Shown: in pieces, positions 1 to 64,000 of the stretch | How the letters are laid out: the number at the start of each line of letters is the position of its first letter | Numbering within the stretch: position 1 is the stretch's first letter | NCBI GenBank assembly: GCA_030647775.1 | Contig: JAUSJC010000010.1 | Span: 72,718-136,717 of the forward strand | DNA: 64,000 nucleotides | From: Candidatus Curtissbacteria bacterium | Lineage (GTDB): Bacteria; Patescibacteriota; Microgenomatia; Curtissbacterales; GWA2-41-24 | Direction: 5' to 3' | Translations under genes and position numbers: made by a program | Notes under the pieces: generated by a model | What the model saw: the letters and a program-made list of their open reading frames with translations, nothing else | Databases searched by the model: none | What the model was told of the DNA's origin: nothing

Positions 1-450
1 TCAAAATTCCGCCGGACGGCAATGAGCATTGCCAGGGTTATAGGCAGGATCATAAAAATTTCCGTGAGCGCCAAATTACCCTCAATCAGGCGAAGCGATG
101 ACAATACTCCAAAAATAGCCATTGTCCAAAGCGCCCGTTTCTTGCCTAAAACTGCTAGAGCCACTTCATAAAGAACCGTTCCCGTTATTAAAACTACCGC
201 AAGGGTAACTAGCCTCAAACTGAACATTGAAACACCAAAAGCCTTAAAAATGCCCGCGTACGTCAAATAAATCATTGGCGGTTTGTTATCCCATGCCGTC
301 AGGTAAAGGGTTCCGCCAAGATTTAAATTGCGACCAACTGCCGCGAAAATTCCCTCGTCCCCGTACCAGAACGGCTCAAAAAGAGAAGGCAGCCTTAAAA
401 CAAAGATTCCAAAAAGAATCAAAGCGAAAATTATAAAATGTCTTTTCATT
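1..450 (-). CDS. Partial (N-terminal part; gene continues beyond window start) membrane glycosyltransferase, GT39/GT83 (PMT/ArnT-like) family
   Basis: Reverse strand reads MKRHFIIFALILFGIFVLRLPSLFEPFWYGDEGIFAAVGRNL... with multiple TM helices; typical N-terminus of ArnT/PMT-like lipid-carrier-dependent glycosyltransferases; ORF runs off window edge. Confidence 0.45.
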
Positions 451-532
451 AATGTTTGAATAAATACCAATACTACCAATGACAAATCAATGATTAATAA
501 TTTAATATTTAAATATTTTTCATTTCGAGCTT

Positions 533-633
533 GCGAGAAATAAGCTCTCTTATTGATTGGTACTTATTTCGAATATTTGAGAAACAAGCTCTCTTATTTC
601 AAGTTTACGAGAAACAAGCTCTCTTATTTGTTA
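533..633. repeat. Three tandem/interspersed copies of a 20-nt unit GAGAAAYAAGCTCTCTTATT plus two copies of TTGGTACTTATTT
   Basis: Copies at 535-555, 585-607, 611-633; related copies at 46006-46028 (inside nusA C-term) and 63965-63984. Confidence 0.8.
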
Positions 634-649
634 TTGGTACTTATTTTCG

Positions 650-1996
650 TCATTCCCTCACATTGAGGGAAGGCCCTGGTGTCATCTGGAAAATGCGTCC
701 TGACGGAGTTGCTTCGATTGTCACTGATTTATCCTGGGCCATTGTATCCAAAAGTGCCTTGCCGGAAAATTGGATTAAACCCTCCGGTAGAACTACTATG
801 TTATTGGTAATCCCGCTGCGGTTCCGGTAATAGGTAACCTCGGCAAACGATGGCAGAACCGTCACAATCGTGTCTCCCGGAGTAATCTGTGGGACAACTT
901 TATCTCGGTAGACTTCCCGGAACGAATAAGGGCTCGAGAAAAATGTCCGAAAATCGATTAAAAGGGCCAAAATCAAAACCGCACCGATTGAAATCTTAAA
1001 AAGCACGGGCGGCAATTTCTGGCCGCTATGGACAGCCACCATCGAAAGAGGTACCGAAGCCCCAATTAAATACCGCCAGAAAAAAAGCGGCCGCAAAGGG
1101 AATTTAAATTCGTCAACCTTAAGACCGGGAAGTGAAGCTAAAATAAAAGGCACGATTGCCCAAAGCCAAATTAACATGTAGGGTTTTTCGAACTTGCGCC
1201 TGACCAAATGTTGGTATATGCCAACCAGAAGTAAACCGGCCGAAAGCCAAAAAAGCGGGAATTGAAAAGCATTCTGTTCTTCTCCGGCTAAAATTCGCAG
1301 TAAGGCCTCATAGTGAGTGCTTATGTTAATTGCCCCGATCCAGAAGCTGGCACCGGCCGACATCACTTGCTTTGCCAAAAATGGAATCCAGGGCAAATAC
1401 AAAACACCGCAGGCAATTCCCAAGCCCAGAGTCTTTACTAAAATCTTCCGGTCAAACAGCAAAACATAAAGCCCCTCGGCGAGAATCGTAAAAAACATGT
1501 AGTAATGTGTATAAATTCCAAGCGTTGAAAAAAGTACGAAAAGTATTGCGGACTTTCTCGTAAACTTCTCCGAAAGCCTCAAAAGAAAATAGACAGAACC
1601 GGTTGCCGCAAATGCAAATAGCGTGTAGTTTCTTGCTTCAAATGCGTAGCGGAAAAAGATGGGGTTAACAAAAACGGCGACTGCCGATAAAATTCCAAAT
1701 AAATGCCTGCCCTCCGAAGCCTTGGCGAAGGAGGGCCCCTTGAATAGGGAGGCTAAAAGATAAACGAGATAAATGGTTGCCAGGAAAAAAAATATCGAAA
1801 TCGAACGGGTTACAATTTCAGTCGGCGGTAAAAACTTATAAACCGCTTCGACAATCGAATAATAAGCCGGCGGATGGAAATCGGCCGCCGTTGTTTTGAG
1901 CATCTGGGAGTAGGGAAGTTGGGAGATCAAAGAAGTCCAAGCTTCATCGCCCCAAAAACCGCGCGTCAAATATGTCTGGGCAAAAACTGAAAACAT
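650..1996 (-). CDS. Membrane glycosyltransferase, GT39/GT83 (ArnT/PMT-like) family
   Basis: 448 aa polytopic membrane protein; N-term ...WGDEAW... ; paralogous to partial upstream gene. Confidence 0.55.
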   Translation of the reverse strand: MFSVFAQTYLTRGFWGDEAWTSLISQLPYSQMLKTTAADFHPPAYYSIVEAVYKFLPPTEIVTRSISIFFFLATIYLVYLLASLFKGPSFAKASEGRHLFGILSAVAVFVNPIFFRYAFEARNYTLFAFAATGSVYFLLRLSEKFTRKSAILFVLFSTLGIYTHYYMFFTILAEGLYVLLFDRKILVKTLGLGIACGVLYLPWIPFLAKQVMSAGASFWIGAINISTHYEALLRILAGEEQNAFQFPLFWLSAGLLLVGIYQHLVRRKFEKPYMLIWLWAIVPFILASLPGLKVDEFKFPLRPLFFWRYLIGASVPLSMVAVHSGQKLPPVLFKISIGAVLILALLIDFRTFFSSPYSFREVYRDKVVPQITPGDTIVTVLPSFAEVTYYRNRSGITNNIVVLPEGLIQFSGKALLDTMAQDKSVTIEATPSGRIFQMTPGPSLNVRE

Positions 1997-2041
1997 CTAT
2001 CCTAGTATATTTGCAAAATCGGAAATTGACAAACAGATAGA

Positions 2042-3478
2042 CTAATTTTTTTTGAGAAGATAGACGTCGCCGGAGGCAGCAACCAGCTTATAGATATTTC
2101 CGTCAACTAGCTCCCGAAATTGCCTGGTTGCTGTTTGCAAATTTCCGTTATAGAAATTCCAATTGTTTTGGCCCGGATGGAGGTCAAAAACAATATAGTC
2201 TGCGCTATGGAAGTTTGGTAATAAATAAATAAATTTCCGGTGTGAAACATGCGGCAGCAAATTATTTTGGGAGGCGAGAGATGCGTCTTTTGGTACTAGG
2301 GATAAGATTTTTCGCGTATCGGCCGTCCATGGTTCGTCCTGATAAAAGTTTTTCTTGAGTAAATTCTTAAGTGGGGCGTGAAGCAGCCCAAAAGACATTG
2401 CCTGTCCGAAAATAATAAGGGCAATAATTATTGCCGCCGCACTGCGCTTTGGGAATCTTGCCAAAAGCATCCTGGCGCCAAATATTGCCGACACACTCAT
2501 CAAAACTCCAAGCTCCGCTCCGTAGTGGTAATAAAGGGTCCAGCGGATTGGATGCATCAGGTCTAAAAATCTTGACGCAAATTGAAATAAAATAGCCGGC
2601 GCAAGCGGCAAAAACGATAAAGGGATAAAACCAAATGATAAAAAAGACCAGAAGACCGTCGAAATTTTTTCTATAGGGAATAAAAAACTTCCAAGCGCTA
2701 AAAGGGGATTTTTAAGGTATTCAAAAATTGCACCCGGTAAAGTGTCATTAGTTTGGACAAAAGAGCCGTAATGAGATTGCCCAAGCGCCGGCATAACTAC
2801 TCCGATTGCGGTCATGGACCAGGCAAGTGGGATAATTACTGTCGCCAGCGCCGTCTTAATATTTTTCGTCCTTATCCAGACATAAATGCCAATAGTCGAA
2901 ATCAAAAAACCCACGTTTTCCCTAACCGTCAAACACAAAATTAATGCCGCGAGAAAGCTACGCCAGCGCCGTTTCTCCAAAAAGAAGAAAAGCCAGGCAA
3001 GGGCAAAAGGCAACATCGCCATCTCATGAAAGTCATAAACATTGACCGATTGGATGCCGACAAAATTAAGGTACGAAAAAGCGATAACCAAAGCCAAAAC
3101 GTTTGGCAAGACCCTCCTTGCCATGAGCCAGATTGGGAAAACCGCCGCCGACAAAATCACCGCCTGAAAAATTAAAATAACTCTTTCGTTGTCCGTGAAC
3201 CAGTAAAGAGTCGATAAAGGTATCATGATCGGCCGGAATCTGTCCGCCAGGTCAAAAAGGAAAGTGACGGTAGAAAATGGGCTTTGGAACTTGCTGTAAA
3301 GCCACAAAGCCTGGTCATAGATACTGAAATCAATTCCCTGGGATTGGAAGTGGTTGTGGCGGATAACAGCCAGTAAACTGTAAAGAGTGGAAAAAATAAG
3401 GAAAAACGCGACGATAACCCAGAAGTCGCGGCTGACCCCGCCAATTTTTTTTAAATCACTAGACCTTTTCTGTAACAC
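2042..3478 (-). CDS. DUF2079-like polytopic membrane protein (putative glycosyl/mannosyltransferase-like)
   Basis: 478 aa, many TM helices, N-terminal ...RHNHFQSQGIDFSIYDQALW... resembles DUF2079 family. Confidence 0.45.
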   Translation of the reverse strand: MLQKRSSDLKKIGGVSRDFWVIVAFFLIFSTLYSLLAVIRHNHFQSQGIDFSIYDQALWLYSKFQSPFSTVTFLFDLADRFRPIMIPLSTLYWFTDNERVILIFQAVILSAAVFPIWLMARRVLPNVLALVIAFSYLNFVGIQSVNVYDFHEMAMLPFALAWLFFFLEKRRWRSFLAALILCLTVRENVGFLISTIGIYVWIRTKNIKTALATVIIPLAWSMTAIGVVMPALGQSHYGSFVQTNDTLPGAIFEYLKNPLLALGSFLFPIEKISTVFWSFLSFGFIPLSFLPLAPAILFQFASRFLDLMHPIRWTLYYHYGAELGVLMSVSAIFGARMLLARFPKRSAAAIIIALIIFGQAMSFGLLHAPLKNLLKKNFYQDEPWTADTRKILSLVPKDASLASQNNLLPHVSHRKFIYLLPNFHSADYIVFDLHPGQNNWNFYNGNLQTATRQFRELVDGNIYKLVAASGDVYLLKKN

Positions 3479-3535
3479 ATTAGGCCCGCAGTCCCAAGTC
3501 TCGAAAGGACGAGGACCGCAGAGTTACTTCCTTAA

Positions 3536-3690
3536 AAAATTTATACCTTCTCTGTAACTCTATTCGCAGAAAGGGTAACCTCCCATAAAATTTTATACTT
3601 TTTCAGTCACCCTTATTTCTTGCGTAGCAAGAAGCAGAGTAACGTCCTCTGAAAATTATACTTTCTCCGTTACTCTATATTCTAAATATT
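3536..3690. repeat. Three imperfect direct repeats AAAWTTTATACYTTCTCYGTWACTCTAT in the GT2 upstream spacer
   Basis: Copies near 3537-3566, 3588-3612, 3652-3681; preceded by GGCCCGCAG...GAGGACCGCAG element (3484-3526). Confidence 0.7.
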
Positions 3691-5143
3691 TTCCAAGCAT
3701 TAACCGCGTATGGGCATCAATCCCCGGCAGTGCCGTAAAAACAAAAGTCACAACCGGCATTAAAATAAACTCTAGTGGCATTGTAATTTTACGGATTAAA
3801 CTAACATCTGCCCTCTTTGGTCTTTGTTTTAAATCCACGATTAAGATTACAAGCAGAAATCCCCAACATGCCGTCAAAATTCCAAAAGAAATTCTCGGCA
3901 AATTCTGGCCCATCACAGTTTGGGCAAAAAGCGGATTTATAAGAACTGGGATTGTCGCGCCAAGCGTTATAGCAAACCAGTTAACCGGCCAGAGGAAATG
4001 GTCCTCCAAAACCTTAGCAACCCGAACAGTCCTTCTCCAAAAAGGGATATGGGTATGGGTGAGCCACTTTTTAATAAAGTATGAATCATCCGAAACCCCC
4101 CACGCCCAGCGTTTTTCCTGCTCATACAAATTAACGAGCGATTTAAAGTAGCTAGTTGACTGGGCACAATCGGCATAAACCGGTAAAAATATCGGGTCGA
4201 CATCGACCTTACCCTCTTTAGCAAAAAAACTTTTGAAAAATATCCTGAAATCCTCTGGAATTACATCAACATCCCAATATCCAACATCATCGAGCAGCTT
4301 TAAAGAAAGTGAATACATCGAACAATTAACCAGCCGGTCAGTGCGGCTGTTTAAACCGGTTTGCCAAACAGAAGAAAGCGAACTCATAACCCGTATTGGC
4401 GCCGGAGTTTTCCAGATGTTGTTGTAAAAAAGCACAATCGGCTGCCAGAACGATAAATATCTGTGGTCGCTGGCCAAAAACTTATATGTAAGGCAAGAAA
4501 GATATTTTCCGTCAAAAATCCCGTCGGCATCTTTGGAAGTTACCGTAATGTAGTCAATGTTACGTCTCTGGCGATCTACCAAAATTTTCTTGGCAAGCTT
4601 CCCGGCGTATGCTTCGTTGGAAGATTTCCCTTTAACCTCGCCCTTGACGTCCGGATGGTATGTAACAATAAAATTGGCAAATTTGTTTTTATATTTGGAA
4701 GCTAAAACTTTTGCTTTATCACGAGCCTCTTTTCCCTCCCTGTCTTCAAATGCCAGACAAATCGAAATTTGTTTTTTCGGTATATCTTGGTTGGCTATCG
4801 AATCAACACCCTTTTCAATTGTATGTATTGGCTCTTTATAAGTCGGGATGACAACTAAATGGTGGACTTTGCCAAAATCAGGCAGTCGTTTAGCATCGGC
4901 GAGCCAGTCATATCTCTTGGCTGCGTTGAGTTTTACGTGGGATAGTACCGAAGTTACGGCCAAAGACCCGGATTTATAAAACCACAAAACGTCAAACAAA
5001 ATTATATAGTAGGCAACGTAATGGGGAATCCAAAAAGAACCCCAGACTGGAAAAAGGATCAGAGACCACGAAAAAGTCCCCGGCAAAATTTCCAGGAATC
5101 TATGGACTTGGCGGTCGTACCGTTCGACAAATTTTTTAATCAT
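3656..5143 (-). CDS. Family 2 glycosyltransferase, processive (cellulose/chitin/PNAG-synthase-like)
   Basis: 495 aa; N-terminal TM, GT2 core, QEKRW (QxxRW) motif, C-terminal TM helices. Confidence 0.6.
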   Translation of the reverse strand: MIKKFVERYDRQVHRFLEILPGTFSWSLILFPVWGSFWIPHYVAYYIILFDVLWFYKSGSLAVTSVLSHVKLNAAKRYDWLADAKRLPDFGKVHHLVVIPTYKEPIHTIEKGVDSIANQDIPKKQISICLAFEDREGKEARDKAKVLASKYKNKFANFIVTYHPDVKGEVKGKSSNEAYAGKLAKKILVDRQRRNIDYITVTSKDADGIFDGKYLSCLTYKFLASDHRYLSFWQPIVLFYNNIWKTPAPIRVMSSLSSVWQTGLNSRTDRLVNCSMYSLSLKLLDDVGYWDVDVIPEDFRIFFKSFFAKEGKVDVDPIFLPVYADCAQSTSYFKSLVNLYEQEKRWAWGVSDDSYFIKKWLTHTHIPFWRRTVRVAKVLEDHFLWPVNWFAITLGATIPVLINPLFAQTVMGQNLPRISFGILTACWGFLLVILIVDLKQRPKRADVSLIRKITMPLEFILMPVVTFVFTALPGIDAHTRLMLGKYLEYRVTEKV

Positions 5144-5967
5144 ATCCCAAACAGTTTCTTAGCATTATCACCAGTTATATCACTGATCCGGTCAAATGGA
5201 AGATTGCGAAGATCGGCCAAGAATTGAGCTGTTATTCTAACATTTTTCGGTTCATTAGTCTTGCCGCGCAGGGGAACGGGGGAAAGAAAGGGGGAATCGG
5301 TCTCCACCAAAATCCTATCCTCCGGTACCATCTTGGCAACTTGGGAAATCTGCCCGGCATTTTTGAAAGTCACAATTCCGGAAAAGGAAATGTAGAATCC
5401 TAAATCAAGCGCTTTCTTTGCTTGTTCCCAGTTGCCCGTCCAGGAATGGAATACCCCTTTTTTTGTCGATCGACCAAAAAATGGGAACAATAGCGCGAAG
5501 GTGTCATCCCAAGCATTGCGACAATGGACAATCAGAGGAAGGTCAAGCTCTTTTGCCAATTTTATTTGCGCTTCAAATAGTTCTCTCTGGGCTTTTTTCT
5601 GGTCCTCACTTGTTGCCGGACCTTGATCAGTCTTTTCTAAAAAATAATCCATCCCGCATTCACCAATCCCGACAACTTTTTTCGAAGACTGCGCGACTTT
5701 TTTTAATTCATCTATAAAATTAGGTCCGTACTTTTTAATATCTTTTGGACCTTCCTGCGCGTGTATCCCGCAAGTGGCGTAAACGTTAACAAGATCCGTC
5801 CCTTCGGCTATCTCAATCGACTTTCTACTCGCATCAATCGATGTTCCGACGTTAATGATTGTCGTCACCCCGGCCTCTTTCGCCCGAAGCAGCTCGATTT
5901 TTATATCTCGAATCATACCTGCCTTGCCGGCAGGCAGGTCCAAATGGCAATGGGTATCTGTGAGCAT
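5140..5967 (-). CDS. tatD: TatD family metal-dependent hydrolase/DNase
   Basis: MLTDTHCHLD..., GECGMDY motif; 21-nt palindrome CCTGCCTTGCCGGCAGGCAGG inserted in frame at 5918-5938 (encodes LPAGKAG). Confidence 0.85.
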   Translation of the reverse strand: MLTDTHCHLDLPAGKAGMIRDIKIELLRAKEAGVTTIINVGTSIDASRKSIEIAEGTDLVNVYATCGIHAQEGPKDIKKYGPNFIDELKKVAQSSKKVVGIGECGMDYFLEKTDQGPATSEDQKKAQRELFEAQIKLAKELDLPLIVHCRNAWDDTFALLFPFFGRSTKKGVFHSWTGNWEQAKKALDLGFYISFSGIVTFKNAGQISQVAKMVPEDRILVETDSPFLSPVPLRGKTNEPKNVRITAQFLADLRNLPFDRISDITGDNAKKLFGI

Positions 5968-5968
5968 T

Positions 5969-7430
5969 TTAAATTCTTGGAAATAGCGGTTTTTCTACGG
6001 AAATTTTCCCGGTGAATTGGGTCAAAATCACCTCACTGGTTTCCGGCAAAAACGGCCCTAGATTAAAAGCTATTTCGCGGATTTCTTGCGCTATCGGTGT
6101 AATTACTTTTTTCAATTTTGCCCCTTCCAATTCCCACGGCTTTTCTGCGTTGATCTTTTTATCAAGCACCGATATCTCTTCCCATAGACCGATCATTGCT
6201 TGATCAAACCGAAAGTTTTTAAGGTTCTCCAAAACCACTTTTTTAAAAGTAAAATTCTTTTTTTCGGGCAGAGCCAAGTTTGTGTCGCTTGCCAAACGTG
6301 CAACTCTTGCCACTAAATTCCCAATCCCATTTGCTAGTTCGCCGTTGTAAAGATCATGAAACCGGGTAAGCGAAAAATCCCCGTCACCCCAAGCGGGAAT
6401 TTCGCGAAGTAAATAAAACCTCACCGCCTCTTTCCCGAATTTTTCTACCAGTTCAAATGGGTCAATAACATTTCCAAGTGATTTGGAAATTTTTTGCCCT
6501 TCAACAGTTATATAACCATGGACAAATTCATCAGTTGGTAGTGGCAACCCGGCACTGGCCAACATCGCCGGCCAGTAAACGGCGTGGAAACGAATGATTC
6601 CCTTGCCAATAACGTGCAGGCGGTTTTTGTTATCGATCCAATATTTTTTATAAAGATCCTCATCTTTCCCCTCCGGGCCAGAGGCCCCTCCGGGCCGGCG
6701 GCCAAACCCAAGCGCCGTTAAATATGTAACCAGCGCATCAAACCAAACATACATAATCTGCGTTTCATCTCCCGGCACCGGTACACCCCACGAGTGTGCA
6801 CGCGCAACAGAACGGGAAATACTAAAATCTTCCAGTCCCTGGCGTATAAACGAAAGCACCTCGTGCTTTTTTGTTTGCGGGACAATTTTGAGTCTATCCG
6901 TCTGGATTAAATCGTCCAGATATTTTTGATAGTTGGAAAGTTTGAAAAAATAATTTTCTTCTTCAATCTCATCGATATTTGTATGTCCTTCCAGGCACTT
7001 GCCGTCGACGATTTCGCTGGGCGTATAAAACGCCTCACACCCCACACAATAAAGCCCCCGATAATTTTTCTTGTAAATATCTTCTTCCTTGCACAAGGAC
7101 CACAACTTTTGCGCTCCGGCAAAATGTTCTTTTGTCGCCGTTCGGTTGAAAACATCAAAGGTTAAATTTAAAGCGTCTTTTAGGCTTTCGAATCGATCCG
7201 CGTATTTTTTTACAAGAGCATCAGTCTTTACGCCCTCCGCTTCCGCCGCCTGTACATTCTTCAAAGAATTCTCATCACTCCCGGAAGAAAAGTAAACGTC
7301 ATACCCCGTCGCTCTATAAAATCTCGCCAGAGCATCCGTCTGCACAAACTCCAGTGCGTGTCCGACGTGCGGGTTGGCGTTAACATAAGGAATAGCGGTA
7401 GTAACATAAATTCGTTTCATTTTTTTCTCG
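5969..7430 (-). CDS. metG: Methionyl-tRNA synthetase
   Basis: TTAIPYVNANPHVGHA (HIGH region) and KISKSLGNV (KMSKS) motifs. ORF track extends to 7621 through two repeat elements; true start most likely MKRIY at 7430. Confidence 0.9.
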
Positions 7431-7438
7431 TCATCCCG

Positions 7439-7512
7439 AACTGACACTTGTGTCATCCCGAACTTGTTTCGGGATCTATTTTGATTCAGGATCTTTCCGA
7501 CAATTATATATT
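7439..7512. repeat. Palindromic MITE-like element, GTCATCCYGAAC...GTTCRGGATGAC family (hairpin GATCCCGAAACAAGTTCGGGATGAC)
   Basis: Nearly identical copies at 21639-21748 and 63624-63716; related copies at 17803-17858, 19381-19415, 8281-8372, 49161-49258, 52521-52608, 31332-31394, 25245-25309. Confidence 0.85.
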
Positions 7513-7600
7513 CTTCGAGTGAGTTCTGCATTGCAGAACGAATCGAGAAGTTTAGAAGTTTGAATAGTTCTCGACTTCGCTCGAACAATAAATCAATAGT
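7513..7600. repeat. MITE-like element with terminal inverted repeats CTTCGAGYGAG ... GCTCGAACAATA and internal palindrome GTTCTGCATTGCAGAAC
   Basis: Family copies at 8183-8240, 12926-12960, 18556-18660, 19246-19330, 26205-26240, 30888-30977, 35660-35754, 52497-52644, 63950-63990. Confidence 0.8.
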
Positions 7601-7615
7601 TGTACAATATAAGTA

Positions 7616-8182
7616 ATGCAAAAAGGTTTCATCGGTCCGACAATTGTCGTACTCATCGGCATTCTTGCCCTAGCTGGTCTAATTGGTCTTGCCTTTTACC
7701 TCGGCAAAAAATCCACCGGCCCAACAGCGACAACCCCTGTTGCCCAGCAAGATGAAACTACAAATTGGAAAACATACACAAGTCAAGTAACCCAGGTGGA
7801 ACTTAAATTGCCACAAGATTGGACAGAACGCCAAGAAGGCAAAACGCTTTTCTTGAAAGACAAGAAAAGCACGAGTGAGATTACAATTGTAAAAGATTTT
7901 GAAGGAGGTTTTGGGAGCAACTTGGAAGAGGCAAGGGATCCAAGGGAGATTACAATAGGCGGACAAAAAGCAACTATATATTATTATCACTCTGCCGACA
8001 ATTTTGCTGTTCTTCTTGGTGAATCCGGAACCCCAGTAGTAGATAGGGAGAACATATTTTCCAACATCTTTATCGAAAGAGGACAAGGAAACTATTTAAT
8101 TTTGGGAATGTGGAAGGCAACAGATCAGGATGCAGAAATATTACTTAACCAAATCCTCTCCACCTTCAAATTCACAAACTAG
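7616..8182 (+). CDS. Secreted/membrane-anchored protein, paralog A of a 3-member family (N-terminal signal anchor, ...GKKSTGPTATTPV..NWKTYT.. core, C-terminal QILSTFKFT)
   Basis: 188 aa; paralogs at 17882-18553 and 18698-19243 share N- and C-termini with divergent middle; -10-like element immediately upstream (leaderless-type start). Confidence 0.6.
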   Translation: MQKGFIGPTIVVLIGILALAGLIGLAFYLGKKSTGPTATTPVAQQDETTNWKTYTSQVTQVELKLPQDWTERQEGKTLFLKDKKSTSEITIVKDFEGGFGSNLEEARDPREITIGGQKATIYYYHSADNFAVLLGESGTPVVDRENIFSNIFIERGQGNYLILGMWKATDQDAEILLNQILSTFKFTN

Positions 8183-8280
8183 TTAGTTCTCGACTCATTC
8201 CGTCGAGCCAGACTCGACCCCATTCGCTCGAATAATAATCATATACCCGTTTTTTTGACGATCGCAAATTTTTTGGGTAT

Positions 8281-8372
8281 TTCAGATTCTAAAACAAGTC
8301 CAGAATGACACACTCTTAAGTCATCCTCGCGAAAGCGAGGACCTGGATTCTCGATCAGGTCGAGAATGACTA
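8281..8372. repeat. Composite palindromic repeat (AGATTCTAAAACAAGTCCAGAATGAC + GTCATCCTCGCGAAAGCGAGGAC + GTCGAGAATGAC)
   Basis: Multiple hairpins, member of GTCATYC...GAATGAC families. Confidence 0.7.
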
Positions 8373-8374
8373 TG

Positions 8375-10717
8375 CTAGTGCCCGGGGCTAGGTGAGGGTG
8401 ATGGCGAAGGTGAAGGCGGCGGCGCGCAAGATCCGCAGAAATTCTGCTTAGAATAAGGATCAACAATTACAAACTCTTCCCGCTCTTCGGCGTTTGGCGC
8501 GCCAGCCGCAACAATTTTGTTCGTTACTTTATCTACCCAAACTTTGGCTCGCACAGCAGTCGTTGTTGTCGGTTGGGTTCCGGTCAGGAAATATTCAAAA
8601 CGGCTTGGACATCCGCCGGTAACCGGGCCGCCCGTAAAAGTGCAAATTTGCGCTCCGACAACGCCGGAAGGTACCCTTAATGCTTCATTAACCTTATCTT
8701 TCAAAACAGATTTCATAATATCATTCCAAATCGGCGCGGCACCGGTTATTCCGGATGCCAGGTATTGGCTCATCGGGTGGTTATCGTTATTACCAACCCA
8801 CGTAACTACCAGAAAGCTTGGCGTGTAGCCGATTGTCCAGTTATCACGCTTGTCATCTGTCGTTCCGGTTTTAACGGCCACCGTTTTACCCGGAATTGTC
8901 AAACCGCTGAATGGCCCGAAGGCTGCCGACCTTGCGCCGTTATCCGAAAGTATTGAGGAGATTAAAAACGAAACTTCGCGCGAAAGGACTCTCTTGCCGG
9001 CCTTTGGCTTAAACTCTTCTAGAACTCGGCCATTGGAATCTTCAACTTTTAAAATCGGGGTTAAGTCTTGCCGTACGCCGTCATTGGCAAAAACCCCAAA
9101 GGCCGTTGCCATTTCTGTCATCTTTACTTCACCGCCGCCTAGTGTCAGTGAAAGTCCGTAGCGCGAGGGGTCAGTAAACGTTGTAATCCCCATTTCTCTT
9201 GCCATTTTGATCATATCCTCGACTCCCGAAATTGCCAGCACCTTAACGGCTGGAATGTTATACGAATTGGCAAGGGCAAACCGTACCTGTACCGGGCCGT
9301 GGTATTGCCCGTCGTAATTGACCGGAGTGTAGGGTTTTGTGCCGGCCACGCCAAATGTCGTCGATACATCCATAATCACCGTTGCCGGCGTTATCAACTT
9401 TTTGGAAAGTGCTGTTGCATAATTAATTGGCTTTATTGAAGAACCCGGTTGACGACTGGCAATCGTTACGTTCACATTTCCATCTATCTTCTCGTCAAAA
9501 AAATCTTTCGAACCGACCATTGCCAAAATCTCTCCGGTTGCCGGCCTTGTCACCAGTGCCGCGCCATTAGAAACATCCAGATATTTTACCGCCTCGATAT
9601 TTTTGGCAACCGCCGCTTCGGCTGAAGCCTCGATACCCAAATCTAAAGTTGTCGTTACCTTGAGTCCTCCGTGGGTTGCCACCGCGTCGCCATACTTTTG
9701 TGAAAGCCAGTCTCTTACATACATCACAAAATGCGGCGCTTTTATATCGACCGCCGAGCGTCTAAATTTCAACTCCTCGCCAGCCGCTTTTTCCTCATCC
9801 GCCTTCGTTATATAGTGCTCCTCATACATTCGCGCGAGGACAAACTTTTGCCTTTCAAGCGCCCGCTTTGGGTTTTGCCCGAAAGGTGAATAATAAGTCG
9901 GCGCCGCCGGAAGCCCCGCAAGAAGCGCCGATTCGGCCAAATCCAAATCCTTCAGATCTTTACCAAAATACTGTTGGGCCGCCGCCGATACTCCCCAGGC
10001 CGTTCCGCCATAAGGCACCTGGTTTAAGTACATCTCCAAAATCTTGTCCTTGGAAAACGCTGTTTCTACCCTAAATGCCAAATAAAGTTCCTTAATTTTT
10101 CTGGAAACTGTCCGCTCCGGTGAAAGGAACACACTCTTAACAAGTTGTTGGGTAATTGTCGATCCGCCTTGTACATTCCCCTGAAAAAGCGTTGCCCGCG
10201 CCGCGCGTATTATGCCGTAAACATCAAACCCGCGGTGTTTGTAGAAATCCTTGTCCTCCGTGGCAATCGTCGCCTTCTTTAAATTTTCGGGAACCGCCGA
10301 AAGCGAAACGATTGTCCGGTTCTGGTCCTCGTAAACGTTAAATAAAATCTTACCGTTCCTATCAAAGATTCTTGTCGTTTGCGGAATTTGTCGTGTTTCC
10401 AACTGTTTCGGACTTGGCAAATCACGTGTCAAAAACCAAACACCAAAGACAAGCAGTGCGATGGTCAAAATCCCGACTTTAAAGCTGCGGTCCTTGTAAA
10501 TAAGCGGATGGTGGCCGATCCGGACGAATATTTGCGCTTTCTTGGAAAGGTCGATGTGTACCTTTTCAAAAGCCAGCTCAATACTGTGGGAAATTGACCT
10601 GAAAATCCAAATGGTAACGTCTCCAAAAAAGCTGACCAGGAGAATAAACCAGGTCAGAAAAGAAATGACCGTACCAAAGATTAAGGAGATTAACTTGGCA
10701 AGGGGATTAAAATTCAT
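8375..10717 (-). CDS. Class A penicillin-binding protein (PBP1A; transglycosylase + transpeptidase)
   Basis: EDKDFYKHRGFD / TITQQLVK glycosyltransferase motifs; SSIKP (SxxK), KTGTT transpeptidase motifs; C-terminal (PS)5 repeat. Confidence 0.9.
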   Translation of the reverse strand: MNFNPLAKLISLIFGTVISFLTWFILLVSFFGDVTIWIFRSISHSIELAFEKVHIDLSKKAQIFVRIGHHPLIYKDRSFKVGILTIALLVFGVWFLTRDLPSPKQLETRQIPQTTRIFDRNGKILFNVYEDQNRTIVSLSAVPENLKKATIATEDKDFYKHRGFDVYGIIRAARATLFQGNVQGGSTITQQLVKSVFLSPERTVSRKIKELYLAFRVETAFSKDKILEMYLNQVPYGGTAWGVSAAAQQYFGKDLKDLDLAESALLAGLPAAPTYYSPFGQNPKRALERQKFVLARMYEEHYITKADEEKAAGEELKFRRSAVDIKAPHFVMYVRDWLSQKYGDAVATHGGLKVTTTLDLGIEASAEAAVAKNIEAVKYLDVSNGAALVTRPATGEILAMVGSKDFFDEKIDGNVNVTIASRQPGSSIKPINYATALSKKLITPATVIMDVSTTFGVAGTKPYTPVNYDGQYHGPVQVRFALANSYNIPAVKVLAISGVEDMIKMAREMGITTFTDPSRYGLSLTLGGGEVKMTEMATAFGVFANDGVRQDLTPILKVEDSNGRVLEEFKPKAGKRVLSREVSFLISSILSDNGARSAAFGPFSGLTIPGKTVAVKTGTTDDKRDNWTIGYTPSFLVVTWVGNNDNHPMSQYLASGITGAAPIWNDIMKSVLKDKVNEALRVPSGVVGAQICTFTGGPVTGGCPSRFEYFLTGTQPTTTTAVRAKVWVDKVTNKIVAAGAPNAEEREEFVIVDPYSKQNFCGSCAPPPSPSPSPSPSPGH

Positions 10718-10815
10718 TGAAGCAAGTATAAGCGAAATTCTACCTTAATAAAACCCTTTTTCAAGATGTAAAATTATTTGACAGCAGTATCCCGACGCCT
10801 TAAACTCGCATATAT

Positions 10816-11283
10816 ATGGCGGAAATTATTGAAAAGCGCGGGCCAATAGAAAAAACCCAAAAAGGCTGGCCCATTAACCCCCTCGGCGTTGTTGTCCTGA
10901 TAATTTTAGGGCTTATCATTGCTTTTTTAATCGCCAAACCATTGCTTTCGCGCAGTTTATCTGGCGCCAAACCTGCAGTCGTGGCCCAGATCGCTGCACC
11001 CCAAGCGGGACAAATTGTAAAAGGCGATAAATTGGGAGTAGAACTTTCTGTTGACAATGCTTCTAAAGTTGCCAAAATCCAGTTTTGGGCCAAAACTTAT
11101 GTCGATAACAAATGGGAAATAATCGGCGAGGTCTCCACTTTCCCGTTTAAAATCGAATGGGTAGTGCCTTCAAATTATCAAAATAAAGCCGTTGCCGTTA
11201 CCGCCCACATTTATCTCAAAGACGGCAACGTTATAAGCGACCCCGGCGGCTGGCGCGAGGGGATAATTATCCTCCAACCCTAA
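10816..11283 (+). CDS. Hypothetical membrane-anchored protein
   Basis: 155 aa, single N-terminal TM then beta-rich domain; no recognisable family. Confidence 0.4.
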   Translation: MAEIIEKRGPIEKTQKGWPINPLGVVVLIILGLIIAFLIAKPLLSRSLSGAKPAVVAQIAAPQAGQIVKGDKLGVELSVDNASKVAKIQFWAKTYVDNKWEIIGEVSTFPFKIEWVVPSNYQNKAVAVTAHIYLKDGNVISDPGGWREGIIILQP

Positions 11284-12401
11284 TGTACAACAAGGGATTC
11301 AGAAAACTTCTTGTCTTTTACTTCGCGTTTTTACTATTTGTTACTTTTAGTAAATCAACTCTGCCGACATATTATTTGGAGAACGGTTTTTCTTATCGGG
11401 AGATTATTTTTGGTATTTTCTTAATCTTCTGTTCCCAGATAATCGCTTTATTAACAGTCAAGAAGTTATCCTCGCGAACCTCTTGGTATTTGGCTCTGAT
11501 TACTTTCCTCACCTTTATTTTATTAATAATCAAAATTATGAACCCAGTTCAGTTCTACGTGGCCCTTTTTATTAGTGGTCTCTACCTGTTTTTCTTTTTC
11601 GTCTTTTACAATATTGCCCATTTTGAATACACCAAAAGGGAGAAAATAGGTGAGAGTTCCGCACTAATGTTTAGCTTCGGCCCTATCATTAGTATTCTTG
11701 CCCCGCTTCTTGCGGGCTTTTTTGCACGAGTTAATATTTCCCTTAACTGGTTATTCTCTGTTTGTCTTTTCCTAATCTGTATCCTTCTTGTTAAAAGCCA
11801 GAAGGATTTTTATTTAAAGTTCGAAACAAAAGCCTCTTTACAGTATATAAAACCAACGAGATCCTTTATTTTCATCGGAGGAATCTGGGAAGCTCTGGTT
11901 CTGGGGATTATTCCTGTTTATACCCTATTCTTCATTAAAACGCCTTTAAATTATGGTATTTTTCTTTCGTACCTCGGCGTGATTGCAGTTGTGTCCAATT
12001 TGCTTTTCGGCAGGTTTACCGACCGGATCCAAAAAAGATCAGTATTTCTTTATCCGATAACTCTAGCTATTGCTCTGGTGACCTTTTTATTTGTTCTTGC
12101 TGCAAAAAATATTTATCTCTGGATAATTTTAGCCGGAACTATCAGTTTTCTTCTGCCGTTTTTTTGGAACGTATCAACAGCAATGATTGTTGACGCTCAT
12201 GAAAATCTAAGGATGGCTATACCGGCTAGGGAATTAACCTTAGGGAGCGGTAGAGCCATTGGTTTATTGATCGTATTTTTGAGTTTTTTTGTAGAAAAAT
12301 CCCCCAAATATATTTTCATTTTCTTGGGATTTGTTATGCTACTTTACCCCCTGAATCTCTACTGGAACACCAAGATAAAAAAGAAGTATCAATATTTATA
12401 A
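11283..12401 (+). CDS. Polytopic membrane protein, MFS-like transporter (tentative)
   Basis: 372 aa, ~10-12 predicted TM helices; start overlaps upstream stop (TAATG). Confidence 0.4.
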   Translation: MYNKGFRKLLVFYFAFLLFVTFSKSTLPTYYLENGFSYREIIFGIFLIFCSQIIALLTVKKLSSRTSWYLALITFLTFILLIIKIMNPVQFYVALFISGLYLFFFFVFYNIAHFEYTKREKIGESSALMFSFGPIISILAPLLAGFFARVNISLNWLFSVCLFLICILLVKSQKDFYLKFETKASLQYIKPTRSFIFIGGIWEALVLGIIPVYTLFFIKTPLNYGIFLSYLGVIAVVSNLLFGRFTDRIQKRSVFLYPITLAIALVTFLFVLAAKNIYLWIILAGTISFLLPFFWNVSTAMIVDAHENLRMAIPARELTLGSGRAIGLLIVFLSFFVEKSPKYIFIFLGFVMLLYPLNLYWNTKIKKKYQYL

Positions 12402-12427
12402 AAAATATCGAAACTCTTAATTCTAAT

Positions 12428-12820
12428 CTATTTCTTCCCCAAATAGCTCCAAAAAGCAAAAAGCCCAACGGCTAAAATCACCCCAAATAAATTAAACAGA
12501 TTTAAAACCTGCGAGGCGGTGAGTTGGGCAACCGAAGCCACAAAAAGTGCCACGAAAAACGCCATTTTAAACGAAGTTTTAAAGTACCAACTCGGGTCAT
12601 AGCGCTTATAAAACTTTGTCCTTACAAAATAAAGCAAGCACCCAAGACCGCAAAATACAAAAGTAAATAAAAGTGCGTCAAAACCCGCGAAAATATACCA
12701 AGGCGCTTTTTGCGGGTCAAAAACCGTCACGATCCAGGCAATCCCAAAAAGCGAAGCGAATGCGGCGAGAAATGTAAAAGGCAAAAGTTGATGCATAAAT
12801 ATATTGTAACCCAGCTCCGT
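12428..12820 (-). CDS. Small hypothetical membrane protein
   Basis: 4 TM helices; ORF-track N-terminus (MPAGRSLA) is read-through of a palindromic repeat; likely start MTELGYN. Confidence 0.35.
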   Translation of the reverse strand, partial: TELGYNIFMHQLLPFTFLAAFASLFGIAWIVTVFDPQKAPWYIFAGFDALLFTFVFCGLGCLLYFVRTKFYKRYDPSWYFKTSFKMAFFVALFVASVAQLTASQVLNLFNLFGVILAVGLFAFWSYLGKK

Positions 12821-12925
12821 CATTGCGAGCGACCTGCCTGCCGGCAAGGCAGGAGCGAAGCAATCTCAAACAAGAAAGATTGCTTCGTCGCCCTGAGCGA
12901 AGTCGAAGGGCTCCTCGCAATGACA
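12821..12925. repeat. Composite palindromic element GTCATTGCGAG-[CCTGCCTGCCGGCAAGGCAGG]-GAGCGAAGCAATCTC...GATTGCTTCG-[CCCTGAGCGAAGTCGAAGGG]-CTCCTCGCAATGAC
   Basis: Outer inverted repeat GTCATTGCGAG/CTCGCAATGAC; related copies 17745-17800, 48601-48690, 19721-19803. Confidence 0.8.
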
Positions 12926-12979
12926 TCTGATAGGTTCTCGACTTCGCTCGAACGATATTCTTATGCTAAAATCCGCTAG

Positions 12980-13984
12980 ATGACTCCCCAAACAACCATC
13001 TTCATCATCGCTGCATTGGTTATTGTGTCTTTTGCAGCCTTGTATCTCCAAATTAAAAAACTCAGCGAGCCGAAACAAAAGGACGAGACAACCGACCTTT
13101 TGATGAAACTCATCAAACAAATTCAGGAATCTTCAGATAAAACCACCCAGATGACGCAAAAACAGCTGGCCGAAACGACCCGCTCACTCAATGAACGTTT
13201 AGATAAGGCCGCGCAGGTTATCTCCGGCGTTTCCAAATCCGTCGGCGAAATGACCGAACTCGGCCGCAGCATGAAAGACCTCCAGGAATTTTTGCGCTCG
13301 CCCAAAATGCGCGGACAAATGGGGGAGGCAGTCTTAAAAGATATGCTGGGTCAAGCCCTACCAAAGCAAAATTTCCACCTGCAATACGCTTTTAAATCCG
13401 GTGAAATTGTCGATGCCGCCCTAAAGCTCGAGCAGGGGATAATCCCGATCGACGCCAAATTCCCGATGGAAAATTTCCGCAAAATGGCCAAAACCGATGA
13501 CGAAAAAGAAAGGGAAGCAATAAGGAAACTTTTTATTGGCGACGTCAAAAAACATATCGACGCCATTTCCAGCAAGTACATTCGTCCCCAAGAAGGCACT
13601 TTGGATTTTGCGCTAATGTATATTCCGGCAGAACCCGTTTACTACGAAATCCTAACTAACTCGCCGGAGTTGGACGAATACGCTTACCAAAAACGCGTTC
13701 GTCCCGTATCACCCAATACTTTATACGCCTATCTGCGCGCCATCATCATGTCACTCGAAGGATCAAAGATAGAAGCCCAAGCGGGGCAAATCCTGGCGGC
13801 GCTTCGCGAAATCGGTGCCGAAACAAATAAGTTTGGAGAATCTTTGGCGCTTTTAACCAAACACATTAAAAACGCTTCCGCCACCACCGATGACGTCAAC
13901 ACCCGTTTTTCGCGCCTGTCTTCCCGTATTTCCTCTGTCCAGTCAATCGAAGCCAAGAAAGTAAAAGTATTAAAAGAAAAGTGA
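12980..13984 (+). CDS. rmuC: DNA recombination protein RmuC
   Basis: N-terminal TM, long coiled coil, conserved DFALMYIPAEPVYYE region typical of RmuC. Confidence 0.7.
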   Translation: MTPQTTIFIIAALVIVSFAALYLQIKKLSEPKQKDETTDLLMKLIKQIQESSDKTTQMTQKQLAETTRSLNERLDKAAQVISGVSKSVGEMTELGRSMKDLQEFLRSPKMRGQMGEAVLKDMLGQALPKQNFHLQYAFKSGEIVDAALKLEQGIIPIDAKFPMENFRKMAKTDDEKEREAIRKLFIGDVKKHIDAISSKYIRPQEGTLDFALMYIPAEPVYYEILTNSPELDEYAYQKRVRPVSPNTLYAYLRAIIMSLEGSKIEAQAGQILAALREIGAETNKFGESLALLTKHIKNASATTDDVNTRFSRLSSRISSVQSIEAKKVKVLKEK

Positions 13985-14667
13985 CAGACCTTTCCAATAT
14001 CCGCTACATAATCTCCGATTGGGACGGAACGCTTTCCGATTCATGGCCAGATTATTTGGCCGCCTTCTGTAAATTGATGGAAGAAAAATTCGGGGTCGAT
14101 CCTGATAAAAGCAAACAGTATTACAATTTTACTGCAGGCGCCGCCTTATCAAACCAAATCAAAGAAGCGGCCCAAAAATTTGCTAACACCACTGTCGAAG
14201 ATACTATTGAACTGGAAAATCTATTCTGGAAATATCAAAAAGATTTACCCGCGCCTCCCGTCATAAACGGTGCGTCTCAAGCGCTCCAAGAGCTTAAAAA
14301 CAAAGGTTATAAAATTGTTGTCTGGTCTGGAACCCGAAGCGATATATTGGTGGACAGATTAGTTAAAACTGACCTCGACAAATTCATAGATTTCTCTATC
14401 GGCAACGTTCCTGGTAGTAGCACCCAGGTTAAAGGGCAAGGACTTTTTGCGGAAATTGCCAAACATCTCAATATTTCAACAGATGAACTTCGTCAAAAAG
14501 CAGTAGTAATCGGTGACGGAACCGGCGATATAAAGGCAGGGAGAGAAGTAGGATGTCCTACAATTGGTATTCCCAAAAAGCCGGAAGACGGAAAAGTTCT
14601 AGAAACCGCCGGCGCAGATTTTGTTATCCAATCGATCAAAGATTTACCAAGTCTTCTAACAAAGTAG
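13981..14667 (+). CDS. HAD-superfamily hydrolase (phosphatase)
   Basis: DWDGTL (DxDGT) motif I, VIGDGTGDIKAG motif IV; GTG start overlapping rmuC stop. Confidence 0.75.
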   Translation: MTDLSNIRYIISDWDGTLSDSWPDYLAAFCKLMEEKFGVDPDKSKQYYNFTAGAALSNQIKEAAQKFANTTVEDTIELENLFWKYQKDLPAPPVINGASQALQELKNKGYKIVVWSGTRSDILVDRLVKTDLDKFIDFSIGNVPGSSTQVKGQGLFAEIAKHLNISTDELRQKAVVIGDGTGDIKAGREVGCPTIGIPKKPEDGKVLETAGADFVIQSIKDLPSLLTK

Positions 14668-14687
14668 TCTCGTGCTAAAATGTCGGC

Positions 14688-17600
14688 GTGTCCAGTGTTC
14701 TCAAAGATTTAAATCCCGAACAACTTAAAGCCGTAACCACGACCGTTGGCCCGCTACTTATAATCGCCGGGGCCGGAACCGGCAAAACCGCCGTCATCGC
14801 TCACAGGATCGCCGCGATTATCGAAAAAAAACTGGCCAAGCCCTCCGAAATTCTGGCGCTAACATTTACCGACAAAGCCGCCGGCGAAATGGAAGAGCGC
14901 GTCGACATTTTAGTCCCTTACGGTTTTATCGATACCTGGATTTCTACCTTCCACGCTTTTGGCGACAGGATCCTGCGCGACAACGCCCTGGATATTGGCC
15001 TGACCCCCGATTTCAAAGTCCTTTCCCGCCCCCAGCAGGTTTTATTTTTCCAGCAAAACCTCTTTCGTTTTCAACTCGATTATTTCCGCCCGCTTTCCAA
15101 CCCCACCAAATTTATCTCCTCCATTCTTTCTTTTTTCTCCCGCTTAAAAGACGAAAACGTCAGCCCTGAGGAATTTCGGAAGTACGCTAAACGACTAATG
15201 ACCAGCGCCAAAGATCAAGAATCGAAAATCGAGGCCAAGAAGTACCAAGAGCTTGCTCAAGCCTTTGAATCTTACGAACGTTTCAAAGAAGAAGCCGGTT
15301 TTTTGGATTTTGGCGATCAGGTTGTTAAAGCAATTGAGCTATTTAAAAAGCGCCCCAAAATTCTGGCAAATTACCAAGACCAGTTTAAATATATTTTGGT
15401 TGACGAATATCAGGACACCAACTTTGCCCAAAACGAATTGGTTAAACTATTGGCCGCCCGCCACAAAAACATTTGCGTCGTCGGCGACGATGACCAATCA
15501 ATTTACAAATTCCGCGGCGCGGCAATTTCCAATATTTTGGAATTTAAAAAAACTTTCCCAAAAGCCGTGCAGGTTGTCCTTACCCAAAACTACCGTTCCA
15601 CCCAGGCAATTTTGGACAGCGCTTATAAATTGATCCGCCACAACGACCCGGATCGCTTGGAAGTCCAAAATAAAATCGACAAAAAATTGAAATCAACTGG
15701 CGGCCAGGGTATTCCGCCGCAGGAAATTTTTGCCGACACTATTTCCGAAGAAGCCGACGCGGTCGCCGGCGAAATCGAAAAGTTAATGGCAAAAAGCGTT
15801 AGTCGTTCGCCTGCCTTGCCGGCCGGCAGGTCGTTAGTCGTTAGTCGATATTCATACCGCGACTTTGCCATTCTGGTCCGCGCCAACTCCCAGGCCGATC
15901 ATTTTCTGCGGGCCCTAAACATGAAAGGCATTCCCCATAAGTTTGTCGGTTCATCCGGTCTTTACCAGCAGCCCGAGGTCAATCTTCTGATTTCTTTTCT
16001 AACTGCCATTTCTAACTTTGAAGATAGTCTGAACCTTTTTAACCTCATGACTTCCGAAATTTACGAAATGCCGGCTATCGACGCCATCAAATTAACTTCC
16101 TGGGCCAAACGTAAAAACCGTTCGCTTTTTTATATCCTTAAGAGTTTAGGGTCCGACCCTCAACCAAAAAAAGATGAAGCGTTTGAAAAGGGTCGGACCC
16201 TTGACGGCTTGGATATTTCCGGCGAATCAAAAGCCGTTGTCGAAAAACTGATTGAAGACCTAAAAGAATCAATCGAACTTTCCAAATCCCAAACTGCCGG
16301 CCGTGTGCTCTACAAATTCCTGGAAGGTGCCGGTTATCTCAAAAAGCTGGAACGTCAAAATGGAGTAGATTCTCAAATCAAAATCCAAAACATCGCCAAG
16401 TTTTTCGATAAAGTCAAAGAATTTGAAAACGTCGCCAGCCCGACATCGCCTAACGGCTCAGCGTTTGGCGGGCGGGCCAAAGTCCACACCGTTTCCCAGT
16501 TTGTCGATTATCTGGAAGCAATCCGCGGTGCCGGCGACGACCCGGCGACAGTGGAATTTGACCCGGAGACGGATGCCGTCAATGTCATGACCGTTCACGG
16601 GGCCAAAGGTCTGGAATTTCCGGTAGTTTTTATGGTCAACCTTGTTGCCGACCGTTTTCCGGTCCGTTCCCGCTCCGACGCCATCGAGGTTCCCCAAGGT
16701 CTCATTCGCGAAACTTTGCCGCAAGGAGATTGGCACCTACAGGAAGAGCGCCGCCTTTTTTATGTCGGGGCCACCCGCGCCAAAAATCTTCTCTATTTTT
16801 CCTGGTCCCGTGATGTCGGCGGCTTGCGCGCCAAGAAAATCTCCCCGTTTGTTTTGGAAGTTCTCGACAAAGCCAAATCAACAGCCGACCTTATAAAACT
16901 TTCACCGCTTGAAAAAATCGAAAAATTCGCCCCCGCCCCTCCGCGTACGACTCAACAAGTCATGTTCGATGTCGATGTCCTAAAGCTCACCCAGGGGTCA
17001 ATCGATGATTACTTAACGTGCGCCTACAAATACCGCTATATCCACATCTTGCGCATTCCCATTCTCCGCCACCACGCCATTGCCTACGGCGCGGCTCTTC
17101 ACAGTGCCGTCGGTGCTTTTCTGACATCTAAGAAAAATGGCCGCATGCTGACCATTGCCCAAACTCTGGAAGTTTTTGAAAACGCTTGGGATAGCGAAGG
17201 ATTTTTGACAATCGAACATGAAGAAAAAAGAAAAGCCGCCGGTAAACTGGCGCTGGAAAGTTTATGGAAACGCGAATCAAAAGACCCTAAACTGCCGACT
17301 CTTATCGAATCAAAATTTAATTTTTCGTTAAAAGAAGTAACAATAGTTGGCCGTTTTGATCGGGTCGATATCGGGCCCGGATCCAAAGTTCACATCATTG
17401 ATTACAAATCCTCCGAAAATATGGATCAGGAAAAGGCAAACGCCCAAGCCAAGCAGTCAAATCAATTGGCAATCTACGCTCTTTATTACTGGAAGCGCCA
17501 CAAAATTATTCCCGAAAAGTTAACGCTCCACTTTTTAGAAAACGGGGTAGAGGGAAGTTACACACCAACCGAAAAGGATTTGGAAAAAGTTGAAAAATTA

Positions 17601-17741
17601 ATACTCGATACCGCCGAAAACATCCGCGCCGACAGCAAAAATAATGCTTTTGCCGCCAAACCCAAGTATTTCGGCCGCGAACCGGCTTGTGTCTACTGTG
17701 CATACAACACAATCTGTCCATTCTCTCTGGCCAAAGTCTAA
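14688..17741 (+). CDS. UvrD/PcrA-family SF1 helicase fused to C-terminal PD-(D/E)xK nuclease with Cys-cluster (AddA/AdnB-like helicase-nuclease)
   Basis: Walker A AGAGTGKT, motifs through VHGAKGLEFP...; C-terminal ...CAYKYRYIHIL...IIDYKSS...CVYCAYNTICPF; contains in-frame repeat-derived segments at 15810-15830 and 16147-16206. Confidence 0.8.
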   Translation: MSSVLKDLNPEQLKAVTTTVGPLLIIAGAGTGKTAVIAHRIAAIIEKKLAKPSEILALTFTDKAAGEMEERVDILVPYGFIDTWISTFHAFGDRILRDNALDIGLTPDFKVLSRPQQVLFFQQNLFRFQLDYFRPLSNPTKFISSILSFFSRLKDENVSPEEFRKYAKRLMTSAKDQESKIEAKKYQELAQAFESYERFKEEAGFLDFGDQVVKAIELFKKRPKILANYQDQFKYILVDEYQDTNFAQNELVKLLAARHKNICVVGDDDQSIYKFRGAAISNILEFKKTFPKAVQVVLTQNYRSTQAILDSAYKLIRHNDPDRLEVQNKIDKKLKSTGGQGIPPQEIFADTISEEADAVAGEIEKLMAKSVSRSPALPAGRSLVVSRYSYRDFAILVRANSQADHFLRALNMKGIPHKFVGSSGLYQQPEVNLLISFLTAISNFEDSLNLFNLMTSEIYEMPAIDAIKLTSWAKRKNRSLFYILKSLGSDPQPKKDEAFEKGRTLDGLDISGESKAVVEKLIEDLKESIELSKSQTAGRVLYKFLEGAGYLKKLERQNGVDSQIKIQNIAKFFDKVKEFENVASPTSPNGSAFGGRAKVHTVSQFVDYLEAIRGAGDDPATVEFDPETDAVNVMTVHGAKGLEFPVVFMVNLVADRFPVRSRSDAIEVPQGLIRETLPQGDWHLQEERRLFYVGATRAKNLLYFSWSRDVGGLRAKKISPFVLEVLDKAKSTADLIKLSPLEKIEKFAPAPPRTTQQVMFDVDVLKLTQGSIDDYLTCAYKYRYIHILRIPILRHHAIAYGAALHSAVGAFLTSKKNGRMLTIAQTLEVFENAWDSEGFLTIEHEEKRKAAGKLALESLWKRESKDPKLPTLIESKFNFSLKEVTIVGRFDRVDIGPGSKVHIIDYKSSENMDQEKANAQAKQSNQLAIYALYYWKRHKIIPEKLTLHFLENGVEGSYTPTEKDLEKVEKLILDTAENIRADSKNNAFAAKPKYFGREPACVYCAYNTICPFSLAKV

Positions 17742-17744
17742 CCC

Positions 17745-17858
17745 CCGCCTGTCATTGCGAGGAGTTCTGCATTGCAGAACGACGAAGCAATCTCTTCATA
17801 ACCGTCATTCCGAACTTGTTTCGGAATCTAGATCCTGAAATAAATTCAGGATGACAGT
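17745..17858. repeat. Two adjacent palindromic elements (GTCATTGCGAGGAGTTCTGCATTGCAGAACGACGAAGCAATCTC and GTCATTCCGAACTTGTTTCGGAATCTAGATCCTGAAATAAATTCAGGATGAC)
   Basis: Direct reading. Confidence 0.85.
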
Positions 17859-17881
17859 AACAGTTGTATAATCAATTCACA

Positions 17882-18553
17882 ATGCAAAAACGCGGAATTA
17901 TCCTCCCACTAATCCTTATCGCAATACTCGCCATTGCCGGTTTAATCGCCCTCGGAATCTCTATTGGCAAAAAATCCTCCGGCCCAACAGCGACAAATCC
18001 GGTTGTTACAGTTCAAGCCTCACCCGTTCCATCTCCATCTCCAGATGAAACTGCAAATTGGAAAACATACACCAATAATCTTGTAAAGTTCTCTCTCAAG
18101 CTTCCGACGGATATAGAAGTAGTAGGAATAGGTATAGGGCCACCAGCGGCAATTGATGCAAGCGAAGTCATAATTTGTAGAGGTTGCAATAATTCCGTAG
18201 ACCCAGCAAAGACGCCTCTAATCTATATCCGGACGACTGAACTAAAATACACAATTTTCAAAGACATGGCTTTTTCTGGTATCGTGAAACAAAATTATGA
18301 TGCCAACATTGCCAATAAAAATAGCACCAAATCCGTTATTAAGCCACTGCAACAAATTACTTTTGCAGGAGAGCCGGCCTTTACTTATACTTTGGATAGC
18401 TCAGGCTACAGTGGCAAATATGACGGCTTTACGACTTATTCAGGCATAAACAAAATCATTGAGGTTCAACGTAATGGAATCTTTTATGTTTTTATTTATG
18501 TGCAAGATTCGACTTTTGACCAAATCCTCTCCACCTTCAGGTTCACGCAATAG
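17882..18553 (+). CDS. Secreted/membrane-anchored protein, paralog B (contains SPSPSP linker)
   Basis: Starts MQKRGIILPL...; TTGTATAAT 10 nt upstream suggests leaderless start (ORF track start 17864 is TTG inside the -10 box); C-terminal QILSTFRFTQ. Confidence 0.6.
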   Translation: MQKRGIILPLILIAILAIAGLIALGISIGKKSSGPTATNPVVTVQASPVPSPSPDETANWKTYTNNLVKFSLKLPTDIEVVGIGIGPPAAIDASEVIICRGCNNSVDPAKTPLIYIRTTELKYTIFKDMAFSGIVKQNYDANIANKNSTKSVIKPLQQITFAGEPAFTYTLDSSGYSGKYDGFTTYSGINKIIEVQRNGIFYVFIYVQDSTFDQILSTFRFTQ

Positions 18554-18555
18554 AG

Positions 18556-18660
18556 ATTGCTTCGCTTAGAGTTTCCGACTTCGCTCGCAATGACATAATT
18601 AGTTAGTTCTCGACTCGTTCTGCAATGCAGAACTTGCTCGAACAATATTGTTCGACTTTA
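18556..18660. repeat. Composite repeat (GAGATTGCTTCGCTTAG..CTCGCAATGAC + TTAGTTCTCGACTCGTTCTGCAATGCAGAACTTGCTCGAACAATA)
   Basis: Near-identical copy at 19246-19330 (tandem duplication of gene+repeat). Confidence 0.85.
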
Positions 18661-18697
18661 TGGAGAACCTCCTCTATAAAAGTGCTATCATAAATCA

Positions 18698-19243
18698 ATG
18701 TCCAAACACGGCTTCGTTGGCCCTGCAGTTGTCATCTTAGTTGCTCTCATTTCAATCGCCGGTTTAATCGCTCTTGGAATCTACATAGGCAAAAAATCCT
18801 CCGGCCCAAAGGCAACAAATCCGGTTGTTACAGTTCAAACCTCACCCGTTCCATCTTCTGATGAAACCGAAAATTGGAAGACATACACTATGAAAGATGT
18901 AAAAATCACTTTCAAATATCCCCCAGATTGGAAAATGAGTGAATACCCGGTAAACCAAAGTGGCAATTATAGTGCTCAATTTAATGGTAAAGAAGGCCGC
19001 ATAGACCTTATCTGGGGTGGAGAAGGCTATGGAGGAGCATGTCCCGGGGGATATGAAAAAATAAATTTTCTTAGTAAGAATCAAGATGTTTGTCGCTCAA
19101 TTCAGCCAAACGGCTCAGAGATTATAGGAATACTTTCGGCAACACCTGATAACACACCATTCGATATAGGCCTTACGAGTAATTCTAAGGAAAACAATGA
19201 TTTAATGCAGCAAATCCTTTCCACCTTCAAATTCACAAAGTAG
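18698..19243 (+). CDS. Secreted/membrane-anchored protein, paralog C
   Basis: 181 aa; shares N-terminal anchor, GKKSSGPKATNPVVTVQTSPVPS and C-terminal QQILSTFKFTK with paralog B. Confidence 0.6.
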   Translation: MSKHGFVGPAVVILVALISIAGLIALGIYIGKKSSGPKATNPVVTVQTSPVPSSDETENWKTYTMKDVKITFKYPPDWKMSEYPVNQSGNYSAQFNGKEGRIDLIWGGEGYGGACPGGYEKINFLSKNQDVCRSIQPNGSEIIGILSATPDNTPFDIGLTSNSKENNDLMQQILSTFKFTK

Positions 19244-19418
19244 AGATTGCTTCGCTTAGCTCGCAATGACATAATTAGTTAGTTCTCGACTCGTTCTGCA
19301 ATGCAGAACTCGCTCGAACAATATAGTTCGACCTTGCCTGCCCGTCAAAACTTTAGTGTCGTCGGGTGGAGAACTTCCAATTGACTAGATTCTGAAACAA
19401 GTTCAGAATGACAGGAAT

Positions 19419-20018
19419 ATGGTTCAGCTTTTAGTTGCTATCCTTCTCCTGATCATCATGCTTTTGCTTTTGATGATCATTGTGGGATTTTTCTTTTTTC
19501 TATTTGATATCTTTCTGGAACTTCCGTACGTTGCTACCAAACGCCATAAGATCGATACGATCATTAAATTCGCCCAGATCAAACCTGGTCAAACTGTGGT
19601 TGATCTTGGGGCAGGCGACGGCAGATTACTCATCGCCTCCGCCCAAAAAGGCGCCAATGCCATTGGCTACGAGATTAACCCGTTTTTAATTTTAATAACG
19701 AGAATCAGAGCACACTTCTTGTCATTGCGATCCGCCAGCTGGCGGAGAAGCAGTCTCAAAAGAGGAGATCACCACGGTCATCAAGATGACCTCGCGATGA
19801 CAGGGAAGGTGATTGTTTATAAATCAAACCTCTGGCGCGCCGATCTGGCCGTCGCCGATGTCGTTTTTGTCTACGGCCGCCGCAAAACCATGCAAAAATT
19901 CCAGGATTTTGTTTATAAAAACGCCAGATCTGGCACAAGAGTTATTGTCAATACAAATCCTTTTCCAAATAAAAAGTACGTTAAATCAGAAAACGGAATT
20001 TTTCTATACAAAATATAA
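19419..20018 (+). CDS. Membrane-anchored class I SAM-dependent methyltransferase (small) with in-frame palindromic-element insertion
   Basis: VVDLGAGDGRLL motif I; 19721-19803 element GTCATTGCGA...TCGCGATGAC encodes HFLSLRSASWRRSSLKRGDHHGHQDDLAMTGK in frame. Confidence 0.55.
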   Translation: MVQLLVAILLLIIMLLLLMIIVGFFFFLFDIFLELPYVATKRHKIDTIIKFAQIKPGQTVVDLGAGDGRLLIASAQKGANAIGYEINPFLILITRIRAHFLSLRSASWRRSSLKRGDHHGHQDDLAMTGKVIVYKSNLWRADLAVADVVFVYGRRKTMQKFQDFVYKNARSGTRVIVNTNPFPNKKYVKSENGIFLYKI

Positions 20019-20300
20019 TACGCATTGTCGCCTGCCCCGTAGAATTGCAGCACGAGTCGTCTATGGATAATAGTGACCTGCCCGCAATGCTACGCATAGC
20101 GTTGCAGGCGGGAAAGGCGAGTGCTAAAATTCAGTGGGGTCAACACCAACCCGTTTCCAACAAAAAAGGCTATCAAAGAAGAAAACGGCATATTTTTGTA
20201 CATCCGTTAGCCTGCCCCGTAAAATTGCAGCACGAGCCGTGTTCGGATAGAACTAAAAAGGCGAGTGCTAAAATTCATCGGGGCGTTTTTCTTTATAAAG
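19985..20300. repeat. Imperfect tandem duplication (~185 bp unit) of the methyltransferase 3' end plus downstream hairpin region
   Basis: GCCTGCCCCGTARAATTGCAGCACGAG at 20027 and 20209; AAGGCGAGTGCTAAAATTCA at 20116 and 20256; AAAACGGMATWTTT at 19990 and 20179. Confidence 0.75.
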
Positions 20301-20510
20301 TTTAACCCTACAGGCCTAGCTAAAATTGTCTCCAAAAATTAGTCCAAAAAGCAAAAGTTATTTTTTAAAACTGACCACCCAGCCACAAATATGGAAAGGT
20401 GGCTTAGTCAAAAATTAATTAAATCGTTACTAAAACCCGGGATTTTGGCATTTTTTAAAGGAGTATTTGCCAAAAAACTGTCAAAAACGACTGAAATTGC
20501 CAAAATTGGC

Positions 20511-20541
20511 AATAAAAAAAGATTTCCGCTCGGAAATCTTT
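20511..20541 (-). terminator. Rho-independent terminator for FemAB-family gene
   Basis: On minus strand hairpin AAAGATTTCCGAGCGGAAATCTTT followed by T7; second hairpin ATTGCCAATTTTGGCAAT immediately after. Confidence 0.6.
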
Positions 20542-20611
20542 AAGAGTTATCTTTTCTAATTATAACAAACCATGTCAACCATCGGCAATACAGCAAAACT
20601 ACTAGGGGATA

Positions 20612-21643
20612 TTAAAATCTGGTCGCGCGAAGTAAAAACCATCTTAGCGTGTCGGCCGCACTAAGAAGCCTATATAAAGTAGGATCTAAGACCAAATCAT
20701 ATGTTCCCACGTACTCCACGTGCCTGGCCCCATAACCAGCCTTAAATCTATGGAACCCATACCACGGGTCATTGGTGTCTGGCTCCGGGCCAAGCGCCCC
20801 CCACATATCAAATGTTTTAAGCTCTAATTTTTTACCCAGTCTGATTGCCTCCCAAGCAAGCAGGTTCGAAGCCATTACATCTTTATACTTTGTCGACGAT
20901 CCGCCATACGGGTAATATAGTGTGTCGCCAAAGCTAAAAAGCATCCAAGCCACAAGCGGTTTTTTATTGTACTTGGCGATCATTACTCGTGCCATTCTGG
21001 AATCTTTTAAAGTTTTCCAAGCCAAACGGTGATAGGTGGGTGTATGGCCAAAATATTTCTGGCGTTTGGTCGTTTCAAAGTAAAGTTTTAGGTAAATCTC
21101 AAAGTCTTTATCCTCCACCGAGTCATAAACTTCCACGCCCTTTTTCTGCGCCACTTTTATGTTGTAACGTGTCTTTGGATGCATCCCGGCCAAAATTTGC
21201 TCTTCGGATCGGGTCAAATCCAGCACGAAATTGTATTTGGTGAACAGCGCCTTCTTGGCCTTTACCAATCCTAATTTTTCTATGTTTTGAGTTTGGAGTT
21301 TTGAGTTTGGAGTTTGAATCACGTCCGGTTCAATCTTAATAAACGCCGCATTTTTCTCCCGTCCAATAGCTTCGAGCGCGTCGACCATTCCCTTATCCGG
21401 CATCGGTCCTTTTGGGAAATAGCCGATTGTCCAGTTCAGTTTTGGTACTTTATGGAATGTTAGCTGGTAAGCTTTCTTCAGGGTCCGACCCTCGAAATGC
21501 CCGACCCGCACAACGTCTACTCCAGTTTTCTTCCTAAATTCCCCCCATTCCCACGACTGGATTATATGGGAAGCTTGTTTGTCGTAAGCAGTGCGGACTT
21601 TGTCAGTCAGTATTCTGTAGGACATATACTCTTCTTCCGTCAT
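20612..21643 (-). CDS. FemAB-family peptidoglycan interpeptide-bridge aminoacyltransferase (FemX-like)
   Basis: QSWEWGEF motif, 343 aa; contains GGGTCCGACCC repeat copy (21480-21507, encodes EGRTL). Confidence 0.8.
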   Translation of the reverse strand: MTEEEYMSYRILTDKVRTAYDKQASHIIQSWEWGEFRKKTGVDVVRVGHFEGRTLKKAYQLTFHKVPKLNWTIGYFPKGPMPDKGMVDALEAIGREKNAAFIKIEPDVIQTPNSKLQTQNIEKLGLVKAKKALFTKYNFVLDLTRSEEQILAGMHPKTRYNIKVAQKKGVEVYDSVEDKDFEIYLKLYFETTKRQKYFGHTPTYHRLAWKTLKDSRMARVMIAKYNKKPLVAWMLFSFGDTLYYPYGGSSTKYKDVMASNLLAWEAIRLGKKLELKTFDMWGALGPEPDTNDPWYGFHRFKAGYGARHVEYVGTYDLVLDPTLYRLLSAADTLRWFLLRATRF

Positions 21644-21748
21644 CCTGAACTGACACCTGTGTCATCCCGAACTCGTTTCGGGATCTGTCTTGTTTCAGGA
21701 TCTTTTTTGAGATGCTGAACTGAATTCAGCATGACATGGTACTGTTGA
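21639..21748. repeat. Palindromic MITE-like element (near-identical to 7439-7512) plus GATGCTGAACTGAATTCAGCATGAC hairpin
   Basis: Direct reading; abuts femAB start codon. Confidence 0.85.
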
Positions 21749-21799
21749 TTTTAACCGATTCAACTTGCTTTTGCAGTTTAGACATACTAATCTTAAATT

Positions 21800-22294
21800 A
21801 TGCCTGCCCTTCTTGCTAAACGTCTTGCCGCTCTTGCCAGCATTATTGTCTTCTCACTCTTTGCTGCCGGTGAAGTCCTCGCCGGGTCCGGCTTGGTTTC
21901 CACTGTCGGCGGAGCGACTTTTATCCAAGGCGCAAAACATTTTTGGGTAACGTCCGCTACTCCGACTTTTTCCGGAGTAACTACGGCAGGAGCTAAAGTT
22001 ACCGGGACCATCGGCACTCAAGCAGTTTCAGCAACAGCCGATTCTGCCGGCAACTGGTCCTGGACCGCAGCCGCTCTTTCCGGTGATACGGCAGTTTCAA
22101 TAACATCCGGCGCAACAACCGCCAGCTTTACGCTGACAATCGGGGCAGTTCCGGCCAGTATTGCCTCATCAAGCGCGTCATCTCTCGCCCCTGCCGGTTC
22201 AATCAGCCCGACGATTTTGTTCCTCGCCGGCGGTTCCAGCCTGATTTTACTTGGGAGTTTTGGTCTCGCCAAAAGCCTTCGCACGCAAAGCTAA
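21800..22294 (+). CDS. Secreted Ser/Thr/Ala/Gly-rich surface protein with cleavable signal peptide and C-terminal hydrophobic anchor (possible sortase/sorting-signal substrate)
   Basis: 164 aa; N-terminal signal peptide, low-complexity repeats, C-terminal ...LAPAGSISPTILFLAGGSSLILLGSFGLAKSLRTQS. Confidence 0.45.
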   Translation: MPALLAKRLAALASIIVFSLFAAGEVLAGSGLVSTVGGATFIQGAKHFWVTSATPTFSGVTTAGAKVTGTIGTQAVSATADSAGNWSWTAAALSGDTAVSITSGATTASFTLTIGAVPASIASSSASSLAPAGSISPTILFLAGGSSLILLGSFGLAKSLRTQS

Positions 22295-23029
22295 AAATCC
22301 AATTAAATTCCCGATTAAAAGCGCCGCCAAAAAAAACTCCACTGCCGGTGCAATTTTTGAAATTATTATCGCCAAAACCGCAACCAATACCCCAAACGGA
22401 TACTTAAAATACCCCCAGCTTGGTGAAGTAATCGGCTCCGGCAACATTACCAGCGCGAAAAGCATAAAAGACCCGTCAACTAGAGTTTTAAAAGCATAAG
22501 CAGGAGTCATTAGAAATGAAAGATAAACAAAATAAACAGCCAAAAATGTTATTGGAATCCAAAGACGCTTGAGCCGCCATAAAATCCAAGCCATCGCCGG
22601 CACAAGTATCAAAAGTTCTGACTTTCCCCAAGCCACGCCCCACCAGACAACACTAGTCCCCGCAACCAGATTTACCGCCATAATACCAAAAGCGGCCGGG
22701 TTAAAAATATGCCTGCGAATTCCTGCACCGATAAATTGTTTGGACAATGAAGCAAAGATCGCGGCAATCGCCACAACCCAAATTTTTTCGGTCGGGGCGA
22801 TAATCAAACCAATCAAAAATCCTGAAACGAAAGAAGAGGCGGGCAGGTAAAGCTTTCGAGATCGAAGATAGGTTATCGCTAAGTCACAAATAGTGACTAT
22901 CCCAACGGCAAGAATTGGATAAACGAATGAGTTAAGTATCCGAAAGTGCCAAACAGCGAGAAGCCAGACCGCCGTAAGAACTAAAACAACTTGTAATCGG
23001 CTATCCCTAAAAAGCTTTAGTAGACCCAC
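22247..23029 (-). CDS. RnfD/NqrB-like polytopic membrane protein (tentative)
   Basis: 260 aa; RRHIFNPAAFG resembles conserved FNPA motif of RnfD/NqrB. Confidence 0.35.
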   Translation of the reverse strand: MGLLKLFRDSRLQVVLVLTAVWLLAVWHFRILNSFVYPILAVGIVTICDLAITYLRSRKLYLPASSFVSGFLIGLIIAPTEKIWVVAIAAIFASLSKQFIGAGIRRHIFNPAAFGIMAVNLVAGTSVVWWGVAWGKSELLILVPAMAWILWRLKRLWIPITFLAVYFVYLSFLMTPAYAFKTLVDGSFMLFALVMLPEPITSPSWGYFKYPFGVLVAVLAIIISKIAPAVEFFLAALLIGNLIGFLALRAKAFGETKTPK

Positions 23030-23043
23030 GAATCAATTTTACA

Positions 23044-23622
23044 TTAAATCAACTTAAACAATTTCAGTATCAAATAAGGTTCCGCTAGTCCCACAATTGC
23101 CCCGGTCAAAACTTGTGCCAAAGTATGTTTTTTAAGATAAATCCGAGCATATGCAATCGGTAGAGTTAAAAGAAAAAACCAAAGGAATCTCCAATCGTAA
23201 AGAAAGTTTATTAAAAACAATGATCCAAAAGCCATAAACACGTGCCCGCTAATTTTAAAGAAAAAAGTTATTCCCAAAAGAGTCAGTCCCATCAGAAGAG
23301 CCGTTAAATGCAAAGTAAAAAACAATTGATTGCTAAATAAAAAAGAAATAATTGTACCAATCAAAAAAAGTACGTTTGCCAAGCCGAATAAGAGATACCT
23401 CTCATGTCTATTAGTTACATCTATGTCGCTTACCTTACCAGTTTTCATCAAAAACTTAAAACCGACAATCGGGCAAATCACGTCAATAAGGGCCAAAAGA
23501 GGCAAAAGAATTATTATTTGATTTTGCCAAAGACCAGTTTTAGCAATTGCCGTCAAGAGAAGTAAAGGAAACCAAAAATAAGAATCGAAAACGCGGGAAA
23601 TTATTTTCGCAAACTTTCTCAT
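23044..23622 (-). CDS. PAP2-family membrane phosphatase (tentative)
   Basis: 192 aa; ISGHV (PSGH) and RIYLKKHTLAQVLTG (SRx5Hx3D-like) motifs. Confidence 0.5.
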   Translation of the reverse strand: MRKFAKIISRVFDSYFWFPLLLLTAIAKTGLWQNQIIILLPLLALIDVICPIVGFKFLMKTGKVSDIDVTNRHERYLLFGLANVLFLIGTIISFLFSNQLFFTLHLTALLMGLTLLGITFFFKISGHVFMAFGSLFLINFLYDWRFLWFFLLTLPIAYARIYLKKHTLAQVLTGAIVGLAEPYLILKLFKLI

Positions 23623-25535
23623 ATCGCTGTTACTAGCTCTTCCGGTATATCGATAATAAACCTCGAAACCAAATTGGCGCTGGTTGTTCCAAAATAAAGC
23701 CGGTTGGCGGCATAAGAAAGATAAAGTTTTTTCCTGGCCCGCGTCAGCCCCACATAGGCCAGCCGTCTCTCCTCCTCAATTTGCCCCGGGTCCAGCATGC
23801 TCCTGGAATGCGGAAACAGCCCTTCTTCCATGCCCACAATAAACACGTTATCGAATTCCAGCCCTTTGGCGGCATGAATTGTCATTAGCGTCACAAAATC
23901 TTTTTCAATCGGCAGTTCATACGATTTTTCCGGTGCCACTTTTCCTTCCATTAAAGTTACGTTTTCCAGAAACTGCGGCAAGTTCTCAAAATCCGCCGCT
24001 ACTGATTTTAATTCCTTTACGTTTTCTACCCGCGACAAACCTTCTTCCGTCCCATCATCTATAACTTTCAAATAATCCGTAGCTTCCAAAACTTTATCAA
24101 TAAGCTCGATCGGCTTGGGTAGGGTCCGACCCTCACCCACGTCATCATCGTGTTTTTTGTGCCTAGGGTCGGACCCTATGCCGCGCAGAGTTAACTTCTC
24201 GCGAAGCTCGTCGAATTTCTCAAAGCGCCTTTTGCCAAGTTTAAATGTCCTGTTTTTAGAAACCGTGTCGCGCGGATTGGCGATCAGCCTCAAATAAGCC
24301 ATTACATCTTTAACTTCTTTTCGCGCGTAAAAGCTAACGCCGCCGTAAAGTTTATAGGGAATGTTAGAGTGGAGAAACGCTTCTTCGACAGTCCTTGATT
24401 GTGCGTTTGTCCGGTACAAAATGGCAAAAGAAGAAAGCGGCAATCGCGAGCCAAAAATCCTGTCGACGATAAAGTTAGCTTCATCCACCTCGTTCATCGC
24501 GCCGTAGACGCTTATCTTTTCTCCGGTATCGTTTTGCGTCCACAGCTTTAAAACCGGATGGGAAGCATTTTGGGAAATTATTTTGTTGGCGGCCGACAAG
24601 ATATTACCCGTCGATCTGTAGTTTTGTTCAAGGTTAAAGACTTTTGCGCTCGGGAAATCGTTTTTGAAGTTTAAAATATTCCTAAAATCGGCTCCGCGGA
24701 AAGAATAAATTGCCTGCGAAGCGTCGCCGACGACCGTCAAATTTCCATGTGTCGATGCCAAAAGTTTCGTCAGTTGGTACTGGGACGTATTAACATCCTG
24801 ATATTCGTCAACTAAAACATATTCAAACCTTCCGGCCCACTTTTCCAAAATTTGAGGACTCGTTTCAAAAAGCTTGACCGTCTGCATCAGTAAATCGTCA
24901 AAATCACAGGCGTTAATCTCGAGTAGCGTCTTTTGATAAAGGTTATAAACTTTGGAAACCGTCTCCCCAAAATAACCCCGCGCAAATTGGGCGTAGTCGG
25001 AAGGCAGCAGAAGTTCTCCTTTTGCCCCGGAAATCGCGTTTAAAATTGAACTTGGCTTGAAACTTTTTGGGGGGATATCCAAATCCTTCATAATACTTTT
25101 CACCAAACTCAAACTATCACTGCTGTCATAAATCAAATAGCCGCTGGGGATCCCGATGTGTTTTCCGTCAAATCTCAAAAGCTTGGCGCAAAAGGCATGG
25201 AAGGTGCCTACGTATGGGGAGTCGTTTATCGTTAATCGATTATTGTCATTCTGGAGCGAAGCGATAGAATCTCTAGATCCTATCGTGGTCGTTGCCACTC
25301 CAGGATGACGGTGAAGGAGCTGATACACCCTCTCTTTCATTTCATTGGCCGCTTTATTGGTGAACGTCACGGCTATAATGTTTGAAGGCTTTATTCCCTT
25401 GGAAATTAAATACGCCACTTTATACGTCAAGACTCTCGTCTTCCCACTACCGGCTCCGGCCATAATCAAAACCGGCCCTTCGGTAGCCAAAACCGCTTCC
25501 TTCTGTGCCGGGTCAAGGTCTTTCAAAATATCCAT
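23619..25535 (-). CDS. pcrA: UvrD/PcrA/Rep-family DNA helicase
   Basis: MAGAGSGKTRVLT Walker A, TFTNKAANEM, VDEYQD, canonical SF1 motifs; in-frame insertions at 25245-25309 and 24118-24178. Confidence 0.9.
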   Translation of the reverse strand: MDILKDLDPAQKEAVLATEGPVLIMAGAGSGKTRVLTYKVAYLISKGIKPSNIIAVTFTNKAANEMKERVYQLLHRHPGVATTTIGSRDSIASLQNDNNRLTINDSPYVGTFHAFCAKLLRFDGKHIGIPSGYLIYDSSDSLSLVKSIMKDLDIPPKSFKPSSILNAISGAKGELLLPSDYAQFARGYFGETVSKVYNLYQKTLLEINACDFDDLLMQTVKLFETSPQILEKWAGRFEYVLVDEYQDVNTSQYQLTKLLASTHGNLTVVGDASQAIYSFRGADFRNILNFKNDFPSAKVFNLEQNYRSTGNILSAANKIISQNASHPVLKLWTQNDTGEKISVYGAMNEVDEANFIVDRIFGSRLPLSSFAILYRTNAQSRTVEEAFLHSNIPYKLYGGVSFYARKEVKDVMAYLRLIANPRDTVSKNRTFKLGKRRFEKFDELREKLTLRGIGSDPRHKKHDDDVGEGRTLPKPIELIDKVLEATDYLKVIDDGTEEGLSRVENVKELKSVAADFENLPQFLENVTLMEGKVAPEKSYELPIEKDFVTLMTIHAAKGLEFDNVFIVGMEEGLFPHSRSMLDPGQIEEERRLAYVGLTRARKKLYLSYAANRLYFGTTSANLVSRFIIDIPEELVTAI

Positions 25536-25626
25536 AATTGCCTTGTGATTATAACAATATGAAGACTCCAGTTTTGCCGCAAAAATTTTTATTGCAAAAA
25601 AAAACCAACTGTGATCTAATTGAATT

Positions 25627-26208
25627 ATGGTAGGAGTCGGTGGAGAACCAATACCCGGAGCAAACGGAGATCAGGCCGAACCAGGAAATGAGGCTCCAGT
25701 CGCTTCAGAAAGAACCGAAGAACAGCAAAAGGTCGAAGCCCTGTTTGATAAAGTAAGTGAGGTAAATCAACAACTGGATGGAGGACTTGCGTATGATATT
25801 CAGGTAAGCGATGGCACATCTCTTCTTCTATTTAGGGCGGTTGGGAGCCAGGCTGGACACCTGTATGGTGCGCATTCAAATGAAGGCCCAGTTTGTCTTA
25901 CAGATACGGCAAAACATAAAAATGATTTCTTGGGTCCTGGTGCTTGGTATGCTCGCCTGCCTGAGGGTTTCAAAACAGGTGAGAAAAAGTTAGACCCCAC
26001 AGACTACTTTCCAGTTTCAGGTGACCATGAAGAGTGGCAGAAAGCGTTTACCAGTTCAAGAGACTCCATACTTAGAGATCGAGTGGAAATAGAAAGAATT
26101 AGAGCTAAAAGAACTAAGAGCTTAGACCAAGCGCTTGATATTGTCTCCAAGCCTGTTGATATTAACGCACCTCCCCCTGCAGTCGGTCCTGCTCCTCAAG
26201 GCAGTTAG
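25627..26208 (+). CDS. Hypothetical soluble protein (compositionally atypical)
   Basis: 193 aa, no TM, G/E/P-rich, no family recognised. Confidence 0.3.
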   Translation: MVGVGGEPIPGANGDQAEPGNEAPVASERTEEQQKVEALFDKVSEVNQQLDGGLAYDIQVSDGTSLLLFRAVGSQAGHLYGAHSNEGPVCLTDTAKHKNDFLGPGAWYARLPEGFKTGEKKLDPTDYFPVSGDHEEWQKAFTSSRDSILRDRVEIERIRAKRTKSLDQALDIVSKPVDINAPPPAVGPAPQGS

Positions 26209-26240
26209 TTAGTTCTCGACAAGCTCGAACAATAATTTTA

Positions 26241-26275
26241 GGCTAGTTTACTAGCCCCATGGCACTGTATATAAT
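26241..26275 (+). promoter_or_regulatory. Consensus-like sigma70 promoter module CTAGTTTACTAG-CCCATGGCACTGTA-TATAAT (palindrome over -35)
   Basis: -35 TTTACT, 17-nt spacer, -10 TATAAT at 26270-26275; ATG of trxA at 26283 (leaderless). Confidence 0.6.
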
Positions 26276-26282
26276 TACAGCT

Positions 26283-26540
26283 ATGGTCAAACTTTTGGAC
26301 TTCTGGGCTACCTGGTGCGGCCCTTGCAAATTTATGGAGCCAATTGTCGAAGAACTGGAAAAAGAACTAGCAGGTAAAGTCGAAATCGAAAAGATCAACG
26401 TCGACGAAAGACAGGAAATGGCCGCCAAATACGGCGTAATGTCTATCCCGACTTATGTTGTTATAAAAGACGACAAAGAAGTTGCAAGAATAATTGGCGC
26501 TACTTCCAAAGATAATCTCACTAAGGCGTTGGGAATTTAA
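26283..26540 (+). CDS. trxA: Thioredoxin
   Basis: WCGPCK active site; start MVKLLDFWATWCGPCK (ORF-track start 26259 lies inside the promoter). Confidence 0.85.
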   Translation: MVKLLDFWATWCGPCKFMEPIVEELEKELAGKVEIEKINVDERQEMAAKYGVMSIPTYVVIKDDKEVARIIGATSKDNLTKALGI

Positions 26541-26543
26541 TAT

Positions 26544-27200
26544 ATGGAAAATCTCCCTCTGGTTGTTGCTAACTTTAAGGCCAATAAAACGTGGGATGAA
26601 GTTTCAAGCTGGATCGATGAGATTGGTCCGGCCGCAGAAAAATTTGGCGGCACGATAGTTGTCTGCCCTCCCATGGCCTTTCTAGGCCAAACTGCCGAAA
26701 AAATTGCCAAAGAATCACCAAAAATTAAAATCGCGGTGCAGGACATCTCCCAATTTGCACAAGGACGCTACACAGGCGAAGTTGCCGCATCCCAAATCAA
26801 AGGGCTAGCAGCTTATGCAATAATTGGCCATTCGGAAAGACGCACAAATTTCGGCGAGGATGATAAAATACTGACACTCAAGGTTCAAATGGCCAAAGAG
26901 GCAGGCATTGAACCTATTTTTTGTATTCAAGATGAAAATACTATGATTCCCGAAGGTATCGAAATTGTGGCATATGAGCCGGTTTTTGCTGTTGGAACAG
27001 GCAATCCTGATAGTCCCCAAAATGTTAAAAAAATTGCGCAGGCGGTCAAACAGAAAAGAGATTTGACCGTACTTTACGGCGGCTCGGTGACAGCGGATAA
27101 TGCCAAAAGCTTTTTAGAAGAAGGCGCGGTTGACGGAGTTTTAATTGGTCAAAGAAGCACTGATGCCCAATTTTTCCTGGGAATTTTAAAGTCAATTTAG
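26544..27200 (+). CDS. tpiA: Triosephosphate isomerase
   Basis: ANFKAN, GHSERR, AYEPVFAVGTG, LYGGSV signature motifs. Confidence 0.9.
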   Translation: MENLPLVVANFKANKTWDEVSSWIDEIGPAAEKFGGTIVVCPPMAFLGQTAEKIAKESPKIKIAVQDISQFAQGRYTGEVAASQIKGLAAYAIIGHSERRTNFGEDDKILTLKVQMAKEAGIEPIFCIQDENTMIPEGIEIVAYEPVFAVGTGNPDSPQNVKKIAQAVKQKRDLTVLYGGSVTADNAKSFLEEGAVDGVLIGQRSTDAQFFLGILKSI

Positions 27201-27210
27201 AAAAATTTAT

Positions 27211-28347
27211 ATGTCTCCACAAAAAAGAAACGGTAATCGTTTTGTAAAAATTTTCGCCTTTGCCGCAGTTCTTTTTTTTGTGGCGCTTTTTGCCATAAAA
27301 TTTCTCCATCTTAGCCCTTTTGTCTTAAGCGGCCCAAAATCCGTTGTTCAGTTTCTAACCACGACAGGTCTCAAAAGCGATAATAACCGTACCAATATCC
27401 TGCTTCTCGGCGTCGGTGGAGAGGGTCATGACGGGCCATATCTAACGGATACAATGATGATCGCCTCCATCGATAAAGATGGCAAAGGTGTTGCCCTGAT
27501 TTCAATCCCGCGCGATATCTGGGTCCCGGACCAAAAAGAGAAGATTAACGCTGTTTATCCGAAGAACAATAACAATTTAAAAATAACCGAGCAGATAGTC
27601 ACCGGCCTTCTTGGTCTGCCGATCCACTACGGAGTGCGGATTGATTTTTCAGGTTTTGAAAGAGCAGTCGATTTGGTCGGCGGCCTCGATATTAATGTCG
27701 ATAACTCTTTTACGGACGCCAGATACCCAATCAACGGTAAAGAGAACGATACTTGCGGTATCCAGTTTGAGACAAAGCTGGAAAATGGAGTAGAGAATGT
27801 TTACTTTAAAGACGCTACCGGTTCGGCAACCCTTCTTATTCCAGAAGAAAATGATCCCTTCACCTGCCGCTACGAAACCCTTAAGTTCCAAAAAGGCCAA
27901 GCGCATATGGACGGCAAAACTGCTCTCAAGTATATCCGCTCCAGGCATGGTGACAACAATGAAGGGTCTGATTTTGCAAGAAGTACCCGCCAGGAAAAAG
28001 TCATCCTTGCTTTCCGCCAGAAAGTTCTGTCGGCAAGCACCCTCCTCAATCCAAAAAAGATCCTTAATCTGATAAACACTTTTGGCGGTTCTGTAGATAC
28101 TGACATTGGTTCTTCGGAAATTCCGTTTTTCCTAGAACTCTTTCCCAAGGTCGGCCAAAACGCGATCCGCAAAATTGCCTTGGATGCCGACAACGTCAAT
28201 TCGCGCTTAGAAGTTGGTGACTTTTCAATTTACGGTGGTTATGTCCTTCTGCCCAAAGGCGGCAGCTGGCAAGATCTGGCAGCTTACATTAAAGGGGAAA
28301 TTGAAAAAATCGCAACTCCATCGGCCACACCGGCAGCAAAAAATTAA
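27211..28347 (+). CDS. LytR-CpsA-Psr (LCP) family cell-envelope phosphotransferase
   Basis: N-terminal TM, DTMMIASID...SIPRD motifs. Confidence 0.8.
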   Translation: MSPQKRNGNRFVKIFAFAAVLFFVALFAIKFLHLSPFVLSGPKSVVQFLTTTGLKSDNNRTNILLLGVGGEGHDGPYLTDTMMIASIDKDGKGVALISIPRDIWVPDQKEKINAVYPKNNNNLKITEQIVTGLLGLPIHYGVRIDFSGFERAVDLVGGLDINVDNSFTDARYPINGKENDTCGIQFETKLENGVENVYFKDATGSATLLIPEENDPFTCRYETLKFQKGQAHMDGKTALKYIRSRHGDNNEGSDFARSTRQEKVILAFRQKVLSASTLLNPKKILNLINTFGGSVDTDIGSSEIPFFLELFPKVGQNAIRKIALDADNVNSRLEVGDFSIYGGYVLLPKGGSWQDLAAYIKGEIEKIATPSATPAAKN

Positions 28348-28350
28348 TAA

Positions 28351-28392
28351 CCTTCGGATAAATTCGGAGTAAAAATTAGGATGAATTAGGAT
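28351..28392. repeat. AATTCGGA direct repeats + AATTAGGAT motif (copy c)
   Basis: CCTTCGGATAAATTCGGAGTAAAAATTAGGATGAATTAGGATC; related to 34284-34328 and 59434-59520. Confidence 0.6.
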
Positions 28393-28634
28393 CTATAGCT
28401 CGAAATAAACTTCAGCGTTCCAACGACGAATAAAGTCAGTCCGACAACAAAAATTATATAAGTTAAACCCGTCGATCCGGCATTGGGCAAACTGGAAGTG
28501 GTTCCGCCGCCGACTGCTGAACTTGTAGAAGCGCCAAGCAGAAAATCGCTTTTACTCTGCGCCATTACATTACCGGCAAATGTCATTGCTATCGAAAACG
28601 GAGTAACAAAAGAAGCTACGCGTAAAATTTTCAT
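28386..28634 (-). CDS. Small secreted/membrane protein (signal peptide + C-terminal TM), hypothetical
   Basis: 82 aa; plausible but unsupported by homology. Confidence 0.3.
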   Translation of the reverse strand: MKILRVASFVTPFSIAMTFAGNVMAQSKSDFLLGASTSSAVGGGTTSSLPNAGSTGLTYIIFVVGLTLFVVGTLKFISSYRS

Positions 28635-28690
28635 CGCCTTAAACCAAGTTAATATTTTTCGCCTCTTTTGTCAATGGACAGAGGCGAAAT

Positions 28691-28960
28691 TTACTTTGTT
28701 TTAGCAAAAAGTGCGGGTTTGGTTTTTGGAGCAAGTTTTTTAGATAAACGTGACTTAAGTCGAGCGGCTTTGTTGCGATGGATTACGTTTGTCTTTGCTG
28801 CCTTATCCAAAGCGCTGTAAGCGGCCGTTAGCAGTGCCGCAGTCGGATTTTTGCGAAACGCGCCAACCGCCTTTTTGTATTTGCTCCTAACAACTAGGTT
28901 AATTTCAGCCTTTCGTCTGTCTTGTCGGACCTTTTTTATTGCTTGTTTTATAACCGGCAT
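28691..28960 (-). CDS. rpsT: 30S ribosomal protein S20
   Basis: MPVIKQAIKKVRQDRRKAEIN...; 89 aa basic. Confidence 0.85.
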   Translation of the reverse strand: MPVIKQAIKKVRQDRRKAEINLVVRSKYKKAVGAFRKNPTAALLTAAYSALDKAAKTNVIHRNKAARLKSRLSKKLAPKTKPALFAKTK

Positions 28961-29021
28961 ATCGTTTATATTGACCCTTGTTTAGGTTGCAGTCAATCCT
29001 TAAGAAAGCATTTTATCCGTA

Positions 29022-30689
29022 ATGTTAACTTTTATCAAGAACGGCGCTGGTATCTTCAAAAAAAAGCAGGAGGATATCCTTTCCGCCGCCTTCATTATTG
29101 CCTTTTCGGTTGCCCTTTCCCGGATCCTCGGTCTTGTCCGTTACCGCCTGCTTGCTTCTCATTTCGGTTACGATATTAAACAGCTTGACAGCTTTATTGC
29201 CGCCTCGGCTCTTCCGGATGCCATTTTTGAAGTTATGATTTTCGGTGCCATTGCCCTTGCCTTTATTCCCGTGTTTTCCCAATACATGTCCCGCGATAAA
29301 CTCCAAAGGGCTTGGGCCCTGTCTTCAACCATGATTACCCTGGGCCTGGTTATTTTCGCCGTTTTTACCACAATCATTATTCTACTTGCCAATTTTATTG
29401 CTCCGATTATCGCTCCCGGAGTTGTAGCCAAAGAACCAACGACCCAATTTTTAATAGCCAACCTCCTGCGGATTATGATATTTGCCCAGCTCTTTTTCGT
29501 AATTTCAATTTTCCTAACCGGCATTTTGCAGTCATTCCAGAGGTTTCTCGTTCCGGCCATTGCCTCAATCTTCTACAACCTTGGCATAATCGCGGCCATC
29601 ATTTTCCTGACTCCATATTTTGGCATTTATGCTCCGGCGATTGGCATGGTTATAGGCGCTTTTCTGCACCTTTTGATTCAGTTGCCTTTGGCATTGTCGC
29701 TTGGCTTCCGCTTTCATTTTAGTTTTGATTTCAAAAACAAAGATGTTATGGAAACCTTCCACCTCATGTGGCCGCGTTCAATCGTTTTGGCCCTAATTCG
29801 TCTTTCCGACCTTATCAATATCGCTATCGCCTCCGTTGCCGCTTTCGGTTCGATTGTCGCCTTTAATTTTGCCCAGACCCTCCAGCTTGTCCCGATATCT
29901 CTGTTTGCCGCCGCCATCGCCCAGGCCGCCCTGCCATCCCTTTCAATAGAATTTAATTCCAGGCGCTATGACCAGTTCAAAAAACTTTTCACCCAGTCGT
30001 TTAATCAAATAAACTTTCTCATTTTTCCCTCCGCCGCCATCATTGCCATTTTAAGGATCCCGCTTGTCCGCTTGGTGTTTGGCGCCAAAGAATTCCCATG
30101 GGATATTACGGTTTTGACCGGCCGGGTTTTGATTGCTTTTTCTATCGGCATCGCCGCGCAGGCCATCAGTCTTTTAGTTACTCGCAGTTTCTACGCAGTC
30201 AAAGACAGCGTTACTCCTGTCAAAGTTACCACAGTCACGACTATTTTAAATATCGCCGCCAGTGTTATTCTAATTGTCATTTTGAAGTTTCCGCTCTTTT
30301 ATCTGGCTCTTAATTTCAGCATCGCCAACATTTTAAACGCGGTTTTACTTATGTACTTTTTGGATAGGAAAGTCGGCTTTAACAAAAAAGAACTTGCCAT
30401 ACCGTTTTTTAAAATGCTTTTAATTAGCGCGATTACTGCCATTACCCTTTATGTTCCCATGAAACTTTTGGACCAGTTAGTTTTTGATACGACCAGGACT
30501 TTTGGCCTTCTCCTCTTAACCGGCACGGCCGTTGCCGCCGGTTTAATAGTCTATACCGGCCTTTCCTGGTTGTTTGGGGTTGGAGAGGTCAGCGTTTTTT
30601 GGGATCTTGCCAAAAGGGTCGCCAGTTTCCCTTCAAAACTTACAAAACCTCCGCCGACCTCAATCGACGCCCAGCAGCAAAACCCCTAA
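29022..30689 (+). CDS. murJ: Lipid II flippase MurJ (MviN)
   Basis: 555 aa, 14 TM; SRILGLVRYRLLASHFG...LPDAIFEVMIFGA conserved N-terminal region. Confidence 0.85.
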   Translation: MLTFIKNGAGIFKKKQEDILSAAFIIAFSVALSRILGLVRYRLLASHFGYDIKQLDSFIAASALPDAIFEVMIFGAIALAFIPVFSQYMSRDKLQRAWALSSTMITLGLVIFAVFTTIIILLANFIAPIIAPGVVAKEPTTQFLIANLLRIMIFAQLFFVISIFLTGILQSFQRFLVPAIASIFYNLGIIAAIIFLTPYFGIYAPAIGMVIGAFLHLLIQLPLALSLGFRFHFSFDFKNKDVMETFHLMWPRSIVLALIRLSDLINIAIASVAAFGSIVAFNFAQTLQLVPISLFAAAIAQAALPSLSIEFNSRRYDQFKKLFTQSFNQINFLIFPSAAIIAILRIPLVRLVFGAKEFPWDITVLTGRVLIAFSIGIAAQAISLLVTRSFYAVKDSVTPVKVTTVTTILNIAASVILIVILKFPLFYLALNFSIANILNAVLLMYFLDRKVGFNKKELAIPFFKMLLISAITAITLYVPMKLLDQLVFDTTRTFGLLLLTGTAVAAGLIVYTGLSWLFGVGEVSVFWDLAKRVASFPSKLTKPPPTSIDAQQQNP

Positions 30690-32585
30690 ATGAACATCCG
30701 AAACTTTGCTCTAATTGCCCATATTGACCATGGCAAATCAACTCTTGCCGATCGTATTATGGAAGCCTGCGGCGCAGTTGGTACTTCTCACCAAGCCCAG
30801 CTTTTGGATAGTCTGGAGCTGGAGCGCGAGCACGGCATTACCATCAAACTCAAGGCGATCCGATTAGTTTACAAACCGGAAAATATTCTTCGAGCGAGCG
30901 AAGCGAGTCGAGAAGTTTCCACTGAAAATATTAATAGTTCTAAAGGTAAGTTCTCGATAAACTCGAACAATAATGACGCATTCATCTTGAACTTACTTGA
31001 TACTCCCGGCCATGTCGATTTTTCTTACGAGGTTTCCCGTTCGCTGGCCTCTGTCGAAGGCGCGATCCTAATTGTTGATGCTACTCAAGGCGTCCAGGCC
31101 CAAACGCTTTCCAATTTCACCCTCGCCCTCGATGCTAACCTCACCCTAATTCCCGTCATCAATAAGATTGATTCACCCCAAGCCGAGGTTGAAAAAACCC
31201 AGGAAGAGCTGAAAAACCTTGGTTTTTCACAAGCGGAAATAATCAAAGTTTCTGCCAAAACAGGCGAAGGAGTGGATCATCTTCTCGAACAAATCGTCAG
31301 CCGCATCCCACCGCCCACAAACTTCTCCGCACGTCATTCTGAACTCGTTTCAGAATCTAAAGACAAGATCCCGAATCAAGTTCGGGATGACAAGTTGAGA
31401 GCCCTCATTTTCGATTCCAGTCTAGATCCCTACAAAGGCGTCATCGCGACAGTCCGCTTATTTGGCGGAGGCCTAAAAGTAGGGGACCAGATAAAATTTT
31501 TGGCAACCGGCGCGCAAGCAGAGGTATTGCAAATCGGCTACCTAACTCCGGTCGTCAAATATGTCAATGAAATTAAATCGGGTGAAGTCGGCTTTATCGT
31601 TACCAATCTTAAGGACTTATTCAAAGTCGAAGTCGGGGATACCATCACCAGTCCCAAGGATCCGGCCAAACCGCTTCTCGGTTATAAGCATGCCAAACCG
31701 GTTGTTTTCCTTTCCTTTTATCCAACCGATGTCGGCGATTTTCCAAAATTAAAAGAAGGCCTGGAAAAATTAAAGCTAAACGATGCGGCGCTTTCCTTTT
31801 CCCCGGAAACTTCCATCTCCCTGGGCCAGGGCCTTCGCGTCGGCTTCCTCGGCTTACTCCACGCTCAAATTACCCAGGAGCGTTTGGAGCGCGAACATAA
31901 TCTGGATATTATTGCCGTTTCGCCTTCTGTCAATTTCGAAGTTGACGGCAAGCTTATCAATAAACCGTCGGAATTTGATCCGGCCGCCCAAAACGTCAAA
32001 GAGCCTTATGCCAAAGTAACCATTTTTGCCCCTCAAAAATATTTCGGCACCGTCTCCAATCTTGTTCACGACAAAAGAGGGACTCTCGGCAACTCCGAAA
32101 ACATCGGAAATCTTTTGAAAATCGAATGCGAAATTCCGCTCTTAGAACTTCTAATTGGTTTTTACGACCAATTAAAGACGCAAACTTCCGGTTACGGATC
32201 GCTCGATTTTGAACTGTCGGAGTATAAACCGGCAAAACTGGCCAAACTCGATATTCTGGTCAATCACGAACCGATAGAAGCCCTAACCCAGATTGTTCCG
32301 TACCAAAGGGCTGAAGAAATTGGCCGCAAATTTGTGGAAAAACTAAAAGATGCCATCCCGCGCCAGCAAATCCCAGTTCCAATCCAGGCGGCCATCGGCG
32401 GCAAAATTATCGCCCGCGAAACAATCGCCTCCTTTAGAAAAGACGTTACTGCTAAACTCTACGGCGGCGATGTCACGCGCAAGATGAAGCTTTTGCAAAA
32501 GCAAAAGAAGGGGAAGAAACGAATGAGAAGATTTGGAAGTGTCGATATTCCACAAGAAGCTTTCCTGGCTGTCCTTAAAGTATAA
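30690..32585 (+). CDS. lepA: Elongation factor 4 (LepA) carrying two in-frame repeat-element insertions
   Basis: IAHIDHGKSTL, DTPGHVDF, NKID, C-terminal LepA-specific domain; 631 aa vs ~600 typical. Confidence 0.9.
   Translation: MNIRNFALIAHIDHGKSTLADRIMEACGAVGTSHQAQLLDSLELEREHGITIKLKAIRLVYKPENILRASEASREVSTENINSSKGKFSINSNNNDAFILNLLDTPGHVDFSYEVSRSLASVEGAILIVDATQGVQAQTLSNFTLALDANLTLIPVINKIDSPQAEVEKTQEELKNLGFSQAEIIKVSAKTGEGVDHLLEQIVSRIPPPTNFSARHSELVSESKDKIPNQVRDDKLRALIFDSSLDPYKGVIATVRLFGGGLKVGDQIKFLATGAQAEVLQIGYLTPVVKYVNEIKSGEVGFIVTNLKDLFKVEVGDTITSPKDPAKPLLGYKHAKPVVFLSFYPTDVGDFPKLKEGLEKLKLNDAALSFSPETSISLGQGLRVGFLGLLHAQITQERLEREHNLDIIAVSPSVNFEVDGKLINKPSEFDPAAQNVKEPYAKVTIFAPQKYFGTVSNLVHDKRGTLGNSENIGNLLKIECEIPLLELLIGFYDQLKTQTSGYGSLDFELSEYKPAKLAKLDILVNHEPIEALTQIVPYQRAEEIGRKFVEKLKDAIPRQQIPVPIQAAIGGKIIARETIASFRKDVTAKLYGGDVTRKMKLLQKQKKGKKRMRRFGSVDIPQEAFLAVLKV
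30888..30977. repeat. MITE-like element (TTCGAGCGAG...GTTCTCGATAAACTCGAACAATAATGAC) inserted in frame in lepA G domain
   Basis: Encodes ~ILRASEASREVSTENINSSKGKFSINSNNN between conserved KAIRLVYKP and LNLLDTPGH. Confidence 0.8.
31332..31394. repeat. Palindromic element CGTCATTCTGAACTCGTTTCAGAATC...CCGAATCAAGTTCGGGATGAC inserted in frame in lepA
   Basis: Encodes SARHSELVSESKDKIPNQVRDD in loop after PPP motif. Confidence 0.8.
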
Positions 32586-32586
32586 T

Positions 32587-33288
32587 TTGCTCGTGGCTTC
32601 ATATCAGCAAAAACAATACCAGCTCTTTAGAGAAATTGAAGAAAAATTCAAAAGAGGGGAATCACCATCAACGATAGTCGAGCCGATCCAGGACTACTCT
32701 CAAGATAATCAAATTTGCTTAACTGGTGTAGTTTTTCTCTCGGGGAGGCTACAGACATTAATTACAAAAAAAATCATTGAACCTTTAAGAAAAATAGATC
32801 CAGAACAATATTATTATCTACCAGATTCTCTTCATCTCACTATTCAAAACGTTCGGACTATTAACAACCCACCTCTCTTTAGTGATGAAGATGTCAAAAA
32901 AGTCCAAAACGTTTTCAAAAAAGTAATCCCGAAACATCAGCGATTTGAATTTGAGTTAAAAGGGCTTTTCGAATTACCTACAAGTTTAGGCATTTGTGCC
33001 TATTCCGACAAGAGCATAAAGGATTTATGTTTCGATTTAAGAGACGAACTTACAAAGACTGGTGTTCCAGATAATAAAACTTATGCTTCGAAAGAAATAA
33101 TTTTCGGTAATGTTACAGTTAGTCGCTACACAACCACCCCCAGCCCTGAATTTTTTAAGGAAATTAACCGGATGAAAGATATGGAAATAGGCAAACTAAA
33201 GGTTAAAACTGTCTCCTTAATCACAACAAATTCCGTTTGTCATCCAAAATTGACTAAATTTATTCAAACATTCGATCTAAAAGTCTAA
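32587..33288 (+). CDS. Hypothetical protein, possibly 2H-phosphoesterase-like (very tentative)
   Basis: LHLTIQ resembles an HxTx motif; ORF-track ATG 32533 overlaps lepA by 52 nt, TTG 32587/GTG 32593 alternative starts. Confidence 0.3.
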   Translation: MLVASYQQKQYQLFREIEEKFKRGESPSTIVEPIQDYSQDNQICLTGVVFLSGRLQTLITKKIIEPLRKIDPEQYYYLPDSLHLTIQNVRTINNPPLFSDEDVKKVQNVFKKVIPKHQRFEFELKGLFELPTSLGICAYSDKSIKDLCFDLRDELTKTGVPDNKTYASKEIIFGNVTVSRYTTTPSPEFFKEINRMKDMEIGKLKVKTVSLITTNSVCHPKLTKFIQTFDLKV

Positions 33289-33291
33289 ACC

Positions 33292-33831
33292 ATGCAAAAT
33301 AAACTAAATCTGGAACTTAAATATCATTGCAAAGATTTTGCCCCGATCAGGGAAATCTTAAAAAATGTCGGTGCCAAAAAAGTTGGGAAGTTTAGCCAAA
33401 AAGATTATTTTTTTAATCTTCCTCAAAATAAAAAAGTACCCCAGAGGTTAAAACTGCGCATTCAGGAAAATCAGTCAACGCTGGTCTATTACAAGCGAGG
33501 TGATTTCTCCAAGAAATCAGCAACCGTCGCTAAAGTTTCCTTATTAGAAGTCGCCGATAAAAAGTTTTTAGATTTTCTTAAAAAAGTTTTAGGAACTAAA
33601 GCGATTGTCATCAAAAGCCGGGAGCTATGGAAGAAGGACAACACCGTATTTAATCTGGACACTGTCAAAAACATCGGAAAGATTTTTGAGATTGAAGTAT
33701 CCGTCGCCGGCGATGTCGACAAGGCAAAGAAAGAATTTAATAAGTACAAAGAAAAATTCCAGCCCCACTTGGATAAAATTGTAAAAGGTTCGAATCTTGA
33801 TTTAATTTTAAAAACCCACCCCATAGTTTGA
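33292..33831 (+). CDS. CYTH-domain protein (class IV adenylate cyclase / triphosphatase fold)
   Basis: N-terminal LELKYHC (ExExK-like) and overall 179 aa size typical of CyaB/ThTPase CYTH. Confidence 0.55.
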   Translation: MQNKLNLELKYHCKDFAPIREILKNVGAKKVGKFSQKDYFFNLPQNKKVPQRLKLRIQENQSTLVYYKRGDFSKKSATVAKVSLLEVADKKFLDFLKKVLGTKAIVIKSRELWKKDNTVFNLDTVKNIGKIFEIEVSVAGDVDKAKKEFNKYKEKFQPHLDKIVKGSNLDLILKTHPIV

Positions 33832-33855
33832 CAAATATTATCAATATGCTATAAT
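33828..33855 (+). promoter_or_regulatory. Near-perfect sigma70 promoter TTGACA-16-TATAAT
   Basis: TTGACA 33828-33833, TATAAT 33850-33855; drives the 33.86-34.22 kb region. Confidence 0.65.
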
Positions 33856-33861
33856 CATTTG

Positions 33862-34228
33862 TAATAAGTGTCCGTCCCATTGGGGCGGTTTTCTTGTTTC
33901 TGGCCTAAGATCCAGAACCAATATGACATCCGAAATAGATCCTCTAGTTCATCGCCACCTAAGACAATCTGCCAATTACACTGTAGTGGAAGATGGACGA
34001 AAGCCTAGTGCTTCCGAAAGATCCCAGGCAATCTCTAACGCCCGCGATTACAGAAAACCAGTTTTCAGATTAAGATATGTGGAAGAGCAGAGACGGATCG
34101 ATCTCGTACCACCGGATATGACGATCAAAAGCGGTTCTACCGTTGTAGAACAAAAGCCATCCAGCTACCGACCTTTTTCTCTTATCCCTCCGACAAAGTA
34201 GGAGTCCTTCAAACTCCAAAAATTCGCT
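33862..34228 (+). ncRNA. Candidate structured non-coding RNA of unknown class (~360 nt)
   Basis: Strong promoter, no SD, the only ORF (33923-34201) has random-like R-rich composition; multiple local hairpins; weak RNase P-like strings (GGACGAAAGCC, TAACGCC, ACAGAAAAC) not sufficient for assignment. Confidence 0.25.
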
Positions 34229-34229
34229 C

Positions 34230-34266
34230 TTGACAACTTTTAGCACTCGGTGTATATTACTGCTAA
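34230..34266 (+). promoter_or_regulatory. hrcA promoter (TTGACA-17-TATATT) overlapped by CIRCE-like inverted repeat TTAGCACTC-N9-TACTGCTAA
   Basis: CIRCE consensus TTAGCACTC-N9-GAGTGCTAA; 15/18 match; directly upstream of hrcA. Confidence 0.55.
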
Positions 34267-34283
34267 CCTTGATCTTAGTTCAT

Positions 34284-34328
34284 ATTCGGATTAATTCGGA
34301 CTAAGAATTCGGATCAATTAGGGAAATT
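34284..34328. repeat. Three phased direct repeats AATTCGGA(T/C)TAA in hrcA 5'UTR ending in AATTAGGG
   Basis: ATTCGGATTAATTCGGACTAAGAATTCGGATCAATTAGGG. Confidence 0.7.
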
Positions 34329-35048
34329 ATGGACCTCACCGAACGCCAGAAAAAATTACTCCGCTCAATAATTGAAAAGTATATCGAGACGGCCGAACCA
34401 ATCGGTTCCGAGACTGTCGAGAAAGAGGCCGGGCTTGGAGTTTCGCCCGCAACCATCCGAAACGAAATGGTCAGGCTAACCGCTTTAGGCTACGTTCGCC
34501 AGCCTTACACCTCGGCCGGCCGCATTCCAACTTCCATGGGCATGAAGTTTTTTGTCGACCAGCTAATGGAAGAAAAAGCCCTTTCGCTGAAAGATGAAGT
34601 TGCTATCAAAGAAGAAATGAACCAGGGTGACCAGCGTTTTGAAAGGCATTTAAAGCACGCCGCCCAGGTTTTGGCGCAGCAGACAAAATCACTGGCCATT
34701 GCCAGTGATGAAGAGGGTGACATTTATGCTTCAGGTATGGCCAATATTTTGGATATGCCCGAATTTTATGATATCGATATCACCAAAACCGTCCTTTCCA
34801 TGCTCGATAAAGTCGAACTTCTAAACCAGGTTTTTGCCATGCTTCTTCCCCAGGACCAAATAAAAATCTTTTTCGGTGAAGAGCTTGGGGTTCCCTTTTT
34901 GGAACCATGCGGCTTTGTAATTGTCCGCTACGAAGCGCCAAGCCATAGAGGGGTCCTTGGGGTCATCGGCCCGTCGCGCCTAAACTATCCGGTGGTTATT
35001 CCGACCATGAAATACTTTGCCCATCTGCTCGGCGAATTTTCCAAATAA
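34329..35048 (+). CDS. hrcA: Heat-inducible transcription repressor HrcA (short form)
   Basis: MDLTERQKKLLRSIIEKYIETAEPIGSETV... winged-helix N-terminus typical of HrcA. Confidence 0.8.
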   Translation: MDLTERQKKLLRSIIEKYIETAEPIGSETVEKEAGLGVSPATIRNEMVRLTALGYVRQPYTSAGRIPTSMGMKFFVDQLMEEKALSLKDEVAIKEEMNQGDQRFERHLKHAAQVLAQQTKSLAIASDEEGDIYASGMANILDMPEFYDIDITKTVLSMLDKVELLNQVFAMLLPQDQIKIFFGEELGVPFLEPCGFVIVRYEAPSHRGVLGVIGPSRLNYPVVIPTMKYFAHLLGEFSK

Positions 35049-35051
35049 TCT

Positions 35052-35672
35052 ATGAAAAACGATATGCCCAAAACCAAATCTAACAAAACGGCCGAAGGCC
35101 CTGAGCAAAGTCGAAGGGACCAAAAACACGTCGAAGACCTTGAGCGCAGTCGAAGGGCCGAAGACCCTGAGCAAAGTCGAAGGGCCGCAGGTCATGAGAA
35201 TGATCGAATGGAGCTCGAAAACCGGCTCAAGCGTGCCCTTGCCGATTACCAGAATCTGGAGCGCCGTGTAGAAGAAGAGCGCAGGCTTTTGGGTCAACTT
35301 TCGTCAGCTCTTTTGATCGAGAAATTTTTGCCGGTTTTGGATAATCTGGAAAACGCCCAAAAACATTTGAACGACGAGGGCCTGGAAATTGTCATCCGTC
35401 AATTTAAAGATATTCTGTCTTCCGAAGGTGTTGAAGAAATCGAGTCCGTTGGTGCTGCTTTTGACCCTCATCAGCACGAAGCAGCCGAAGTCCAGGAAGG
35501 CGAAAACGACAATACAGTTGTCAAAGTCTTGCGTAAAGGTTATAAAATGAATGATAAGGTTCTTCGACCTGCCCAAGTTGTTGTCGAGAAAAAATCCGCC
35601 GGCGACAGCCAATCAGACAGTCTTGGTCAGGGAGTAAAAGAAGAGGAGGTTAATTATTCTTCGAGCGAGTGA
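35052..35672 (+). CDS. grpE: Nucleotide exchange factor GrpE with repeat-derived N-terminal extension
   Basis: LKRALADYQNLERRVEEERR core; N-terminus contains three tandem ~21-nt units (35099-35186) encoding PEQSRRD/LERSRRA/PEQSRRA. Confidence 0.85.
   Translation: MKNDMPKTKSNKTAEGPEQSRRDQKHVEDLERSRRAEDPEQSRRAAGHENDRMELENRLKRALADYQNLERRVEEERRLLGQLSSALLIEKFLPVLDNLENAQKHLNDEGLEIVIRQFKDILSSEGVEEIESVGAAFDPHQHEAAEVQEGENDNTVVKVLRKGYKMNDKVLRPAQVVVEKKSAGDSQSDSLGQGVKEEEVNYSSSE
35099..35186. repeat. Three tandem copies of CCYTGAGCRMAGTCGAAGGGMC inside grpE coding sequence
   Basis: Same unit at 12891-12911, 57298-57318, 48497-48518, 45839-45862, inverted at 35693-35712. Confidence 0.8.
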
Positions 35673-35754
35673 AACGAGTCGAGAAGTTTTAGTTCTCGAC
35701 AAGTCTTCGACCGTGAGGCTCAGACCGAATCGGCTCGAACAATAAAAAACTAAT
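35660..35754. repeat. MITE-like element (CTTCGAGCGAGTGAAACGAGTCGAGAAG...GGCTCGAACAATA) spanning grpE stop and dnaK start region
   Basis: Family TIRs; encodes grpE C-terminal NYSSSE. Confidence 0.75.
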
Positions 35755-37695
35755 ATGCCAAAAATTATTGGAATCGATCTAGGTACTACAAATAGCGCAG
35801 TTTCGGTTGTGGAAGCCGGCAAGCCAAAGGTTATCCACAGCGCCGAAGGCCGCAACATTATTCCGTCTGTTGTCGACCCGCAAAAACATATCGTCGGTGA
35901 CGTTGCCAAACGCCAGATGGTCGTTAACCCCAAAACCACGATCTTTTCCATCAAGCGTTTAATGGGCCGTAAGTTTAAAGATGCCGAAGTCCAGCGCGAT
36001 CTCAAATGGCTCCCCTACGAAGTTAAAGAAGGCAAAATCGGCATGGCGGTAGTTTCTGTCGACGGCCACGATTACACTCCGCAGGAAATCTCGGCCATGA
36101 TTATTGGCAAAATTAAAGCCGATGCCGAAGCCTATCTCGGCGGCAAGGTAGACCAGGCGGTCATTACCGTTCCGGCCTATTTTGACGATTCCCAACGGCA
36201 GGCTACCAAACAAGCCGGCGAAATTGCCGGTCTTAAAGTCGAGCGCATTATAAACGAACCGACAGCCGCGGCTCTTGCCTACGGTCTGGATAAATCCCAT
36301 GCCCACACCATTGCCGTTTACGACCTTGGCGGCGGCACTTTTGATATTTCCGTACTCGAGCTTGGCGAAGGCGTTTTTGAAGTCAAGGCCACCAACGGCG
36401 ATACCCATTTGGGCGGTGACGATTTTGACCAATTAATTGTCCAGTTCCTCATCGGCCAGTTCAAAGAAGAATCCGGCATGGATGTATCGCGCGACCGTCC
36501 GGCTCTCCAGCGTTTGCGCGACGCCGCCGAAAAAGCCAAGATCGAGCTTTCGACAACGCAGGAAACGGAAATCTCGATTCCCTATTTAACCGCCGACAAC
36601 ACCGGCCCGAAGCACCTGCAGCTTAAGCTTTCCCGCGCCAAGCTTGAACAAATCGTTGGCGAACTTGTCGAAAAGACTCTCGGCCCTGTTGCGGCCTGCT
36701 TAAAAGACGCCAAAATCGATCCTTCCAAAATTGACGAAGTTGTTTTGGTTGGCGGTATGACCAGAATGCCCCTGGTTACCGAAAAAGTAAAAAGCTTCTT
36801 TGGCAAAGAACCCAATAAAACCATCAACCCGGACGAAGTTGTCGCCATCGGTGCGGCCGTCCAGGGCGCGGTTTTAGGCGGCGAAATGAAAGAAATGGTA
36901 CTTCTCGATGTTACACCGCTAACTCTCGGAATCGAGACTTTAGGCGGTGTCTCAACGGCACTAATTTCCCGAAATACCACCGTCCCAACATCAAAGACCG
37001 AAGTTTTCTCAACGGCTTCGGATAACCAGACGTCTGTCGAAATTAACGTCCTTCAGGGTGAACGCCCGATGGCCAGCGATAACAAATCTTTAGGAAGATT
37101 TATTTTAGATGGTATTCCGCCCTCCCCCCGCGGCGTTCCGCAGGTAGAAGTTACTTTTGATCTTGACGCTTCCGGCATCCTGCACGTTAAAGCCAAGGAT
37201 AAGGCTACCGGCAAAGAGCAATCCATAAAAATCACCGGCTCAACCGGTCTTTCCGAAGAAGAAATTCAAAGGATGACCAAAGAGGCGGAGGAGCACGCCA
37301 AAGAAGACGAAACCAAAAAAGAAGAAATCGAAATTAGAAACCACGCCGACACTTTGGTCTATCAGGCCGAAAAGGCCTTAAAAGACGGCGGTGACAAAGT
37401 CCCGGCGGAAGTTAAGACCGAAGTTGAGGAAAAGATAAAAGCCCTGAAAGAAATCCAGTCTTCCGCCCCGATAGAAGAAGTCAAAGCCAAAACCGAAGAA
37501 CTTTCAACCTCACTTTCAAAAATCGGCTCGTCCATGTATAGCCAAGGTCAACCCGGAGGTGCTGACGCAGGAAGTACCGAAGGCACTGACGCAGGAAGTG
37601 CAGCCAATGGCGAGACTCCGCCCGAAAACGGACAACCAGGAGCAGACGACAAAGCAGCCGGCGACGTCCAAGAAGGAGAAGTTGTTAAGGAATAA
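35755..37695 (+). CDS. dnaK: Molecular chaperone DnaK (Hsp70)
   Basis: [18 protein letters not shown], canonical Hsp70 throughout; 646 aa. Confidence 0.95.
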
Positions 37696-37922
37696 ATTTC
37701 AATTATCAAGCACCAAATATCAAACAATTTCCAATCTCAAAATCCCAAAGTCTTCGTCTAAGTTTATAATTTAGAAATTGAAATTTTGAATTTGTTTGTG
37801 ATTTGGAATTTGGAGTTTGGAATTTAACCAAAGATGGCTACAAAACGCGACTTAGCCCCGCAGGGATTTAAATTTAGTTATAATTCACAAACGAAATTTA
37901 AAGCGCGAGGAGCGCAGACTTT

Positions 37923-38762
37923 TTGAATGAAATGAAAAAAGACTACTATGAAGTTTTAGGTGTCGGTAAAAACGCCGGCGCAGACGAGCTTAAAAAGGCT
38001 TACCGTACTATGGCGCGTAAACATCACCCCGATGTTGATAAATCCCCGGGCGCCAACGAAAAGTTTAAAGAAATAAACGAAGCCTACCAGGTGCTTTCCG
38101 ACCCAAACAAAAAGCAGGCCTACGACCAAATGGGTCACGCCGCTTTTGAACCCGGTGCCGGCGGCTTTGGCGGCGGCGCGGGCCAGGGTCCGTTCCAATA
38201 CCAGTGGTCTAGCCAGGGCGGCCAGGGATTCGAAGGATTTTCCGACCCTTTTGATATTTTTGAAATGTTTTTCGGCGGCCAGTCGCCTTTTGGCCGCGAA
38301 GCCCGTTTACCCCGTTACCAAATCCAGATCGATTTCACGGAAGCCGTCAATGGCGTAACCAAAGAAGTAGAAATAGAAGGCAAGCGCCAGAAAATAAAAA
38401 TCCCGCCGGGTGTCGACGACGGCTCCGAAATCCGCTTTGGCAATTTCATAATCATCACCTCTGTGCGCCAGTCGCCAAAATTTAAAAGAAGGGGATACGA
38501 CATTATCACCGAACACGAAATTACCTTTAGCCAAGCCGCGCTCGGCACCGAAGCGCGGATCGAAACCGTCTACGGCCCGGTAACCATAAGGATTCCCGCC
38601 GGCACCCAACCCGGCACGCAAATCCGCCTCAAAGGCAAAGGCGTCAAGCACCCCAGCGGCCGCGGCGTCGGCGACCACTACGTAATTATTAGATTAAACG
38701 TCCCAACGCGATTGTCCAAGGAGCAAAAAAAGTTACTGGAAGAATTAGAAAATCAATCATAA
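37923..38762 (+). CDS. dnaJ: DnaJ-class J-domain co-chaperone lacking zinc-finger (type II/CbpA-like)
   Basis: DYYEVLGV...HPD J domain, G/F-rich linker, C-terminal substrate-binding domains, no CxxCxGxG repeats. Confidence 0.8.
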   Translation: MNEMKKDYYEVLGVGKNAGADELKKAYRTMARKHHPDVDKSPGANEKFKEINEAYQVLSDPNKKQAYDQMGHAAFEPGAGGFGGGAGQGPFQYQWSSQGGQGFEGFSDPFDIFEMFFGGQSPFGREARLPRYQIQIDFTEAVNGVTKEVEIEGKRQKIKIPPGVDDGSEIRFGNFIIITSVRQSPKFKRRGYDIITEHEITFSQAALGTEARIETVYGPVTIRIPAGTQPGTQIRLKGKGVKHPSGRGVGDHYVIIRLNVPTRLSKEQKKLLEELENQS

Positions 38763-38793
38763 CAGAATCAAGCAAAATAATCGAAGAACTAAT

Positions 38794-39285
38794 ATGACCG
38801 TAAAACTTGATTATATCCGCACTGCTGAACGGTGGCAGAGATATGGGGAAGAGTATTCAAAAGAGGGAAGAGAACATTGGAGCGACTTTATAAAGGCCTG
38901 TCTAAGTGTAACCACCTTTTTAATCGGTTTTAATGGTATTTGGCTTCAGATTAGAAAAGCACCACTCACGGACTTGGATAAAGCCTTATTTTTTTCAGCG
39001 TTTATTTACTTATGCCTTTCTTTAATATTCGGGCTTTGGGCAATTTTGGAAATGAATGCTTTTATGAATAAAATGGGTCGGTATTACGAAGAGAAATCAG
39101 AAGCCTTGTTCAAATTTATGCTCGATACTAGTACCGATAGAGGCGAGTCGTATCCTAATCACCTGCCCAAGAAAAACAACAAAGAATTCGAATTAATACC
39201 CTGGCCCTTTAAATATCAATTAGTCTGTTTGGGATTTGGGATCATTGCATCTACGTCACTGGGAATGCTATTTATTTTTAAGTAA
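38794..39285 (+). CDS. Hypothetical membrane protein
   Basis: 163 aa, 3-4 TM helices. Confidence 0.4.
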   Translation: MTVKLDYIRTAERWQRYGEEYSKEGREHWSDFIKACLSVTTFLIGFNGIWLQIRKAPLTDLDKALFFSAFIYLCLSLIFGLWAILEMNAFMNKMGRYYEEKSEALFKFMLDTSTDRGESYPNHLPKKNNKEFELIPWPFKYQLVCLGFGIIASTSLGMLFIFK

Positions 39286-39329
39286 CCCCAATTTTCCCGC
39301 CCGAATTTTTTTGGCTTTGATATAATTGC
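39286..39329 (+). promoter_or_regulatory. Cassette boundary/promoter motif copy 1 (degenerate): CCCCAATTTTCCCGCCCGAATTTTTTTGGCTTTGATATAAT
   Basis: Extended -10 TGATATAAT 39318-39326, 6 nt before ATG 39333. Confidence 0.6.
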
Positions 39330-39332
39330 TTG

Positions 39333-39659
39333 ATGCAAACAAAAATTATTTTGACAACCTCTACACTTATCATCGTATCTTTGCTTGTCGGTGCATTTTA
39401 TTGGTTTGTATCGAGACCTCAAGAGATTAGAAAAAGATGTTACAGTGAAATGTCCAGTTTAAGTGTTGATATTACTAAGCCCCCTAACGAAGCTTCCAGC
39501 TCTGTTTTTACTAGTACTCTCCCGCCACTAAGTAATGTAGGTCAACAAATACTTGAAGGTAAAAAACTAATTACCGATAAAGATAAAAATAATTATTACA
39601 GATCTTGCCTCGTAAAAAATGGACTCAAGCCCGAATCGCTATATGTGAATGTAAATTGA
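39333..39659 (+). CDS. Small membrane-anchored hypothetical protein (cassette 1)
   Basis: ~108 aa, N-terminal TM. Confidence 0.4.
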   Translation: MQTKIILTTSTLIIVSLLVGAFYWFVSRPQEIRKRCYSEMSSLSVDITKPPNEASSSVFTSTLPPLSNVGQQILEGKKLITDKDKNNYYRSCLVKNGLKPESLYVNVN

Positions 39660-39694
39660 GATTCCAATAAGTAAGCACAATTAGAATTTTAGTT

Positions 39695-39720
39695 CCCCAA
39701 ATTCCCCGCTCGATTTTGCT
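39695..39720 (+). promoter_or_regulatory. Cassette boundary motif copy 2 (CCCCAAATTCCCCGCTCGATTTTGCT; -10 part degenerate)
   Basis: Direct reading. Confidence 0.6.
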
Positions 39721-39742
39721 TTGAGTTGTCCCAAAAAGAAGC

Positions 39743-40378
39743 TTAACTGACCAATTCTCTTAGGTCTGGTACTTCTAAAACTTTTCCAAGTTCCCACTCA
39801 TTGCCATTAAAATCAAATCTCGGTATTGAATAAACGCTTCTTTGTCTTGATATTCCCCTAATAATTGGGCCCAAGCGTTGCAAGCTATTAAGCCTATCTT
39901 CGTTTCGTTTTCTGATTTGACCTTCTATTCCAGTATGTGCCGCTCCAATTACCGTTACAAGGTGGTTCAGACCTTCTACGTTTTTCATCAGCCATTCCTC
40001 TTTATGCGCGGTGATAGTTTCCCTGAGTCTTGAAGTTGGTCGAAAGGGCAAAAGGTAAATTTCTGGGAAAGCAATAAAACTCCTAATGCCTAAGTCTGCA
40101 TGATATACAGGGATTCGATACCTTTCCGCGTAATCAAGAACGCTAGAAAATTGCGGAAGAAATAGTCTGCCTAGCCCACTAAAATATTCTGGAAGCTCCT
40201 GTCCATATCTATCGGATGGCCACTCTATAACAAACGCGTCTAAATCGGGGGGAACAAAATCTAAATTTGTCCTTCGGTTGTGAGCACCATACACGATTGT
40301 GTAGACCCCTTCGGGCTTTTCGATTCGAGTAACTTTACTAGGGTCTTCTTGTCTTAAACGTTCATTCATAGCAAAAGT
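39743..40378 (-). CDS. TraB/GumN-like family protein (tentative; cassette 2, inverted)
   Basis: VYGAHN and VIGAAHTGIEG GxxH-type motifs; ORF-track N-terminus (to 40549) is antisense of neighbouring EamA TM region and boundary motif, so start placed at MNERLRQ. Confidence 0.35.
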   Translation of the reverse strand, partial: TFAMNERLRQEDPSKVTRIEKPEGVYTIVYGAHNRRTNLDFVPPDLDAFVIEWPSDRYGQELPEYFSGLGRLFLPQFSSVLDYAERYRIPVYHADLGIRSFIAFPEIYLLPFRPTSRLRETITAHKEEWLMKNVEGLNHLVTVIGAAHTGIEGQIRKRNEDRLNSLQRLGPIIRGISRQRSVYSIPRFDFNGNEWELGKVLEVPDLRELVS

Positions 40379-40417
40379 GGAGTATAACAGGAATAGTGAG
40401 CCAATTTCAACTATAGG

Positions 40418-40456
40418 CCCAAATTCCCCGCTCGATTTCCGTAACTTCTGATATAC
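40418..40456 (+). promoter_or_regulatory. Cassette boundary/promoter motif copy 3 (CCCAAATTCCCCGCTCGATTTCC...TGATATACT)
   Basis: -10-like TGATATACT 40448-40456, ATG 40464. Confidence 0.6.
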
Positions 40457-40463
40457 TTTTCTC

Positions 40464-41312
40464 ATGTCTTGGATCGTATTGGCACTAGCTAGCGTTATAT
40501 TTTTCTCTATTTCCGCGCTGCTCCAAAAAGTCTTGATGAAAAACGACAAAAGCGACCCGTACGCCTATTCCATAATGTTTCAATTCTTAATCTGGGCTGT
40601 GGCGGCAACCGTTGTTCTTTGGACTGGCTTTGTTATGCCCCCCATTAAGACATACCCACTCAATTTCTTGTTTTCGTCTGTTATGTACGGCCTTGGAACC
40701 ATTTGTGCTTTTAAGGCGCTTAAATATATAGAAGCTTCGGAATTCACAATAATAAGCTCTGTAAAAGCTATCGTTACGATTATTTCTGCTGTTTTAATTT
40801 TGGGTGAAGTTTTTGATTACAAAAAGGCACTTGGTACCGCATTGGTTTTAATTTCTGCATATTTAGTTACCCAAAAATCCAGAAAAATAAAGTTCAACAA
40901 AGGCACCCTTTATGCTTTAGGGACTGCGCTGACGTATGGACTCGCTATTACAAACGACACATTTCTACTAAAATATTCTGAAGTATTTTCGTATCTGACA
41001 GTTGGTAATCTAATCACAGTACTTTTTGTGATTGCAATAAAACCCACAGCGGTTAAAAATTTAAACCATTTTTTCGATCTCGCGATTCTTTCCAAAATGC
41101 TTATACTCGGCATCTTATATTCTTTTGGAGCAGTCGCCTTTTATTTGGCAATTCAAAGTGGTGCAGCAGCTTCTCAAATCTCGCCGATTTTGCAGACCTC
41201 TGTAATTGTCACGGTTCTACTCGCAGCCATATTTTTGGGCGAAAGAGACAATTTGGTTAAAAAAATCGCAAGCGCTATATTGGTAACAATTGGAGTAATA
41301 CTAATTAAGTAG
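40464..41312 (+). CDS. EamA/DMT-superfamily transporter (cassette 3)
   Basis: 282 aa, 10 TM, duplicated EamA domains. Confidence 0.7.
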   Translation: MSWIVLALASVIFFSISALLQKVLMKNDKSDPYAYSIMFQFLIWAVAATVVLWTGFVMPPIKTYPLNFLFSSVMYGLGTICAFKALKYIEASEFTIISSVKAIVTIISAVLILGEVFDYKKALGTALVLISAYLVTQKSRKIKFNKGTLYALGTALTYGLAITNDTFLLKYSEVFSYLTVGNLITVLFVIAIKPTAVKNLNHFFDLAILSKMLILGILYSFGAVAFYLAIQSGAAASQISPILQTSVIVTVLLAAIFLGERDNLVKKIASAILVTIGVILIK

Positions 41313-41313
41313 A

Positions 41314-41349
41314 CCCAAATTCCCCGCTCGATTTTTGCCCTGATATAAT
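41314..41349 (+). promoter_or_regulatory. Cassette boundary/promoter motif copy 4 (CCCAAATTCCCCGCTCGATTTTTGCCCTGATATAAT)
   Basis: Extended -10 TGATATAAT 41341-41349; ATG 41356 (leaderless). Confidence 0.65.
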
Positions 41350-41355
41350 CACCTG

Positions 41356-41931
41356 ATGACAAAACTTATTTTTATCACGCATCCCGCCGTCGATGTTGAC
41401 CCCACGATTCCTATTAATCAGTGGCATGTTTCCAAAGATGGACAAAAGCAAATTGACAACCTTTTGACATTGCCCTTTTGGTCGGAAGTAGATGTGATTT
41501 ACTCAAGCCAAGAAGGGAAAGCGCTGAATACCGCGAATAAGATCAAAAGCCATTTTGACCATCTCAAATCTCCGGCACCAGAAGGAACGTTTGATCTGCA
41601 CGAAATAGACAGAAGCGCAACCGGAGTTCTTCCAAAAGACGTATACGATAAAGCGATCGAAGAATTTTACCTGTACCCCAATAAAAGTTATAAAGGATGG
41701 GAAACAGCAAACGCGGCAAAAGAGAGGATTTTTAAAGTTGTAAGCCAAATTATTGATGATAACCCCAATAAAACTGTTGCCATCGTTGGTCATGGGGCCA
41801 CCGGAACACTCTTAGCCTGCCAGATTAAAAAAATCGAACCCTCTTTTGCCGAGGATCCGCACACAAACGGCTGCATTATGGTTTACGATTGGGACGAAAA
41901 GACAATACTTTCGCCCTGGACCAAGTATTAA
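41356..41931 (+). CDS. Histidine-phosphatase superfamily (PGM-like) protein (cassette 4)
   Basis: LIFITHPAV (RHG-position His) and VAIVGHGATG second His motif. Confidence 0.5.
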   Translation: MTKLIFITHPAVDVDPTIPINQWHVSKDGQKQIDNLLTLPFWSEVDVIYSSQEGKALNTANKIKSHFDHLKSPAPEGTFDLHEIDRSATGVLPKDVYDKAIEEFYLYPNKSYKGWETANAAKERIFKVVSQIIDDNPNKTVAIVGHGATGTLLACQIKKIEPSFAEDPHTNGCIMVYDWDEKTILSPWTKY

Positions 41932-41976
41932 AATTCCCCGCTCGATTTTTGGTCCCTTGATGAATTAATGTATAAT
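41931..41976 (+). promoter_or_regulatory. Cassette boundary/promoter motif copy 5 (AAATTCCCCGCTCGATTTTTGGTCCCTTGATGAATTAATGTATAAT)
   Basis: TATAAT 41971-41976 followed by AGGAAAGGA SD-like and ATG 41996. Confidence 0.6.
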
Positions 41977-41995
41977 TTATAGGAAAGGATTTAAT

Positions 41996-42187
41996 ATGTC
42001 TGCAATTGACCTTCGGAAAATCTTAAAAGAGAACAAATCTGGGTGGGTAGCTTTAACTCAAGATAACAAAAAGAAAATAGCGCAAGGTAAAACCCTCAGC
42101 GAAGTACTTAAAAAAGCCAAAGAAAAGGGAATCGAAAAGCCCAGTGTGTTTAAAGTTCCTTCTCTGGGCACTTACTATGTCGGTTAA
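41996..42187 (+). CDS. Small lysine-rich protein (DUF5678-like/antitoxin-like, tentative), translationally coupled to downstream protease (cassette 5)
   Basis: 63 aa; stop overlaps next start (TAATG). Confidence 0.4.
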   Translation: MSAIDLRKILKENKSGWVALTQDNKKKIAQGKTLSEVLKKAKEKGIEKPSVFKVPSLGTYYVG

Positions 42188-42642
42188 TGGATTTCAGCTA
42201 CACAATTGTCACTGACTGGCCTAATCATCAAGTTCGTCAACGCTATCTCCCTTGGATAAATATCGGAATTAAAAAACCTGGCAAAGAAGACACAATTTGG
42301 CCATTGGGACTTGTAGATTCCGGTGCGGAAATAACTATTTTAGATAGAGAAATCGGAGAAGAACTGGGATTTAACTTTAAAAAAGCGGCGAGAGACATAA
42401 TCACCGGTTTTGGTGGGGGTAAAGTAGAAGTGTTTCTTCTGCAAGCGGAATTCGTCATCGATGATAATAGTGGGAAGGAACCTATTATATATAAAGATTT
42501 GTTAGGATTTACAAAAGGCCAATTCCCTCAAACCCATCCACAGCAAACTGCCATATTTGGAACCATAGGTTTATTTAGAAATGCTCAAGTTAATTTTCGG
42601 TATCCGACTAATATTCATATAGAACAATTCAAAGCGAAATAA
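42187..42642 (+). CDS. Retropepsin-like (clan AA) aspartic protease
   Basis: GLVDSGAEITILD contains D-S-G-A catalytic motif; 151 aa size typical of bacterial/archaeal retropepsin-like proteins. Confidence 0.6.
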   Translation: MDFSYTIVTDWPNHQVRQRYLPWINIGIKKPGKEDTIWPLGLVDSGAEITILDREIGEELGFNFKKAARDIITGFGGGKVEVFLLQAEFVIDDNSGKEPIIYKDLLGFTKGQFPQTHPQQTAIFGTIGLFRNAQVNFRYPTNIHIEQFKAK

Positions 42643-42645
42643 TTT

Positions 42646-42689
42646 CCCCCAAATTCCCCGCTCGCGATATTTGCTTTTGATATAATCTC
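42646..42689 (+). promoter_or_regulatory. Cassette boundary/promoter motif copy 6 (CCCCCAAATTCCCCGCTCGCGATATTTGCTTTTGATATAAT)
   Basis: Extended -10 TGATATAAT 42680-42688; ATG 42693. Confidence 0.65.
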
Positions 42690-42692
42690 TTC

Positions 42693-43418
42693 ATGCAAAG
42701 CTTCACTTTTAATAGCGATAATCTCAAATTAGATGGGGCGCTTTTTTATCCCCCGATTAAAAAGGTTAAACACCCTGCTATTCTTTTTGTTCATGGTTGG
42801 ACGAGCGCGAAAGAAAGAAGTTTTCAGTATGCAGAAGCGCTCGCTGATTTAGGTTACATCTGCTTATTGTTTGACATGAGGGGTCACGGAACAAGCGAAG
42901 GCGATATTAATGCTTCTACTTTCAAAGACTTTCTAGAGGATGTTATGAGCGCCTACGATTATCTTTTAGGGACGAGCGGCGTTAATCCGGAGAATATCAG
43001 CTCCGTGGGATCAAGTTTTGGTGGATATCTTGTGGCCCTTCTTTCCTCAAAAAGAAAAGTAAAGAATTTAGTATTACGTGTACCGGCAGATTACCCTAAC
43101 GAATCGTTTAATGATCTTAAAAAATTATATAGTGGCGATGATCCGGAAGCAGTGAACTGGCGAAATCAGTCAAGGAAATCAACCGAAACATACGCGCTTG
43201 AAGCACTGAATAATTTTAAAGGCGATATCTTGATTATTGAATCAGAAAAAGATGATACAGTTCCTCATCAAACAATTGTAAATTATATAAACGCAGTCAA
43301 AGACAAAAACAGATTAACTCATATCGTTATGAAAGATGCCCCACACAGTTTAAAAGAAGGTAAATTTAGAGATGAGGTTGGGCGAATACTTGCTAAGTGG
43401 TTTCAAAATAAATCCTGA
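42693..43418 (+). CDS. Alpha/beta hydrolase (dienelactone hydrolase/peptidase S9-like) (cassette 6)
   Basis: GSSFGG nucleophile elbow, HGW...., C-terminal D and H. Confidence 0.7.
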   Translation: MQSFTFNSDNLKLDGALFYPPIKKVKHPAILFVHGWTSAKERSFQYAEALADLGYICLLFDMRGHGTSEGDINASTFKDFLEDVMSAYDYLLGTSGVNPENISSVGSSFGGYLVALLSSKRKVKNLVLRVPADYPNESFNDLKKLYSGDDPEAVNWRNQSRKSTETYALEALNNFKGDILIIESEKDDTVPHQTIVNYINAVKDKNRLTHIVMKDAPHSLKEGKFRDEVGRILAKWFQNKS

Positions 43419-43434
43419 CGTTTTTCGTTAGGCG

Positions 43435-43450
43435 CCCCAAATTCCCCGCC
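43435..43450 (+). promoter_or_regulatory. Cassette boundary motif copy 7 (CCCCAAATTCCCCGCC, truncated)
   Basis: Direct reading; closes the array. Confidence 0.55.
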
Positions 43451-43452
43451 AT

Positions 43453-44406
43453 TTATATTTCCATTATCCAGTCTTTAAATTTATTCGCGTAAGAAAAGTC
43501 AGGCGAAGAAATCAAGGATTCGTCCAAAAATCCGCCGATTGCCCGCGCCGCAAAAATAACTTTCAATTTTTCAACCTTATAACCCTTCGCCAAAAGCATG
43601 GAGAATATCTTTTGGGCCAGTGGCGGATTTTGAACTACGCTAAAGACCCGCTGGATAAAATAACCGATATCATATCCCTCTACACCCCCTGCCATGGCGT
43701 GCTCGCCATCGATTAACCCCAGTTGCCCGGTTTTGAGTTTAAAAAGGTGCCATGGCGTAAAATCTCCATGCCGTGGTCTCATTTCTAATTTGTCAACACC
43801 ATCCGCGACAATTCTAAGTAGTCCCTCTAAGCCGTACTCGTTTCTTATATCCACCGGTACGTTTTCAAACCACGATTTGGTTTTATTAACAAACCTGGCT
43901 TTGTAATCTTGGTCCCCGTAGAATATTTCTGTTAAATTTTCAAACTTGAGCTCGCCAATAAACTCTGAAAAATCAATAATTTCCCGGAGGCTGTTTACTA
44001 AAACATCGGAAGTTTCTCCGGCTTTAGGCCTTTGCACTAAAAGTTCGCCTTCGAAATTATCTGTTATAAGATAAAAAAGTTTACTTTGCCAGATTCCGCT
44101 ATCGAAGTTCTGCGGTACCCAAAAGCCTGATTTTCGTCTTTCAACCTGCTTATTGAAAGCACTGTTCCAGTCTTTTTCAATCTTTGTAACCTCGCTTATT
44201 CCTTCTGTCGTTGCCAGCTTTAAAAATAAAACCTGTCCGGATTTTTCAAGTTCCCCAAGAACATGCCTGCCGCCTGCCCAAATCCTCCTGACTTTATATT
44301 TACTTTCAAAAAATTCCCGCGCCTTTTGTAAATCTAACTTGGCGCTTTGCCGATAATCCAGGGTTTTATCGTTTATTTTAATTTTGAAAGCGCTGATTTT
44401 TTGCAT
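43453..44406 (-). CDS. APH/choline-kinase-family phosphotransferase (protein-kinase-like fold) (cassette 7, inverted)
   Basis: HGDFTPWH (HGDxxxxN catalytic loop) and IDGEHA (IDxE/DFG-equivalent). Confidence 0.65.
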   Translation of the reverse strand: MQKISAFKIKINDKTLDYRQSAKLDLQKAREFFESKYKVRRIWAGGRHVLGELEKSGQVLFLKLATTEGISEVTKIEKDWNSAFNKQVERRKSGFWVPQNFDSGIWQSKLFYLITDNFEGELLVQRPKAGETSDVLVNSLREIIDFSEFIGELKFENLTEIFYGDQDYKARFVNKTKSWFENVPVDIRNEYGLEGLLRIVADGVDKLEMRPRHGDFTPWHLFKLKTGQLGLIDGEHAMAGGVEGYDIGYFIQRVFSVVQNPPLAQKIFSMLLAKGYKVEKLKVIFAARAIGGFLDESLISSPDFSYANKFKDWIMEI

Positions 44407-44445
44407 TCGGCTTCCTTAATTATATCTATGGTATAAAATATATTT

Positions 44446-44583
44446 ATGATCGTCAAAGTTAAAGAAGGTTGGCGCGTCGTTGCCGAAAGCGGCCGCAACA
44501 TGGGCACTTACAAGAAAAAAGAGGACGCCGAAAAACGGCTTAAACAAATTGAAATGTTTAAGCACATGAAGAAAAAATGGTAA
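44446..44583 (+). CDS. Small basic protein (45 aa), DUF2188-like (tentative)
   Basis: MIVKVKEGWRVVAESGRNMGTYKKKEDAEKRLKQIEMFKHMKKKW; below ORF-track size cut-off; followed by terminator. Confidence 0.35.
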   Translation: MIVKVKEGWRVVAESGRNMGTYKKKEDAEKRLKQIEMFKHMKKKW

Positions 44584-44641
44584 TTTGACTCACCGGCATT
44601 CTTTTGCTAGAATTCCCTTTAGATTTTAGGTACTCGGAATG

Positions 44642-44664
44642 AGGCGCGTATGCGCCTTTTTTTG
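44642..44664 (+). terminator. Rho-independent terminator
   Basis: AGGCGCGTATGCGCCT hairpin followed by T7. Confidence 0.7.
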
Positions 44665-44781
44665 AATAAGAATTATATCTAAACTTAATTTTAAATTTGG
44701 CTTTGCCAATTAAAAATTGTCCAATAAAGGAAAGAGGAATATTAAGGAGAAAACCGTAGGTTGTCTCCTTAAAGTGAAATC

Positions 44782-46137
44782 ATGGCAATACAACAAAGAA
44801 GTGAATTTGCGTCAGCTCTAAACCAGGTTTGTTCCGAGCGCGGAATCGAACCGGCAGTGGTTATCGACTCCATAAAACAGGCAATTCTGGCGGCCTACCG
44901 CAAAGATTACGGCGAACCCGAAGGTATTGAGGTCGAGATCAACGAGGTTAGCGGCGAGGTTACCCTCAAAAAGGATAAAGAAATTGTCACTCCTCCGGGC
45001 TTTGGCCGCATTGCCGCCCAAACCGCCAAACAGGTAATCTTACAAAGGATCAGGGAAGCGGAAAAAGAAGCCATCATGGGTGAATATTCTTCCAAAGTCG
45101 GCACCGTAGTTTCCGGAGTAATCCAGCGCATTTCCGGCCCGATTGTCACTATCAGTCTTGGTAAAGCCGAAAGTATTATGCCCCCGCCGGAACAGGCTCG
45201 CGGCGAAAAATATTATGTCAACCAACGCCTGAAATTTTATATTGTCGGTATCAAAGAAGGTATGCATGGCGAAGAAATCATCGTTTCCCGTTCGGCAAAC
45301 GGTCTTCTGGAAGGTTTATTCAAACAGGAAGTACCGGAAATGGCTTCTGGCGCAGTCGAGGTTAAGGCTATGGCCCGTGAAGCCGGATCGCGTTCTAAAA
45401 TTGCCGTTGCTTCCGGGCAGCTTGGTGTCGACCCGGTCGGTTCTTGTGTCGGCCAAAAAGGCGTCCGCGTGCAGGCAGTAATCAACGAACTCGGCGACGA
45501 AAAAATCGACGTTATTGCTTATCAGGAAGACTTGGCGCAGTTTATACAAGCCGCGCTTTCTCCGGCTAAAGACCTGCAGGTTAAAATCGACGAAAAAACA
45601 AAAGTCGCCGAAGTGACGGCGCCCGACGACCAGCTTTCTTTGGCTATCGGTAAAGAAGGCCAAAACGTGCGCTTGGCGGCCAAACTGACCGGTTACAAAA
45701 TTGACATTCGCGGCAAAAGTGGTACACCTAGAGAAGTAGAAGCCAAAGGGAAAGCCGCGCAGGAAGAAGCCAGAAAAGCCTTTGGAGTTACAGAAGAGTC
45801 GAGGGAGCCAAAGGTCGAAAACACTGAGCAAGCTACAGCCCTGAGCTCGTCGAAGGTCGAAGACCATGAGCGTAGTCGAATGGGTCGAAGTGCAGACGAT
45901 CAGGCTAAGATAGCGCAAGTCCCGTCAGGCGATGGTCAACCAAAAACTGACGAGGTTCCGGTAGGAGACACAGAGCCATTAATTTCGAGTAAACGAGAAA
46001 TAAGCTCTCTTATCGCCGATGCCGAAGAGAAAAAAGAAGAGGAAGAGGCAGAAAAAGTAGCAGAAGAAATCAAAGTTAAGCCGGAAAAAGCAGAAGAAAA
46101 TGAATCAAAACCAGATTCATCAGACGATCAACCGTAA
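44782..46137 (+). CDS. nusA: Transcription termination/antitermination factor NusA with repeat-derived acidic C-terminal extension
   Basis: N-terminal domain, S1 and two KH domains (GQLGVDPVGSCVGQKGVRVQAV, LAIGKEGQNVRLAAKLTGYKIDI); C-terminus contains repeat units at 45839-45862 and 46006-46028. Confidence 0.9.
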   Translation: MAIQQRSEFASALNQVCSERGIEPAVVIDSIKQAILAAYRKDYGEPEGIEVEINEVSGEVTLKKDKEIVTPPGFGRIAAQTAKQVILQRIREAEKEAIMGEYSSKVGTVVSGVIQRISGPIVTISLGKAESIMPPPEQARGEKYYVNQRLKFYIVGIKEGMHGEEIIVSRSANGLLEGLFKQEVPEMASGAVEVKAMAREAGSRSKIAVASGQLGVDPVGSCVGQKGVRVQAVINELGDEKIDVIAYQEDLAQFIQAALSPAKDLQVKIDEKTKVAEVTAPDDQLSLAIGKEGQNVRLAAKLTGYKIDIRGKSGTPREVEAKGKAAQEEARKAFGVTEESREPKVENTEQATALSSSKVEDHERSRMGRSADDQAKIAQVPSGDGQPKTDEVPVGDTEPLISSKREISSLIADAEEKKEEEEAEKVAEEIKVKPEKAEENESKPDSSDDQP

Positions 46138-46168
46138 ATGAAACGCTTGTCGTCTCAAACAAAAAAAT

Positions 46169-47593
46169 ATGGACACAGACAAAAAAAACAATTTCAGGCC
46201 GCCGGTTGTATCGATTTTAGGTCACGTTGACCACGGTAAAACCACCCTCCTTGACGCAATCCGCAAAACCAACGTTGCCGCCGGCGAACACGGCGGTATT
46301 ACCCAGCATATTGGTGCTTATCAAATAGAGGCAAACGATCAACTCATCACGTTTGTAGATACTCCCGGCCACGCCGCGTTTGAAAAAATGCGCTCCCGCG
46401 GTGCCGAGGTCGCCGATATCGTTATTCTGGTTGTTGCCGCCGGCGACGGGGTTAAACCCCAGACGATTGAAGCCATTAAACATATCCAAAACGCCAAAAA
46501 GCCGGTGATTGTTGCTATTACCAAAGTCGATTTACCAGACGTCAATATAGACAAAGTCAAAAAAGAGCTCCAGACGGCCGGTATTACTGTTGAAGAATAC
46601 GGCGGTGAGGCGCCGGTTGTCCAGGTTGCCGCGCCAAAAGGCAAGGGGATAGCCGAGCTTCTGGAGGTAATCGGCCTTGTCTGGCAGTTAAATCCCCAGC
46701 AGTCCGAATCAAATGCGCCCCTTGAGGCAATAGTCGTCGAATCAAAAATGGACAAAAACCGCGGCCCTGTTGTTACGGTTATTGTTAAAAAAGGTACGCT
46801 TTCCATTGGGCAAAAAATCATCGTTAACGGCGAGACGATTTCGGTTAAAGCCTTAATTGACGATCACGGCAATAACGTCAAATTAGCCGAGCCCGGTATG
46901 CCGGTCGAGATTTTGGGATTCAAAAAAACCTTGGATGTCGGCAGTATTGTTTCAGATACCATCACCAAGGTATATGAAAGCGTGCTGCCTGCCTCTTATG
47001 CCGATATTATCGCCAAAGCCCAGCAGTCCAAAGATAAATTTAAGGTAATAATCAAAGCCGACGTCTTAGGGTCTCTCGAAGCGGTTCTTGCCAATCTGCC
47101 GGAAAATATCCTCGTTCTCTCGTCCTCTGTCGGTGAAATCAACGAAAGTGATATTGCTTTCGCCAAAACCGCCGGAGTACCGATAATCGCTTTCGGGTTT
47201 AAAGCAAACCCGAAAATCGTCTCCCAAGCCGGGAGGGATGGCGTTCTTGTTCGAAATTACAATGTAATTTACGAACTCTTAGACGATCTTACCGATGTTG
47301 CTCTTGGTTTCCAAGCCGCTAAAGAAGAGGCCAAAGTTAAGGGCCGGGCTAAAGTTGTGGCCACCTTTGATATCGAAGGCAAAAAAATTGCCGGTTGTAT
47401 GGTAACGTTTGGCCGCCTCAAAATTGGCGACGAAGTTTACCTAAAAGACAAAAATGAAAAAGTTGCCAAGATCGTTTCAATCAAAAGGTTTAAAAAAGAC
47501 GTAGAAACAATAGCAAATGGTCAGGATTGCGGAATTCTCTTTGCCCCGATTCTTGACTTTAAAGAAGGCGACATACTAGAATCATTGGGTTAA
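46169..47593 (+). CDS. infB: Translation initiation factor IF-2 (short form, G domain onward)
   Basis: [21 protein letters not shown] motifs; 474 aa lacking long N-terminal region. Confidence 0.9.
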
Positions 47594-47622
47594 AAAGTTA
47601 TCTGCACTGATTTTTTACTCAA

Positions 47623-48597
47623 ATGGATCAAAACTCTAAACAAAAAACCCTCGATAATTTAACAAAGGCCGAAATCATCCTAGTTGCCGTATCGGAAAAT
47701 GCCGGTTTTGACGGCATGGCAGCGGGCCTTGCCCTTTATCTTTCTTGTCTTAAGCTTGGCAAAAACACGGCTGTTCAAGCCAAAAACCCGTCTGTTGATG
47801 ATGCCCAAAGGCTTTACGGTGTAGATAAGATTGGCCGCATAGAAGGAAGCAAAAATCTCGTCATTGTTGTTAACGATGCAGTCGAAAACGTTGACAAGGT
47901 TACTTATTCACTTGAGGGTACAAAACTCAAAATAGTTGTCCATCCTTTCCCAGGCGCCAAAAATGTCAACCGCCACCAAATTTCTTTTGAGGAGACTTCT
48001 ACAAAACCCAATTTAGTTTTTGCAGTAGGTTTCCAAACACAAGAAGAATTGAATCAAGTTATTGCTCATGAGCAAAATTTAGACCCAACCATCTGGATTA
48101 TCAATATTAACAAGCAGGACGTAGGCCAATTGTCCGCTCAAGTTAGCGCCAATAATTCCCAAGCCGCTTCGATTTGTGAAGTTACGGCCCAAATTTTCCA
48201 ACAGCTTGCCCTGCCGCTGGACGAAGACATTGCTTACAACCTTTATGCCGGTGTTGCCCAAGCCACGAATTATTTTTCCCCAAGCCTGGCAAGCCCTTTA
48301 AGCTTTGAAACGGCTTCGTGGCTTTTGAAATTCGGCGCCGGCCGGGCAAGTTTTGCCAAGGGGCAAAGTTCCCAGTTATCTATGCCAAAACCGCAAATGC
48401 CTCCGCTGGAAGAATCGGATATTGCCGCAGGCGGACAGTTCCAAAATCCTAACCCCTTTGACCAGCCGCCGATTGAGCAAGTTGAAAGGTCAAAGACCCT
48501 GAGCCCAGTCGAAGGGCCGAAGGCTACTACGCAGGAAAATTGGCTAAAGCCGCCCAAAGTTTATAGAGGTTCCAAATCCTTTGACAGCGAGAAGTAA
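47623..48597 (+). CDS. DHH-family (NrnA-like) protein with degenerate catalytic motifs (tentative)
   Basis: EIILVAVSENAGFDGMAAGLAL at position of HxxPDGDAxGS; C-terminus contains repeat-derived KTLSPVEGPKA. Confidence 0.35.
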   Translation: MDQNSKQKTLDNLTKAEIILVAVSENAGFDGMAAGLALYLSCLKLGKNTAVQAKNPSVDDAQRLYGVDKIGRIEGSKNLVIVVNDAVENVDKVTYSLEGTKLKIVVHPFPGAKNVNRHQISFEETSTKPNLVFAVGFQTQEELNQVIAHEQNLDPTIWIININKQDVGQLSAQVSANNSQAASICEVTAQIFQQLALPLDEDIAYNLYAGVAQATNYFSPSLASPLSFETASWLLKFGAGRASFAKGQSSQLSMPKPQMPPLEESDIAAGGQFQNPNPFDQPPIEQVERSKTLSPVEGPKATTQENWLKPPKVYRGSKSFDSEK

Positions 48598-48600
48598 ATA

Positions 48601-48690
48601 CCGCTCGTCATTGCGAGGAGTTCTGCATTGCAGGGCGACGAAGCAATCTCAAAACAGATTGCCGCGCTCATTTCATTCGCTCGCAAGGAC
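48601..48690. repeat. Palindromic element CGTCATTGCGAGGAGTTCTGCATTGCAGGGCGACGAAGCAATCTC...
   Basis: Near-identical to 17745-17800. Confidence 0.8.
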
Positions 48691-48699
48691 AATAGTAGT

Positions 48700-48730
48700 T
48701 TTTGACAGGGAGAATTAACTTAGTGTATTA
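48700..48730 (+). promoter_or_regulatory. rpsO promoter TTGACA-17-TATTAT
   Basis: TTGACAGGGAGAATTAACTTAGTGTATTAT. Confidence 0.5.
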
Positions 48731-48752
48731 TCTAATCTCTAAACGTTAACCC

Positions 48753-49019
48753 ATGGCCCAAGCATCGGCAAAAAAACAAGTAATAGATAAATTCGCAACC
48801 CACGAAGGTGACACAGGCTCGCCGGAGGTCCAAGTCGCGCTTCTTAGTCAACGAATCGAAAACGTTTCGGGCCACCTGAAATCCCACGGCCACGACGACC
48901 ATTCCCGCCGCGGGCTTCTTTCCATGATCAACCATCGCCGTCGCCTTTTGCATTACCTAATGAGCAAAGCCCCTGATAGATACAAGGATATAATCGGCAA
49001 ACTCGGTCTTCCCAAGTAA
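48753..49019 (+). CDS. rpsO: 30S ribosomal protein S15
   Basis: 88 aa; ...HSRRGLLSMINHRRRLLHYL... signature. Confidence 0.9.
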   Translation: MAQASAKKQVIDKFATHEGDTGSPEVQVALLSQRIENVSGHLKSHGHDDHSRRGLLSMINHRRRLLHYLMSKAPDRYKDIIGKLGLPK

Positions 49020-49020
49020 T

Positions 49021-49090
49021 ATCCTTGCGCTCCTCGTCCTTCGGACTGCTGGGCTAAAAGATATGATCGGCAAACTTGGTTTGCCAAAAT
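49021..49090. repeat. Duplicated pseudo-3'-end of rpsO (AAGATATGATCGGCAAACTTGGTTTGCCAAAATAG, would encode DMIGKLGLPK*)
   Basis: Compare genuine end AGGATATAATCGGCAAACTCGGTCTTCCCAAGTAA at 48985-49019. Confidence 0.7.
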
Positions 49091-49160
49091 AGCTCTTGCA
49101 TCCTATAAGATAATAAGTTATAATAGCTAAAGTTAAGGTTAAGGGTTGTTGGAAGTTGAG

Positions 49161-49258
49161 TAGTTCGAATCATCCGCCAGCTGGCGGATTATGATTCTCA
49201 CTATCCGATTTCTAACTCCCCAAAACTTCAACACAGATCCTGAAGCGAGTATCAGGAT
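49161..49258. repeat. Palindromic MITE-like element (ATCATCCGCCAGCTGGCGGATTATGAT ... GATCCTGAAGCGAGTATCAGGATGAC)
   Basis: Direct reading; CCGCCAGCTGGCGG also present in 19731-19746. Confidence 0.75.
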
Positions 49259-49273
49259 GACAATCACAGAAGT

Positions 49274-51499
49274 ATGTCAAAAGTTATACATAAGGAAATA
49301 GAACTTGCCGGTAGAAAGCTTGTGCTCGAAACTGGTGAACTGGCAGGCCACGCTAATGGATCGGTTTTGGCTCAATATGGTGAAACCGTGGTTTTAGCAA
49401 CCGCCGTTTCCCAAAAAGCGCCGGCAGATATTGGTTATTTCCCGCTCGCTGTTGATTTCGAAGAAAAGCTTTTTGCCGCAGGCAGAATTTCAACCTCCCG
49501 TTTTATCAAACGTGAAGGCAGGCCTACCGAAACACAAATTTTAACAGGCAGGCTTATCGATAGGTCCATTCGTCCGCTTTTCCCTAAAGATTACCAGGCC
49601 GAAGTGCAGGTAATTATTACTGTGCTTTCTTTTGACGAGGAAAATGATCCTGACATTATTTCGCTAATAGCCGCCTCCGCCGCGCTTACTATTTCCGATA
49701 TTCCCTGGAATGGCCCAATTTCCGGCCTTAAAGTTGGCCTAAAAGACGGCAAGTTTATCCTTAACCCGACTATCAAAGAAACAGATGAAAGCGACCTTGA
49801 CCTTTTGGTGGCGTCATCAGAAGGCGAAATTGTCATGATCGAAGCGGCTGCCAAAGAAGTGGACGAGAAATTGGTTGCAGAAGGTTTAGCCTTTGCCCTA
49901 AAAAACGGCAAAGATGTCCTTAAACTAATCAACGACTTGGCTAAAGATGTGGGTCGCGAAAAACAAAAATACGAATCCCAAAAGCTGGCTCCCGAAGTTG
50001 AAAAAACCGTCAAAGATTATATCCAAACCGAAATTATGAAAGATTTTGATAAAAACAGCCTTGATGACGGCTGGTTCGGCGACTGTATGGATCAACTTGT
50101 GGCGAAATTCATTTCCGAAAATCAGCCGCAAGACCAAAAGGTTACAGATAAAACCTTGGTCGGTCTTTTGGAAGACGCAGTCACCCAAAAGTTGAGAGAC
50201 GATATTCTTGTTCACGGCAAACGTCCTGACGGTAGAAAACCCGAAGAGCTGCGTGAAATTACTATCAAAGTTCCCGTTTTGCCAAGAACCCACGGTTCGG
50301 CCATTTTCCAAAGAGGCGAAACCCAGGTTCTTTCAATCGCGACTCTAGCATCGCCGGCCCTTGCCCAGTTAGTCGAGGGTATGTACGGCGAAAGCAAAAA
50401 GCGTTATATGCATCACTATAATTTCCCGCCGTTTTCTTCCGGTGAAGTTAAAAGGCTTGGTTCACCGGGTCGTCGTGAAATTGGCCACGGTGCTCTCGCC
50501 GAAAAAGCATTAGTGCCGGTAATTCCCGCAACCGATGTTTTCCCTTACACCGTCAGAGTCGTTTCGGAATGTTTATCTTCTGCAGGATCAACATCCATGG
50601 CTTCAGTCTGCGGGTCGACTCTGGCGCTTATGGATGCCGGTGTTCCCCTAAAAGAACCGGTTGCCGGAATTTCAATAGGGCTTATTACAGATAGCACCGA
50701 TAAATCAAAATATGTTCTTCTGACCGATATCGCCTATCAGGAAGATGCCCAGGGAGATATGGATTTCAAAATTGCCGGTACCAAAAACGGCATTACCGCC
50801 ATTCAAATGGATATTAAACTGGATGGTATTTCCACCGAAATTGCCAAGGGTGCCTTAGACCGGGCCAAAATTGCCCGCGCGGCAATTCTCAAAATGATGG
50901 CAGATGCTATACCTGCTTCCCGTAAGGAAGTCAGCAAATACGCTCCGGTTGTCATCCTTGTCAAAATTGACCCGGCCAAAATCGGCGGAGTTATTGGTTC
51001 CGGCGGCCGAGTCATCAATAACATCATTGCAACAACCGGTGCCACAGTCGATGTTGAGGATGACGGTACAGTCATGATTTCAGCCAAAGATCCGGAAGCC
51101 GCGCAAAAAGCAGCCGTATGGGTAGAGGGTATTGTTAAAGAACCGCAGCCCGGTGAAATTTACGAAGGTCCGGTTACAAGGATTTTACCATTCGGGGCTA
51201 TGGTTGAAATGCTGCCGGGTAAAGAAGGTTTGGTTCATGTTTCCAAGCTTGCCGAAGGCCGCGTAGAAAACGTTGAAGACGTTGTTAAAGTCGGTGACAT
51301 TGTTAAAGTTCACGTCGCCGAAATAGACGATATGGGGAGGGTTAACCTTTCTATGGTTTTTGATAAAGATGGAAAACCGATGGCCAAAGCCTCATCCTCT
51401 GAAGGCAGACCCGAAAGAAGAGGATTTGGTTCAAGGGATGGCGGCGGCAGATTCGGCGGTCCAAGACGCGACTCGCGCCCACCGCGAAAAAGATATTAA
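49274..51499 (+). CDS. pnp: Polynucleotide phosphorylase
   Basis: Two RNase PH domains, KH and S1; 741 aa with G/R-rich tail. Confidence 0.95.
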   Translation: MSKVIHKEIELAGRKLVLETGELAGHANGSVLAQYGETVVLATAVSQKAPADIGYFPLAVDFEEKLFAAGRISTSRFIKREGRPTETQILTGRLIDRSIRPLFPKDYQAEVQVIITVLSFDEENDPDIISLIAASAALTISDIPWNGPISGLKVGLKDGKFILNPTIKETDESDLDLLVASSEGEIVMIEAAAKEVDEKLVAEGLAFALKNGKDVLKLINDLAKDVGREKQKYESQKLAPEVEKTVKDYIQTEIMKDFDKNSLDDGWFGDCMDQLVAKFISENQPQDQKVTDKTLVGLLEDAVTQKLRDDILVHGKRPDGRKPEELREITIKVPVLPRTHGSAIFQRGETQVLSIATLASPALAQLVEGMYGESKKRYMHHYNFPPFSSGEVKRLGSPGRREIGHGALAEKALVPVIPATDVFPYTVRVVSECLSSAGSTSMASVCGSTLALMDAGVPLKEPVAGISIGLITDSTDKSKYVLLTDIAYQEDAQGDMDFKIAGTKNGITAIQMDIKLDGISTEIAKGALDRAKIARAAILKMMADAIPASRKEVSKYAPVVILVKIDPAKIGGVIGSGGRVINNIIATTGATVDVEDDGTVMISAKDPEAAQKAAVWVEGIVKEPQPGEIYEGPVTRILPFGAMVEMLPGKEGLVHVSKLAEGRVENVEDVVKVGDIVKVHVAEIDDMGRVNLSMVFDKDGKPMAKASSSEGRPERRGFGSRDGGGRFGGPRRDSRPPRKRY

Positions 51500-51526
51500 G
51501 AGAGCTTGTTTTTTACGAAATAAAAG

Positions 51527-52495
51527 ATGTTTCTAATTCCCCGGTTACTCTCATATGACCGGACCAAGAAGGCATGCGGGCTTGTAGTTTTATTCCTTAT
51601 CGCATTTATTGTCGCTTTCTCTTATCGCGGACCGCAAAGCAGTGCGATTATCGCGTCTGACCAAAACAAATTCAAATTAAGTTTTCAGCTCCAAAAATCC
51701 GACGAAGCTAAATTTTCAAGCACCCTCGAAAAGTTAAACTTACCCCAAAGCGTCAAACAGGGCATCCAGTTTGAACTCGATTCGACATCTTCGGCCAAAC
51801 TGGCCTATGCCAGTCCCATCAAGGCCAAGATCACATTTGGCAAAGATACCATAAATTTTAAAGGTACACTTACAAGAAACCAAAATCCCTCCATAGCTTT
51901 CGAAAATATCAAAATCCCTGCTTCTTCAAGCGCCGCGCTTATGGAAAGCGACTTTAGGGGTTTTTTGAAAAAAAACTTAAACCCCGGGGAAAATCTTGCA
52001 TTTTGGATAGACAAAAACGTGACTTCAAATCTAGGAGAGTATCTTATTGTTTTTGGCCAGAATAATGATTACGCTGTCATTTTTAAAAACGGAAACATCA
52101 ATTTTGCTGATCTCAAAAACATTAAAAATGGACTAGGGGAATCAATTGCCAAAGAAGAAACAGCAGAAGGCATTACCCTTATTTTGTTAAAAATTGAAGG
52201 CATGGAAAAAACACCGGCGGTCTTTAGTCAAAATGGTTGGAATTATTTCGTTTCTTCCGCTCAAAGTGCTAAAGATTTGGTAAGTGCCTCCCAGTCCGGC
52301 GGCCAAGAAGTTGAGTTTCCGGCCTTGCCCCAAAAAGAAAATCTGTCAATGGTTATAAATTTTGTCAATAAAAATTCGGTTCTTCCTCCGTACTTCTTTT
52401 TGCCCGAGGAAAACTCAAAAATTTTGGGAAAAATTACCAATTTTAAATTTGTCCTTGCAGGAAGCTCCTTTTCCGGCTCATTTAGCGTAAAATAG
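51527..52495 (+). CDS. Hypothetical secreted/membrane-anchored protein
   Basis: 322 aa; N-terminal TM/signal, no family recognised. Confidence 0.4.
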   Translation: MFLIPRLLSYDRTKKACGLVVLFLIAFIVAFSYRGPQSSAIIASDQNKFKLSFQLQKSDEAKFSSTLEKLNLPQSVKQGIQFELDSTSSAKLAYASPIKAKITFGKDTINFKGTLTRNQNPSIAFENIKIPASSSAALMESDFRGFLKKNLNPGENLAFWIDKNVTSNLGEYLIVFGQNNDYAVIFKNGNINFADLKNIKNGLGESIAKEETAEGITLILLKIEGMEKTPAVFSQNGWNYFVSSAQSAKDLVSASQSGGQEVEFPALPQKENLSMVINFVNKNSVLPPYFFLPEENSKILGKITNFKFVLAGSSFSGSFSVK

Positions 52496-52496
52496 A

Positions 52497-52644
52497 AGTA
52501 TCCTTCGAGCGAAACAAGAAGTAATGTCATCCTGAACTAGATTCAGGATCTAGATTCCGAAAGATACAGGGCCATGCGACCTAAAGGTCTAAAGTTCGGA
52601 ATGACAATGAATGTAAGTTCTCGTTAACACTCGAACAATATAAA
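52497..52644. repeat. Nested repeat: CTTCGAGCGAAACAAGAAG + GTCATCCTGAACTAGATTCAGGATC...GTTCGGAATGAC + GTTCTCGTTAACACTCGAACAATA
   Basis: TIR family element containing palindromic family element. Confidence 0.8.
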
Positions 52645-53739
52645 ATGCCATCCTCAACTGCCCAATTTGAAGACATCACGCTTTTGGAAAATAAACTCAA
52701 AAGCGCCAGCCTACCCCCAGACCTAAAAGCAAAAGCCTTGGCGCAGTTAGAAAGGCTCGTCCGCTTAGCATCCGCCCAAGGATATTCCCAGGAATACGAT
52801 TCCATTTCCCGTTATATCGACTGGATAATTACGCTTCCATGGGGTAAAAGAAGCGTTGATACCCTTTCCATCGAAAACGCCAGAAAAATCATGGACGCCA
52901 ACCACTTTGGCCTGGAAAAAGTTAAAGAAAGAATTTTAGAATACATTGCCGTTGCCTGCCTTGCCGGCAGGCAGGCCAGCCTCGCCGAGTCTAGGCGGGC
53001 CAGTCTCAAAGAAAGCAATTCATCAGAAAAATCAAAGGCACCGACGTTTCTCCTTTTAGGTCTTGTTGGGACCGGCAAAACCACTCTTGGTTATTCCATT
53101 GCCCAGGCCCTCGGCCGCCAGTTCGGCCGCATTCCAATGGGCGGAATGGGGGATGCCCTGCAGCTTCGCGGCCGCTCCCGCGCTTATCCCGACGCCGAGC
53201 CGGGCCAAATCATGAAAGTGTTACGTCGCGTCCAGACCAAAAACCCGGTCATACTCTTGGATGAAATCGACCGCGTTACCGATGAAGCCAAAGCCGACAT
53301 CATGGGGGTATTGGTGGAGCTTTTAGACCCGGAGCAAAATGCCAGTTTCCTCGACCATTTCGTGGATTACCCATTTGACCTTTCCGAAGTGCTGTTTATC
53401 GCGACGGCCAACAATACCGGCGGCATCGCCACGGCAGTTCTCGACCGGCTCGAGGTTATCGAAATGCCAAGCTACACCGACGACCAAAAAATTAAAATCG
53501 GCAAGGATTATCTTTTGCTCAAGGCTCTTTCCGCAAACGGCCTGTCAGCCGGCGATATCGTCTTCCCCGAAAATATCTGGCATTTAATCGTCCGCCCTTT
53601 GGGTTTTGATGCCGGCATGAGAACGCTCGACAGGACCATCAGCGGCATTTGCCGCAAAGTTGCCAAGCTCAAAGTCGAGGGTAAAGCGACCAAAATAACT
53701 TTAACCGAAGAAAATCTCAAAGAATATATACCGAGCTAG
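52645..53739 (+). CDS. Lon-like AAA+ ATPase module only (no N-terminal substrate domain, no protease domain), with in-frame repeat insertion
   Basis: Aligns to Lon residues ~230-590: GLVGTGKTT Walker A, ILLDEID Walker B, TANN sensor, LDRLEVIEM; 52955-52975 palindrome inserted between ILEYIAV and LLLGLVG. Confidence 0.7.
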   Translation: MPSSTAQFEDITLLENKLKSASLPPDLKAKALAQLERLVRLASAQGYSQEYDSISRYIDWIITLPWGKRSVDTLSIENARKIMDANHFGLEKVKERILEYIAVACLAGRQASLAESRRASLKESNSSEKSKAPTFLLLGLVGTGKTTLGYSIAQALGRQFGRIPMGGMGDALQLRGRSRAYPDAEPGQIMKVLRRVQTKNPVILLDEIDRVTDEAKADIMGVLVELLDPEQNASFLDHFVDYPFDLSEVLFIATANNTGGIATAVLDRLEVIEMPSYTDDQKIKIGKDYLLLKALSANGLSAGDIVFPENIWHLIVRPLGFDAGMRTLDRTISGICRKVAKLKVEGKATKITLTEENLKEYIPS

Positions 53740-53769
53740 ACTACCGACGGTTTGCCCACGTAATATCCC

Positions 53770-53840
53770 TAGCCCGCAGCTCTTCGAGTCTGAGCCTGAG
53801 GGTTCATCCCTCAGAGTCGATGACGAAGTGAGGACCGCAG
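53770..53840. repeat. GCCCGCAG...GAGGACCGCAG family element with internal palindrome CTGAGGGTTCATCCCTCAG
   Basis: Related to 3484-3526 and 58352-58386. Confidence 0.7.
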
Positions 53841-53958
53841 GTCGCGAAGAAACCTATAGTAGAAAATCTTGATAATTTGTGCTATAGTCAATTCTTGACT
53901 GTCAGATTAGTCATCGAGTTGACACTCGACTCGCAGTGACAGGAAAAGTAAAATTAAA

Positions 53959-56100
53959 TTGCCCATGGGAAGAAGACGCAGAAGATATCAACTACTTGGT
54001 CCGCCAATAGGACTGGAAAGAAAAACAATAAAAAGTATTGTCGGTGTTGCCGGTCTTGGTATCTCGGCTATTCTCCTTCTATCAATCGTTACCAAATCAG
54101 GTTCCCTTTTTACCCTTAGAGAAAGATATTATGAAATTTTCGGTCTCGGCGTATACTTGGTCCCGTTGGTTATTGTGTTTGCCAGTATCCCGCTGCTTTC
54201 ACTGAACAGTCGCTTTACAAAGATAAATGTAATCTTTGGTTTCACGGCGACAGTACTTTCTCTTCTTGGTTTGGTTGCGCCGCTTTCGCCGGATTCTTCC
54301 GGAATGCTGGGCAACATCCTTTGGTCTGTCTTAAAGTCGACTGTTACCACCCCCGGCGCATTTCTGATATTACTCTTTACCTTTTTTGTTTCCGTGATTA
54401 TTACCGTCAACACCAGCCCGGACGTTGCCATCAAACTAATTATGGCGGCTTTTGGCAAAATCCTTGGTGTTCTTACCGCTATCAAAAAGAAAATTATTCC
54501 GTTAAGAAAACCTGACTTTATTACCAAATCACCGGATGATATTTATCGCCCAGGCAAAAAAATCATTCCGATCGGAAGAAGTAGAGAAAAGGAAGAAGGT
54601 GAGCCCGGCCTTTCGGCAAGTATCGTAGTCAACAGTCCCGGTCAGAGCCAGATTTGGGAATATCCGCCCTTGTCACTGCTTGGCGAAACTCACGGCGCGC
54701 AGGCTAACCGCGGCAATCCCAAACAAAATGCCCATACTATCGAAAAAACTCTGGAAAGCTTCGGCATTACAGCTAAAGTTATCGAAGTTAATAATGGCCC
54801 GACTATTACCCAATACGCCATCGAAATTCCCGCCGGCACCAAACTTTCTAAAATTATGGCGCTCCAAAACGACCTTGCCCTTGCCCTTGCCACTCCAACC
54901 GGCAATGTCAGAATCGAAGCCCCGATTCCCGGGAAATCTCTTGTCGGCATAGAAATTCCCAATATTTCACCCGAAGTTGTTAGTCTTAAAAACGTTCTCT
55001 CCGACGAAAGAATCAGGAGTGCCAAATCCAAACTTACCGTCGGCCTTGGCCTTGATGTTTCCGGTAACCCGGTTATTTCCGATATCGGCAAGATGCCTCA
55101 TGTTCTGGTTGCCGGTACTACCGGCTCCGGTAAATCGGTTCTAATAAATGCCATCATCGCCACTTTGCTTTTTCGCGCCAGCCCGCAGGAGGTCAAATTA
55201 ATTTTGGTTGATCCCAAACGAGTTGAACTCACCGATTACAATGATATCCCGCATCTTTTAACACCTGTTATTGTCGAACCGGATAAGATCCTTTCTGCCC
55301 TGCGGTGGGCTACCACGGAAATGGATAGGCGCTACAAGCTTTTCCATGAAGCGCAAGTTAGAAATATCCAGGGCTACAATGAACTTTCCGGCTTCCAGGT
55401 CCTTCCTTATATTGTGATTGTCATTGATGAGTTAAACGACTTAATGCAGTTTGCGCCTGTTGAAATAGAGGACGCAATTTGTAGGATTGCCCAGATGGCT
55501 CGTGCTACCGGTATCCATTTAGTCGTTGCCACCCAAAGGCCTTCCGTTGATGTCATCACCGGCCTTATTAAAGCCAATATCCCTTGCCGTATCGCCTTTA
55601 ATGTTTCTTCAATGGTTGATTCCCGTGTCATTATCGATACTCCCGGCGCCGAAAAACTTCTTGGCCGCGGTGATATGCTCTACGTTCCGCCGGAAGCCTC
55701 CAAGCCGATGCGTATCCAGGGCGTTTATGTTTCCGACACCGAAATCAGGAATCTTATTTCCTTCCTCAAAAAATCCGGCATGGCACCCGAATACACCGAA
55801 GAGGTTACCCAAATGCCCCTTGGTAGAATCTCCGGCCGTCACGGCAGCGCAGGTGGCGCAAGTGGTGACAAAGATGACCTTTTTGAAGAGGCAGTCCGCA
55901 CTATTTGCCAGTATGATAGGGCCTCGGCATCGCTTCTCCAAAGAAGGTTAAGGGTTGGTTATGCCAGGGCCGCCCGTCTCTTGGACGAACTGGAGATAGC
56001 CGGTATCGTTGGCCCCGGCGACGGCTCAAAGCCCCGGGACGTTTTAGTCAAAAATGCCGAAGAGTTTTTGCAAGACCAAAACCAGCCCCAAGCAAACTAA
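53959..56100 (+). CDS. ftsK: DNA translocase FtsK/SpoIIIE
   Basis: N-terminal TM helices, HVLVAGTTGSGKSV Walker A, C-terminal gamma domain. Confidence 0.9.
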   Translation: MPMGRRRRRYQLLGPPIGLERKTIKSIVGVAGLGISAILLLSIVTKSGSLFTLRERYYEIFGLGVYLVPLVIVFASIPLLSLNSRFTKINVIFGFTATVLSLLGLVAPLSPDSSGMLGNILWSVLKSTVTTPGAFLILLFTFFVSVIITVNTSPDVAIKLIMAAFGKILGVLTAIKKKIIPLRKPDFITKSPDDIYRPGKKIIPIGRSREKEEGEPGLSASIVVNSPGQSQIWEYPPLSLLGETHGAQANRGNPKQNAHTIEKTLESFGITAKVIEVNNGPTITQYAIEIPAGTKLSKIMALQNDLALALATPTGNVRIEAPIPGKSLVGIEIPNISPEVVSLKNVLSDERIRSAKSKLTVGLGLDVSGNPVISDIGKMPHVLVAGTTGSGKSVLINAIIATLLFRASPQEVKLILVDPKRVELTDYNDIPHLLTPVIVEPDKILSALRWATTEMDRRYKLFHEAQVRNIQGYNELSGFQVLPYIVIVIDELNDLMQFAPVEIEDAICRIAQMARATGIHLVVATQRPSVDVITGLIKANIPCRIAFNVSSMVDSRVIIDTPGAEKLLGRGDMLYVPPEASKPMRIQGVYVSDTEIRNLISFLKKSGMAPEYTEEVTQMPLGRISGRHGSAGGASGDKDDLFEEAVRTICQYDRASASLLQRRLRVGYARAARLLDELEIAGIVGPGDGSKPRDVLVKNAEEFLQDQNQPQAN

Positions 56101-56103
56101 ACT

Positions 56104-56733
56104 ATGCAAGAAGTACTAGGCCGTACTCTTTCGGAAAAAAGGGTGAAAAAAGGCATCCCCATTTCCCGCGCCTCCCGCGATCTATTAATTAAGAAAGAAC
56201 AGCTTGAAGCTTTAGAGACAGGTGACTGGGAAAGTTTGCCCGAACCGGCTTTTGTGCGCGGTTTTATCAAAAATTACGGAGATTATTTGAATTTGGATAC
56301 CGATCATCTGCTGGCCCTTTACCGTAGAGAATACGATGCCGCCAAACACCCTTCGGCCAACCTTAAGCGCTTAAAACTAAAACGCTTTGTCATTACCCCG
56401 ACTACCACAGTCACGGCAGCCTCGATTTTTGTCGTCGGACTTTTTGTTTTTTACCTTCTCGCTCAATATTTTTCGATCATTTCCAGCCCCAAACTGGATG
56501 TTTTTACGCCGCCCGCCGATACTACAACTGCCGCTCCCGTTATCAGAATTGATGGTAAGACAGAACCCGGCGCCACAGTTGCCGTCAATGGTGATTTTGC
56601 CCCAGTCGATCAAGAGGGTAACTTTCAATATCAATACACTTTAAAAGACGGCCAAAACATTATCGAAATCATAGCCGCCAAACACCTGTCTCCAAAATCA
56701 AAAGTTACCAGAATCGTGCGCCTTTCTCGCTGA
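56104..56733 (+). CDS. RodZ-like cytoskeleton protein (HTH + TM)
   Basis: N-terminal XRE-like HTH ...FVRGFIKNYGDYLNLD, single TM, C-terminal domain. Confidence 0.55.
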   Translation: MQEVLGRTLSEKRVKKGIPISRASRDLLIKKEQLEALETGDWESLPEPAFVRGFIKNYGDYLNLDTDHLLALYRREYDAAKHPSANLKRLKLKRFVITPTTTVTAASIFVVGLFVFYLLAQYFSIISSPKLDVFTPPADTTTAAPVIRIDGKTEPGATVAVNGDFAPVDQEGNFQYQYTLKDGQNIIEIIAAKHLSPKSKVTRIVRLSR

Positions 56734-56795
56734 TTGACAAAAGATAAACTTTAAAGTATACCTTTTGATACGACGAACGTCGAAAGACTAGACTA

Positions 56796-57095
56796 ATGCG
56801 TTTGTCGTTAGTCCCAAGTCTTAGTCGCCTGCCCAAAATGGATATAACGCAAATAACACTGCTTTCGGTAATCGTAGTTTTAACTATTTTTCTAGTGGTT
56901 ATCGGCTTTCAAGTATTCTTCTTAATCCGCGATCTTCGTAAAACCCTTTCCCGTACCAATCGCCTTTTGGACGATGCCGACAGCCTCGTTGCCGGTATCA
57001 AAAAACCCATCGAAGGCGCCGGCAATATTTTTACGGCCATGACCGCCGGAGTTGGTATTGCCCATCTTCTTAAGAGGCTTGAGAAGAAAAAATGA
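56796..57095 (+). CDS. DUF948-like small membrane protein
   Basis: 99 aa, N-terminal TM followed by helical region. Confidence 0.4.
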   Translation: MRLSLVPSLSRLPKMDITQITLLSVIVVLTIFLVVIGFQVFFLIRDLRKTLSRTNRLLDDADSLVAGIKKPIEGAGNIFTAMTAGVGIAHLLKRLEKKK

Positions 57096-57508
57096 ACGAC
57101 CACAACCACAATCCAAATCACAACAGCAACAATATTTCTTCACTTGTAGCAGGTGTAGTTTTAGGTGCCGCCCTAACTTATCTCTTTGGTACAAAAAGCG
57201 GCCAGAAATTAAAGGACGAACTTGTAAAAGAAGGCCAAAAGCTCCTTGAAGAAATGGGCAAGGAACTTGAAGAAACCAAGGATAAAATCGCCGAAGGTCC
57301 TGAGCGAAGTCGAAGGGAAGAAAGTGAAGTCGGCAAAAAATTAGAATCGGTCAAAGAAAAAGCCGAAGGCACTAAGTTGGTTCAAAATGCCATTGAAGCA
57401 AAAGAACAGTTGCAAGAGGTTATCGAAGACGTTCCAAAGCACATCGAAGAAATCCAGAAAAAAGGCCGCCGCTTTTTCTTCAAGCGCTCTGCCGCCCACG
57501 AGTCGTAA
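57092..57508 (+). CDS. YtxH-like small membrane protein with repeat-derived insert
   Basis: SLVAGVVLGAALTYLFGTKSGQKLKDEL YtxH-type N-terminus; contains GPERSRRE unit (57298-57318). Confidence 0.45.
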   Translation: MNDHNHNPNHNSNNISSLVAGVVLGAALTYLFGTKSGQKLKDELVKEGQKLLEEMGKELEETKDKIAEGPERSRREESEVGKKLESVKEKAEGTKLVQNAIEAKEQLQEVIEDVPKHIEEIQKKGRRFFFKRSAAHES

Positions 57509-57520
57509 TACATTAATCAG

Positions 57521-57599
57521 CTGATATTAGTCCAGTTTACTGGACGCATGGTGCTGTATTAGATTTGCTTTTGCAAATCGCATGGCGCTGTATATAATT
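57521..57599 (+). promoter_or_regulatory. alaS promoter region: conserved module CCAGTTTACTGG-ACGCATGGTGCTGTATTAGA, inserted hairpin GATTTGCTTTTGCAAATC, then GCATGGCGCTGTATATAAT
   Basis: -10 TATAAT 57593-57598, ATG 57605; hairpin creates TTGCAA at -35 spacing. Confidence 0.55.
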
Positions 57600-57604
57600 G
57601 CTTC

Positions 57605-59443
57605 ATGACCTCGCAAGAACTTCGCCAGAAGTATCTTAAGTTTTTTGAAGACAAGGGACACAAAATTATTCCCTCGGCATCTCTTGTGCCCAAAGAAGAT
57701 GTGGAGCTTGCCGGGACCCAGCGCGTTTTATTTACGACAGCCGGTATGCATCCACTGGTTCCCTATCTACTTGGCACGTCTCACCCCGAAGGCAAGCGCT
57801 TGGTAAACGTTCAAAAATGTCTTAGAACCGACGATATCGACCAAGTCGGGGACAGCGTCCATAACACATTTTTCGAAATGCTTGGCAACTGGTCGCTTGG
57901 CGACTACGGTAAAGTTGAGGCCATTTCCTGGTCATACGATTTCCTAATCAACCATTTAAAACTCGATGCCAAACGCCTTTATATTTCTGTTTTTGCCGGG
58001 GACGACGATGCGCCATTTGACCAAGAGTCTTTCGATATCTGGAGAAAACTCGGTATGCCCGAAGATCACATATTTCGCTACGGCAAAAAAGATAATTGGT
58101 GGGGTCCCGTTGGCCCGAGCGGTCCATGCGGCCCGGACACCGAAATGTTCTACGATATCAAACCTAACGATCCCGGATCGTTAGACCCGTCAAGCAATTC
58201 CCAACGCTTCGTCGAAATCTGGAACGACGTTTTTATGGAGTACGACAAACAAAAAGATGGATCGTTCAAACCTCTTGCTCAACGAAACGTCGACACCGGC
58301 ATGGGCTTGGAACGAATGCTTGCAGTTTTACAAAACGCGCCTTCAAGCTTAGGCCCGCAGTTCTGCATTGCAGAACGAGGACCGCATGCCATGGCCCTTG
58401 TAAGGGGCACTGTATACGAAACCGATGTTTTTCTTCCTCTTATGAAACAGATAGAGGAATTATCGGCAAACTTCCAGGATAAATCCGCCCGCATTGTAGC
58501 CGACCATCTGCGCGCATCGGTTTTCCTCATATCAGACGGAGTCATTCCGTCAAACGTCGAACGCGGCTATATCCTGCGCCGCCTGATCCGCCGCCTGATC
58601 CGCCACGCATCGCTTCTTAAAATCGAGCAGGATTTCTTAGAAGATTTAACAAAAGTTGTCGTTAAAACCTATAGCGATTTTTATCCAAAGCTAGAAGAGT
58701 TTCAGGAATCAATCATCACTGAACTTAAAAAAGAGGAAGCAAAGTTTAAAAAAGCCTTAGCCCAAGGCATCCATGAGTTTGAAAAGATAGGCGGCGACAT
58801 TTCCGGCCGCGACGCTTTTAATCTTTATCAAAACTACGGTTTCCCCATAGAGTTAACTGTCGAAATGGCCCTTGAATCAAATAAAGGAGTTGACGTCCCG
58901 GGTTTTGAAAAAGAATTCAAGGCCCATCAGGATTTATCCCGAAAAGCGGGGGAGAAAACCAAAGGGGGAATGACTACTCAAAGCGACCGCACCGCCAAGC
59001 TCCATACGGCAACCCATCTTCTGCACCAGGCACTCCGTGATGTATTGGGAGACCATGCTCACCAAACCGGTTCACACATTACGGACGTTAGGCTGCGTTT
59101 TGATTTCACTCACGACGCCAAAATGACGGAAGACCAGATTAAAAAAGTTGAAGATTTGGTCAACCAAAAAATAAAAGATAATCTGCCGGTCGAGAAAGTT
59201 ACCATGCCGAAAGCCGCGGCCGACGAAATCGGTGCCATTGGCCTGTTTGACGATAAATACGGCGATCTGGTCAACATTTACTTTATGGGTGCAGGTAATC
59301 CCAAAGATGCCTATTCCAAAGAATTTTGCGGCGGTCCGCACGCCGACTCGACAGGATCGCTTGGAAAGTTTAAGATAATTAAAGAGGAATCAGCAGGTTC
59401 TGGCGTGCGCCGAATCTATGCTACAATTAGTAATCCGAATTGA
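57605..59443 (+). CDS. alaS: Alanyl-tRNA synthetase (short form: catalytic + editing domains)
   Basis: Class II motifs, QKCLRTDDID...FFEMLGNWSLGDY, editing HTATHLLH / CGGPH; in-frame insertion at 58352-58386. Confidence 0.85.
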   Translation: MTSQELRQKYLKFFEDKGHKIIPSASLVPKEDVELAGTQRVLFTTAGMHPLVPYLLGTSHPEGKRLVNVQKCLRTDDIDQVGDSVHNTFFEMLGNWSLGDYGKVEAISWSYDFLINHLKLDAKRLYISVFAGDDDAPFDQESFDIWRKLGMPEDHIFRYGKKDNWWGPVGPSGPCGPDTEMFYDIKPNDPGSLDPSSNSQRFVEIWNDVFMEYDKQKDGSFKPLAQRNVDTGMGLERMLAVLQNAPSSLGPQFCIAERGPHAMALVRGTVYETDVFLPLMKQIEELSANFQDKSARIVADHLRASVFLISDGVIPSNVERGYILRRLIRRLIRHASLLKIEQDFLEDLTKVVVKTYSDFYPKLEEFQESIITELKKEEAKFKKALAQGIHEFEKIGGDISGRDAFNLYQNYGFPIELTVEMALESNKGVDVPGFEKEFKAHQDLSRKAGEKTKGGMTTQSDRTAKLHTATHLLHQALRDVLGDHAHQTGSHITDVRLRFDFTHDAKMTEDQIKKVEDLVNQKIKDNLPVEKVTMPKAAADEIGAIGLFDDKYGDLVNIYFMGAGNPKDAYSKEFCGGPHADSTGSLGKFKIIKEESAGSGVRRIYATISNPN

Positions 59444-59520
59444 CCCGAATTCTTAGTCCGAATTTATCCAAATAATTCGGGATTGATTCGGAGTAATAAT
59501 TCGTATAAATTAGGATATAT
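59434..59520. repeat. Inverted cluster of CCGAATT / AATTCGG units ending in AATTAGGAT (copy b)
   Basis: CCGAATTGACCCGAATTCTTAGTCCGAATTT...AATTCGGGATTGATTCGGAG...AATTAGGATAT. Confidence 0.7.
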
Positions 59521-60214
59521 GGACCCGACTGCCCCAAAAGATAATCCGCCCGAGTCACCTCAGGCAACACCGCCTGCCGGTACTGCGCCGCCAAACCCCT
59601 GGTCAACTCCAGCTGAACCTGCAGCAAGTCAGGCCCAACCATCATCAGGATCAATTGAACCCGGCCAATTTGTCGCCGTCGGTGGACAAGATTCTGTACC
59701 TCCTCCAAGCCCGGCAGCCCCGGTGATGCCGCCAACACCGCCGGCCGCTACTCTGCCGCCGCTGCCAGAAAAGCCTCCGGTAGAAAACAGTCCAATTCTA
59801 GGTGCAACATCCCCGCCGGCAGCGCCCGAGCCGACTATCCCGGATTTAAACCCGCAGCCGGCCCCGTCGTTTTCCGGCCAGCCGAATCCGACACCGTATA
59901 CCCCTCCGCCTTCAGGACCGCAGGTGCAAATGCCGTCGTCCGGTGGAATTTCAAAAATCAAACAACTAAGGGTTGTGATTATCATCGCCGGAGTTTTAGC
60001 TCTGGTTATAATTATCGCCGCCCTGATGTGGTTTTTTGTCCTTAAACCCAAATCTAATCAGGCTGTAAATGTCCAAGGTTCCGGCCAGACCGACGTTATC
60101 GAACCGTCACCGCTTCCCAAAGTAACACAGGGCGGTTTTGGCGATTTGCCCCAGTCAACGGCCTCTTCGCAAGCCACAAAATCAGCAACCCCTTCTGCTC
60201 CTTTGGGAAGATAA
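59519..60214 (+). CDS. Proline-rich membrane protein (single TM), hypothetical
   Basis: Starts MDPTAPKDNPP (ORF-track start 59483 reads through the repeat); P-rich ectodomain, TM, C-terminal S/T-rich. Confidence 0.4.
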   Translation: MDPTAPKDNPPESPQATPPAGTAPPNPWSTPAEPAASQAQPSSGSIEPGQFVAVGGQDSVPPPSPAAPVMPPTPPAATLPPLPEKPPVENSPILGATSPPAAPEPTIPDLNPQPAPSFSGQPNPTPYTPPPSGPQVQMPSSGGISKIKQLRVVIIIAGVLALVIIIAALMWFFVLKPKSNQAVNVQGSGQTDVIEPSPLPKVTQGGFGDLPQSTASSQATKSATPSAPLGR

Positions 60215-60231
60215 TCGTAATCAAAAATTAC

Positions 60232-60277
60232 CTGATATTAGACCCAGTTTACTGGGCGCATGGCACTGTATATAATT
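60232..60277 (+). promoter_or_regulatory. Conserved promoter module CTGATATTAGACCCAGTTTACTGGGCGCATGGCACTGTATATAAT
   Basis: -35 TTTACT 60248-60253, 17-nt spacer, -10 TATAAT 60271-60276; ATG 60288. Confidence 0.6.
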
Positions 60278-60287
60278 AGGTTCGCGA

Positions 60288-62480
60288 ATGAAACTTTTCA
60301 ATCCCTTTTCAAAGCACAAACAGGAACCACAGCTGGAGGATAGTTATCTGGCGCTCACGCTTACCCCGGATAAAATCATGGCTTGCGTTTGGGATTTCAA
60401 TCTTGAAGATATTGTAATAAAGGCCGTCGAAGAAAGGCCGTTTAAAGATTCCGAAAACCTGATTCACGAAACGGCAGTTGCTATTGATAGTGCCTGTCAG
60501 AAAGCCGATACCGACGTTGCCAAAGTTGTTTTTGGTCTCTCCCAGTCTTGGTTCGAAGGGGAAGATATTTCCGAAAAATCCGCCAAAGTTTTAAAAACCC
60601 TGTCAGAAGATATGGAACTTGTTGCCCAGGCTTTTGTTTCACTTGCCTCCTCAATAAACCATTTCTTTAAGGTTACCGAAGGCATTACGCCCCAGGCCGT
60701 TTTAGTTGGAATCTTCCAAAGTTCCGTCTCAACGTTTTGTGAAGTTCATAAGGTTTTTAACAGTAAAGTCACATCTTCTAAAACCTCCACCCAAATTTTA
60801 TCGGTCGAGAAAATCAATGCCCTCATCGGTCAGCTTAAAGAGGGAGATGAAACCCTGCCTTCTAGAATTATCATCTACGGTAATCCCGACAGTGAGCTTT
60901 TGGAAAAACTCCAAAACGCAAAATTCGAAGGCCTTTTTGTTCACCAGCCAAAGATTGATGTCGTCGAAAATGACAAGCTTGCCGCTTCTGTCGCTTATGC
61001 CCAAGCCGCCGATATTTTAGGCCACGACCCTCTGCCGGATGGCACAAAAAAAGCCAGCCTCGCCGAGACCGGCGAGTCGAGGCGCGAAGAAACCCAAACA
61101 AAACGTCAGGAACCATCCGGGGCTGACGAACTGGGTTTTATTTCCGGAGTCGATATCTTACAAAATATAGAACCGGAAGCCAAAGAGGAACAGACACCCC
61201 TTCCTCTGGCGGTACCCCAACACAAAGGGCCGATAAGGAAAGAGGACTATGCAGTCGAAATCGAACCCAGTGAATACGAAGATCAGGCCAGAGTCGGCGT
61301 GCCAAAATTACCCAAATTTAGGATCCCAAAGCTTTTTAAAATGCCTTCTCTTCCGAAGCCTTCAAAAAAGTTAGGAATAATTTTGGCGGCAGTATTGGTG
61401 CTGGTTGTAATCGGTATCTTCGCCGCCGGCCAAACTTTAACTTCGGCCGAGGTTAATATTAAAGTAGCCGCCAAGTCCCAAGACGGCACTTTCAAAGCAA
61501 CAGTTGTTCCGCAAGGGTCTTACGACAAAAGCCGGTCACAAATTCCGGGCAAACTTATTACGGGCAAAGCCTCCGGCAGTCAAAAAGCCACCGCCACCGG
61601 CAGCAAAAAAATCGGAAACAATGCCAAAGGCCCGGTTGATTTTAGAAATTGGACCAAAGTTATCCAAACTTTTCCGACCGGGACAGAAATAATTACAGAC
61701 GGATTAAAATTCACCCTTGACTCCGATATCAGCATTCCTGCCAGAAATGATGCTGATAGTACTCCGGGAATCACCCACGCTACAATTACCGCCGAAGAAG
61801 TTGGCCCAACGTACAATGTCGGTTCGAACAAAACCTTTTCCATTGTTGGGACCGAAGCTTCCCTTTATGACGCAAAGTCAATTGACCCCGGTATTTCCGG
61901 CGGTGACGAAAAACAGGCGACTGTTGTTTCCCAGGACGACCTTGATAAGATGGCCAAATCCCTGACCGATAGCCTTACTCAAAAAGCCAAAGACGATTTT
62001 AAGACTAAATCCCAGGGTGCCAATATTCCCGACGGCTCTTTGGTGGTCAGCATCCTCAAAAAAGATTTCGATAAAAAGGTGGACGACGAAGCTTCCATCA
62101 TCAACCTCGATATGGAAATCGAGGCCAGTGCCGTTAGCTTTGACCAAAACGACCTTCAAAAATTAATTAGCGAAACCCAGGAAAACCAGACGAATCTCGA
62201 GCTGCGTCCCCAGGATATCGAGGTCTTTGATACAAACGTCAAAAGGACAAAAGACACGTTGGCAATTTCCGGCGCTTTTCGCGCGAAATTAATCCCTAAA
62301 TTCAATGAAGACCAGCTGGCCGTCCAAATTGCCGGCAAAAACATCAAAGAAGCAAGAGCTATCATAAAACTTACTCCGGAAGTTTCCGACGTCCTGGTTT
62401 CATTTTCTCCGGCCATCCCTTTTATCGATACCGTTCCCCGCGCCAAATCCAAAATAAGCTTTATTATAGAAATCTCCTAA
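60288..62480 (+). CDS. Large bitopic membrane protein: ~340-aa cytoplasmic domain, TM (~aa 355-375), ~350-aa extracytoplasmic domain; possibly PilM/FtsA-like N-domain (speculative)
   Basis: 730 aa; immediately upstream of sortase. Confidence 0.45.
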   Translation: MKLFNPFSKHKQEPQLEDSYLALTLTPDKIMACVWDFNLEDIVIKAVEERPFKDSENLIHETAVAIDSACQKADTDVAKVVFGLSQSWFEGEDISEKSAKVLKTLSEDMELVAQAFVSLASSINHFFKVTEGITPQAVLVGIFQSSVSTFCEVHKVFNSKVTSSKTSTQILSVEKINALIGQLKEGDETLPSRIIIYGNPDSELLEKLQNAKFEGLFVHQPKIDVVENDKLAASVAYAQAADILGHDPLPDGTKKASLAETGESRREETQTKRQEPSGADELGFISGVDILQNIEPEAKEEQTPLPLAVPQHKGPIRKEDYAVEIEPSEYEDQARVGVPKLPKFRIPKLFKMPSLPKPSKKLGIILAAVLVLVVIGIFAAGQTLTSAEVNIKVAAKSQDGTFKATVVPQGSYDKSRSQIPGKLITGKASGSQKATATGSKKIGNNAKGPVDFRNWTKVIQTFPTGTEIITDGLKFTLDSDISIPARNDADSTPGITHATITAEEVGPTYNVGSNKTFSIVGTEASLYDAKSIDPGISGGDEKQATVVSQDDLDKMAKSLTDSLTQKAKDDFKTKSQGANIPDGSLVVSILKKDFDKKVDDEASIINLDMEIEASAVSFDQNDLQKLISETQENQTNLELRPQDIEVFDTNVKRTKDTLAISGAFRAKLIPKFNEDQLAVQIAGKNIKEARAIIKLTPEVSDVLVSFSPAIPFIDTVPRAKSKISFIIEIS

Positions 62481-62481
62481 A

Positions 62482-63198
62482 ATGGCTTTGGCAGTTTACA
62501 TAAAAGCTCCGCCCAAAGGGGTGAAGATAAGGCATAAAAATCGTGAACGGGCATTTTTCGGATTTATAACCGGCATCGGTATCCTCTCGATTATTTTTGC
62601 CGCCTGGCCGTTTATTGTCTGGGAGGTGAAAGTCCTGCCAAAACTCACCGCCAAATCGGCAAGCCTTGCTCCTGTTCCGAAGGCCCAAGTCCTGTCGGCG
62701 CAAATTATTGCCCAAAATGTTCAGGTTGTAAAAGACCCGGACGGTTTTTCGTACTTTACGACCGATTTTCGACCCGGCCAAAACCGTCCACAAGAATTTT
62801 CTCTTTCAGTGCCCAAACTAAAAATTAAAGACGCAAAAGTTTTAGTGGATAGTCTCAAATTTGATAATAATCTTGCCCATTTTCCAGGCACTGCCCTTCC
62901 GGGGCAAGTCGGAAACGGTTTTATAACCGGCCATTCGGTTCTGCCGCAATTTGCCGACCCCAAAAACTACAGAGCCATTTTTACTAATCTTTCCGATCTG
63001 GAAATTGGCGACGACATCGAAGTCAACTTAGATAACAGGATCTACCATTACATCGTCCAATACTCCAAAATCGTCGACCCCAAAGACACATCTGTTTTAG
63101 CTCCGATTTCTGCCGGCGGTCGTAATCTGACTTTAATGTCCTGTGTCCCGCCCGGCACCAGCATCAAACGCATCGTCGTCATCGCCTCATTACTTTAA
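62482..63198 (+). CDS. Sortase-family transpeptidase
   Basis: N-terminal TM, ...FPGTALPGQVGNGFITGHS (catalytic His), LTLMSCVPPG (TLxTC Cys). Confidence 0.75.
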   Translation: MALAVYIKAPPKGVKIRHKNRERAFFGFITGIGILSIIFAAWPFIVWEVKVLPKLTAKSASLAPVPKAQVLSAQIIAQNVQVVKDPDGFSYFTTDFRPGQNRPQEFSLSVPKLKIKDAKVLVDSLKFDNNLAHFPGTALPGQVGNGFITGHSVLPQFADPKNYRAIFTNLSDLEIGDDIEVNLDNRIYHYIVQYSKIVDPKDTSVLAPISAGGRNLTLMSCVPPGTSIKRIVVIASLL

Positions 63199-63234
63199 AT
63201 TGACTATTAACCATTTACCATTTACGATTGACAA

Positions 63235-63633
63235 ATGATTTTAGGGATTGATCTTGGCGCAAAAACTACCGGTCTGGCAATATCCGGTAGCAGTATCGCT
63301 ACGCCCTATAAAACCATTATCCACAAAACGCTTGATCAAGCTCTTACTTCAATTATTCGAATCATTGAAGTAGAAAAAATTGACACCGTGGTTATCGGTT
63401 TTGTCGAGGGCAAAATTAAAACAATGTTTACCGATTTTGCATCCTCTATTAAAAAAGAACGACCGGATATTGAGGTTGTTTTGTGGGACGAAACTTTGAC
63501 ATCTGGACAGGCGCGCGAAACTATGATTAAACTCGAGTTACCAAAATTTAAGCGCCGCCAAAAAGAGCATGAATACGCAGCTGCTATAATTTTGCAAAGC
63601 TATCTAGACGAGACCCGTCTCTCGTCATCCTGA
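63235..63633 (+). CDS. ruvX: Holliday-junction resolvase-like YqgF/RuvX
   Basis: MILGIDLGAKTTGLAIS... RNase H-like fold signature; C-terminal residues and stop lie inside palindromic repeat. Confidence 0.8.
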   Translation: MILGIDLGAKTTGLAISGSSIATPYKTIIHKTLDQALTSIIRIIEVEKIDTVVIGFVEGKIKTMFTDFASSIKKERPDIEVVLWDETLTSGQARETMIKLELPKFKRRQKEHEYAAAIILQSYLDETRLSSS

Positions 63634-63716
63634 ACTGGCACTTGTGTCATCCTGAACTTGTTTCAGGATCCGTGTTGTTTCAGGATCTAGATGCCGAAAC
63701 AAGTTCGGCATGACAC
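63624..63716. repeat. Palindromic MITE-like element (near-identical to 7439-7512 and 21639-21710) plus GATGCCGAAACAAGTTCGGCATGAC hairpin
   Basis: Direct reading. Confidence 0.85.
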
Positions 63717-63722
63717 ACAGCT

Positions 63723-63929
63723 ATGATCAAAAGAATGTTAGCACCGGTTCAAGCATGGATTTTGCTTCAGGGGAAGTGCGTCGGTTGCGGCCGAACTCTT
63801 TCAAGTGGCGCGAAACTCGAAAGGGGAGACAATTCCCAACAGGTAACCTGCCAGTGCGGCCGCATTTTTATTTTTGATAAGCGCCGCGGCAAATACAGAA
63901 GGGCCCAGCGTCAGGAGATTAAAAATTGA
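63723..63929 (+). CDS. Small zinc-ribbon protein (CxxC...CxC), hypothetical
   Basis: 68 aa; CVGCGR...CQCGRIF. Confidence 0.35.
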   Translation: MIKRMLAPVQAWILLQGKCVGCGRTLSSGAKLERGDNSQQVTCQCGRIFIFDKRRGKYRRAQRQEIKN

Positions 63930-64000
63930 AAATCTCCCCCCGGGTTCTTATTTTGAGTTCTCGAAAAACAAGCTCTCTTATTGCCATAGTCGCACTTTTA

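Follow-up and report, generated by a model that had tools for sequence, protein, structure and literature searches.

The gap between the hrcA-grpE-dnaK-dnaJ and nusA-infB gene clusters of an uncultured Candidatus Curtissbacteria (CPR) is occupied by an array of accessory genes that behaves like a set of gene cassettes, because related genomes hold different genes between the same motifs, yet is unlike integrons and the other cassette or repeat systems with which we compared it. We consider, with a probability of about 0.5, that the accessory ORFs here form a hypervariable array whose junction modules act both as private promoters and as recombination substrates. The sequence analysed (the window) is a 64-kb stretch of a 527-kb contig, in which the motif spans positions 39286-43452; motif searches covered the window and eight related loci.

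Pfam searches identified the conserved left flank as hrcA, grpE, dnaK and dnaJ (34329-38762, plus strand), syntenic in all relatives both near and distant, and the conserved right flank as nusA and infB (44782-47593, plus strand), also syntenic in relatives. The conserved right edge of the array (44446-44658, plus strand) comprises a 45-aa ORF, also found in the related locus L078, and a hairpin terminator before nusA (44641-44658) that is the only canonical one of the region. GC content is lower in the array (0.40) than in its flanks (0.45-0.48).

A sequence-only reading of this DNA had described seven identical strings; seven related copies are indeed present, at coordinates that had been given correctly to within 0-3 nt, but only four of them are exact. 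The 17-mer CCCAAATTCCCCGCTCG occurs without mismatch at 39696, 40418, 41314 and 42648 of the window, and three further copies carry three mismatches each: those at 39287 (CCCAATTTTCCCGCCCG) and 43436 (CCCAAATTCCCCGCCAT) are degenerate, and the copy at 41928, which keeps the 14-nt core AAATTCCCCGCTCG exact, incorporates the TAA stop of the gene before it. All seven lie on the plus strand. At up to three mismatches 0.34 matches are expected by chance per 64 kb, and none of 100 shuffles reached eight. Searches with mismatches and with a profile confirmed that the motif is absent from the rest of the 64 kb, the profile search returning no copies beyond those listed and the sole additional three-mismatch match, at 50865 within pnp, looking like a chance occurrence. 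Across the window and the eight related loci, the profile search detected 26 copies with at most one mismatch in the 14-nt core and about six weaker ones, all of which, strong and weak, lie inside the dnaJ-nusA gap and on the dnaJ-to-nusA strand; no core copy was found in flanks totalling more than 100 kb. The core is 17-20 nt long and asymmetric, of the form CCCC(C)AAATTCCCCGCTCG, with a right half that is variable in sequence and in offset (0-3 nt); apart from a weak dyad CCAAA-N-TTTGG in some copies, it lacks dyad symmetry. It is near-invariant across five genomes, whereas the adjoining coding DNA is only 78-82% identical.

The core is part of a module of about 45 nt that takes up the whole intergenic gap and runs from the upstream stop codon through the core, a T-tract, an extended -10 box (TGnTATAAT) and 6 nt to the start codon; in most copies the upstream stop overlaps the core or lies next to it (distance 0-4 nt), and a T-run follows the core. 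Module 1 (39286-39326; all seven are on the plus strand) combines the degenerate core CCCCAATTTTCCCGCCCG with a T-tract and with TGATATAAT, the latter 6 nt from ATG 39333, and aligns with the first modules of the related loci L079 and L087, a different gene standing behind each of the three. Exact cores head module 3 (40417-40457), where TGATATACT at 40449 lies 6 nt from ATG 40464, module 4 (41313-41349), where ATTTTTGCCC is followed by TGATATAAT and then by 6 nt to ATG 41356, and module 6 (42647-42686), where TGATATAAT lies 6 nt from ATG 42693; the three exact occurrences of TGATATAAT are at 39318, 41341 and 42678. In module 5 (41929-41976) the core fused to the TAA stop is followed by a T-tract, by TGTATAAT at 41969 and by a leader with the Shine-Dalgarno-like AGGAAAGGA, so that 19 nt separate the -10 box from ATG 41996, against exactly 6 nt in the four copies above. 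The remaining two modules precede the 3' ends of minus-strand genes and, as had been noted, have no good -10 box: module 2 (39695-39725) is an exact, orphan core without a usable -10, and module 7 (43435-43452) has a core with a degenerate 3' end that abuts the stop codon of the inverted gene.

The leaderless geometry read from these junctions holds in that an extended -10 box lies 6 nt before the ATG, but it is not specific to the array: in 12 of the 48 window genes a -10 box ends 6-7 nt ahead of the start codon, and a Shine-Dalgarno-like sequence is present in only three of the 48. We infer that the right half of the module may serve as a private promoter lacking a -35 element, from which transcription would start at or beside the start codon. 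The same layout with another motif (GCTGGCAATTTCCCCAAAAA, then TTTGATATAAT, 6 nt and the start codon) is found in a Levyibacteriota locus, and in both a Levyibacteriota locus and L093 TGATATAAT is preceded by motifs containing AATT(T)CCC.

The first variable ORF after dnaJ (38794-39285, plus strand; 163 aa, membrane-like) has no core upstream, and every relative has a different gene at this place. It is followed by a small membrane-like ORF of 108 aa (unit 1; 39333-39659, plus strand); an inverted ORF of 208 aa (unit 2; 39743-40369, minus strand) with its own putative promoter, TGTTATACT, at 40381-40389 on the minus strand; an EamA-family transporter (unit 3; 40464-41312, plus strand; PF00892, E = 2e-25); a histidine phosphatase (unit 4; 41356-41931, plus strand; His_Phos_1); two overlapping ORFs (unit 5; 41996-42642, plus strand); a 241-aa alpha/beta hydrolase (unit 6; 42693-43418, plus strand); and an inverted 317-aa ORF (unit 7; 43453-44406, minus strand) with its own putative promoter and a Shine-Dalgarno-like sequence. 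Pfam bore out the gene labels EamA, His_Phos_1, DUF5678 and alpha/beta hydrolase. For the DUF5678-like and retropepsin pair proposed in unit 5 the DUF5678 assignment stands, but the 151-aa partner has only a weak, sub-threshold aspartyl-protease match (E = 0.005). Neither of the inverted units has a family match: the label TraB-like given to unit 2 found no support in Pfam, NCBIfam or PDB sequence searches, and the label APH-like given to unit 7 is without HMM support. The unit 7 protein contains HGDFTPWH and LIDGEH, whose HGD and IDGE we take to be kinase-like motifs.

The conserved core is separable from the promoter and is not itself the promoter, because the distance from core to -10 varies (11-25 nt, with no helical phasing), because copies without a gene are kept, and because genes are inverted without inversion of the core. 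Perfect cores that lack either a promoter or a gene to control occur as copy 2 of the window and at L079:12198, L090:6246 and L078:11580. The core is likewise kept perfectly where no plus-strand gene comes next, and in L078 it is kept before Fic and RelB/ParE, whose canonical TTGACA-N17-TATAAT promoters sit further downstream; conversely, a -10 box is retained without a core in L087 and L090. Seen in array orientation, a core (decayed in one case) lies to the left of all six inverted genes and to the right of four of the five that could be assessed, and none of the six carries the motif upstream on its own strand. The notion that the motif carries the promoter needs correction. Calling it a 5' motif is also not generally right, since in the His_Phos and 241-aa hydrolase units the core and a short spacer go with the upstream gene and the -10 box with the downstream gene.

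Array-bearing loci were compared among the window, L078, L079, L087 and L090, the last being a 6.9-kb fragment with part of dnaJ and the array only; the metagenome scan missed at least one array-bearing contig (L089), which another tool returned. The flanking genes are common to all five loci wherever the contig reaches them, with 83-86% nucleotide identity of dnaK in the four loci that have this gene and 89-97% amino acid identity of DnaJ. In all four related genomes an array with this motif occupies the corresponding site, and array proteins are mostly without a counterpart in the other genomes compared. Arrays hold 7-15 independent units that recur in different orders and include toxin-antitoxin pairs (Gp49/HTH, HicBA and RelB/ParE). 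The His_Phos unit occurs in the window, L078, L087 and L090, each time with other genes beside it on at least one side. Changing contexts are also seen for B3_4, TauE, a minus-strand GNAT and the 241-aa hydrolase, and the window and L090 have the hydrolase and His_Phos in opposite order. The hydrolase is 89.8% identical in nucleotide sequence between these two loci (L090:1888-2613), against 80.5% for dnaJ of the same pair, and the His_Phos identities are discordant with the grouping of the core genes, which together constitute a signature of horizontal transfer. In both units homology spans TGATATAAT, the gene and the sequence up to the end of the next core and then stops, the end falling exactly after CCCCGCTCG in two shared units; these breakpoints thus fall inside modules. 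Elsewhere the entire module, from core to -10, is conserved before unrelated genes; some breakpoints lie at the start codon and not at the core, and junctions without a core also exist. In the relatives the site and the motifs are constant and the genes in between change, and the description of accessory genes arranged like cassettes, with a single conserved motif at their boundaries, is supported; taken as a whole, the original observation is real but overstated, and is partly confirmed.

The main alternative, which we regard as unlikely, is a true site-specific cassette system with integron-like logic, in which a recombinase encoded elsewhere would act in trans on the core plus T-tract (a site of about 25 nt) and move units as circles, leaving co-oriented sites. 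It is favoured by the common orientation of about 32 cores whatever the orientation of the genes, by the bracketing of essentially every unit, inverted ones included, by the near-invariance of the core beside diverged coding DNA, by the homology ends at CCCCGCTCG, by the toxin-antitoxin units and changing unit order, and by the weak dyad of some copies. A search for a nearby recombinase had been suggested; no recombinase or integrase domain was found in the approximately 50 ORFs of the window, and none turned up in the genes called up to about 10 kb from the arrays of L078, L079 and L087, a result that also counts against our main reading. Moreover, an asymmetric site with a variable, offset right half is unusual for the core sites of tyrosine or serine recombinases, the junctions do not fold, and neither the start-codon breakpoints nor the core-less junctions suit such a system.

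It is still less probable that the core is an operator, that is, a monomeric marbox-like or stoperator-like site through which one regulator would co-regulate or silence the accessory genes, their variability stemming from ordinary gene turnover and promoter duplication and not from the motif. An asymmetric, near-invariant element of 17-20 nt just upstream of an extended -10 in most copies suits this idea, as do the AATT(T)CCC motifs of the Levyibacteriota locus and L093 and the similar arrangement of mycobacteriophage stoperators; yet the spacing to the -10 lacks helical phasing, perfect cores stand where a promoter or a gene to control is missing, no inverted gene has the motif ahead of it on its own strand, and the same 17-mer on unrelated, recently exchanged genes would be left unexplained. 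Quite improbable, finally, is an insulating role between leaderless units, with core and T-tract serving the upstream gene as a 3'-end or termination signal that works in one orientation, needs a factor and has no hairpin, and with the -10 box restarting transcription for the next gene. The core does abut the upstream stop with a T-run after it, core and spacer do segregate with the upstream gene in shared units, and there are no hairpin terminators between units, the single one lying before nusA. Against this, the junctions are unstructured (z-scores -1.2 to +0.7) and have no Rfam match, cores also lie behind the 5' ends of inverted genes (4 of 5), where there is no plus-strand transcript to end, and no other gene in the 64-kb window uses such a signal.

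Integrons, both sedentary chromosomal ones and CALINs (clusters of attC sites without an integrase), resemble the array in their unrelated, mostly small accessory ORFs including toxin-antitoxin pairs, one repeated co-oriented site between units, occasional inverted units with their own promoter, a fixed chromosomal site and content that varies among related genomes. As the sequence-only reading held, however, the boundary is not an attC 3' site: IntI was not found, no attC-like hairpin is present at the junctions, the site is 17-25 nt long, asymmetric, non-folding and without RYYYAAC/GTTRRRY, nearly every unit has its own putative promoter in place of a common Pc, and breakpoints are not limited to one position. 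The pdif (XerC/D) sites of Acinetobacter plasmids are 28-bp dyads (11-6-11) of alternating orientation; they too bound discrete accessory-gene modules, toxin-antitoxin pairs included, with short sites and no dedicated integrase alongside, whereas the present motif is asymmetric and never changes orientation. Mycobacteriophage stoperators have in common with it asymmetry, multiple copies, a single orientation and a location in very short gaps between genes, near stop codons. They are, however, 13-bp sites for a repressor, are dispersed through a phage genome and are not known to be linked to cassette turnover; for the present motif no binding protein is known.

Minimal mobile elements of Neisseria are whole-gene alternatives between conserved flanks, exchanged by transformation and homologous recombination. 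The array resembles them in that conserved housekeeping flanks, here dnaJ and nusA, bracket strain-specific alternative gene sets and no dedicated recombinase is needed, and differs in that a repeated internal junction motif splits the island into its many reorderable units. The term also appears in the study of putative mobile promoters (Matus-Garcia et al., NAR 2012, PMC3488235), which are families sharing 50 nt or more at ≥80% identity, drawn from upstream regions no shorter than 150 nt, and are not described there as co-oriented tandem junctions. Like these promoters, the modules place the same upstream sequence, -10 included, before non-homologous genes and are common to related genomes; unlike them, they are only about 45 nt long, fill the whole intergenic gap, lie in tandem and co-oriented at one locus only in the sequence available, and have as their most conserved part the core, which is not a promoter.

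Our main reading, then, is that in one Candidatus Curtissbacteria clade the dnaJ-nusA gap is a chromosomal hotspot of fixed position. Some facts weigh against it: for RecA-type exchange to be efficient, a fully conserved core of 17-20 nt and a module of about 45 nt are short; the compared genomes are 80-90% identical, and ordinary long-term insertions and deletions could therefore explain part of the content differences; and since the ORF next to dnaJ is a different one in each genome although no core lies between the two, replacement is not strictly core-dependent on both sides. Because copies of the module, all in one orientation, stand between all units and are common to strains, the module may nonetheless be the recombination substrate through which ORFs are lost, gained, exchanged and put into a new order, and the most economical mechanism would be recombination within modules and conserved flanks after uptake of DNA from related strains, with no dedicated integrase. 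An independently acquired ORF would then be expressed through the module's own promoter, a route suggested by a genome that is almost without Shine-Dalgarno sites.

The array occupies the interval between the hrcA-grpE-dnaK-dnaJ genes (34329-38762) and the nusA-infB-...-pnp genes (44782 onward), and its GC content of ~0.40 stands apart from the 0.45-0.48 of the flanks. Searching the window for CCCAAATTCCCCGCTCG with up to three mismatches gave eight matches where 0.34 were expected, a number reached in none of 100 shuffles. Seven of the eight lie within 39287-43452, all on the + strand of the 64-kb window; the eighth, at 50865, falls within pnp and obtained no convincing support from a profile search. 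The sequence-only reading had described one string occurring seven times. The array itself is real, but exact identity does not extend to all copies: four are exact (39696, 40418, 41314 and 42648, all +), copy 5 (41928, +) keeps the 14-nt core AAATTCCCCGCTCG intact with the upstream TAA stop fused in, and two, at 39287 and 43436 (both +), are degenerate. Read directly from the sequence, the gaps at the junctions, 43-64 nt in their entirety, are nearly filled: a stop codon leads into a run of C and the core, after which come a T-tract, an extended -10 and, 6 nt further on, the ATG. The -10 box following the core is TGATATAAT in three window copies and TGATATACT in one; copy 5 is followed by TGTATAAT and a Shine-Dalgarno-like leader, and copies 2 and 7, sited before the 3' ends of minus-strand genes, have no usable -10. 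The only hairpin terminator precedes nusA, with none between units.

Pfam upheld the EamA, His_Phos_1, DUF5678 and alpha/beta hydrolase labels proposed earlier and gave only a weak match for the aspartyl protease. Neither the two inverted ORFs nor two small membrane-like ORFs could be assigned to any family, so the 'TraB-like' and 'APH-like' labels found no support in Pfam, NCBIfam or PDB sequence searches; the 317-aa inverted ORF contains the motifs HGDFTPWH and LIDGEH. A nearby recombinase, which the same reading had suggested seeking, did not emerge: Pfam revealed no integrase or recombinase domain in the ~50 ORFs of the 64-kb window, nor did precomputed Pfam annotation of the genes lying up to ~10 kb from the arrays in three relatives (L078, L079 and L087). 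The window holds no tRNA genes and Rfam matched no family in the array, returning only spurious eukaryotic lncRNA matches far below threshold, which together rule out a known RNA family or a tRNA-derived att site.

DnaJ of the window finds its best matches among Candidatus Curtissbacteria (Microgenomates/Patescibacteria). No motif-carrying relative was found in the collection of species-representative genomes. Scanning it for AAATTCCCCGCTCGATTT yielded 15 single matches, approximately the number expected by chance and mostly in unrelated phyla; the two in CPR genomes, which were the ones inspected in detail, lie inside a coding region (Woesebacteria) and in an isolated intergenic position (a Patescibacteria contig). 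Viral contigs gave zero matches to the motif, so nothing indicates a phage origin. A metagenome scan for the 17-mer returned 61 loci, of which L024, L028 and L058 are real relatives; the remainder are chance-like single matches with no -10 downstream, mostly on GC-richer contigs. As this non-exhaustive scan overlooked at least one array-bearing contig (L089), which was recovered by protein-anchored look-up, its silence on other loci is weak evidence. Together, the scan and the look-ups added four genomes whose array occupies the same site: L078, L079 (the same contig as L024), L087 (the L028 array from another contig) and the fragment L090. The comparison thus covers five genomes at 80-90% identity, none near-identical; dnaK is 83-86% identical at the nucleotide level among the window, L078, L079 and L087, and L090 is more distant (dnaJ ~80%). 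A core-profile search identified 26 copies with at most one mismatch in the 14-nt core plus ~6 weaker ones, every one of them between dnaJ and nusA on the dnaJ-to-nusA strand and none in the sequence flanking the arrays. The profile search found no clear motif in the Curtissbacteria L083, L085 and L086, which are more distant (DnaJ 73-77% identical) and in which dnaJ and nusA are still syntenic, separated by 1, 3 or 9 genes. We therefore describe a co-oriented junction motif that is clade-specific and, within the sequence seen, specific to one conserved hotspot. As a separate observation, the 1.08-Mb L086 contig carries faint motif-like remnants, CCCACATTCCCGGAACGATTTA and TTTTCCCCGCCGAGG (11121-11145 and 12086-12142), surrounding an inverted EamA gene in its dnaJ-nusA island, and a TTTTAGCCCCTGATATAAT promoter, with no core, persists at its His_Phos gene.

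When the ORFs of the arrays were compared all against all by BLASTP, most array proteins proved to be confined to one of the five genomes. The recurring units are His_Phos (four genomes), B3_4 (three), and TauE, a 241-aa hydrolase and a minus-strand GNAT (two each). Relatives carry different genes between the same motifs, array content being largely different in the five genomes. Order changes as well. Upstream of His_Phos lies EamA in the window and Ser_hydrolase in L087, while in L078 and L090 B3_4 and His_Phos are fused; on the downstream side each of the four genomes has a different neighbour (DUF5678, RelB/ParE, HicBA or an inverted 82-aa ORF), and the hydrolase follows His_Phos in the window and precedes it in L090. 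Toxin-antitoxin pairs form units in L078, L079 and L087, and some L078 and L090 units are joined by an ATGA overlap with the module deleted. Beyond this turnover and re-ordering at the level of single ORFs, the arrays bear a signature of transfer: between the window and L090 the hydrolase is 89.8% identical in nucleotide sequence vs 80.5% for dnaJ, and the most divergent His_Phos copies are those of the three genomes closest by core genes. Both observations point to exchange of units between lineages.

An extended -10 box lies 6-8 nt from the start codon ahead of most units. As previously described, its end can lie 6 nt ahead of the ATG; this is so in four modules of the window, none of which has a Shine-Dalgarno-like sequence. 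This geometry fits the leaderless starts predicted from sequence, but it is not specific to the array: 12 of the 48 well-defined window genes, seven of them outside the dnaJ-nusA interval, have a -10 hexamer whose end is 6-7 nt from the start codon, and only three of the 48 have a Shine-Dalgarno-like sequence. Leaderless-type starts hence look like a genome-wide habit rather than a property of the array, and initiation without a Shine-Dalgarno sequence, leaderless or of another kind, appears to be in wide use in this genome. Under such a habit an incoming ORF would need, in order to be translated, either a transcript beginning at its start codon or translational coupling to the gene before it, as in the ATGA-fused units, and this would provide a rationale for one promoter per ORF. 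Elsewhere in the window, unrelated genes share the upstream module CCAGTTTACTGGRCGCATGGYRCTGTATATAAT at 57560-57604 and 60240-60287; in one of the two the -10 ends 6 nt before the ATG.

The core is separable from this putative promoter. From its end to the -10 hexamer there are 11, 13, 14, 15, 16, 17, 18, 22 or 25 nt, depending on the copy. The spacer between the -35 and -10 hexamers of a sigma-70 promoter is fixed at 17 +/- 1 nt, and the variable spacing is incompatible with the core being a -35 element or an activator site placed at a set distance; a consensus promoter scan did not detect the array -10 sites. Perfect cores stand before the 3' ends of inverted genes (e.g. window copy 2, L079:12198 and L090:6246) and before the L078 Fic and RelB/ParE units, which have their own TTGACA-N17-TATAAT promoters far downstream. 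Conversely, two 21-nt junctions in L087 and L090, TAA-yyTCCC-TGATATAAT, have a -10 and no core. In array orientation a core lies to the left of all six inverted genes (one of them decayed) and to the right of four of the five assessable ones, and none of the six has the motif upstream on its own strand. An attC or hairpin site was dismissed, as four junctions folded on both strands gave z-scores of -1.2 to +0.7 against shuffles, and reading the window junctions revealed no GTTRRRY. The adjoining dnaK operon led us to consider a heat-shock sigma-32-like or CIRCE element, which we set aside: the motif is not palindromic and the region where an upstream partner would lie is variable coding sequence. 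Some breakpoints fall at the start codon, for which reason an origin of the units as retro-copied leaderless mRNAs was considered; it was discarded as a general model, inverted units having promoters of their own.

Breakpoints between genomes fall within the modules. For His_Phos and the hydrolase, similarity starts at TGATATAAT, spans the ORF, its stop codon and a short conserved spacer, and goes no further than the 3' end of the next core; in these two cases the upstream gene takes the core along and the downstream gene the -10. In other places the whole module, from the core to a few nt beyond the -10, is conserved ahead of unrelated genes (L078 unk111, L087 unk190 and L079 unk284, for example), and the first module is common to the window, L079 and L087, each of which has a different gene after it, in one case an inverted one. 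Crossovers thus appear to have occurred at more than one place within the module, a pattern that fits homology exchange in the 45-nt module better than a fixed cleavage point, although secondary deletions could obscure a site-specific pattern. The reading we favour, with a probability of about 0.5, combines two roles: the right half of the module would act as a leaderless promoter and the repeated module as a substrate for recombination, which would proceed through homology in modules and flanks following DNA uptake and would need no dedicated enzyme.

That combined reading has to be weighed against a trans-encoded site-specific recombinase acting on the core, the only other proposal that accounts for one 17-mer, in a single orientation and at a single locus, between unrelated, recently exchanged genes with no added step to propagate it; with crossovers apparently at more than one place in the module and no recombinase domain among the genes surveyed, we consider it rather unlikely. 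Equally doubtful is its fullest form, in which the array would represent an undescribed CPR (Microgenomates) cassette-capture system, an independently evolved integron analogue with a ~25-nt asymmetric non-hairpin site, a recombinase encoded elsewhere, a leaderless promoter brought or received by each cassette and lineage-specific sites (CCCCAAATTCCCCGCTCG in the Curtissbacteria clade, GCTGGCAATTTCCCCAAAAA in a Levyibacteriota genome). The core might instead be the operator of a regulator, which would suit its position ahead of most -10 boxes and sits poorly with perfect cores at the 3' ends of inverted genes; we regard this as somewhat less probable still. The least probable of these proposals is that the module insulates neighbouring units as a terminator-promoter without a hairpin; it agrees with modules beginning at stop codons and with the lack of hairpin terminators between units.

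Several known systems resemble the array in part. In integrons, an IntI-type tyrosine recombinase gene adjoins the array, the attC sites are 55-140-nt imperfect inverted repeats that form single-stranded hairpins with RYYYAAC and GTTRRRY ends, and most cassettes lack a promoter, their expression being driven by a shared Pc promoter. The array shares with them co-oriented sites (26 strong and ~6 weak cores, one strand) between unrelated ORFs whose content varies among the five genomes; it differs in having no IntI-type gene among the ~50 window ORFs or near the L078, L079 and L087 arrays, no attC-like fold or GTTRRRY in its 43-64-nt gaps, and a predicted extended -10 promoter for most units. 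The pdif sites of XerC/D modules are 28-bp XerC-spacer-XerD dyads alternating in orientation around the modules, whereas the array motif is asymmetric with all copies in direct orientation. REP and MITE repeats are palindromic or bounded by TIRs and dispersed genome-wide in both orientations; the array motif has no hairpin and keeps to one strand and one locus, in contrast to two truly dispersed, two-strand repeat families in the same window. The array works most like chromosomal integron/CALIN arrays and the minimal mobile elements of Neisseria. Putative mobile promoters have been defined as sequences of at least 50 nt at 80% or higher identity with non-homologous coding sequences both upstream and downstream, a 150-nt criterion being stated as well (PMC3488235). 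In concept the ~45-nt modules, conserved upstream of unrelated genes, resemble them, but they fall below both lengths and their most conserved part is the core, not the promoter. Our literature searches found no description of such arrays for CPR bacteria, and a paper on 'hypervariation' in Gracilibacteria concerns an unrelated tandem PTD-repeat protein (PMC6851277). The array is a real and unusual cassette-like architecture, and probably one undescribed so far.

The two dispersed families merit a brief account. The hairpin repeat AGATCCYGAA-N-TTCRGGATGACA has eight mostly intergenic copies on both strands (7473-, 17834+, 19391+, 21682-, 31370+, 49239+, 52547- and 63667-) and a REP/MITE-like look. 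The GTTCTCGA...GCTCGAACAATA family has at least 11 (7579, 8226, 12946, 18636, 19312, 26223, 30961, 35733 and 52629 on the + strand; 30895 and 35666 on the - strand), some immediately ahead of dnaK, a Lon-like AAA gene, rmuC and a PsbP-like gene; this family has GCTCGA in common with the array core, and could be a heat-shock/stress operator or another mobile repeat. Both families have copies at 30862-31400, inside the lepA ORF (30690-32585), whose frame stays open (631 aa vs 581-612 aa in relatives). When the nucleotide sequence is aligned with L024 and L028, similarity breaks off at 30862-30990 and 31309-31400. Taken together, this suggests that repeats were inserted in frame into the gene of an essential GTPase. 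In addition, a 24-nt perfect palindrome, CTCTAATACACTAGTGTATTAGAG, is identical in two arrays (L024 12556-12579 and L028 10406-10429) with different neighbours; one copy follows a toxin-antitoxin unit and the other an Rce1-like ORF.

Comparable layouts appear at two other loci. A 62%-identical His_Phos homologue led to a Levyibacteriota locus (L091) with a run of unrelated accessory genes and four modules carrying the motif GCTGGCAATTTCCCCAAAAA (3284-3330, 10830-10876, 11326-11371 and 12074-12116); of the four copies, three lie directly against a stop codon, and TTTGATATAAT comes after three, with a start codon 6 nt beyond it. An assembly gap (run of N) lies between two duplicated promoter modules there. 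A further locus (L093) contains a third variant, GCYTATAATTCYCTACC-N-TTTGATATAAT, in two copies (~12209-12275 and 12987-13052) associated with minus-strand genes. Its 58-kb contig also encodes a 58%-identical His_Phos homologue and TraG/VirD4-like and TrbC/T4SS-pilin genes (5893-8418 and 19141-20576). On the strength of these few copies, the architecture may occur widely across Microgenomates, each lineage having a core of its own.

Little is understood of the ways in which CPR/Patescibacteria, with their tiny genomes, gain accessory genes and express them. The locus offers a concrete, repeatable architecture for both: a fixed hotspot between two essential operons, ORF-sized units apparently exchanged between lineages, and a minimal module of ~45 nt that would permit transcription of any incoming ORF from its own start codon, in a genome with hardly any ribosome-binding sites. 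Were the core a recombination site, it would define a new cassette system outside the integron paradigm and provide a simple tag for mining the accessory genes of uncultured CPR bacteria from metagenomes. Were it only a regulatory or termination signal, it would still add a new and sharply defined cis-element to the few that, to our knowledge, have been characterised in this lineage.

Follow-up and report, generated by a model that had tools for sequence, protein, structure and literature searches.

What a small, lysine-rich protein and a retropepsin-like aspartic protease might accomplish together, when the gene for one runs directly into the gene for the other, is the question raised by a compact locus of ~650 bp in Candidatus Curtissbacteria. 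The locus lies at positions 41996-42642 of the window, the 64,000-nucleotide stretch of DNA that was analyzed here, and it is laid out as follows.

41996..42187, + strand: small gene with an ATG start, encoding a 63-amino-acid DUF5678 protein, the proposed partner and putative inhibitor of the protease
42185..42189, + strand: TAATG stop/start overlap, in which TAA occupies 42185-42187 and its last A is the first base of the protease ATG
42187..42642, + strand: protease gene with an ATG start, encoding a 151-amino-acid retropepsin-like (clan AA) aspartic protease

The first-pass annotation of this DNA had described a lysine-rich protein of the DUF5678 type whose reading frame ends in a TAATG overlap with a protein carrying LVDSGAE, and both the coordinates and the motif proved correct. 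It had also claimed translational coupling, a view that the stop/start overlap here and the tight junctions found across other loci bear out. The junction reads ggt TAATG gat and contains no strong separate Shine-Dalgarno sequence for the protease gene; given this adjacency and the overlap, translation of the protease is tied to that of its partner. A programmed -1 frameshift producing a Gag-Pro-like fusion was considered as well, the protease being read in the -1 frame with respect to the small gene, yet no slippery heptamer precedes the stop codon. The conserved M-x-F-x-Y start of the protease argues for its independent initiation. A search for RNA elements overlapping the pair returned a single sub-threshold, chance Rfam match and nothing else.

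Both proteins are real and under selection. An identical 151-amino-acid protein, annotated as hypothetical, is present in a Candidatus Curtissbacteria metagenome-assembled genome, which places the window in a genome of the Microgenomates, within the candidate phyla radiation. Homologues in public data number 46 for the protease and more than 240 for the small protein. The two differ in charge: the small protein has 13 lysines among its 63 residues (21%) and a pI of 9.9, and the pI of the protease is 6.3 (4.4 to 6.4 in the three relatives for which it was computed). One DUF5678 partner from a Planctomycete is acidic, with a pI of 5.1.

[quoted passage not shown] The 151-amino-acid protein has a counterpart of each.

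42316..42327, + strand: catalytic motif D44-S45-G46-A47, within L-V-D-S-G-A-E; D44 is invariant in an alignment of 23 sequences
42406..42420, + strand: G74-F-G-G-G78, the Gly-rich tip of a flap-like hairpin, located between modeled strands 68-73 and 79-91
42553..42561, + strand: hydrophobic-hydrophobic-Gly motif I123-F124-G125, the counterpart of retropepsin ILG/IIG

Among the 23 close homologues, G74, G76, G77, and I123-F124-G125 are invariant, and at least 90% of the sequences keep S45 and G46. The pattern holds across a wider family of 184 members: 182 have the catalytic Asp and 179 have D-[ST]-G, the flap most often reads G-x-G-G, and IFG, ILG, LLG, or VLG occurs in 145. The retropepsin-like assignment made in the first pass had been based on the catalytic motif, and it is strengthened by the presence of the second and third hallmarks. 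The Pfam check recommended alongside it gave a divided result: PF18929 (DUF5678) was recovered for the small protein (E = 2.6e-8; 34 bits against a cut-off of 23.2), and the 151-amino-acid protein, taken alone, fell below the cut-offs for Asp_protease_2 (18.0 versus 24.3 bits), gag-asp_proteas (16.4 versus 28.2), and RVP (13.6 versus 20.7). An NCBIfam search with the protein had no match. Because these single-sequence scores are sub-threshold, profile and transitive evidence were needed for the family assignment.

Searched with a profile, a set of 1.84 billion representative proteins yielded 357 relatives, most of them 130 to 155 amino acids long and matched end to end, and the Asp_protease_2 gathering score was passed by 6 of the 10 relatives tested. 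A profile built from 33 diverse members matched, among PDB sequences, Ddi1 (1.7e-6), feline immunodeficiency virus (FIV) protease (2.2e-5), and Rous sarcoma virus (RSV) protease (3.6e-5), and a Foldseek search with the AlphaFold2 (AF2) model gave Rickettsia APRc (5c9f) and RSV protease as the best matches. We therefore accept, by transitive evidence, that the protein is a predicted clan-AA retropepsin-like protease; it is a divergent member of the prokaryotic single-domain group COG5550/COG3577. Its family conserves an N-terminal M-x-F-x-Y hairpin extension, and it is cytoplasmic in that no signal peptide or transmembrane segment is evident. To our knowledge, all retropepsins act as homodimers, and both dimerization and activity are predicted for this enzyme from its family. 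The catalytic motif is altered in a few family members (N-S-G-A in 2/184, D-S-R-A in 2/184, and D-P-G-A in 1/184; P0060 and P0029 are among these relatives), and these may be inactive variants that keep the partner gene. For instance, the pair is intact in locus L004, where the protease has DSRA.

The small protein is harder to place by fold. It is predicted to form a folded core, alpha(6-12)-beta(16-20)-beta(27-31)-alpha(34-43)-beta(50-54), with a flexible tail beyond, and its AF2 model has a pLDDT of 76 that drops to ~51 in the last block. Fold searches of the PDB and BFVD gave no match (best PDB E = 3.1), nor did a PDB sequence search, and no DNA-binding or antitoxin domain or fold was recognized in it. 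The most distinctive conserved feature is the end of the protein.

42158..42184, + strand: C-terminal tail, residues 55-63, PSLGTYYVG, with an invariant Gly63; low confidence in the isolated model

Gly63 is invariant in two alignments, one of 17 sequences (17/17) and a diverse one of 36 (36/36). Aromatic and hydrophobic residues precede it, as in the tails YYVG, LFAG, and FFVG seen among 40 loci. In most members Gly is the last residue, and in Planctomycetota and a few other lineages it is followed by 1 to 5 variable residues (GSR, CGTGR, AVECR, Q, or MAP). An invariant terminal Gly raises the idea of a ubiquitin-like modifier; the predicted topology, alpha-beta-beta-alpha-beta plus a tail, does not support a beta-grasp, and neither ubiquitin, ThiS, nor MoaD was among the PDB fold matches. 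Conservation of the Gly codon could also be partly nucleotide-level, as GGN coincides with the expected place of a Shine-Dalgarno-like GG serving the protease gene.

Whether the two genes belong together was addressed with hidden Markov models of both proteins, run over every open reading frame of 52 fetched loci and the window. A DUF5678 homologue lies directly upstream of the protease gene, on the same strand, at 46 of the 48 protease loci with readable upstream DNA (E <= 1e-3). The two exceptions, L049 and L051, have weak look-alikes upstream, that in L049 being the C terminus of a 220-amino-acid protein. Paired loci are found in Curtissbacteria, other Microgenomates, Saccharibacteria, Elusimicrobiota, and Planctomycetota, such that the pairing covers four or more phyla, and it holds for proteases only ~24 to 30% identical to that of the window (P0081, P0084, P0074, and P0075). 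Moreover, the Elusimicrobiota and Planctomycetota partners also score above the DUF5678 cut-off. Across the loci, the two genes overlap by 1 nt (TAATG or TGATG) or by 4 nt (ATGA), or are separated by 0 to 2 nt, and no natural fusion of the two proteins was present among 206 retrieved proteins. The first pass had offered conservation of the pair elsewhere as a way to refute its proposal, and the pair is conserved. DUF5678 and the protease thus constitute a conserved two-gene module.

This module moves as a unit. When the two nearest open reading frames on each side were collected from 37 distinct loci, the resulting 103 proteins represented 127 Pfam families, none of which recurred more than three times. 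Close relatives of the pair occupy unrelated contexts, the flanking genes are mostly housekeeping genes, and the 103 open reading frames showed no enrichment for defense or toxin-antitoxin functions. Evidence for recent transfer comes from L024, a related Curtissbacteria contig with the same flanking DnaJ and NusA genes and different genes between them. The pair's proteins are 97 to 98% identical between the window and L024, with 65 to 78% identity at four-fold degenerate sites, whereas NusA and DnaJ are 68 to 71% identical, with 41 to 46% at such sites. By blastn, window 41931-42662 corresponds to L024 2742-3475 at 91.6% nucleotide identity, and the pair is all that the two have in common between DnaJ and NusA. 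The pair is far more alike than its flanking genes and is the sole shared block, indicating that it moved between lineages long after they diverged.

Taken across loci, the pair is a self-contained, horizontally mobile operon of several bacterial phyla. A plasmid or viral origin was considered and set aside: tblastn found no matches in 72,556 plasmids, and no relatives of the pair were found among IMG/VR viral contigs, leaving no close relatives in either data set. In L002, from Microgenomates, the pair is also located between nusA and dnaJ. The other genes of the L024 array encode a GDSL lipase, an AIG2-like protein, and a 67-amino-acid open reading frame product that looks membrane associated by eye.

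Gene decay at the sampled loci has so far been one-sided. In L013 the protease gene is interrupted by a nonsense codon; in L035 such a codon replaces the invariant Tyr5 and a frameshift is also present; in L048 the gene has a large internal deletion; and from the Roizmanbacteria lineage of L015-L018 it has gone without a trace. The small gene is intact in every case. No intact protease without a partner was seen among the loci examined. These amount to four events, and because the protease gene is 2.4 times longer than the small gene, they are statistically not decisive (p is ~0.25 for all four to strike it by chance).

Some loci adjoin classical toxin-antitoxin pairs, such as DUF4258 in L002, DUF6883/DUF4926 in L015, and a Phd/RelE-like pair in L048. 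In L015-L018 (2501-3560), the orphan DUF5678 gene keeps an NYFIG tail, and the DUF6883 and DUF4926 pair lies ~280 nt further on. Beside the decayed protease of L048 (1284-2759) is a gene for a second, different Asp_protease_2 protein of 214 amino acids with DTGA (E = 9.5e-7), followed, by eye, by a Phd/YefM-type antitoxin and a RelE/ParE-type toxin.

What, then, might the module do? We propose, with a probability of roughly 0.4, that it is a toxin-antitoxin-like protease/inhibitor unit or an abortive-infection unit. The protease would act as a homodimer, and the small protein would bind it as a pseudo-substrate, with the tail placed in the substrate cleft or against the sheet of the dimer interface. 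Such binding would keep the protease inactive, in the manner of a propeptide supplied in trans or of an antitoxin, and if the small protein were lost or titrated away, the enzyme would be free to cleave proteins of the cell or of an invader. The tail was counted toward this reading for its invariant terminal Gly and its low confidence in the isolated model. So were the classical toxin-antitoxin pairs beside some loci and the matches of distant protease relatives to B components of the PADLOC candidates PDC-M08 and PDC-M52. We retain toxin-antitoxin-like inhibition as the best reading, on circumstantial grounds, because the pair is a self-contained mobile unit, was recently transferred, and decays only on the protease side. 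The rating is not higher because binding, inhibition, and toxicity are all steps that we infer, the small protein lacks an antitoxin-like or DNA-binding domain, the neighborhoods are not enriched for defense genes, the decay pattern is indecisive, and the conserved Gly codon has an alternative explanation. Also, neither protein is homologous to a toxin-antitoxin family in Pfam, NCBIfam, or PADLOC, nor does the small protein match a PDB sequence or fold. It is conceivable, though on the whole doubtful, that the module represents an undescribed toxin-antitoxin or abortive-infection class, in which a homodimeric retropepsin effector would be held by a propeptide-like DUF5678 protein inserting its C-terminal tail, and which would spread among candidate phyla radiation (CPR) bacteria, Elusimicrobiota, and Planctomycetota.

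An obligate two-subunit protease is the strongest competitor, and we consider it unlikely. Here, DUF5678 would be no inhibitor but a positive cofactor or adaptor for folding, dimerization, or substrate delivery, much like the accessory domains beside the protease domain in Ddi1, and the complex would serve housekeeping or stress functions. An obligate complex would account equally well for the strict co-occurrence and the translational coupling, and the mainly housekeeping character of the flanking genes fits such a role. The DUF5678-like C terminus of the 220-amino-acid protein in L049 is arranged as a docking module would be, and the protease profile finds its top sequence match in the Ddi1 protease domain. 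However, it is odd for a pure cofactor that the intact small gene outlasts a lost or dead protease, and high mobility with recent transfer is unusual in housekeeping functions. The small protein also shows no ubiquitin-like or other adaptor fold.

The invariant tail invites a further explanation, which we judge improbable: the two proteins might be a substrate and its maturation enzyme, with the protease cutting the small protein at the tail to free a peptide or expose the Gly, and the processed product being the functional one. Retropepsins favor aromatic or hydrophobic P1 residues, and an aromatic residue is located two positions before the Gly; moreover, the 1 to 5 residues beyond the Gly in some lineages recall the precursors of C-terminal-Gly modifiers. 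Yet in most members the Gly is already terminal, which leaves nothing to remove, and the protease is always present nonetheless. A modifier pathway is further disfavored by the lack of a match to a beta-grasp or ubiquitin-like fold and of activating or conjugating enzymes among the flanking genes, and the orphan small genes retain the tail without a protease.

The last explanation concerns how the pair is carried, and it turns on the DNA around the genes. The pair belongs to an array of accessory genes at window 39286-43465, between dnaJ (37923-38762) and nusA (44782-46137), in which a short motif recurs. The elements nearest the pair are as follows.

41931..41944, + strand: upstream motif copy AAATTCCCCGCTCG, at which the block shared with L024 begins
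41948-41953, + strand: -35-like hexamer TTTGGT with a 17-nt spacer to the -10, a putative element by consensus resemblance only
41969..41976, + strand: extended -10-like TG-TATAAT, likewise putative by consensus resemblance only, with the same layout in L024
41981..41989, + strand: Shine-Dalgarno-like AGGAAAGGA, 6 nt 5' of the small-gene ATG
42651..42664, + strand: next motif copy, at which the shared block ends on the right; part of the putative promoter of the alpha/beta-hydrolase gene that follows

That the pair has its own promoter copy, as had been claimed, agrees with the promoter-like element preceding it; a scan with a strict promoter consensus did not list the site at 41969-41976. Sequences resembling TTGAC..TATAAT are found 5' of the small gene in other loci too. 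Each gene of the array sits between copies of a 17-nt motif. Seven copies of CCCAAATTCCCCGCTCG, five of them exact, delimit successive genes in the region from 39.3 to 43.4 kb; for AAATTCCCCGCTCG, the window has five exact copies against 1.2 expected, and none of 100 shuffles reached six matches. Downstream of three copies come a T-tract, TGATATAAT, a six-base gap, and an ATG, and a fourth has TGATATACT in the identical layout. The alpha/beta-hydrolase gene 3' of the pair, for example, has TGATATAAT, 6 nt, and an ATG at 42693, whereas the pair's own motif copy has a longer spacing plus a Shine-Dalgarno sequence. Because TGATATAAT and an ATG follow at a fixed distance, the motif is best regarded as part of a promoter, and its layout looks like that of a lineage-specific promoter for near-leaderless mRNA.

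The motif is genome specific, in that none of the 52 fetched loci carries it. A comparable arrangement is present in L006, from Curtissbacteria, which has a motif of its own, GAAAATCGTCCCGA, followed by TTTTTC and TGATATAAT. Copies at 2607-2630 and 3457-3480, 850 nt apart, flank the DUF5678-protease pair of L006, with others at 1632 and 3663, and the first copy drives a 36-amino-acid Cys- and Lys-rich open reading frame (MIKRKSTCGLCKPHKKWKRN...). In both the window and L006, the motifs look like promoter modules particular to a lineage, which may also act as sites of recombination. For the window, the repeats' service as recombination points is suggested by the transferred block, which runs from motif to motif.

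Two minus-strand genes of the region have no Pfam match. The first, at window 39743-40549, is a 268-amino-acid open reading frame, also without an NCBIfam match and the sole inverted gene in the array. It reads through the motif copy at 40421-40434 (translated as SSGEFG) and also overlaps the beginning of the EamA gene; its translation probably begins in fact at an internal Met near 40369. The second, at 43453-44406, encodes a 317-amino-acid protein containing HGDFTPWH...IDGEH, which presumably resembles the catalytic loop of an aminoglycoside/choline-kinase-type phosphotransferase; the 3' end of this gene adjoins the last, partial motif copy at 43435.

The phrase "cassette array" in the first-pass annotation is thus apt as a description of genes lying between motif copies and fails as a label for an integron-type array, the motif having no hairpin. 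The search for integrases covered the immediate neighbors of the pair. No hairpin or imperfect palindrome was found in five motif regions compared with shuffles (z-scores of -1.05 to +1.13), no inverted repeats were found at the boundaries, and an integron gene cassette was rejected on the absence of an attC-type imperfect inverted repeat there. That the pair is a promoterless cassette mobilized at the motif by a site-specific recombinase is very improbable: seven motif copies do delimit successive genes and the block shared with L024 does run from motif to motif where the other array genes differ, but the motif regions have no attC-like structure, the motif belongs to a promoter and is replaced by a different one in the same layout in L006, and the pair is found in many loci that have no such array. 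Instead, the array is a variable series of accessory genes, each with a promoter of its own.

Returning to the module as a possible protease and inhibitor, its broader meaning lies in a protein class that is widespread and little explored. Only a handful of free-standing bacterial retropepsin-like proteases are characterized, and their regulation is largely obscure. The searched literature described neither a function for DUF5678 nor its pairing with a retropepsin, and no description of a retropepsin-like protease toxin was found there. The pair is new as a conserved module, with an effector family and a partner family that are both new to protease/partner or toxin-antitoxin-like modules, and the pairing gives DUF5678 a functional setting for the first time, that of dedicated partner to a retropepsin-like protease. 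If the small protein is an inhibitor, aspartic proteases would join the effectors of toxin and defense systems, and DUF5678 would supply a natural protein scaffold for inhibitors of retropepsin-type enzymes, HIV protease among them. The module can also serve to trace recent gene flow from one CPR genome to another.

Among known systems, the nearest are the prokaryotic single-domain clan AA peptidases (COG5550/COG3577 "pSNCAPs," APRc, RimB, and Rlo), which have been described as poorly understood (PMC2642776; PMC4140852; PMC11957791; PMC12239564). Like them, the window protease consists of one retropepsin-type domain of ~120 to 150 amino acids with D-S/T-G-A, a flap, and hydrophobic-hydrophobic-Gly. 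Unlike the membrane-anchored APRc of Rickettsia and the secreted Rlo enzymes, its family is cytoplasmic, and whereas RimB of Pseudomonas works with RimA and RimK, the window protease is paired with DUF5678, a partner reported for none of APRc, RimB, and Rlo.

Two candidates for phage defense in PADLOC, the two-gene systems PDC-M08 and PDC-M52, also invite comparison (Payne et al., bioRxiv 10.1101/2024.01.29.577857). Their B proteins are retropepsin-like and ~120 to 140 amino acids long, and distant relatives of the window protease match them at 1e-7 to 5e-7, whereas the window protease itself matches the B models at E = 0.004 to 0.03 only, a relationship at the superfamily level. None of nine DUF5678 partners matched any PADLOC model, which indicates that the A components differ from DUF5678, and membership of the pair in either system was rejected on that ground.

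Ddi1 and Ddi2 resemble the pair in joining a small accessory module to a retropepsin-like domain, and Ddi1 is the best profile match of the protease. In contrast, the accessory of the pair is a separate polypeptide with no match to a ubiquitin-like fold and no UBA or HDD domain. The likeness to type II toxin-antitoxin systems is one of organization: small, codirectional, coupled genes, with the smaller one first, in a self-contained and mobile unit of patchy distribution that leaves orphan first genes and inactivated second genes. The pair differs from them in having no known toxin or antitoxin homology and a small protein without a DNA-binding domain. Finally, in pepsinogen, a basic prosegment occupies the catalytic cleft and blocks the aspartic protease. 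The resemblance, by analogy and not by homology, is that a Lys-rich, basic polypeptide accompanies a near-neutral to acidic aspartic protease, and in the DUF5678-protease module that polypeptide is encoded in trans.

Follow-up and report, generated by a model that had tools for sequence, protein, structure and literature searches.

This study indicates that the promoter-like module shared by trxA, alaS and the gene of a 730-aa protein probably arose from a hairpin-carrying repeat of about 33 nt, inserted just 5' of the -10 boxes of unrelated genes in one narrow lineage of Curtissbacteria. The DNA analyzed, hereafter called the window, is a 64,000-nt stretch of a Candidatus Curtissbacteria MAG, and all coordinates of the repeat unit refer to it. 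The boundaries of the unit, its presence or absence among relatives, its tandem and nested copies, the covariation in its hairpin and the geometry of the promoters were all observed.

In the explanation that we favor, the module would be a composite of a resident leaderless promoter and a small, REP-like dispersed unit of 29–35 nt. The resident promoter, which stands alone in relatives, would be an extended -10 box like CTGATATAAT with the ATG 6–11 nt further on. The unit would follow a simple grammar, namely an unpaired TTAG tag, a hairpin that keeps nothing but its pairing and, in most copies, an AGT-TT-ACT core, and a 15-nt tail. The CTGTAT end of the unit, which resembles the displaced CTGAT(AT), would restore the first T of the -10 hexamer, and the hairpin loop and 3' arm would set a -35-like hexamer (TTTACT or TTGCAA) 16–17 bp upstream, resulting in hybrid -35/-10 promoters.

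The repeat unit and its copies in the window

The alignment of all copies defined a discrete unit of 29–35 nt, consisting of TTAG, a short hairpin of 4–8 bp whose closing pair joins the tag's G to the tail's C, and the tail CGCATGG-YR-CTGTAT, whose 15 nt are almost invariant between copies. At promoters, the unit adjoins the resident -10 box (ATAAT) of predicted leaderless genes. Four of the five window units are located at promoters, each in the orientation of its gene, and the remaining one is off-promoter (Table 1). A covariance model built on this alignment and searched with filters off returned the five units in the window, with nothing further below E = 0.4, and only known sites over 153 kb of relatives. 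The 18-mer CATGGYRCTGTATATAAT has three exact occurrences in the window against 0.07 expected; with up to three mismatches allowed it gives four matches in total, a number reached by none of 100 shuffles. An Rfam search across the whole window matched no family.

Table 1. Positions of the repeat units, their promoters and other features in the 64,000-nt window
Feature	Position	Strand	Sequence elements	Context	Score
Class A PBP orthologue	8375-10717	-	TATACT + 7 nt + ATG only	empty site
193-aa ORF	25627-26208			no Pfam family; between a uvrD-like gene and trxA
Unit 1	26238-26270	+	TTAG, hairpin GGCTAGT-TT-ACTAGCC, tail CCCATGGCACTGTAT	5' of trxA	49.8 bits
trxA -10 box	26270-26275	+		ATG 26283
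Thioredoxin (Pfam)	26283-26540			followed by TIM and a LytR-family gene
Unit 5	52564-52592	-	TTAG, hairpin ACCT-TT-AGGT, tail CGCATGGCCCTGTAT	off-promoter	33.5 bits
Unit 2 (distal alaS)	57527-57559	+	TTAG, hairpin GTCCAGT-TT-ACTGGAC, tail CGCATGGTGCTGTAT		51.3 bits
Unit 3 (proximal alaS)	57560-57593	+	(T)TAG, hairpin GATTTGC-TTTT-GCAAATC, tail CGCATGGCGCTGTAT		29.8 bits
alaS -10 box	57593-57598	+	TATAAT	ATG 57605	promoter scan 10/12
AlaRS (Pfam)	57605-59443
Unit 4	60238-60271	+	TTAG, hairpin (a)CCCAGT-TT-ACTGGG(c), tail CGCATGGCACTGTAT		51.6 bits
730-aa gene -10 box	60271-60276	+	TATAAT	ATG 60288	promoter scan 10/12
REP-like family	7433-7475, 17807-17860, 19389-19409, 21664-21684, 31336-31388, 52525-52602, 63649-63711		(C)TAG-ATYCYGAA-N5-TTCRGRAT-GAC
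Second promoter-like module	39270-42692		CCCAAATTCCCCGCTCGATTTTTG..(C/T)TGATATAAT, then 3-6 nt, start codon	ORFs starting 39330, 40464, 41356, 41996, 42693
Third repeat	upstream of 7616, 12980, 18698, 26283 (26212-26235), 35755, 52645		GTTCTCGAC-N4-5-GCTCGAACAATA	intergenic
CIRCE-like inverted repeat	~34240-34266		TTAGCACTC-N9-TACTGCTAA	upstream of hrcA (34329-35048), grpE, dnaK, dnaJ

The sequence-only reading had described one contiguous promoter module at three sites. This description holds for 60232–60276 (CTGATATTAGACCCAGTTTACTGGGCGCATGGCACTGTATATAAT) and for 26241–26275 (GGCTAGTTTACTAGCCCCATGGCACTGTATATAAT), but not for alaS, where the stretch 57521–57559 has the palindrome and the tail and then runs into TAGAT instead of TATAAT. 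Unit 2 is followed there by TAGATTTGCTTTTGCAAAT-CGCATGGCGCTGTAT, and the TATAAT belongs to the tandem unit 3, which, together with the minus-strand unit 5, had been missed. The element CCAGTTTACTGG, taken for a palindrome, is really an inverted repeat of at most 7 bp (G-N-C-Y-A-G-T / A-C-T-R-G-N-C) around an asymmetric TT, and CTGATATTAG is missing from the trxA copy. The gene names given for thioredoxin and AlaRS were borne out by Pfam, and the 730-aa protein, whose gene is followed by sortase and RuvX genes, matched no Pfam family.

The CTGTAT that ends unit 2 leads straight into unit 3, which is specific to the window, as alaS of the relative L011 does not have it; unit 2 therefore borders unit 3 rather than a -10 box in the window, and in L011 the same unit directly adjoins the alaS ATAAT. 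Unit 4 adjoins the -10 box of the 730-aa gene, and the ATAATTAGGTTCGCGA-ATG stretch of this gene is conserved in L010, a relative without the unit. Unit 5 is inverted and nested in the loop of a ATTCCGAA...TTCGGAAT repeat hairpin; it is followed by CTTTCG and not by a -10 box, and there is no downstream gene on the minus strand. The intergenic spacer that holds unit 5 is 149 nt long in the window, 4 nt in L011 and 46 nt in L006.

Filled and empty promoters among relatives

The range of the unit is narrow. The motif scan of species-representative genomes matched one Curtissbacteria MAG (L001), with the unit 5' of trxA, and three metagenome contigs (L003, L004 and L005) also carry it; further relatives (L006–L012 and L027–L029) were gathered via exact-protein look-ups. 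In the relative GCA_016187105.1, which was scanned whole, the strict pattern matched once only. A match in the genome of a Chthonomonadaceae member (L002) was regarded as chance, since about 0.3 chance matches were expected and it has no hairpin. Viral contigs scanned with TTAG-N10-20-CGCATGGNNCTGTAT gave 14 matches, all of them hairpin-less and coding-like, and these were likewise rated as chance. The 730-aa protein has about 95 homologues, essentially all in Curtissbacteria.

Close relatives carry either the unit or a bare extended -10 box CTGATATAAT at the orthologous promoters of four genes (those of trxA, alaS, the 730-aa protein and a class A PBP), and the bare box in empty relatives lies at the same distance from the ATG as in filled sites. 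The 730-aa promoter is filled in the window and L011, has a degenerate unit in L009 (CAG tag, CACATGG and a 5-nt deletion), and is empty in L010 (CTGCTGATATAATTAGGTTCGCGA-ATG), L006 (TCTGATATATAATTGGG...) and L008. The trxA promoter is filled in the window, L001, L027 (CACCGTAT) and P0129, and empty in L028 (GGGGCTGATATATAAT) and L029 (CTGATATAAT). For alaS, the window has two units and L011 one, and L006, L007, L008 and L010 are empty. The PBP promoter of L003 carries an intact and a degenerate unit in tandem, and the window orthologue, with 84% protein identity, is empty. Without exception, the empty sites consist of an extended -10 box of the form CTGATATA(TA)AT.

The comparison of filled with empty sites places the unit between CTGAT(AT) and ATAAT. 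Filled sites have the TG of the former box shifted out to the left flank, and the unit brings CTGTA together with the first T of the hexamer. These comparisons permit a target duplication of 0–2 bp only, as ATAT repeats at the junctions leave no definable duplication beyond 2 bp. The left flanks of the units end in ...GAT, ...ATAT, ...GTAT or ...CTT.

In the neighbour-joining tree of the 730-aa protein, filled and empty states were interleaved and the outgroups were empty; the unit is therefore a derived feature of a narrow subclade. By parsimony, this tree favors neither gains nor losses, and an empty site could have arisen by precise deletion between CTGAT(AT) and CTGTAT. Irrespective of later losses, the unit came to occupy a non-promoter site and at least four different promoters.

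Several other differences were seen near these sites. Since uvrD and trxA are directly divergent in L027, L028 and L029, the 193-aa gene and its flanking repeat in the window represent a lineage-specific insertion, owing to which the window trxA unit has no CTGAT left flank. At the empty promoters of L010 (3255–3300), L028 and L029, short unrelated hairpins lie directly 5' of the extended -10 box (e.g., CCGATattacATCGG, CCTAGCCaatgaGGCTGGG and GAGTTTaccAAACTC), and the 7-mer AGTTTAC is common to GAGTTTaccAAACTC and the unit; in L010, a CTGATATAT direct repeat lies on both sides of CCGGACCAGTGAATCTGGTAG. L012 (14638–15624) and L011, which are near-identical contigs of one organism, differ downstream of yceG, where L012 has an rve-family integrase or IS transposase and L011 runs on into rpoB.

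The promoter bias, with four of five copies co-oriented with the gene, is not predicted by pure selfish spread. A stronger form of our explanation would be an active "promoter-homing" mini-element that specifically targets the extended -10 box (CTGAT^ATAAT) in front of leaderless genes, uses its CTGTAT end to restore this box and adds a -35; its tail may bind a host factor, and housekeeping expression in a reduced CPR genome would be rewired. We consider this form rather doubtful.

An explanation without dedicated mobility would be that a strong promoter cassette was copied by short-patch illegitimate recombination or gene conversion via the CTGATAT...ATAAT microhomology and kept by selection for expression. 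In 6 of about 10 copies, the left flank (CTGATAT) does resemble the CTGTAT of the right end, all promoter copies share one orientation and keep exact register with the -10 box, and the window ORFs include no transposase. However, unit 5 lies in a hairpin loop with neither CTGAT/ATAAT homology nor a promoter, and the microhomologies amount to a mere 5–7 bp. Units 3 and 5, moreover, have hairpins unlike those of the other copies and yet identical tails, which suggests that ends and structure define the family and that its members are not copies of one promoter. Cassette copying is thus unlikely, and slightly more so than the homing form.

Hairpin variation and promoter geometry

In the AGTTTACT-type copies (n = 9), 98% of the hairpin cells are paired. 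Double changes were found at two of the seven pairs, with C:G, U:A and G:C at one position and C:G and U:A at another, and L009 has a further compensated variant, ACACAGT/ACTGTGT. The covariation score of the hairpin was reached by none of 500 shuffles, and slid controls collapsed. Symmetric double changes along with the replacement of the hairpin are, as far as these alignments can tell, the mark of a structure-defined element, unlike equivalent protein half-sites. Template-switch correction of quasi-palindromes could also yield compensatory changes without selection.

These data bear directly on the proposal of the sequence-only reading that a dimeric regulator uses the inverted repeat over the -35 as its operator, with trxA, alaS and the 730-aa envelope gene as a small regulon. 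Several features would suit an operator: with its centre some 33 bp 5' of the point where transcription is expected to begin, the repeat has a repressor-like position; the promoter-proximal copies with such a hairpin all have the same AGT-TT-ACT core; a comparison of the window with L011 shows stronger conservation in the unit than in its flanks; and RNA polymerase contacts alone leave the 15-nt tail unexplained. Against this, the arms vary by symmetric compensatory substitutions, which are not expected for two equivalent half-sites, and the unit nearest alaS has an unrelated hairpin in place of the inverted repeat, the palindrome being displaced there by 34 bp. The compensatory changes and the unrelated hairpin therefore disfavor a sequence-specific operator. 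Furthermore, membership is not conserved among the closest relatives, whose trxA, alaS and 730-aa promoters can do without the unit and retain the same -10 box and ATG, and a PBP gene has the unit in a relative and not in the window. One copy is inverted at a non-promoter site, and no gene for a candidate DNA-binding protein adjoins any copy of the unit. A repeat at non-promoter sites, which the sequence-only reading had named as counter-evidence, was largely what we found, although the repeat is short and only one of its five window copies is off-promoter. Taken together, an operator of this kind is improbable, even a little more so than cassette copying.

The tail is conserved across species beyond what is expected of dead insertions; an enzyme or a host factor, perhaps a regulator, would still read it. 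If there is a regulator, it would bind the tail and not the variable "palindrome".

The reading as a promoter is reasonable at the 730-aa gene, where the -35-like TTTACT (60248–60253), a 17-nt spacer and TATAAT scored 10/12 in the promoter scan (60248–60276); the unit has a consensus -10 box and a -35 hexamer with 4/6 at 17 bp. The hairpin of unit 3 gives either TTGCAA (57571, 16-nt spacer) or TTTGCA (57570, 17-nt spacer), and TTGCAA with its 16-nt spacer and TATAAT also scored 10/12. Three of the five top-scoring (10/12) sites in the scan of 52–64 kb lie in units, namely 60248–60276 and the two overlapping alaS registers. The close spacing of the ATG 3' of the -10 box was confirmed, at 11 nt for the 730-aa gene, 6 nt for alaS and 7 nt for trxA.

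A TATAAT (at least 5/6) ending 4–12 nt 5' of the start codon was found at 18 of 62 window genes, against 2.2 expected at random positions. Many of these boxes are preceded by TGn, and a Shine-Dalgarno-like motif is present at only 7 genes. As judged from these motifs, leaderless extended -10 promoters are the norm in this genome. Because the hairpin sets a -35-like hexamer 16–17 bp from the -10 box, the filled sites read as good sigma-70 promoters, and this promoter reading is plausible.

Other identities for the sequence were considered and rejected. For a sigma-54 promoter, TGGCAC is there, but the GC at the -12 position is missing on inspection. A LexA-like box (CTGT-N8-ACAG) occurs in the window trxA copy only, and not in L001, L027 or other units, and was rated a coincidence. 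A likeness to a dif/Xer site (GCGCAT...TGTATA) fails, by inspection, on spacing and has no inverted arms.

A leader peptide or N-terminal extension starting at the ATG within CGCATGG was also rejected as an annotation artefact, as this ATG is out of frame at the window alaS and 730-aa gene, and empty orthologues do not have the extension. The frame of this ATG matches that of the gene in 6 of 9 copies, which follows from a modal distance of 7 nt (or 10 nt) from the -10 box to the gene's own ATG. ORF and gene callers took the ATG of the unit as a start codon at 26259 in the window, 7441 in L011 and 3906 in L003, and spurious "MALYII..." extensions (P0100, P0129) are present on thioredoxin (96 aa vs. 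85–87 aa), AlaRS and PBP in public annotations. The ATG within the unit can thus mislead gene callers.

The least probable explanation, to which we give very little credence, is that the hairpin acts in RNA as a terminator or 3'-end stabilizer of the upstream gene, making a terminator-promoter insulator cassette: covariation maintains the hairpin and the alaS and 730-aa units lie 20–30 nt past the stop codon of a co-directional upstream gene in the window, but the hairpin is not followed by a U-tract, its stems have low stability (-2 to -6.5 kcal/mol as DNA), which also counts against the insertion explanation, the terminator scan makes no call, and in L027 and L003 there is no transcript to terminate because the upstream gene is divergent.

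Other repeats, mobility and comparison with known systems

The genome also contains a moderately abundant REP-like family, often as inverted doublets (GTC-hairpin-CTAG-hairpin-GAC) whose stems vary by compensation between copies, and this family and the unit have the TAG-plus-hairpin design in common. According to the insertion explanation, the unit may have been copied to new sites by a mobility mechanism, most likely single-strand HUH/RAYT-like processing of TAG-tagged hairpins, as would also apply to the REP-like family. This mechanism can only be inferred, since no transposase or HUH domain, and no RAYT gene, was found among all window ORFs. The unit may raise or change transcription, and its promoter-adjacent copies may persist through target preference or selection.

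Three further sequence features of the window were recorded. The second promoter-like module precedes five consecutive genes, and those with a Pfam match are unrelated (an EamA transporter, a His-phosphatase, DUF5678 and an alpha/beta hydrolase); its conserved upstream block forms no hairpin, and as a shared regulatory site it could be more promising than the hairpin unit. The third repeat lies just 5' of gene starts or of other repeats. The CIRCE-like repeat is a conventional operator and a useful contrast to the variable hairpin of the unit.

If the insertion explanation is true, promoter strength in an ultra-small, uncultivated CPR bacterium would be altered by a tiny repeat slotting into leaderless -10 boxes, a compact natural case of promoter turnover by insertion in a lineage with hardly studied transcription signals. 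The finding opens no long-standing question. It would serve as a warning that near-identical upstream sequences in such genomes need not mean regulons.

Several known systems resemble the unit in part. Insertion sequences with an outward-facing -35 make hybrid promoters with a resident -10 box. The unit is similar in that the insert supplies a -35-like hexamer 16–17 bp from the resident -10 box, giving a better sigma-70 promoter; in contrast to insertion sequences, it is about 33 nt long and non-coding, and its insertion point is inside the -10 box, the first base of which it restores, rather than 5' of the box.

The reuse of promoter sequences 5' of unrelated genes is an established concept, known as "putative mobile promoters" (PMC3575422). 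As in mobile promoters, Correia elements and promoter-carrying MITEs, near-identical non-coding DNA is found 5' of unrelated genes, and the promoter arises at the junction of element and target. The ends of the unit (TTAG... and ...CTGTAT) are, however, not inverted repeats as in MITEs and Correia elements, and there is no demonstrable TA duplication. Correia elements are about 100–155 bp long. The unit is far shorter than these and falls under the 50-nt similarity criterion of putative mobile promoters (PMC3575422).

The IS200/IS605 family and its miniature derivatives share with the unit a hairpin instead of terminal inverted repeats and the lack of a clear target duplication. In a similar manner, the unit sits 3' of a short T-ending motif (CTGAT, TGTAT or AACTT), and one insertion lies in a hairpin loop. 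Unlike IS200/IS605 elements, which have a hairpin at each end and need TnpA, the unit has one hairpin and a loose target motif, with no TnpA among the window ORFs.

REPs are palindromes of 20–40 bp with an unpaired GTAG or CGTC tag, and GTAG-tagged REPs have been hypothesized to be mobilized by RAYT transposases (PMC3733652, PMC8266576). The unit resembles GTAG-tagged REPs in the small size range, the unpaired tetranucleotide tag at the 5' foot of the hairpin, with one mismatch between TTAG and GTAG, and the compensatory variation of the stem; in REP-like fashion, it also co-exists with a second TAG-tagged hairpin family in inverted doublets. On the other hand, REPs are high-copy, mostly located downstream of genes and often paired, whereas the 64 kb contain five copies of the unit, of which four precede genes and none forms inverted pairs. 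The apparently low copy number, with the single strict-pattern match in GCA_016187105.1, is unlike classical REPs and counts against a REP-like repeat. Also unlike REPs, the unit is in register with a -10 box, has a 15-nt unpaired, conserved 3' tail and is accompanied by no RAYT gene among the window ORFs. Based on these comparisons, the unit would be best described as a lineage-specific REP-like mini-insertion forming hybrid promoters at leaderless genes.
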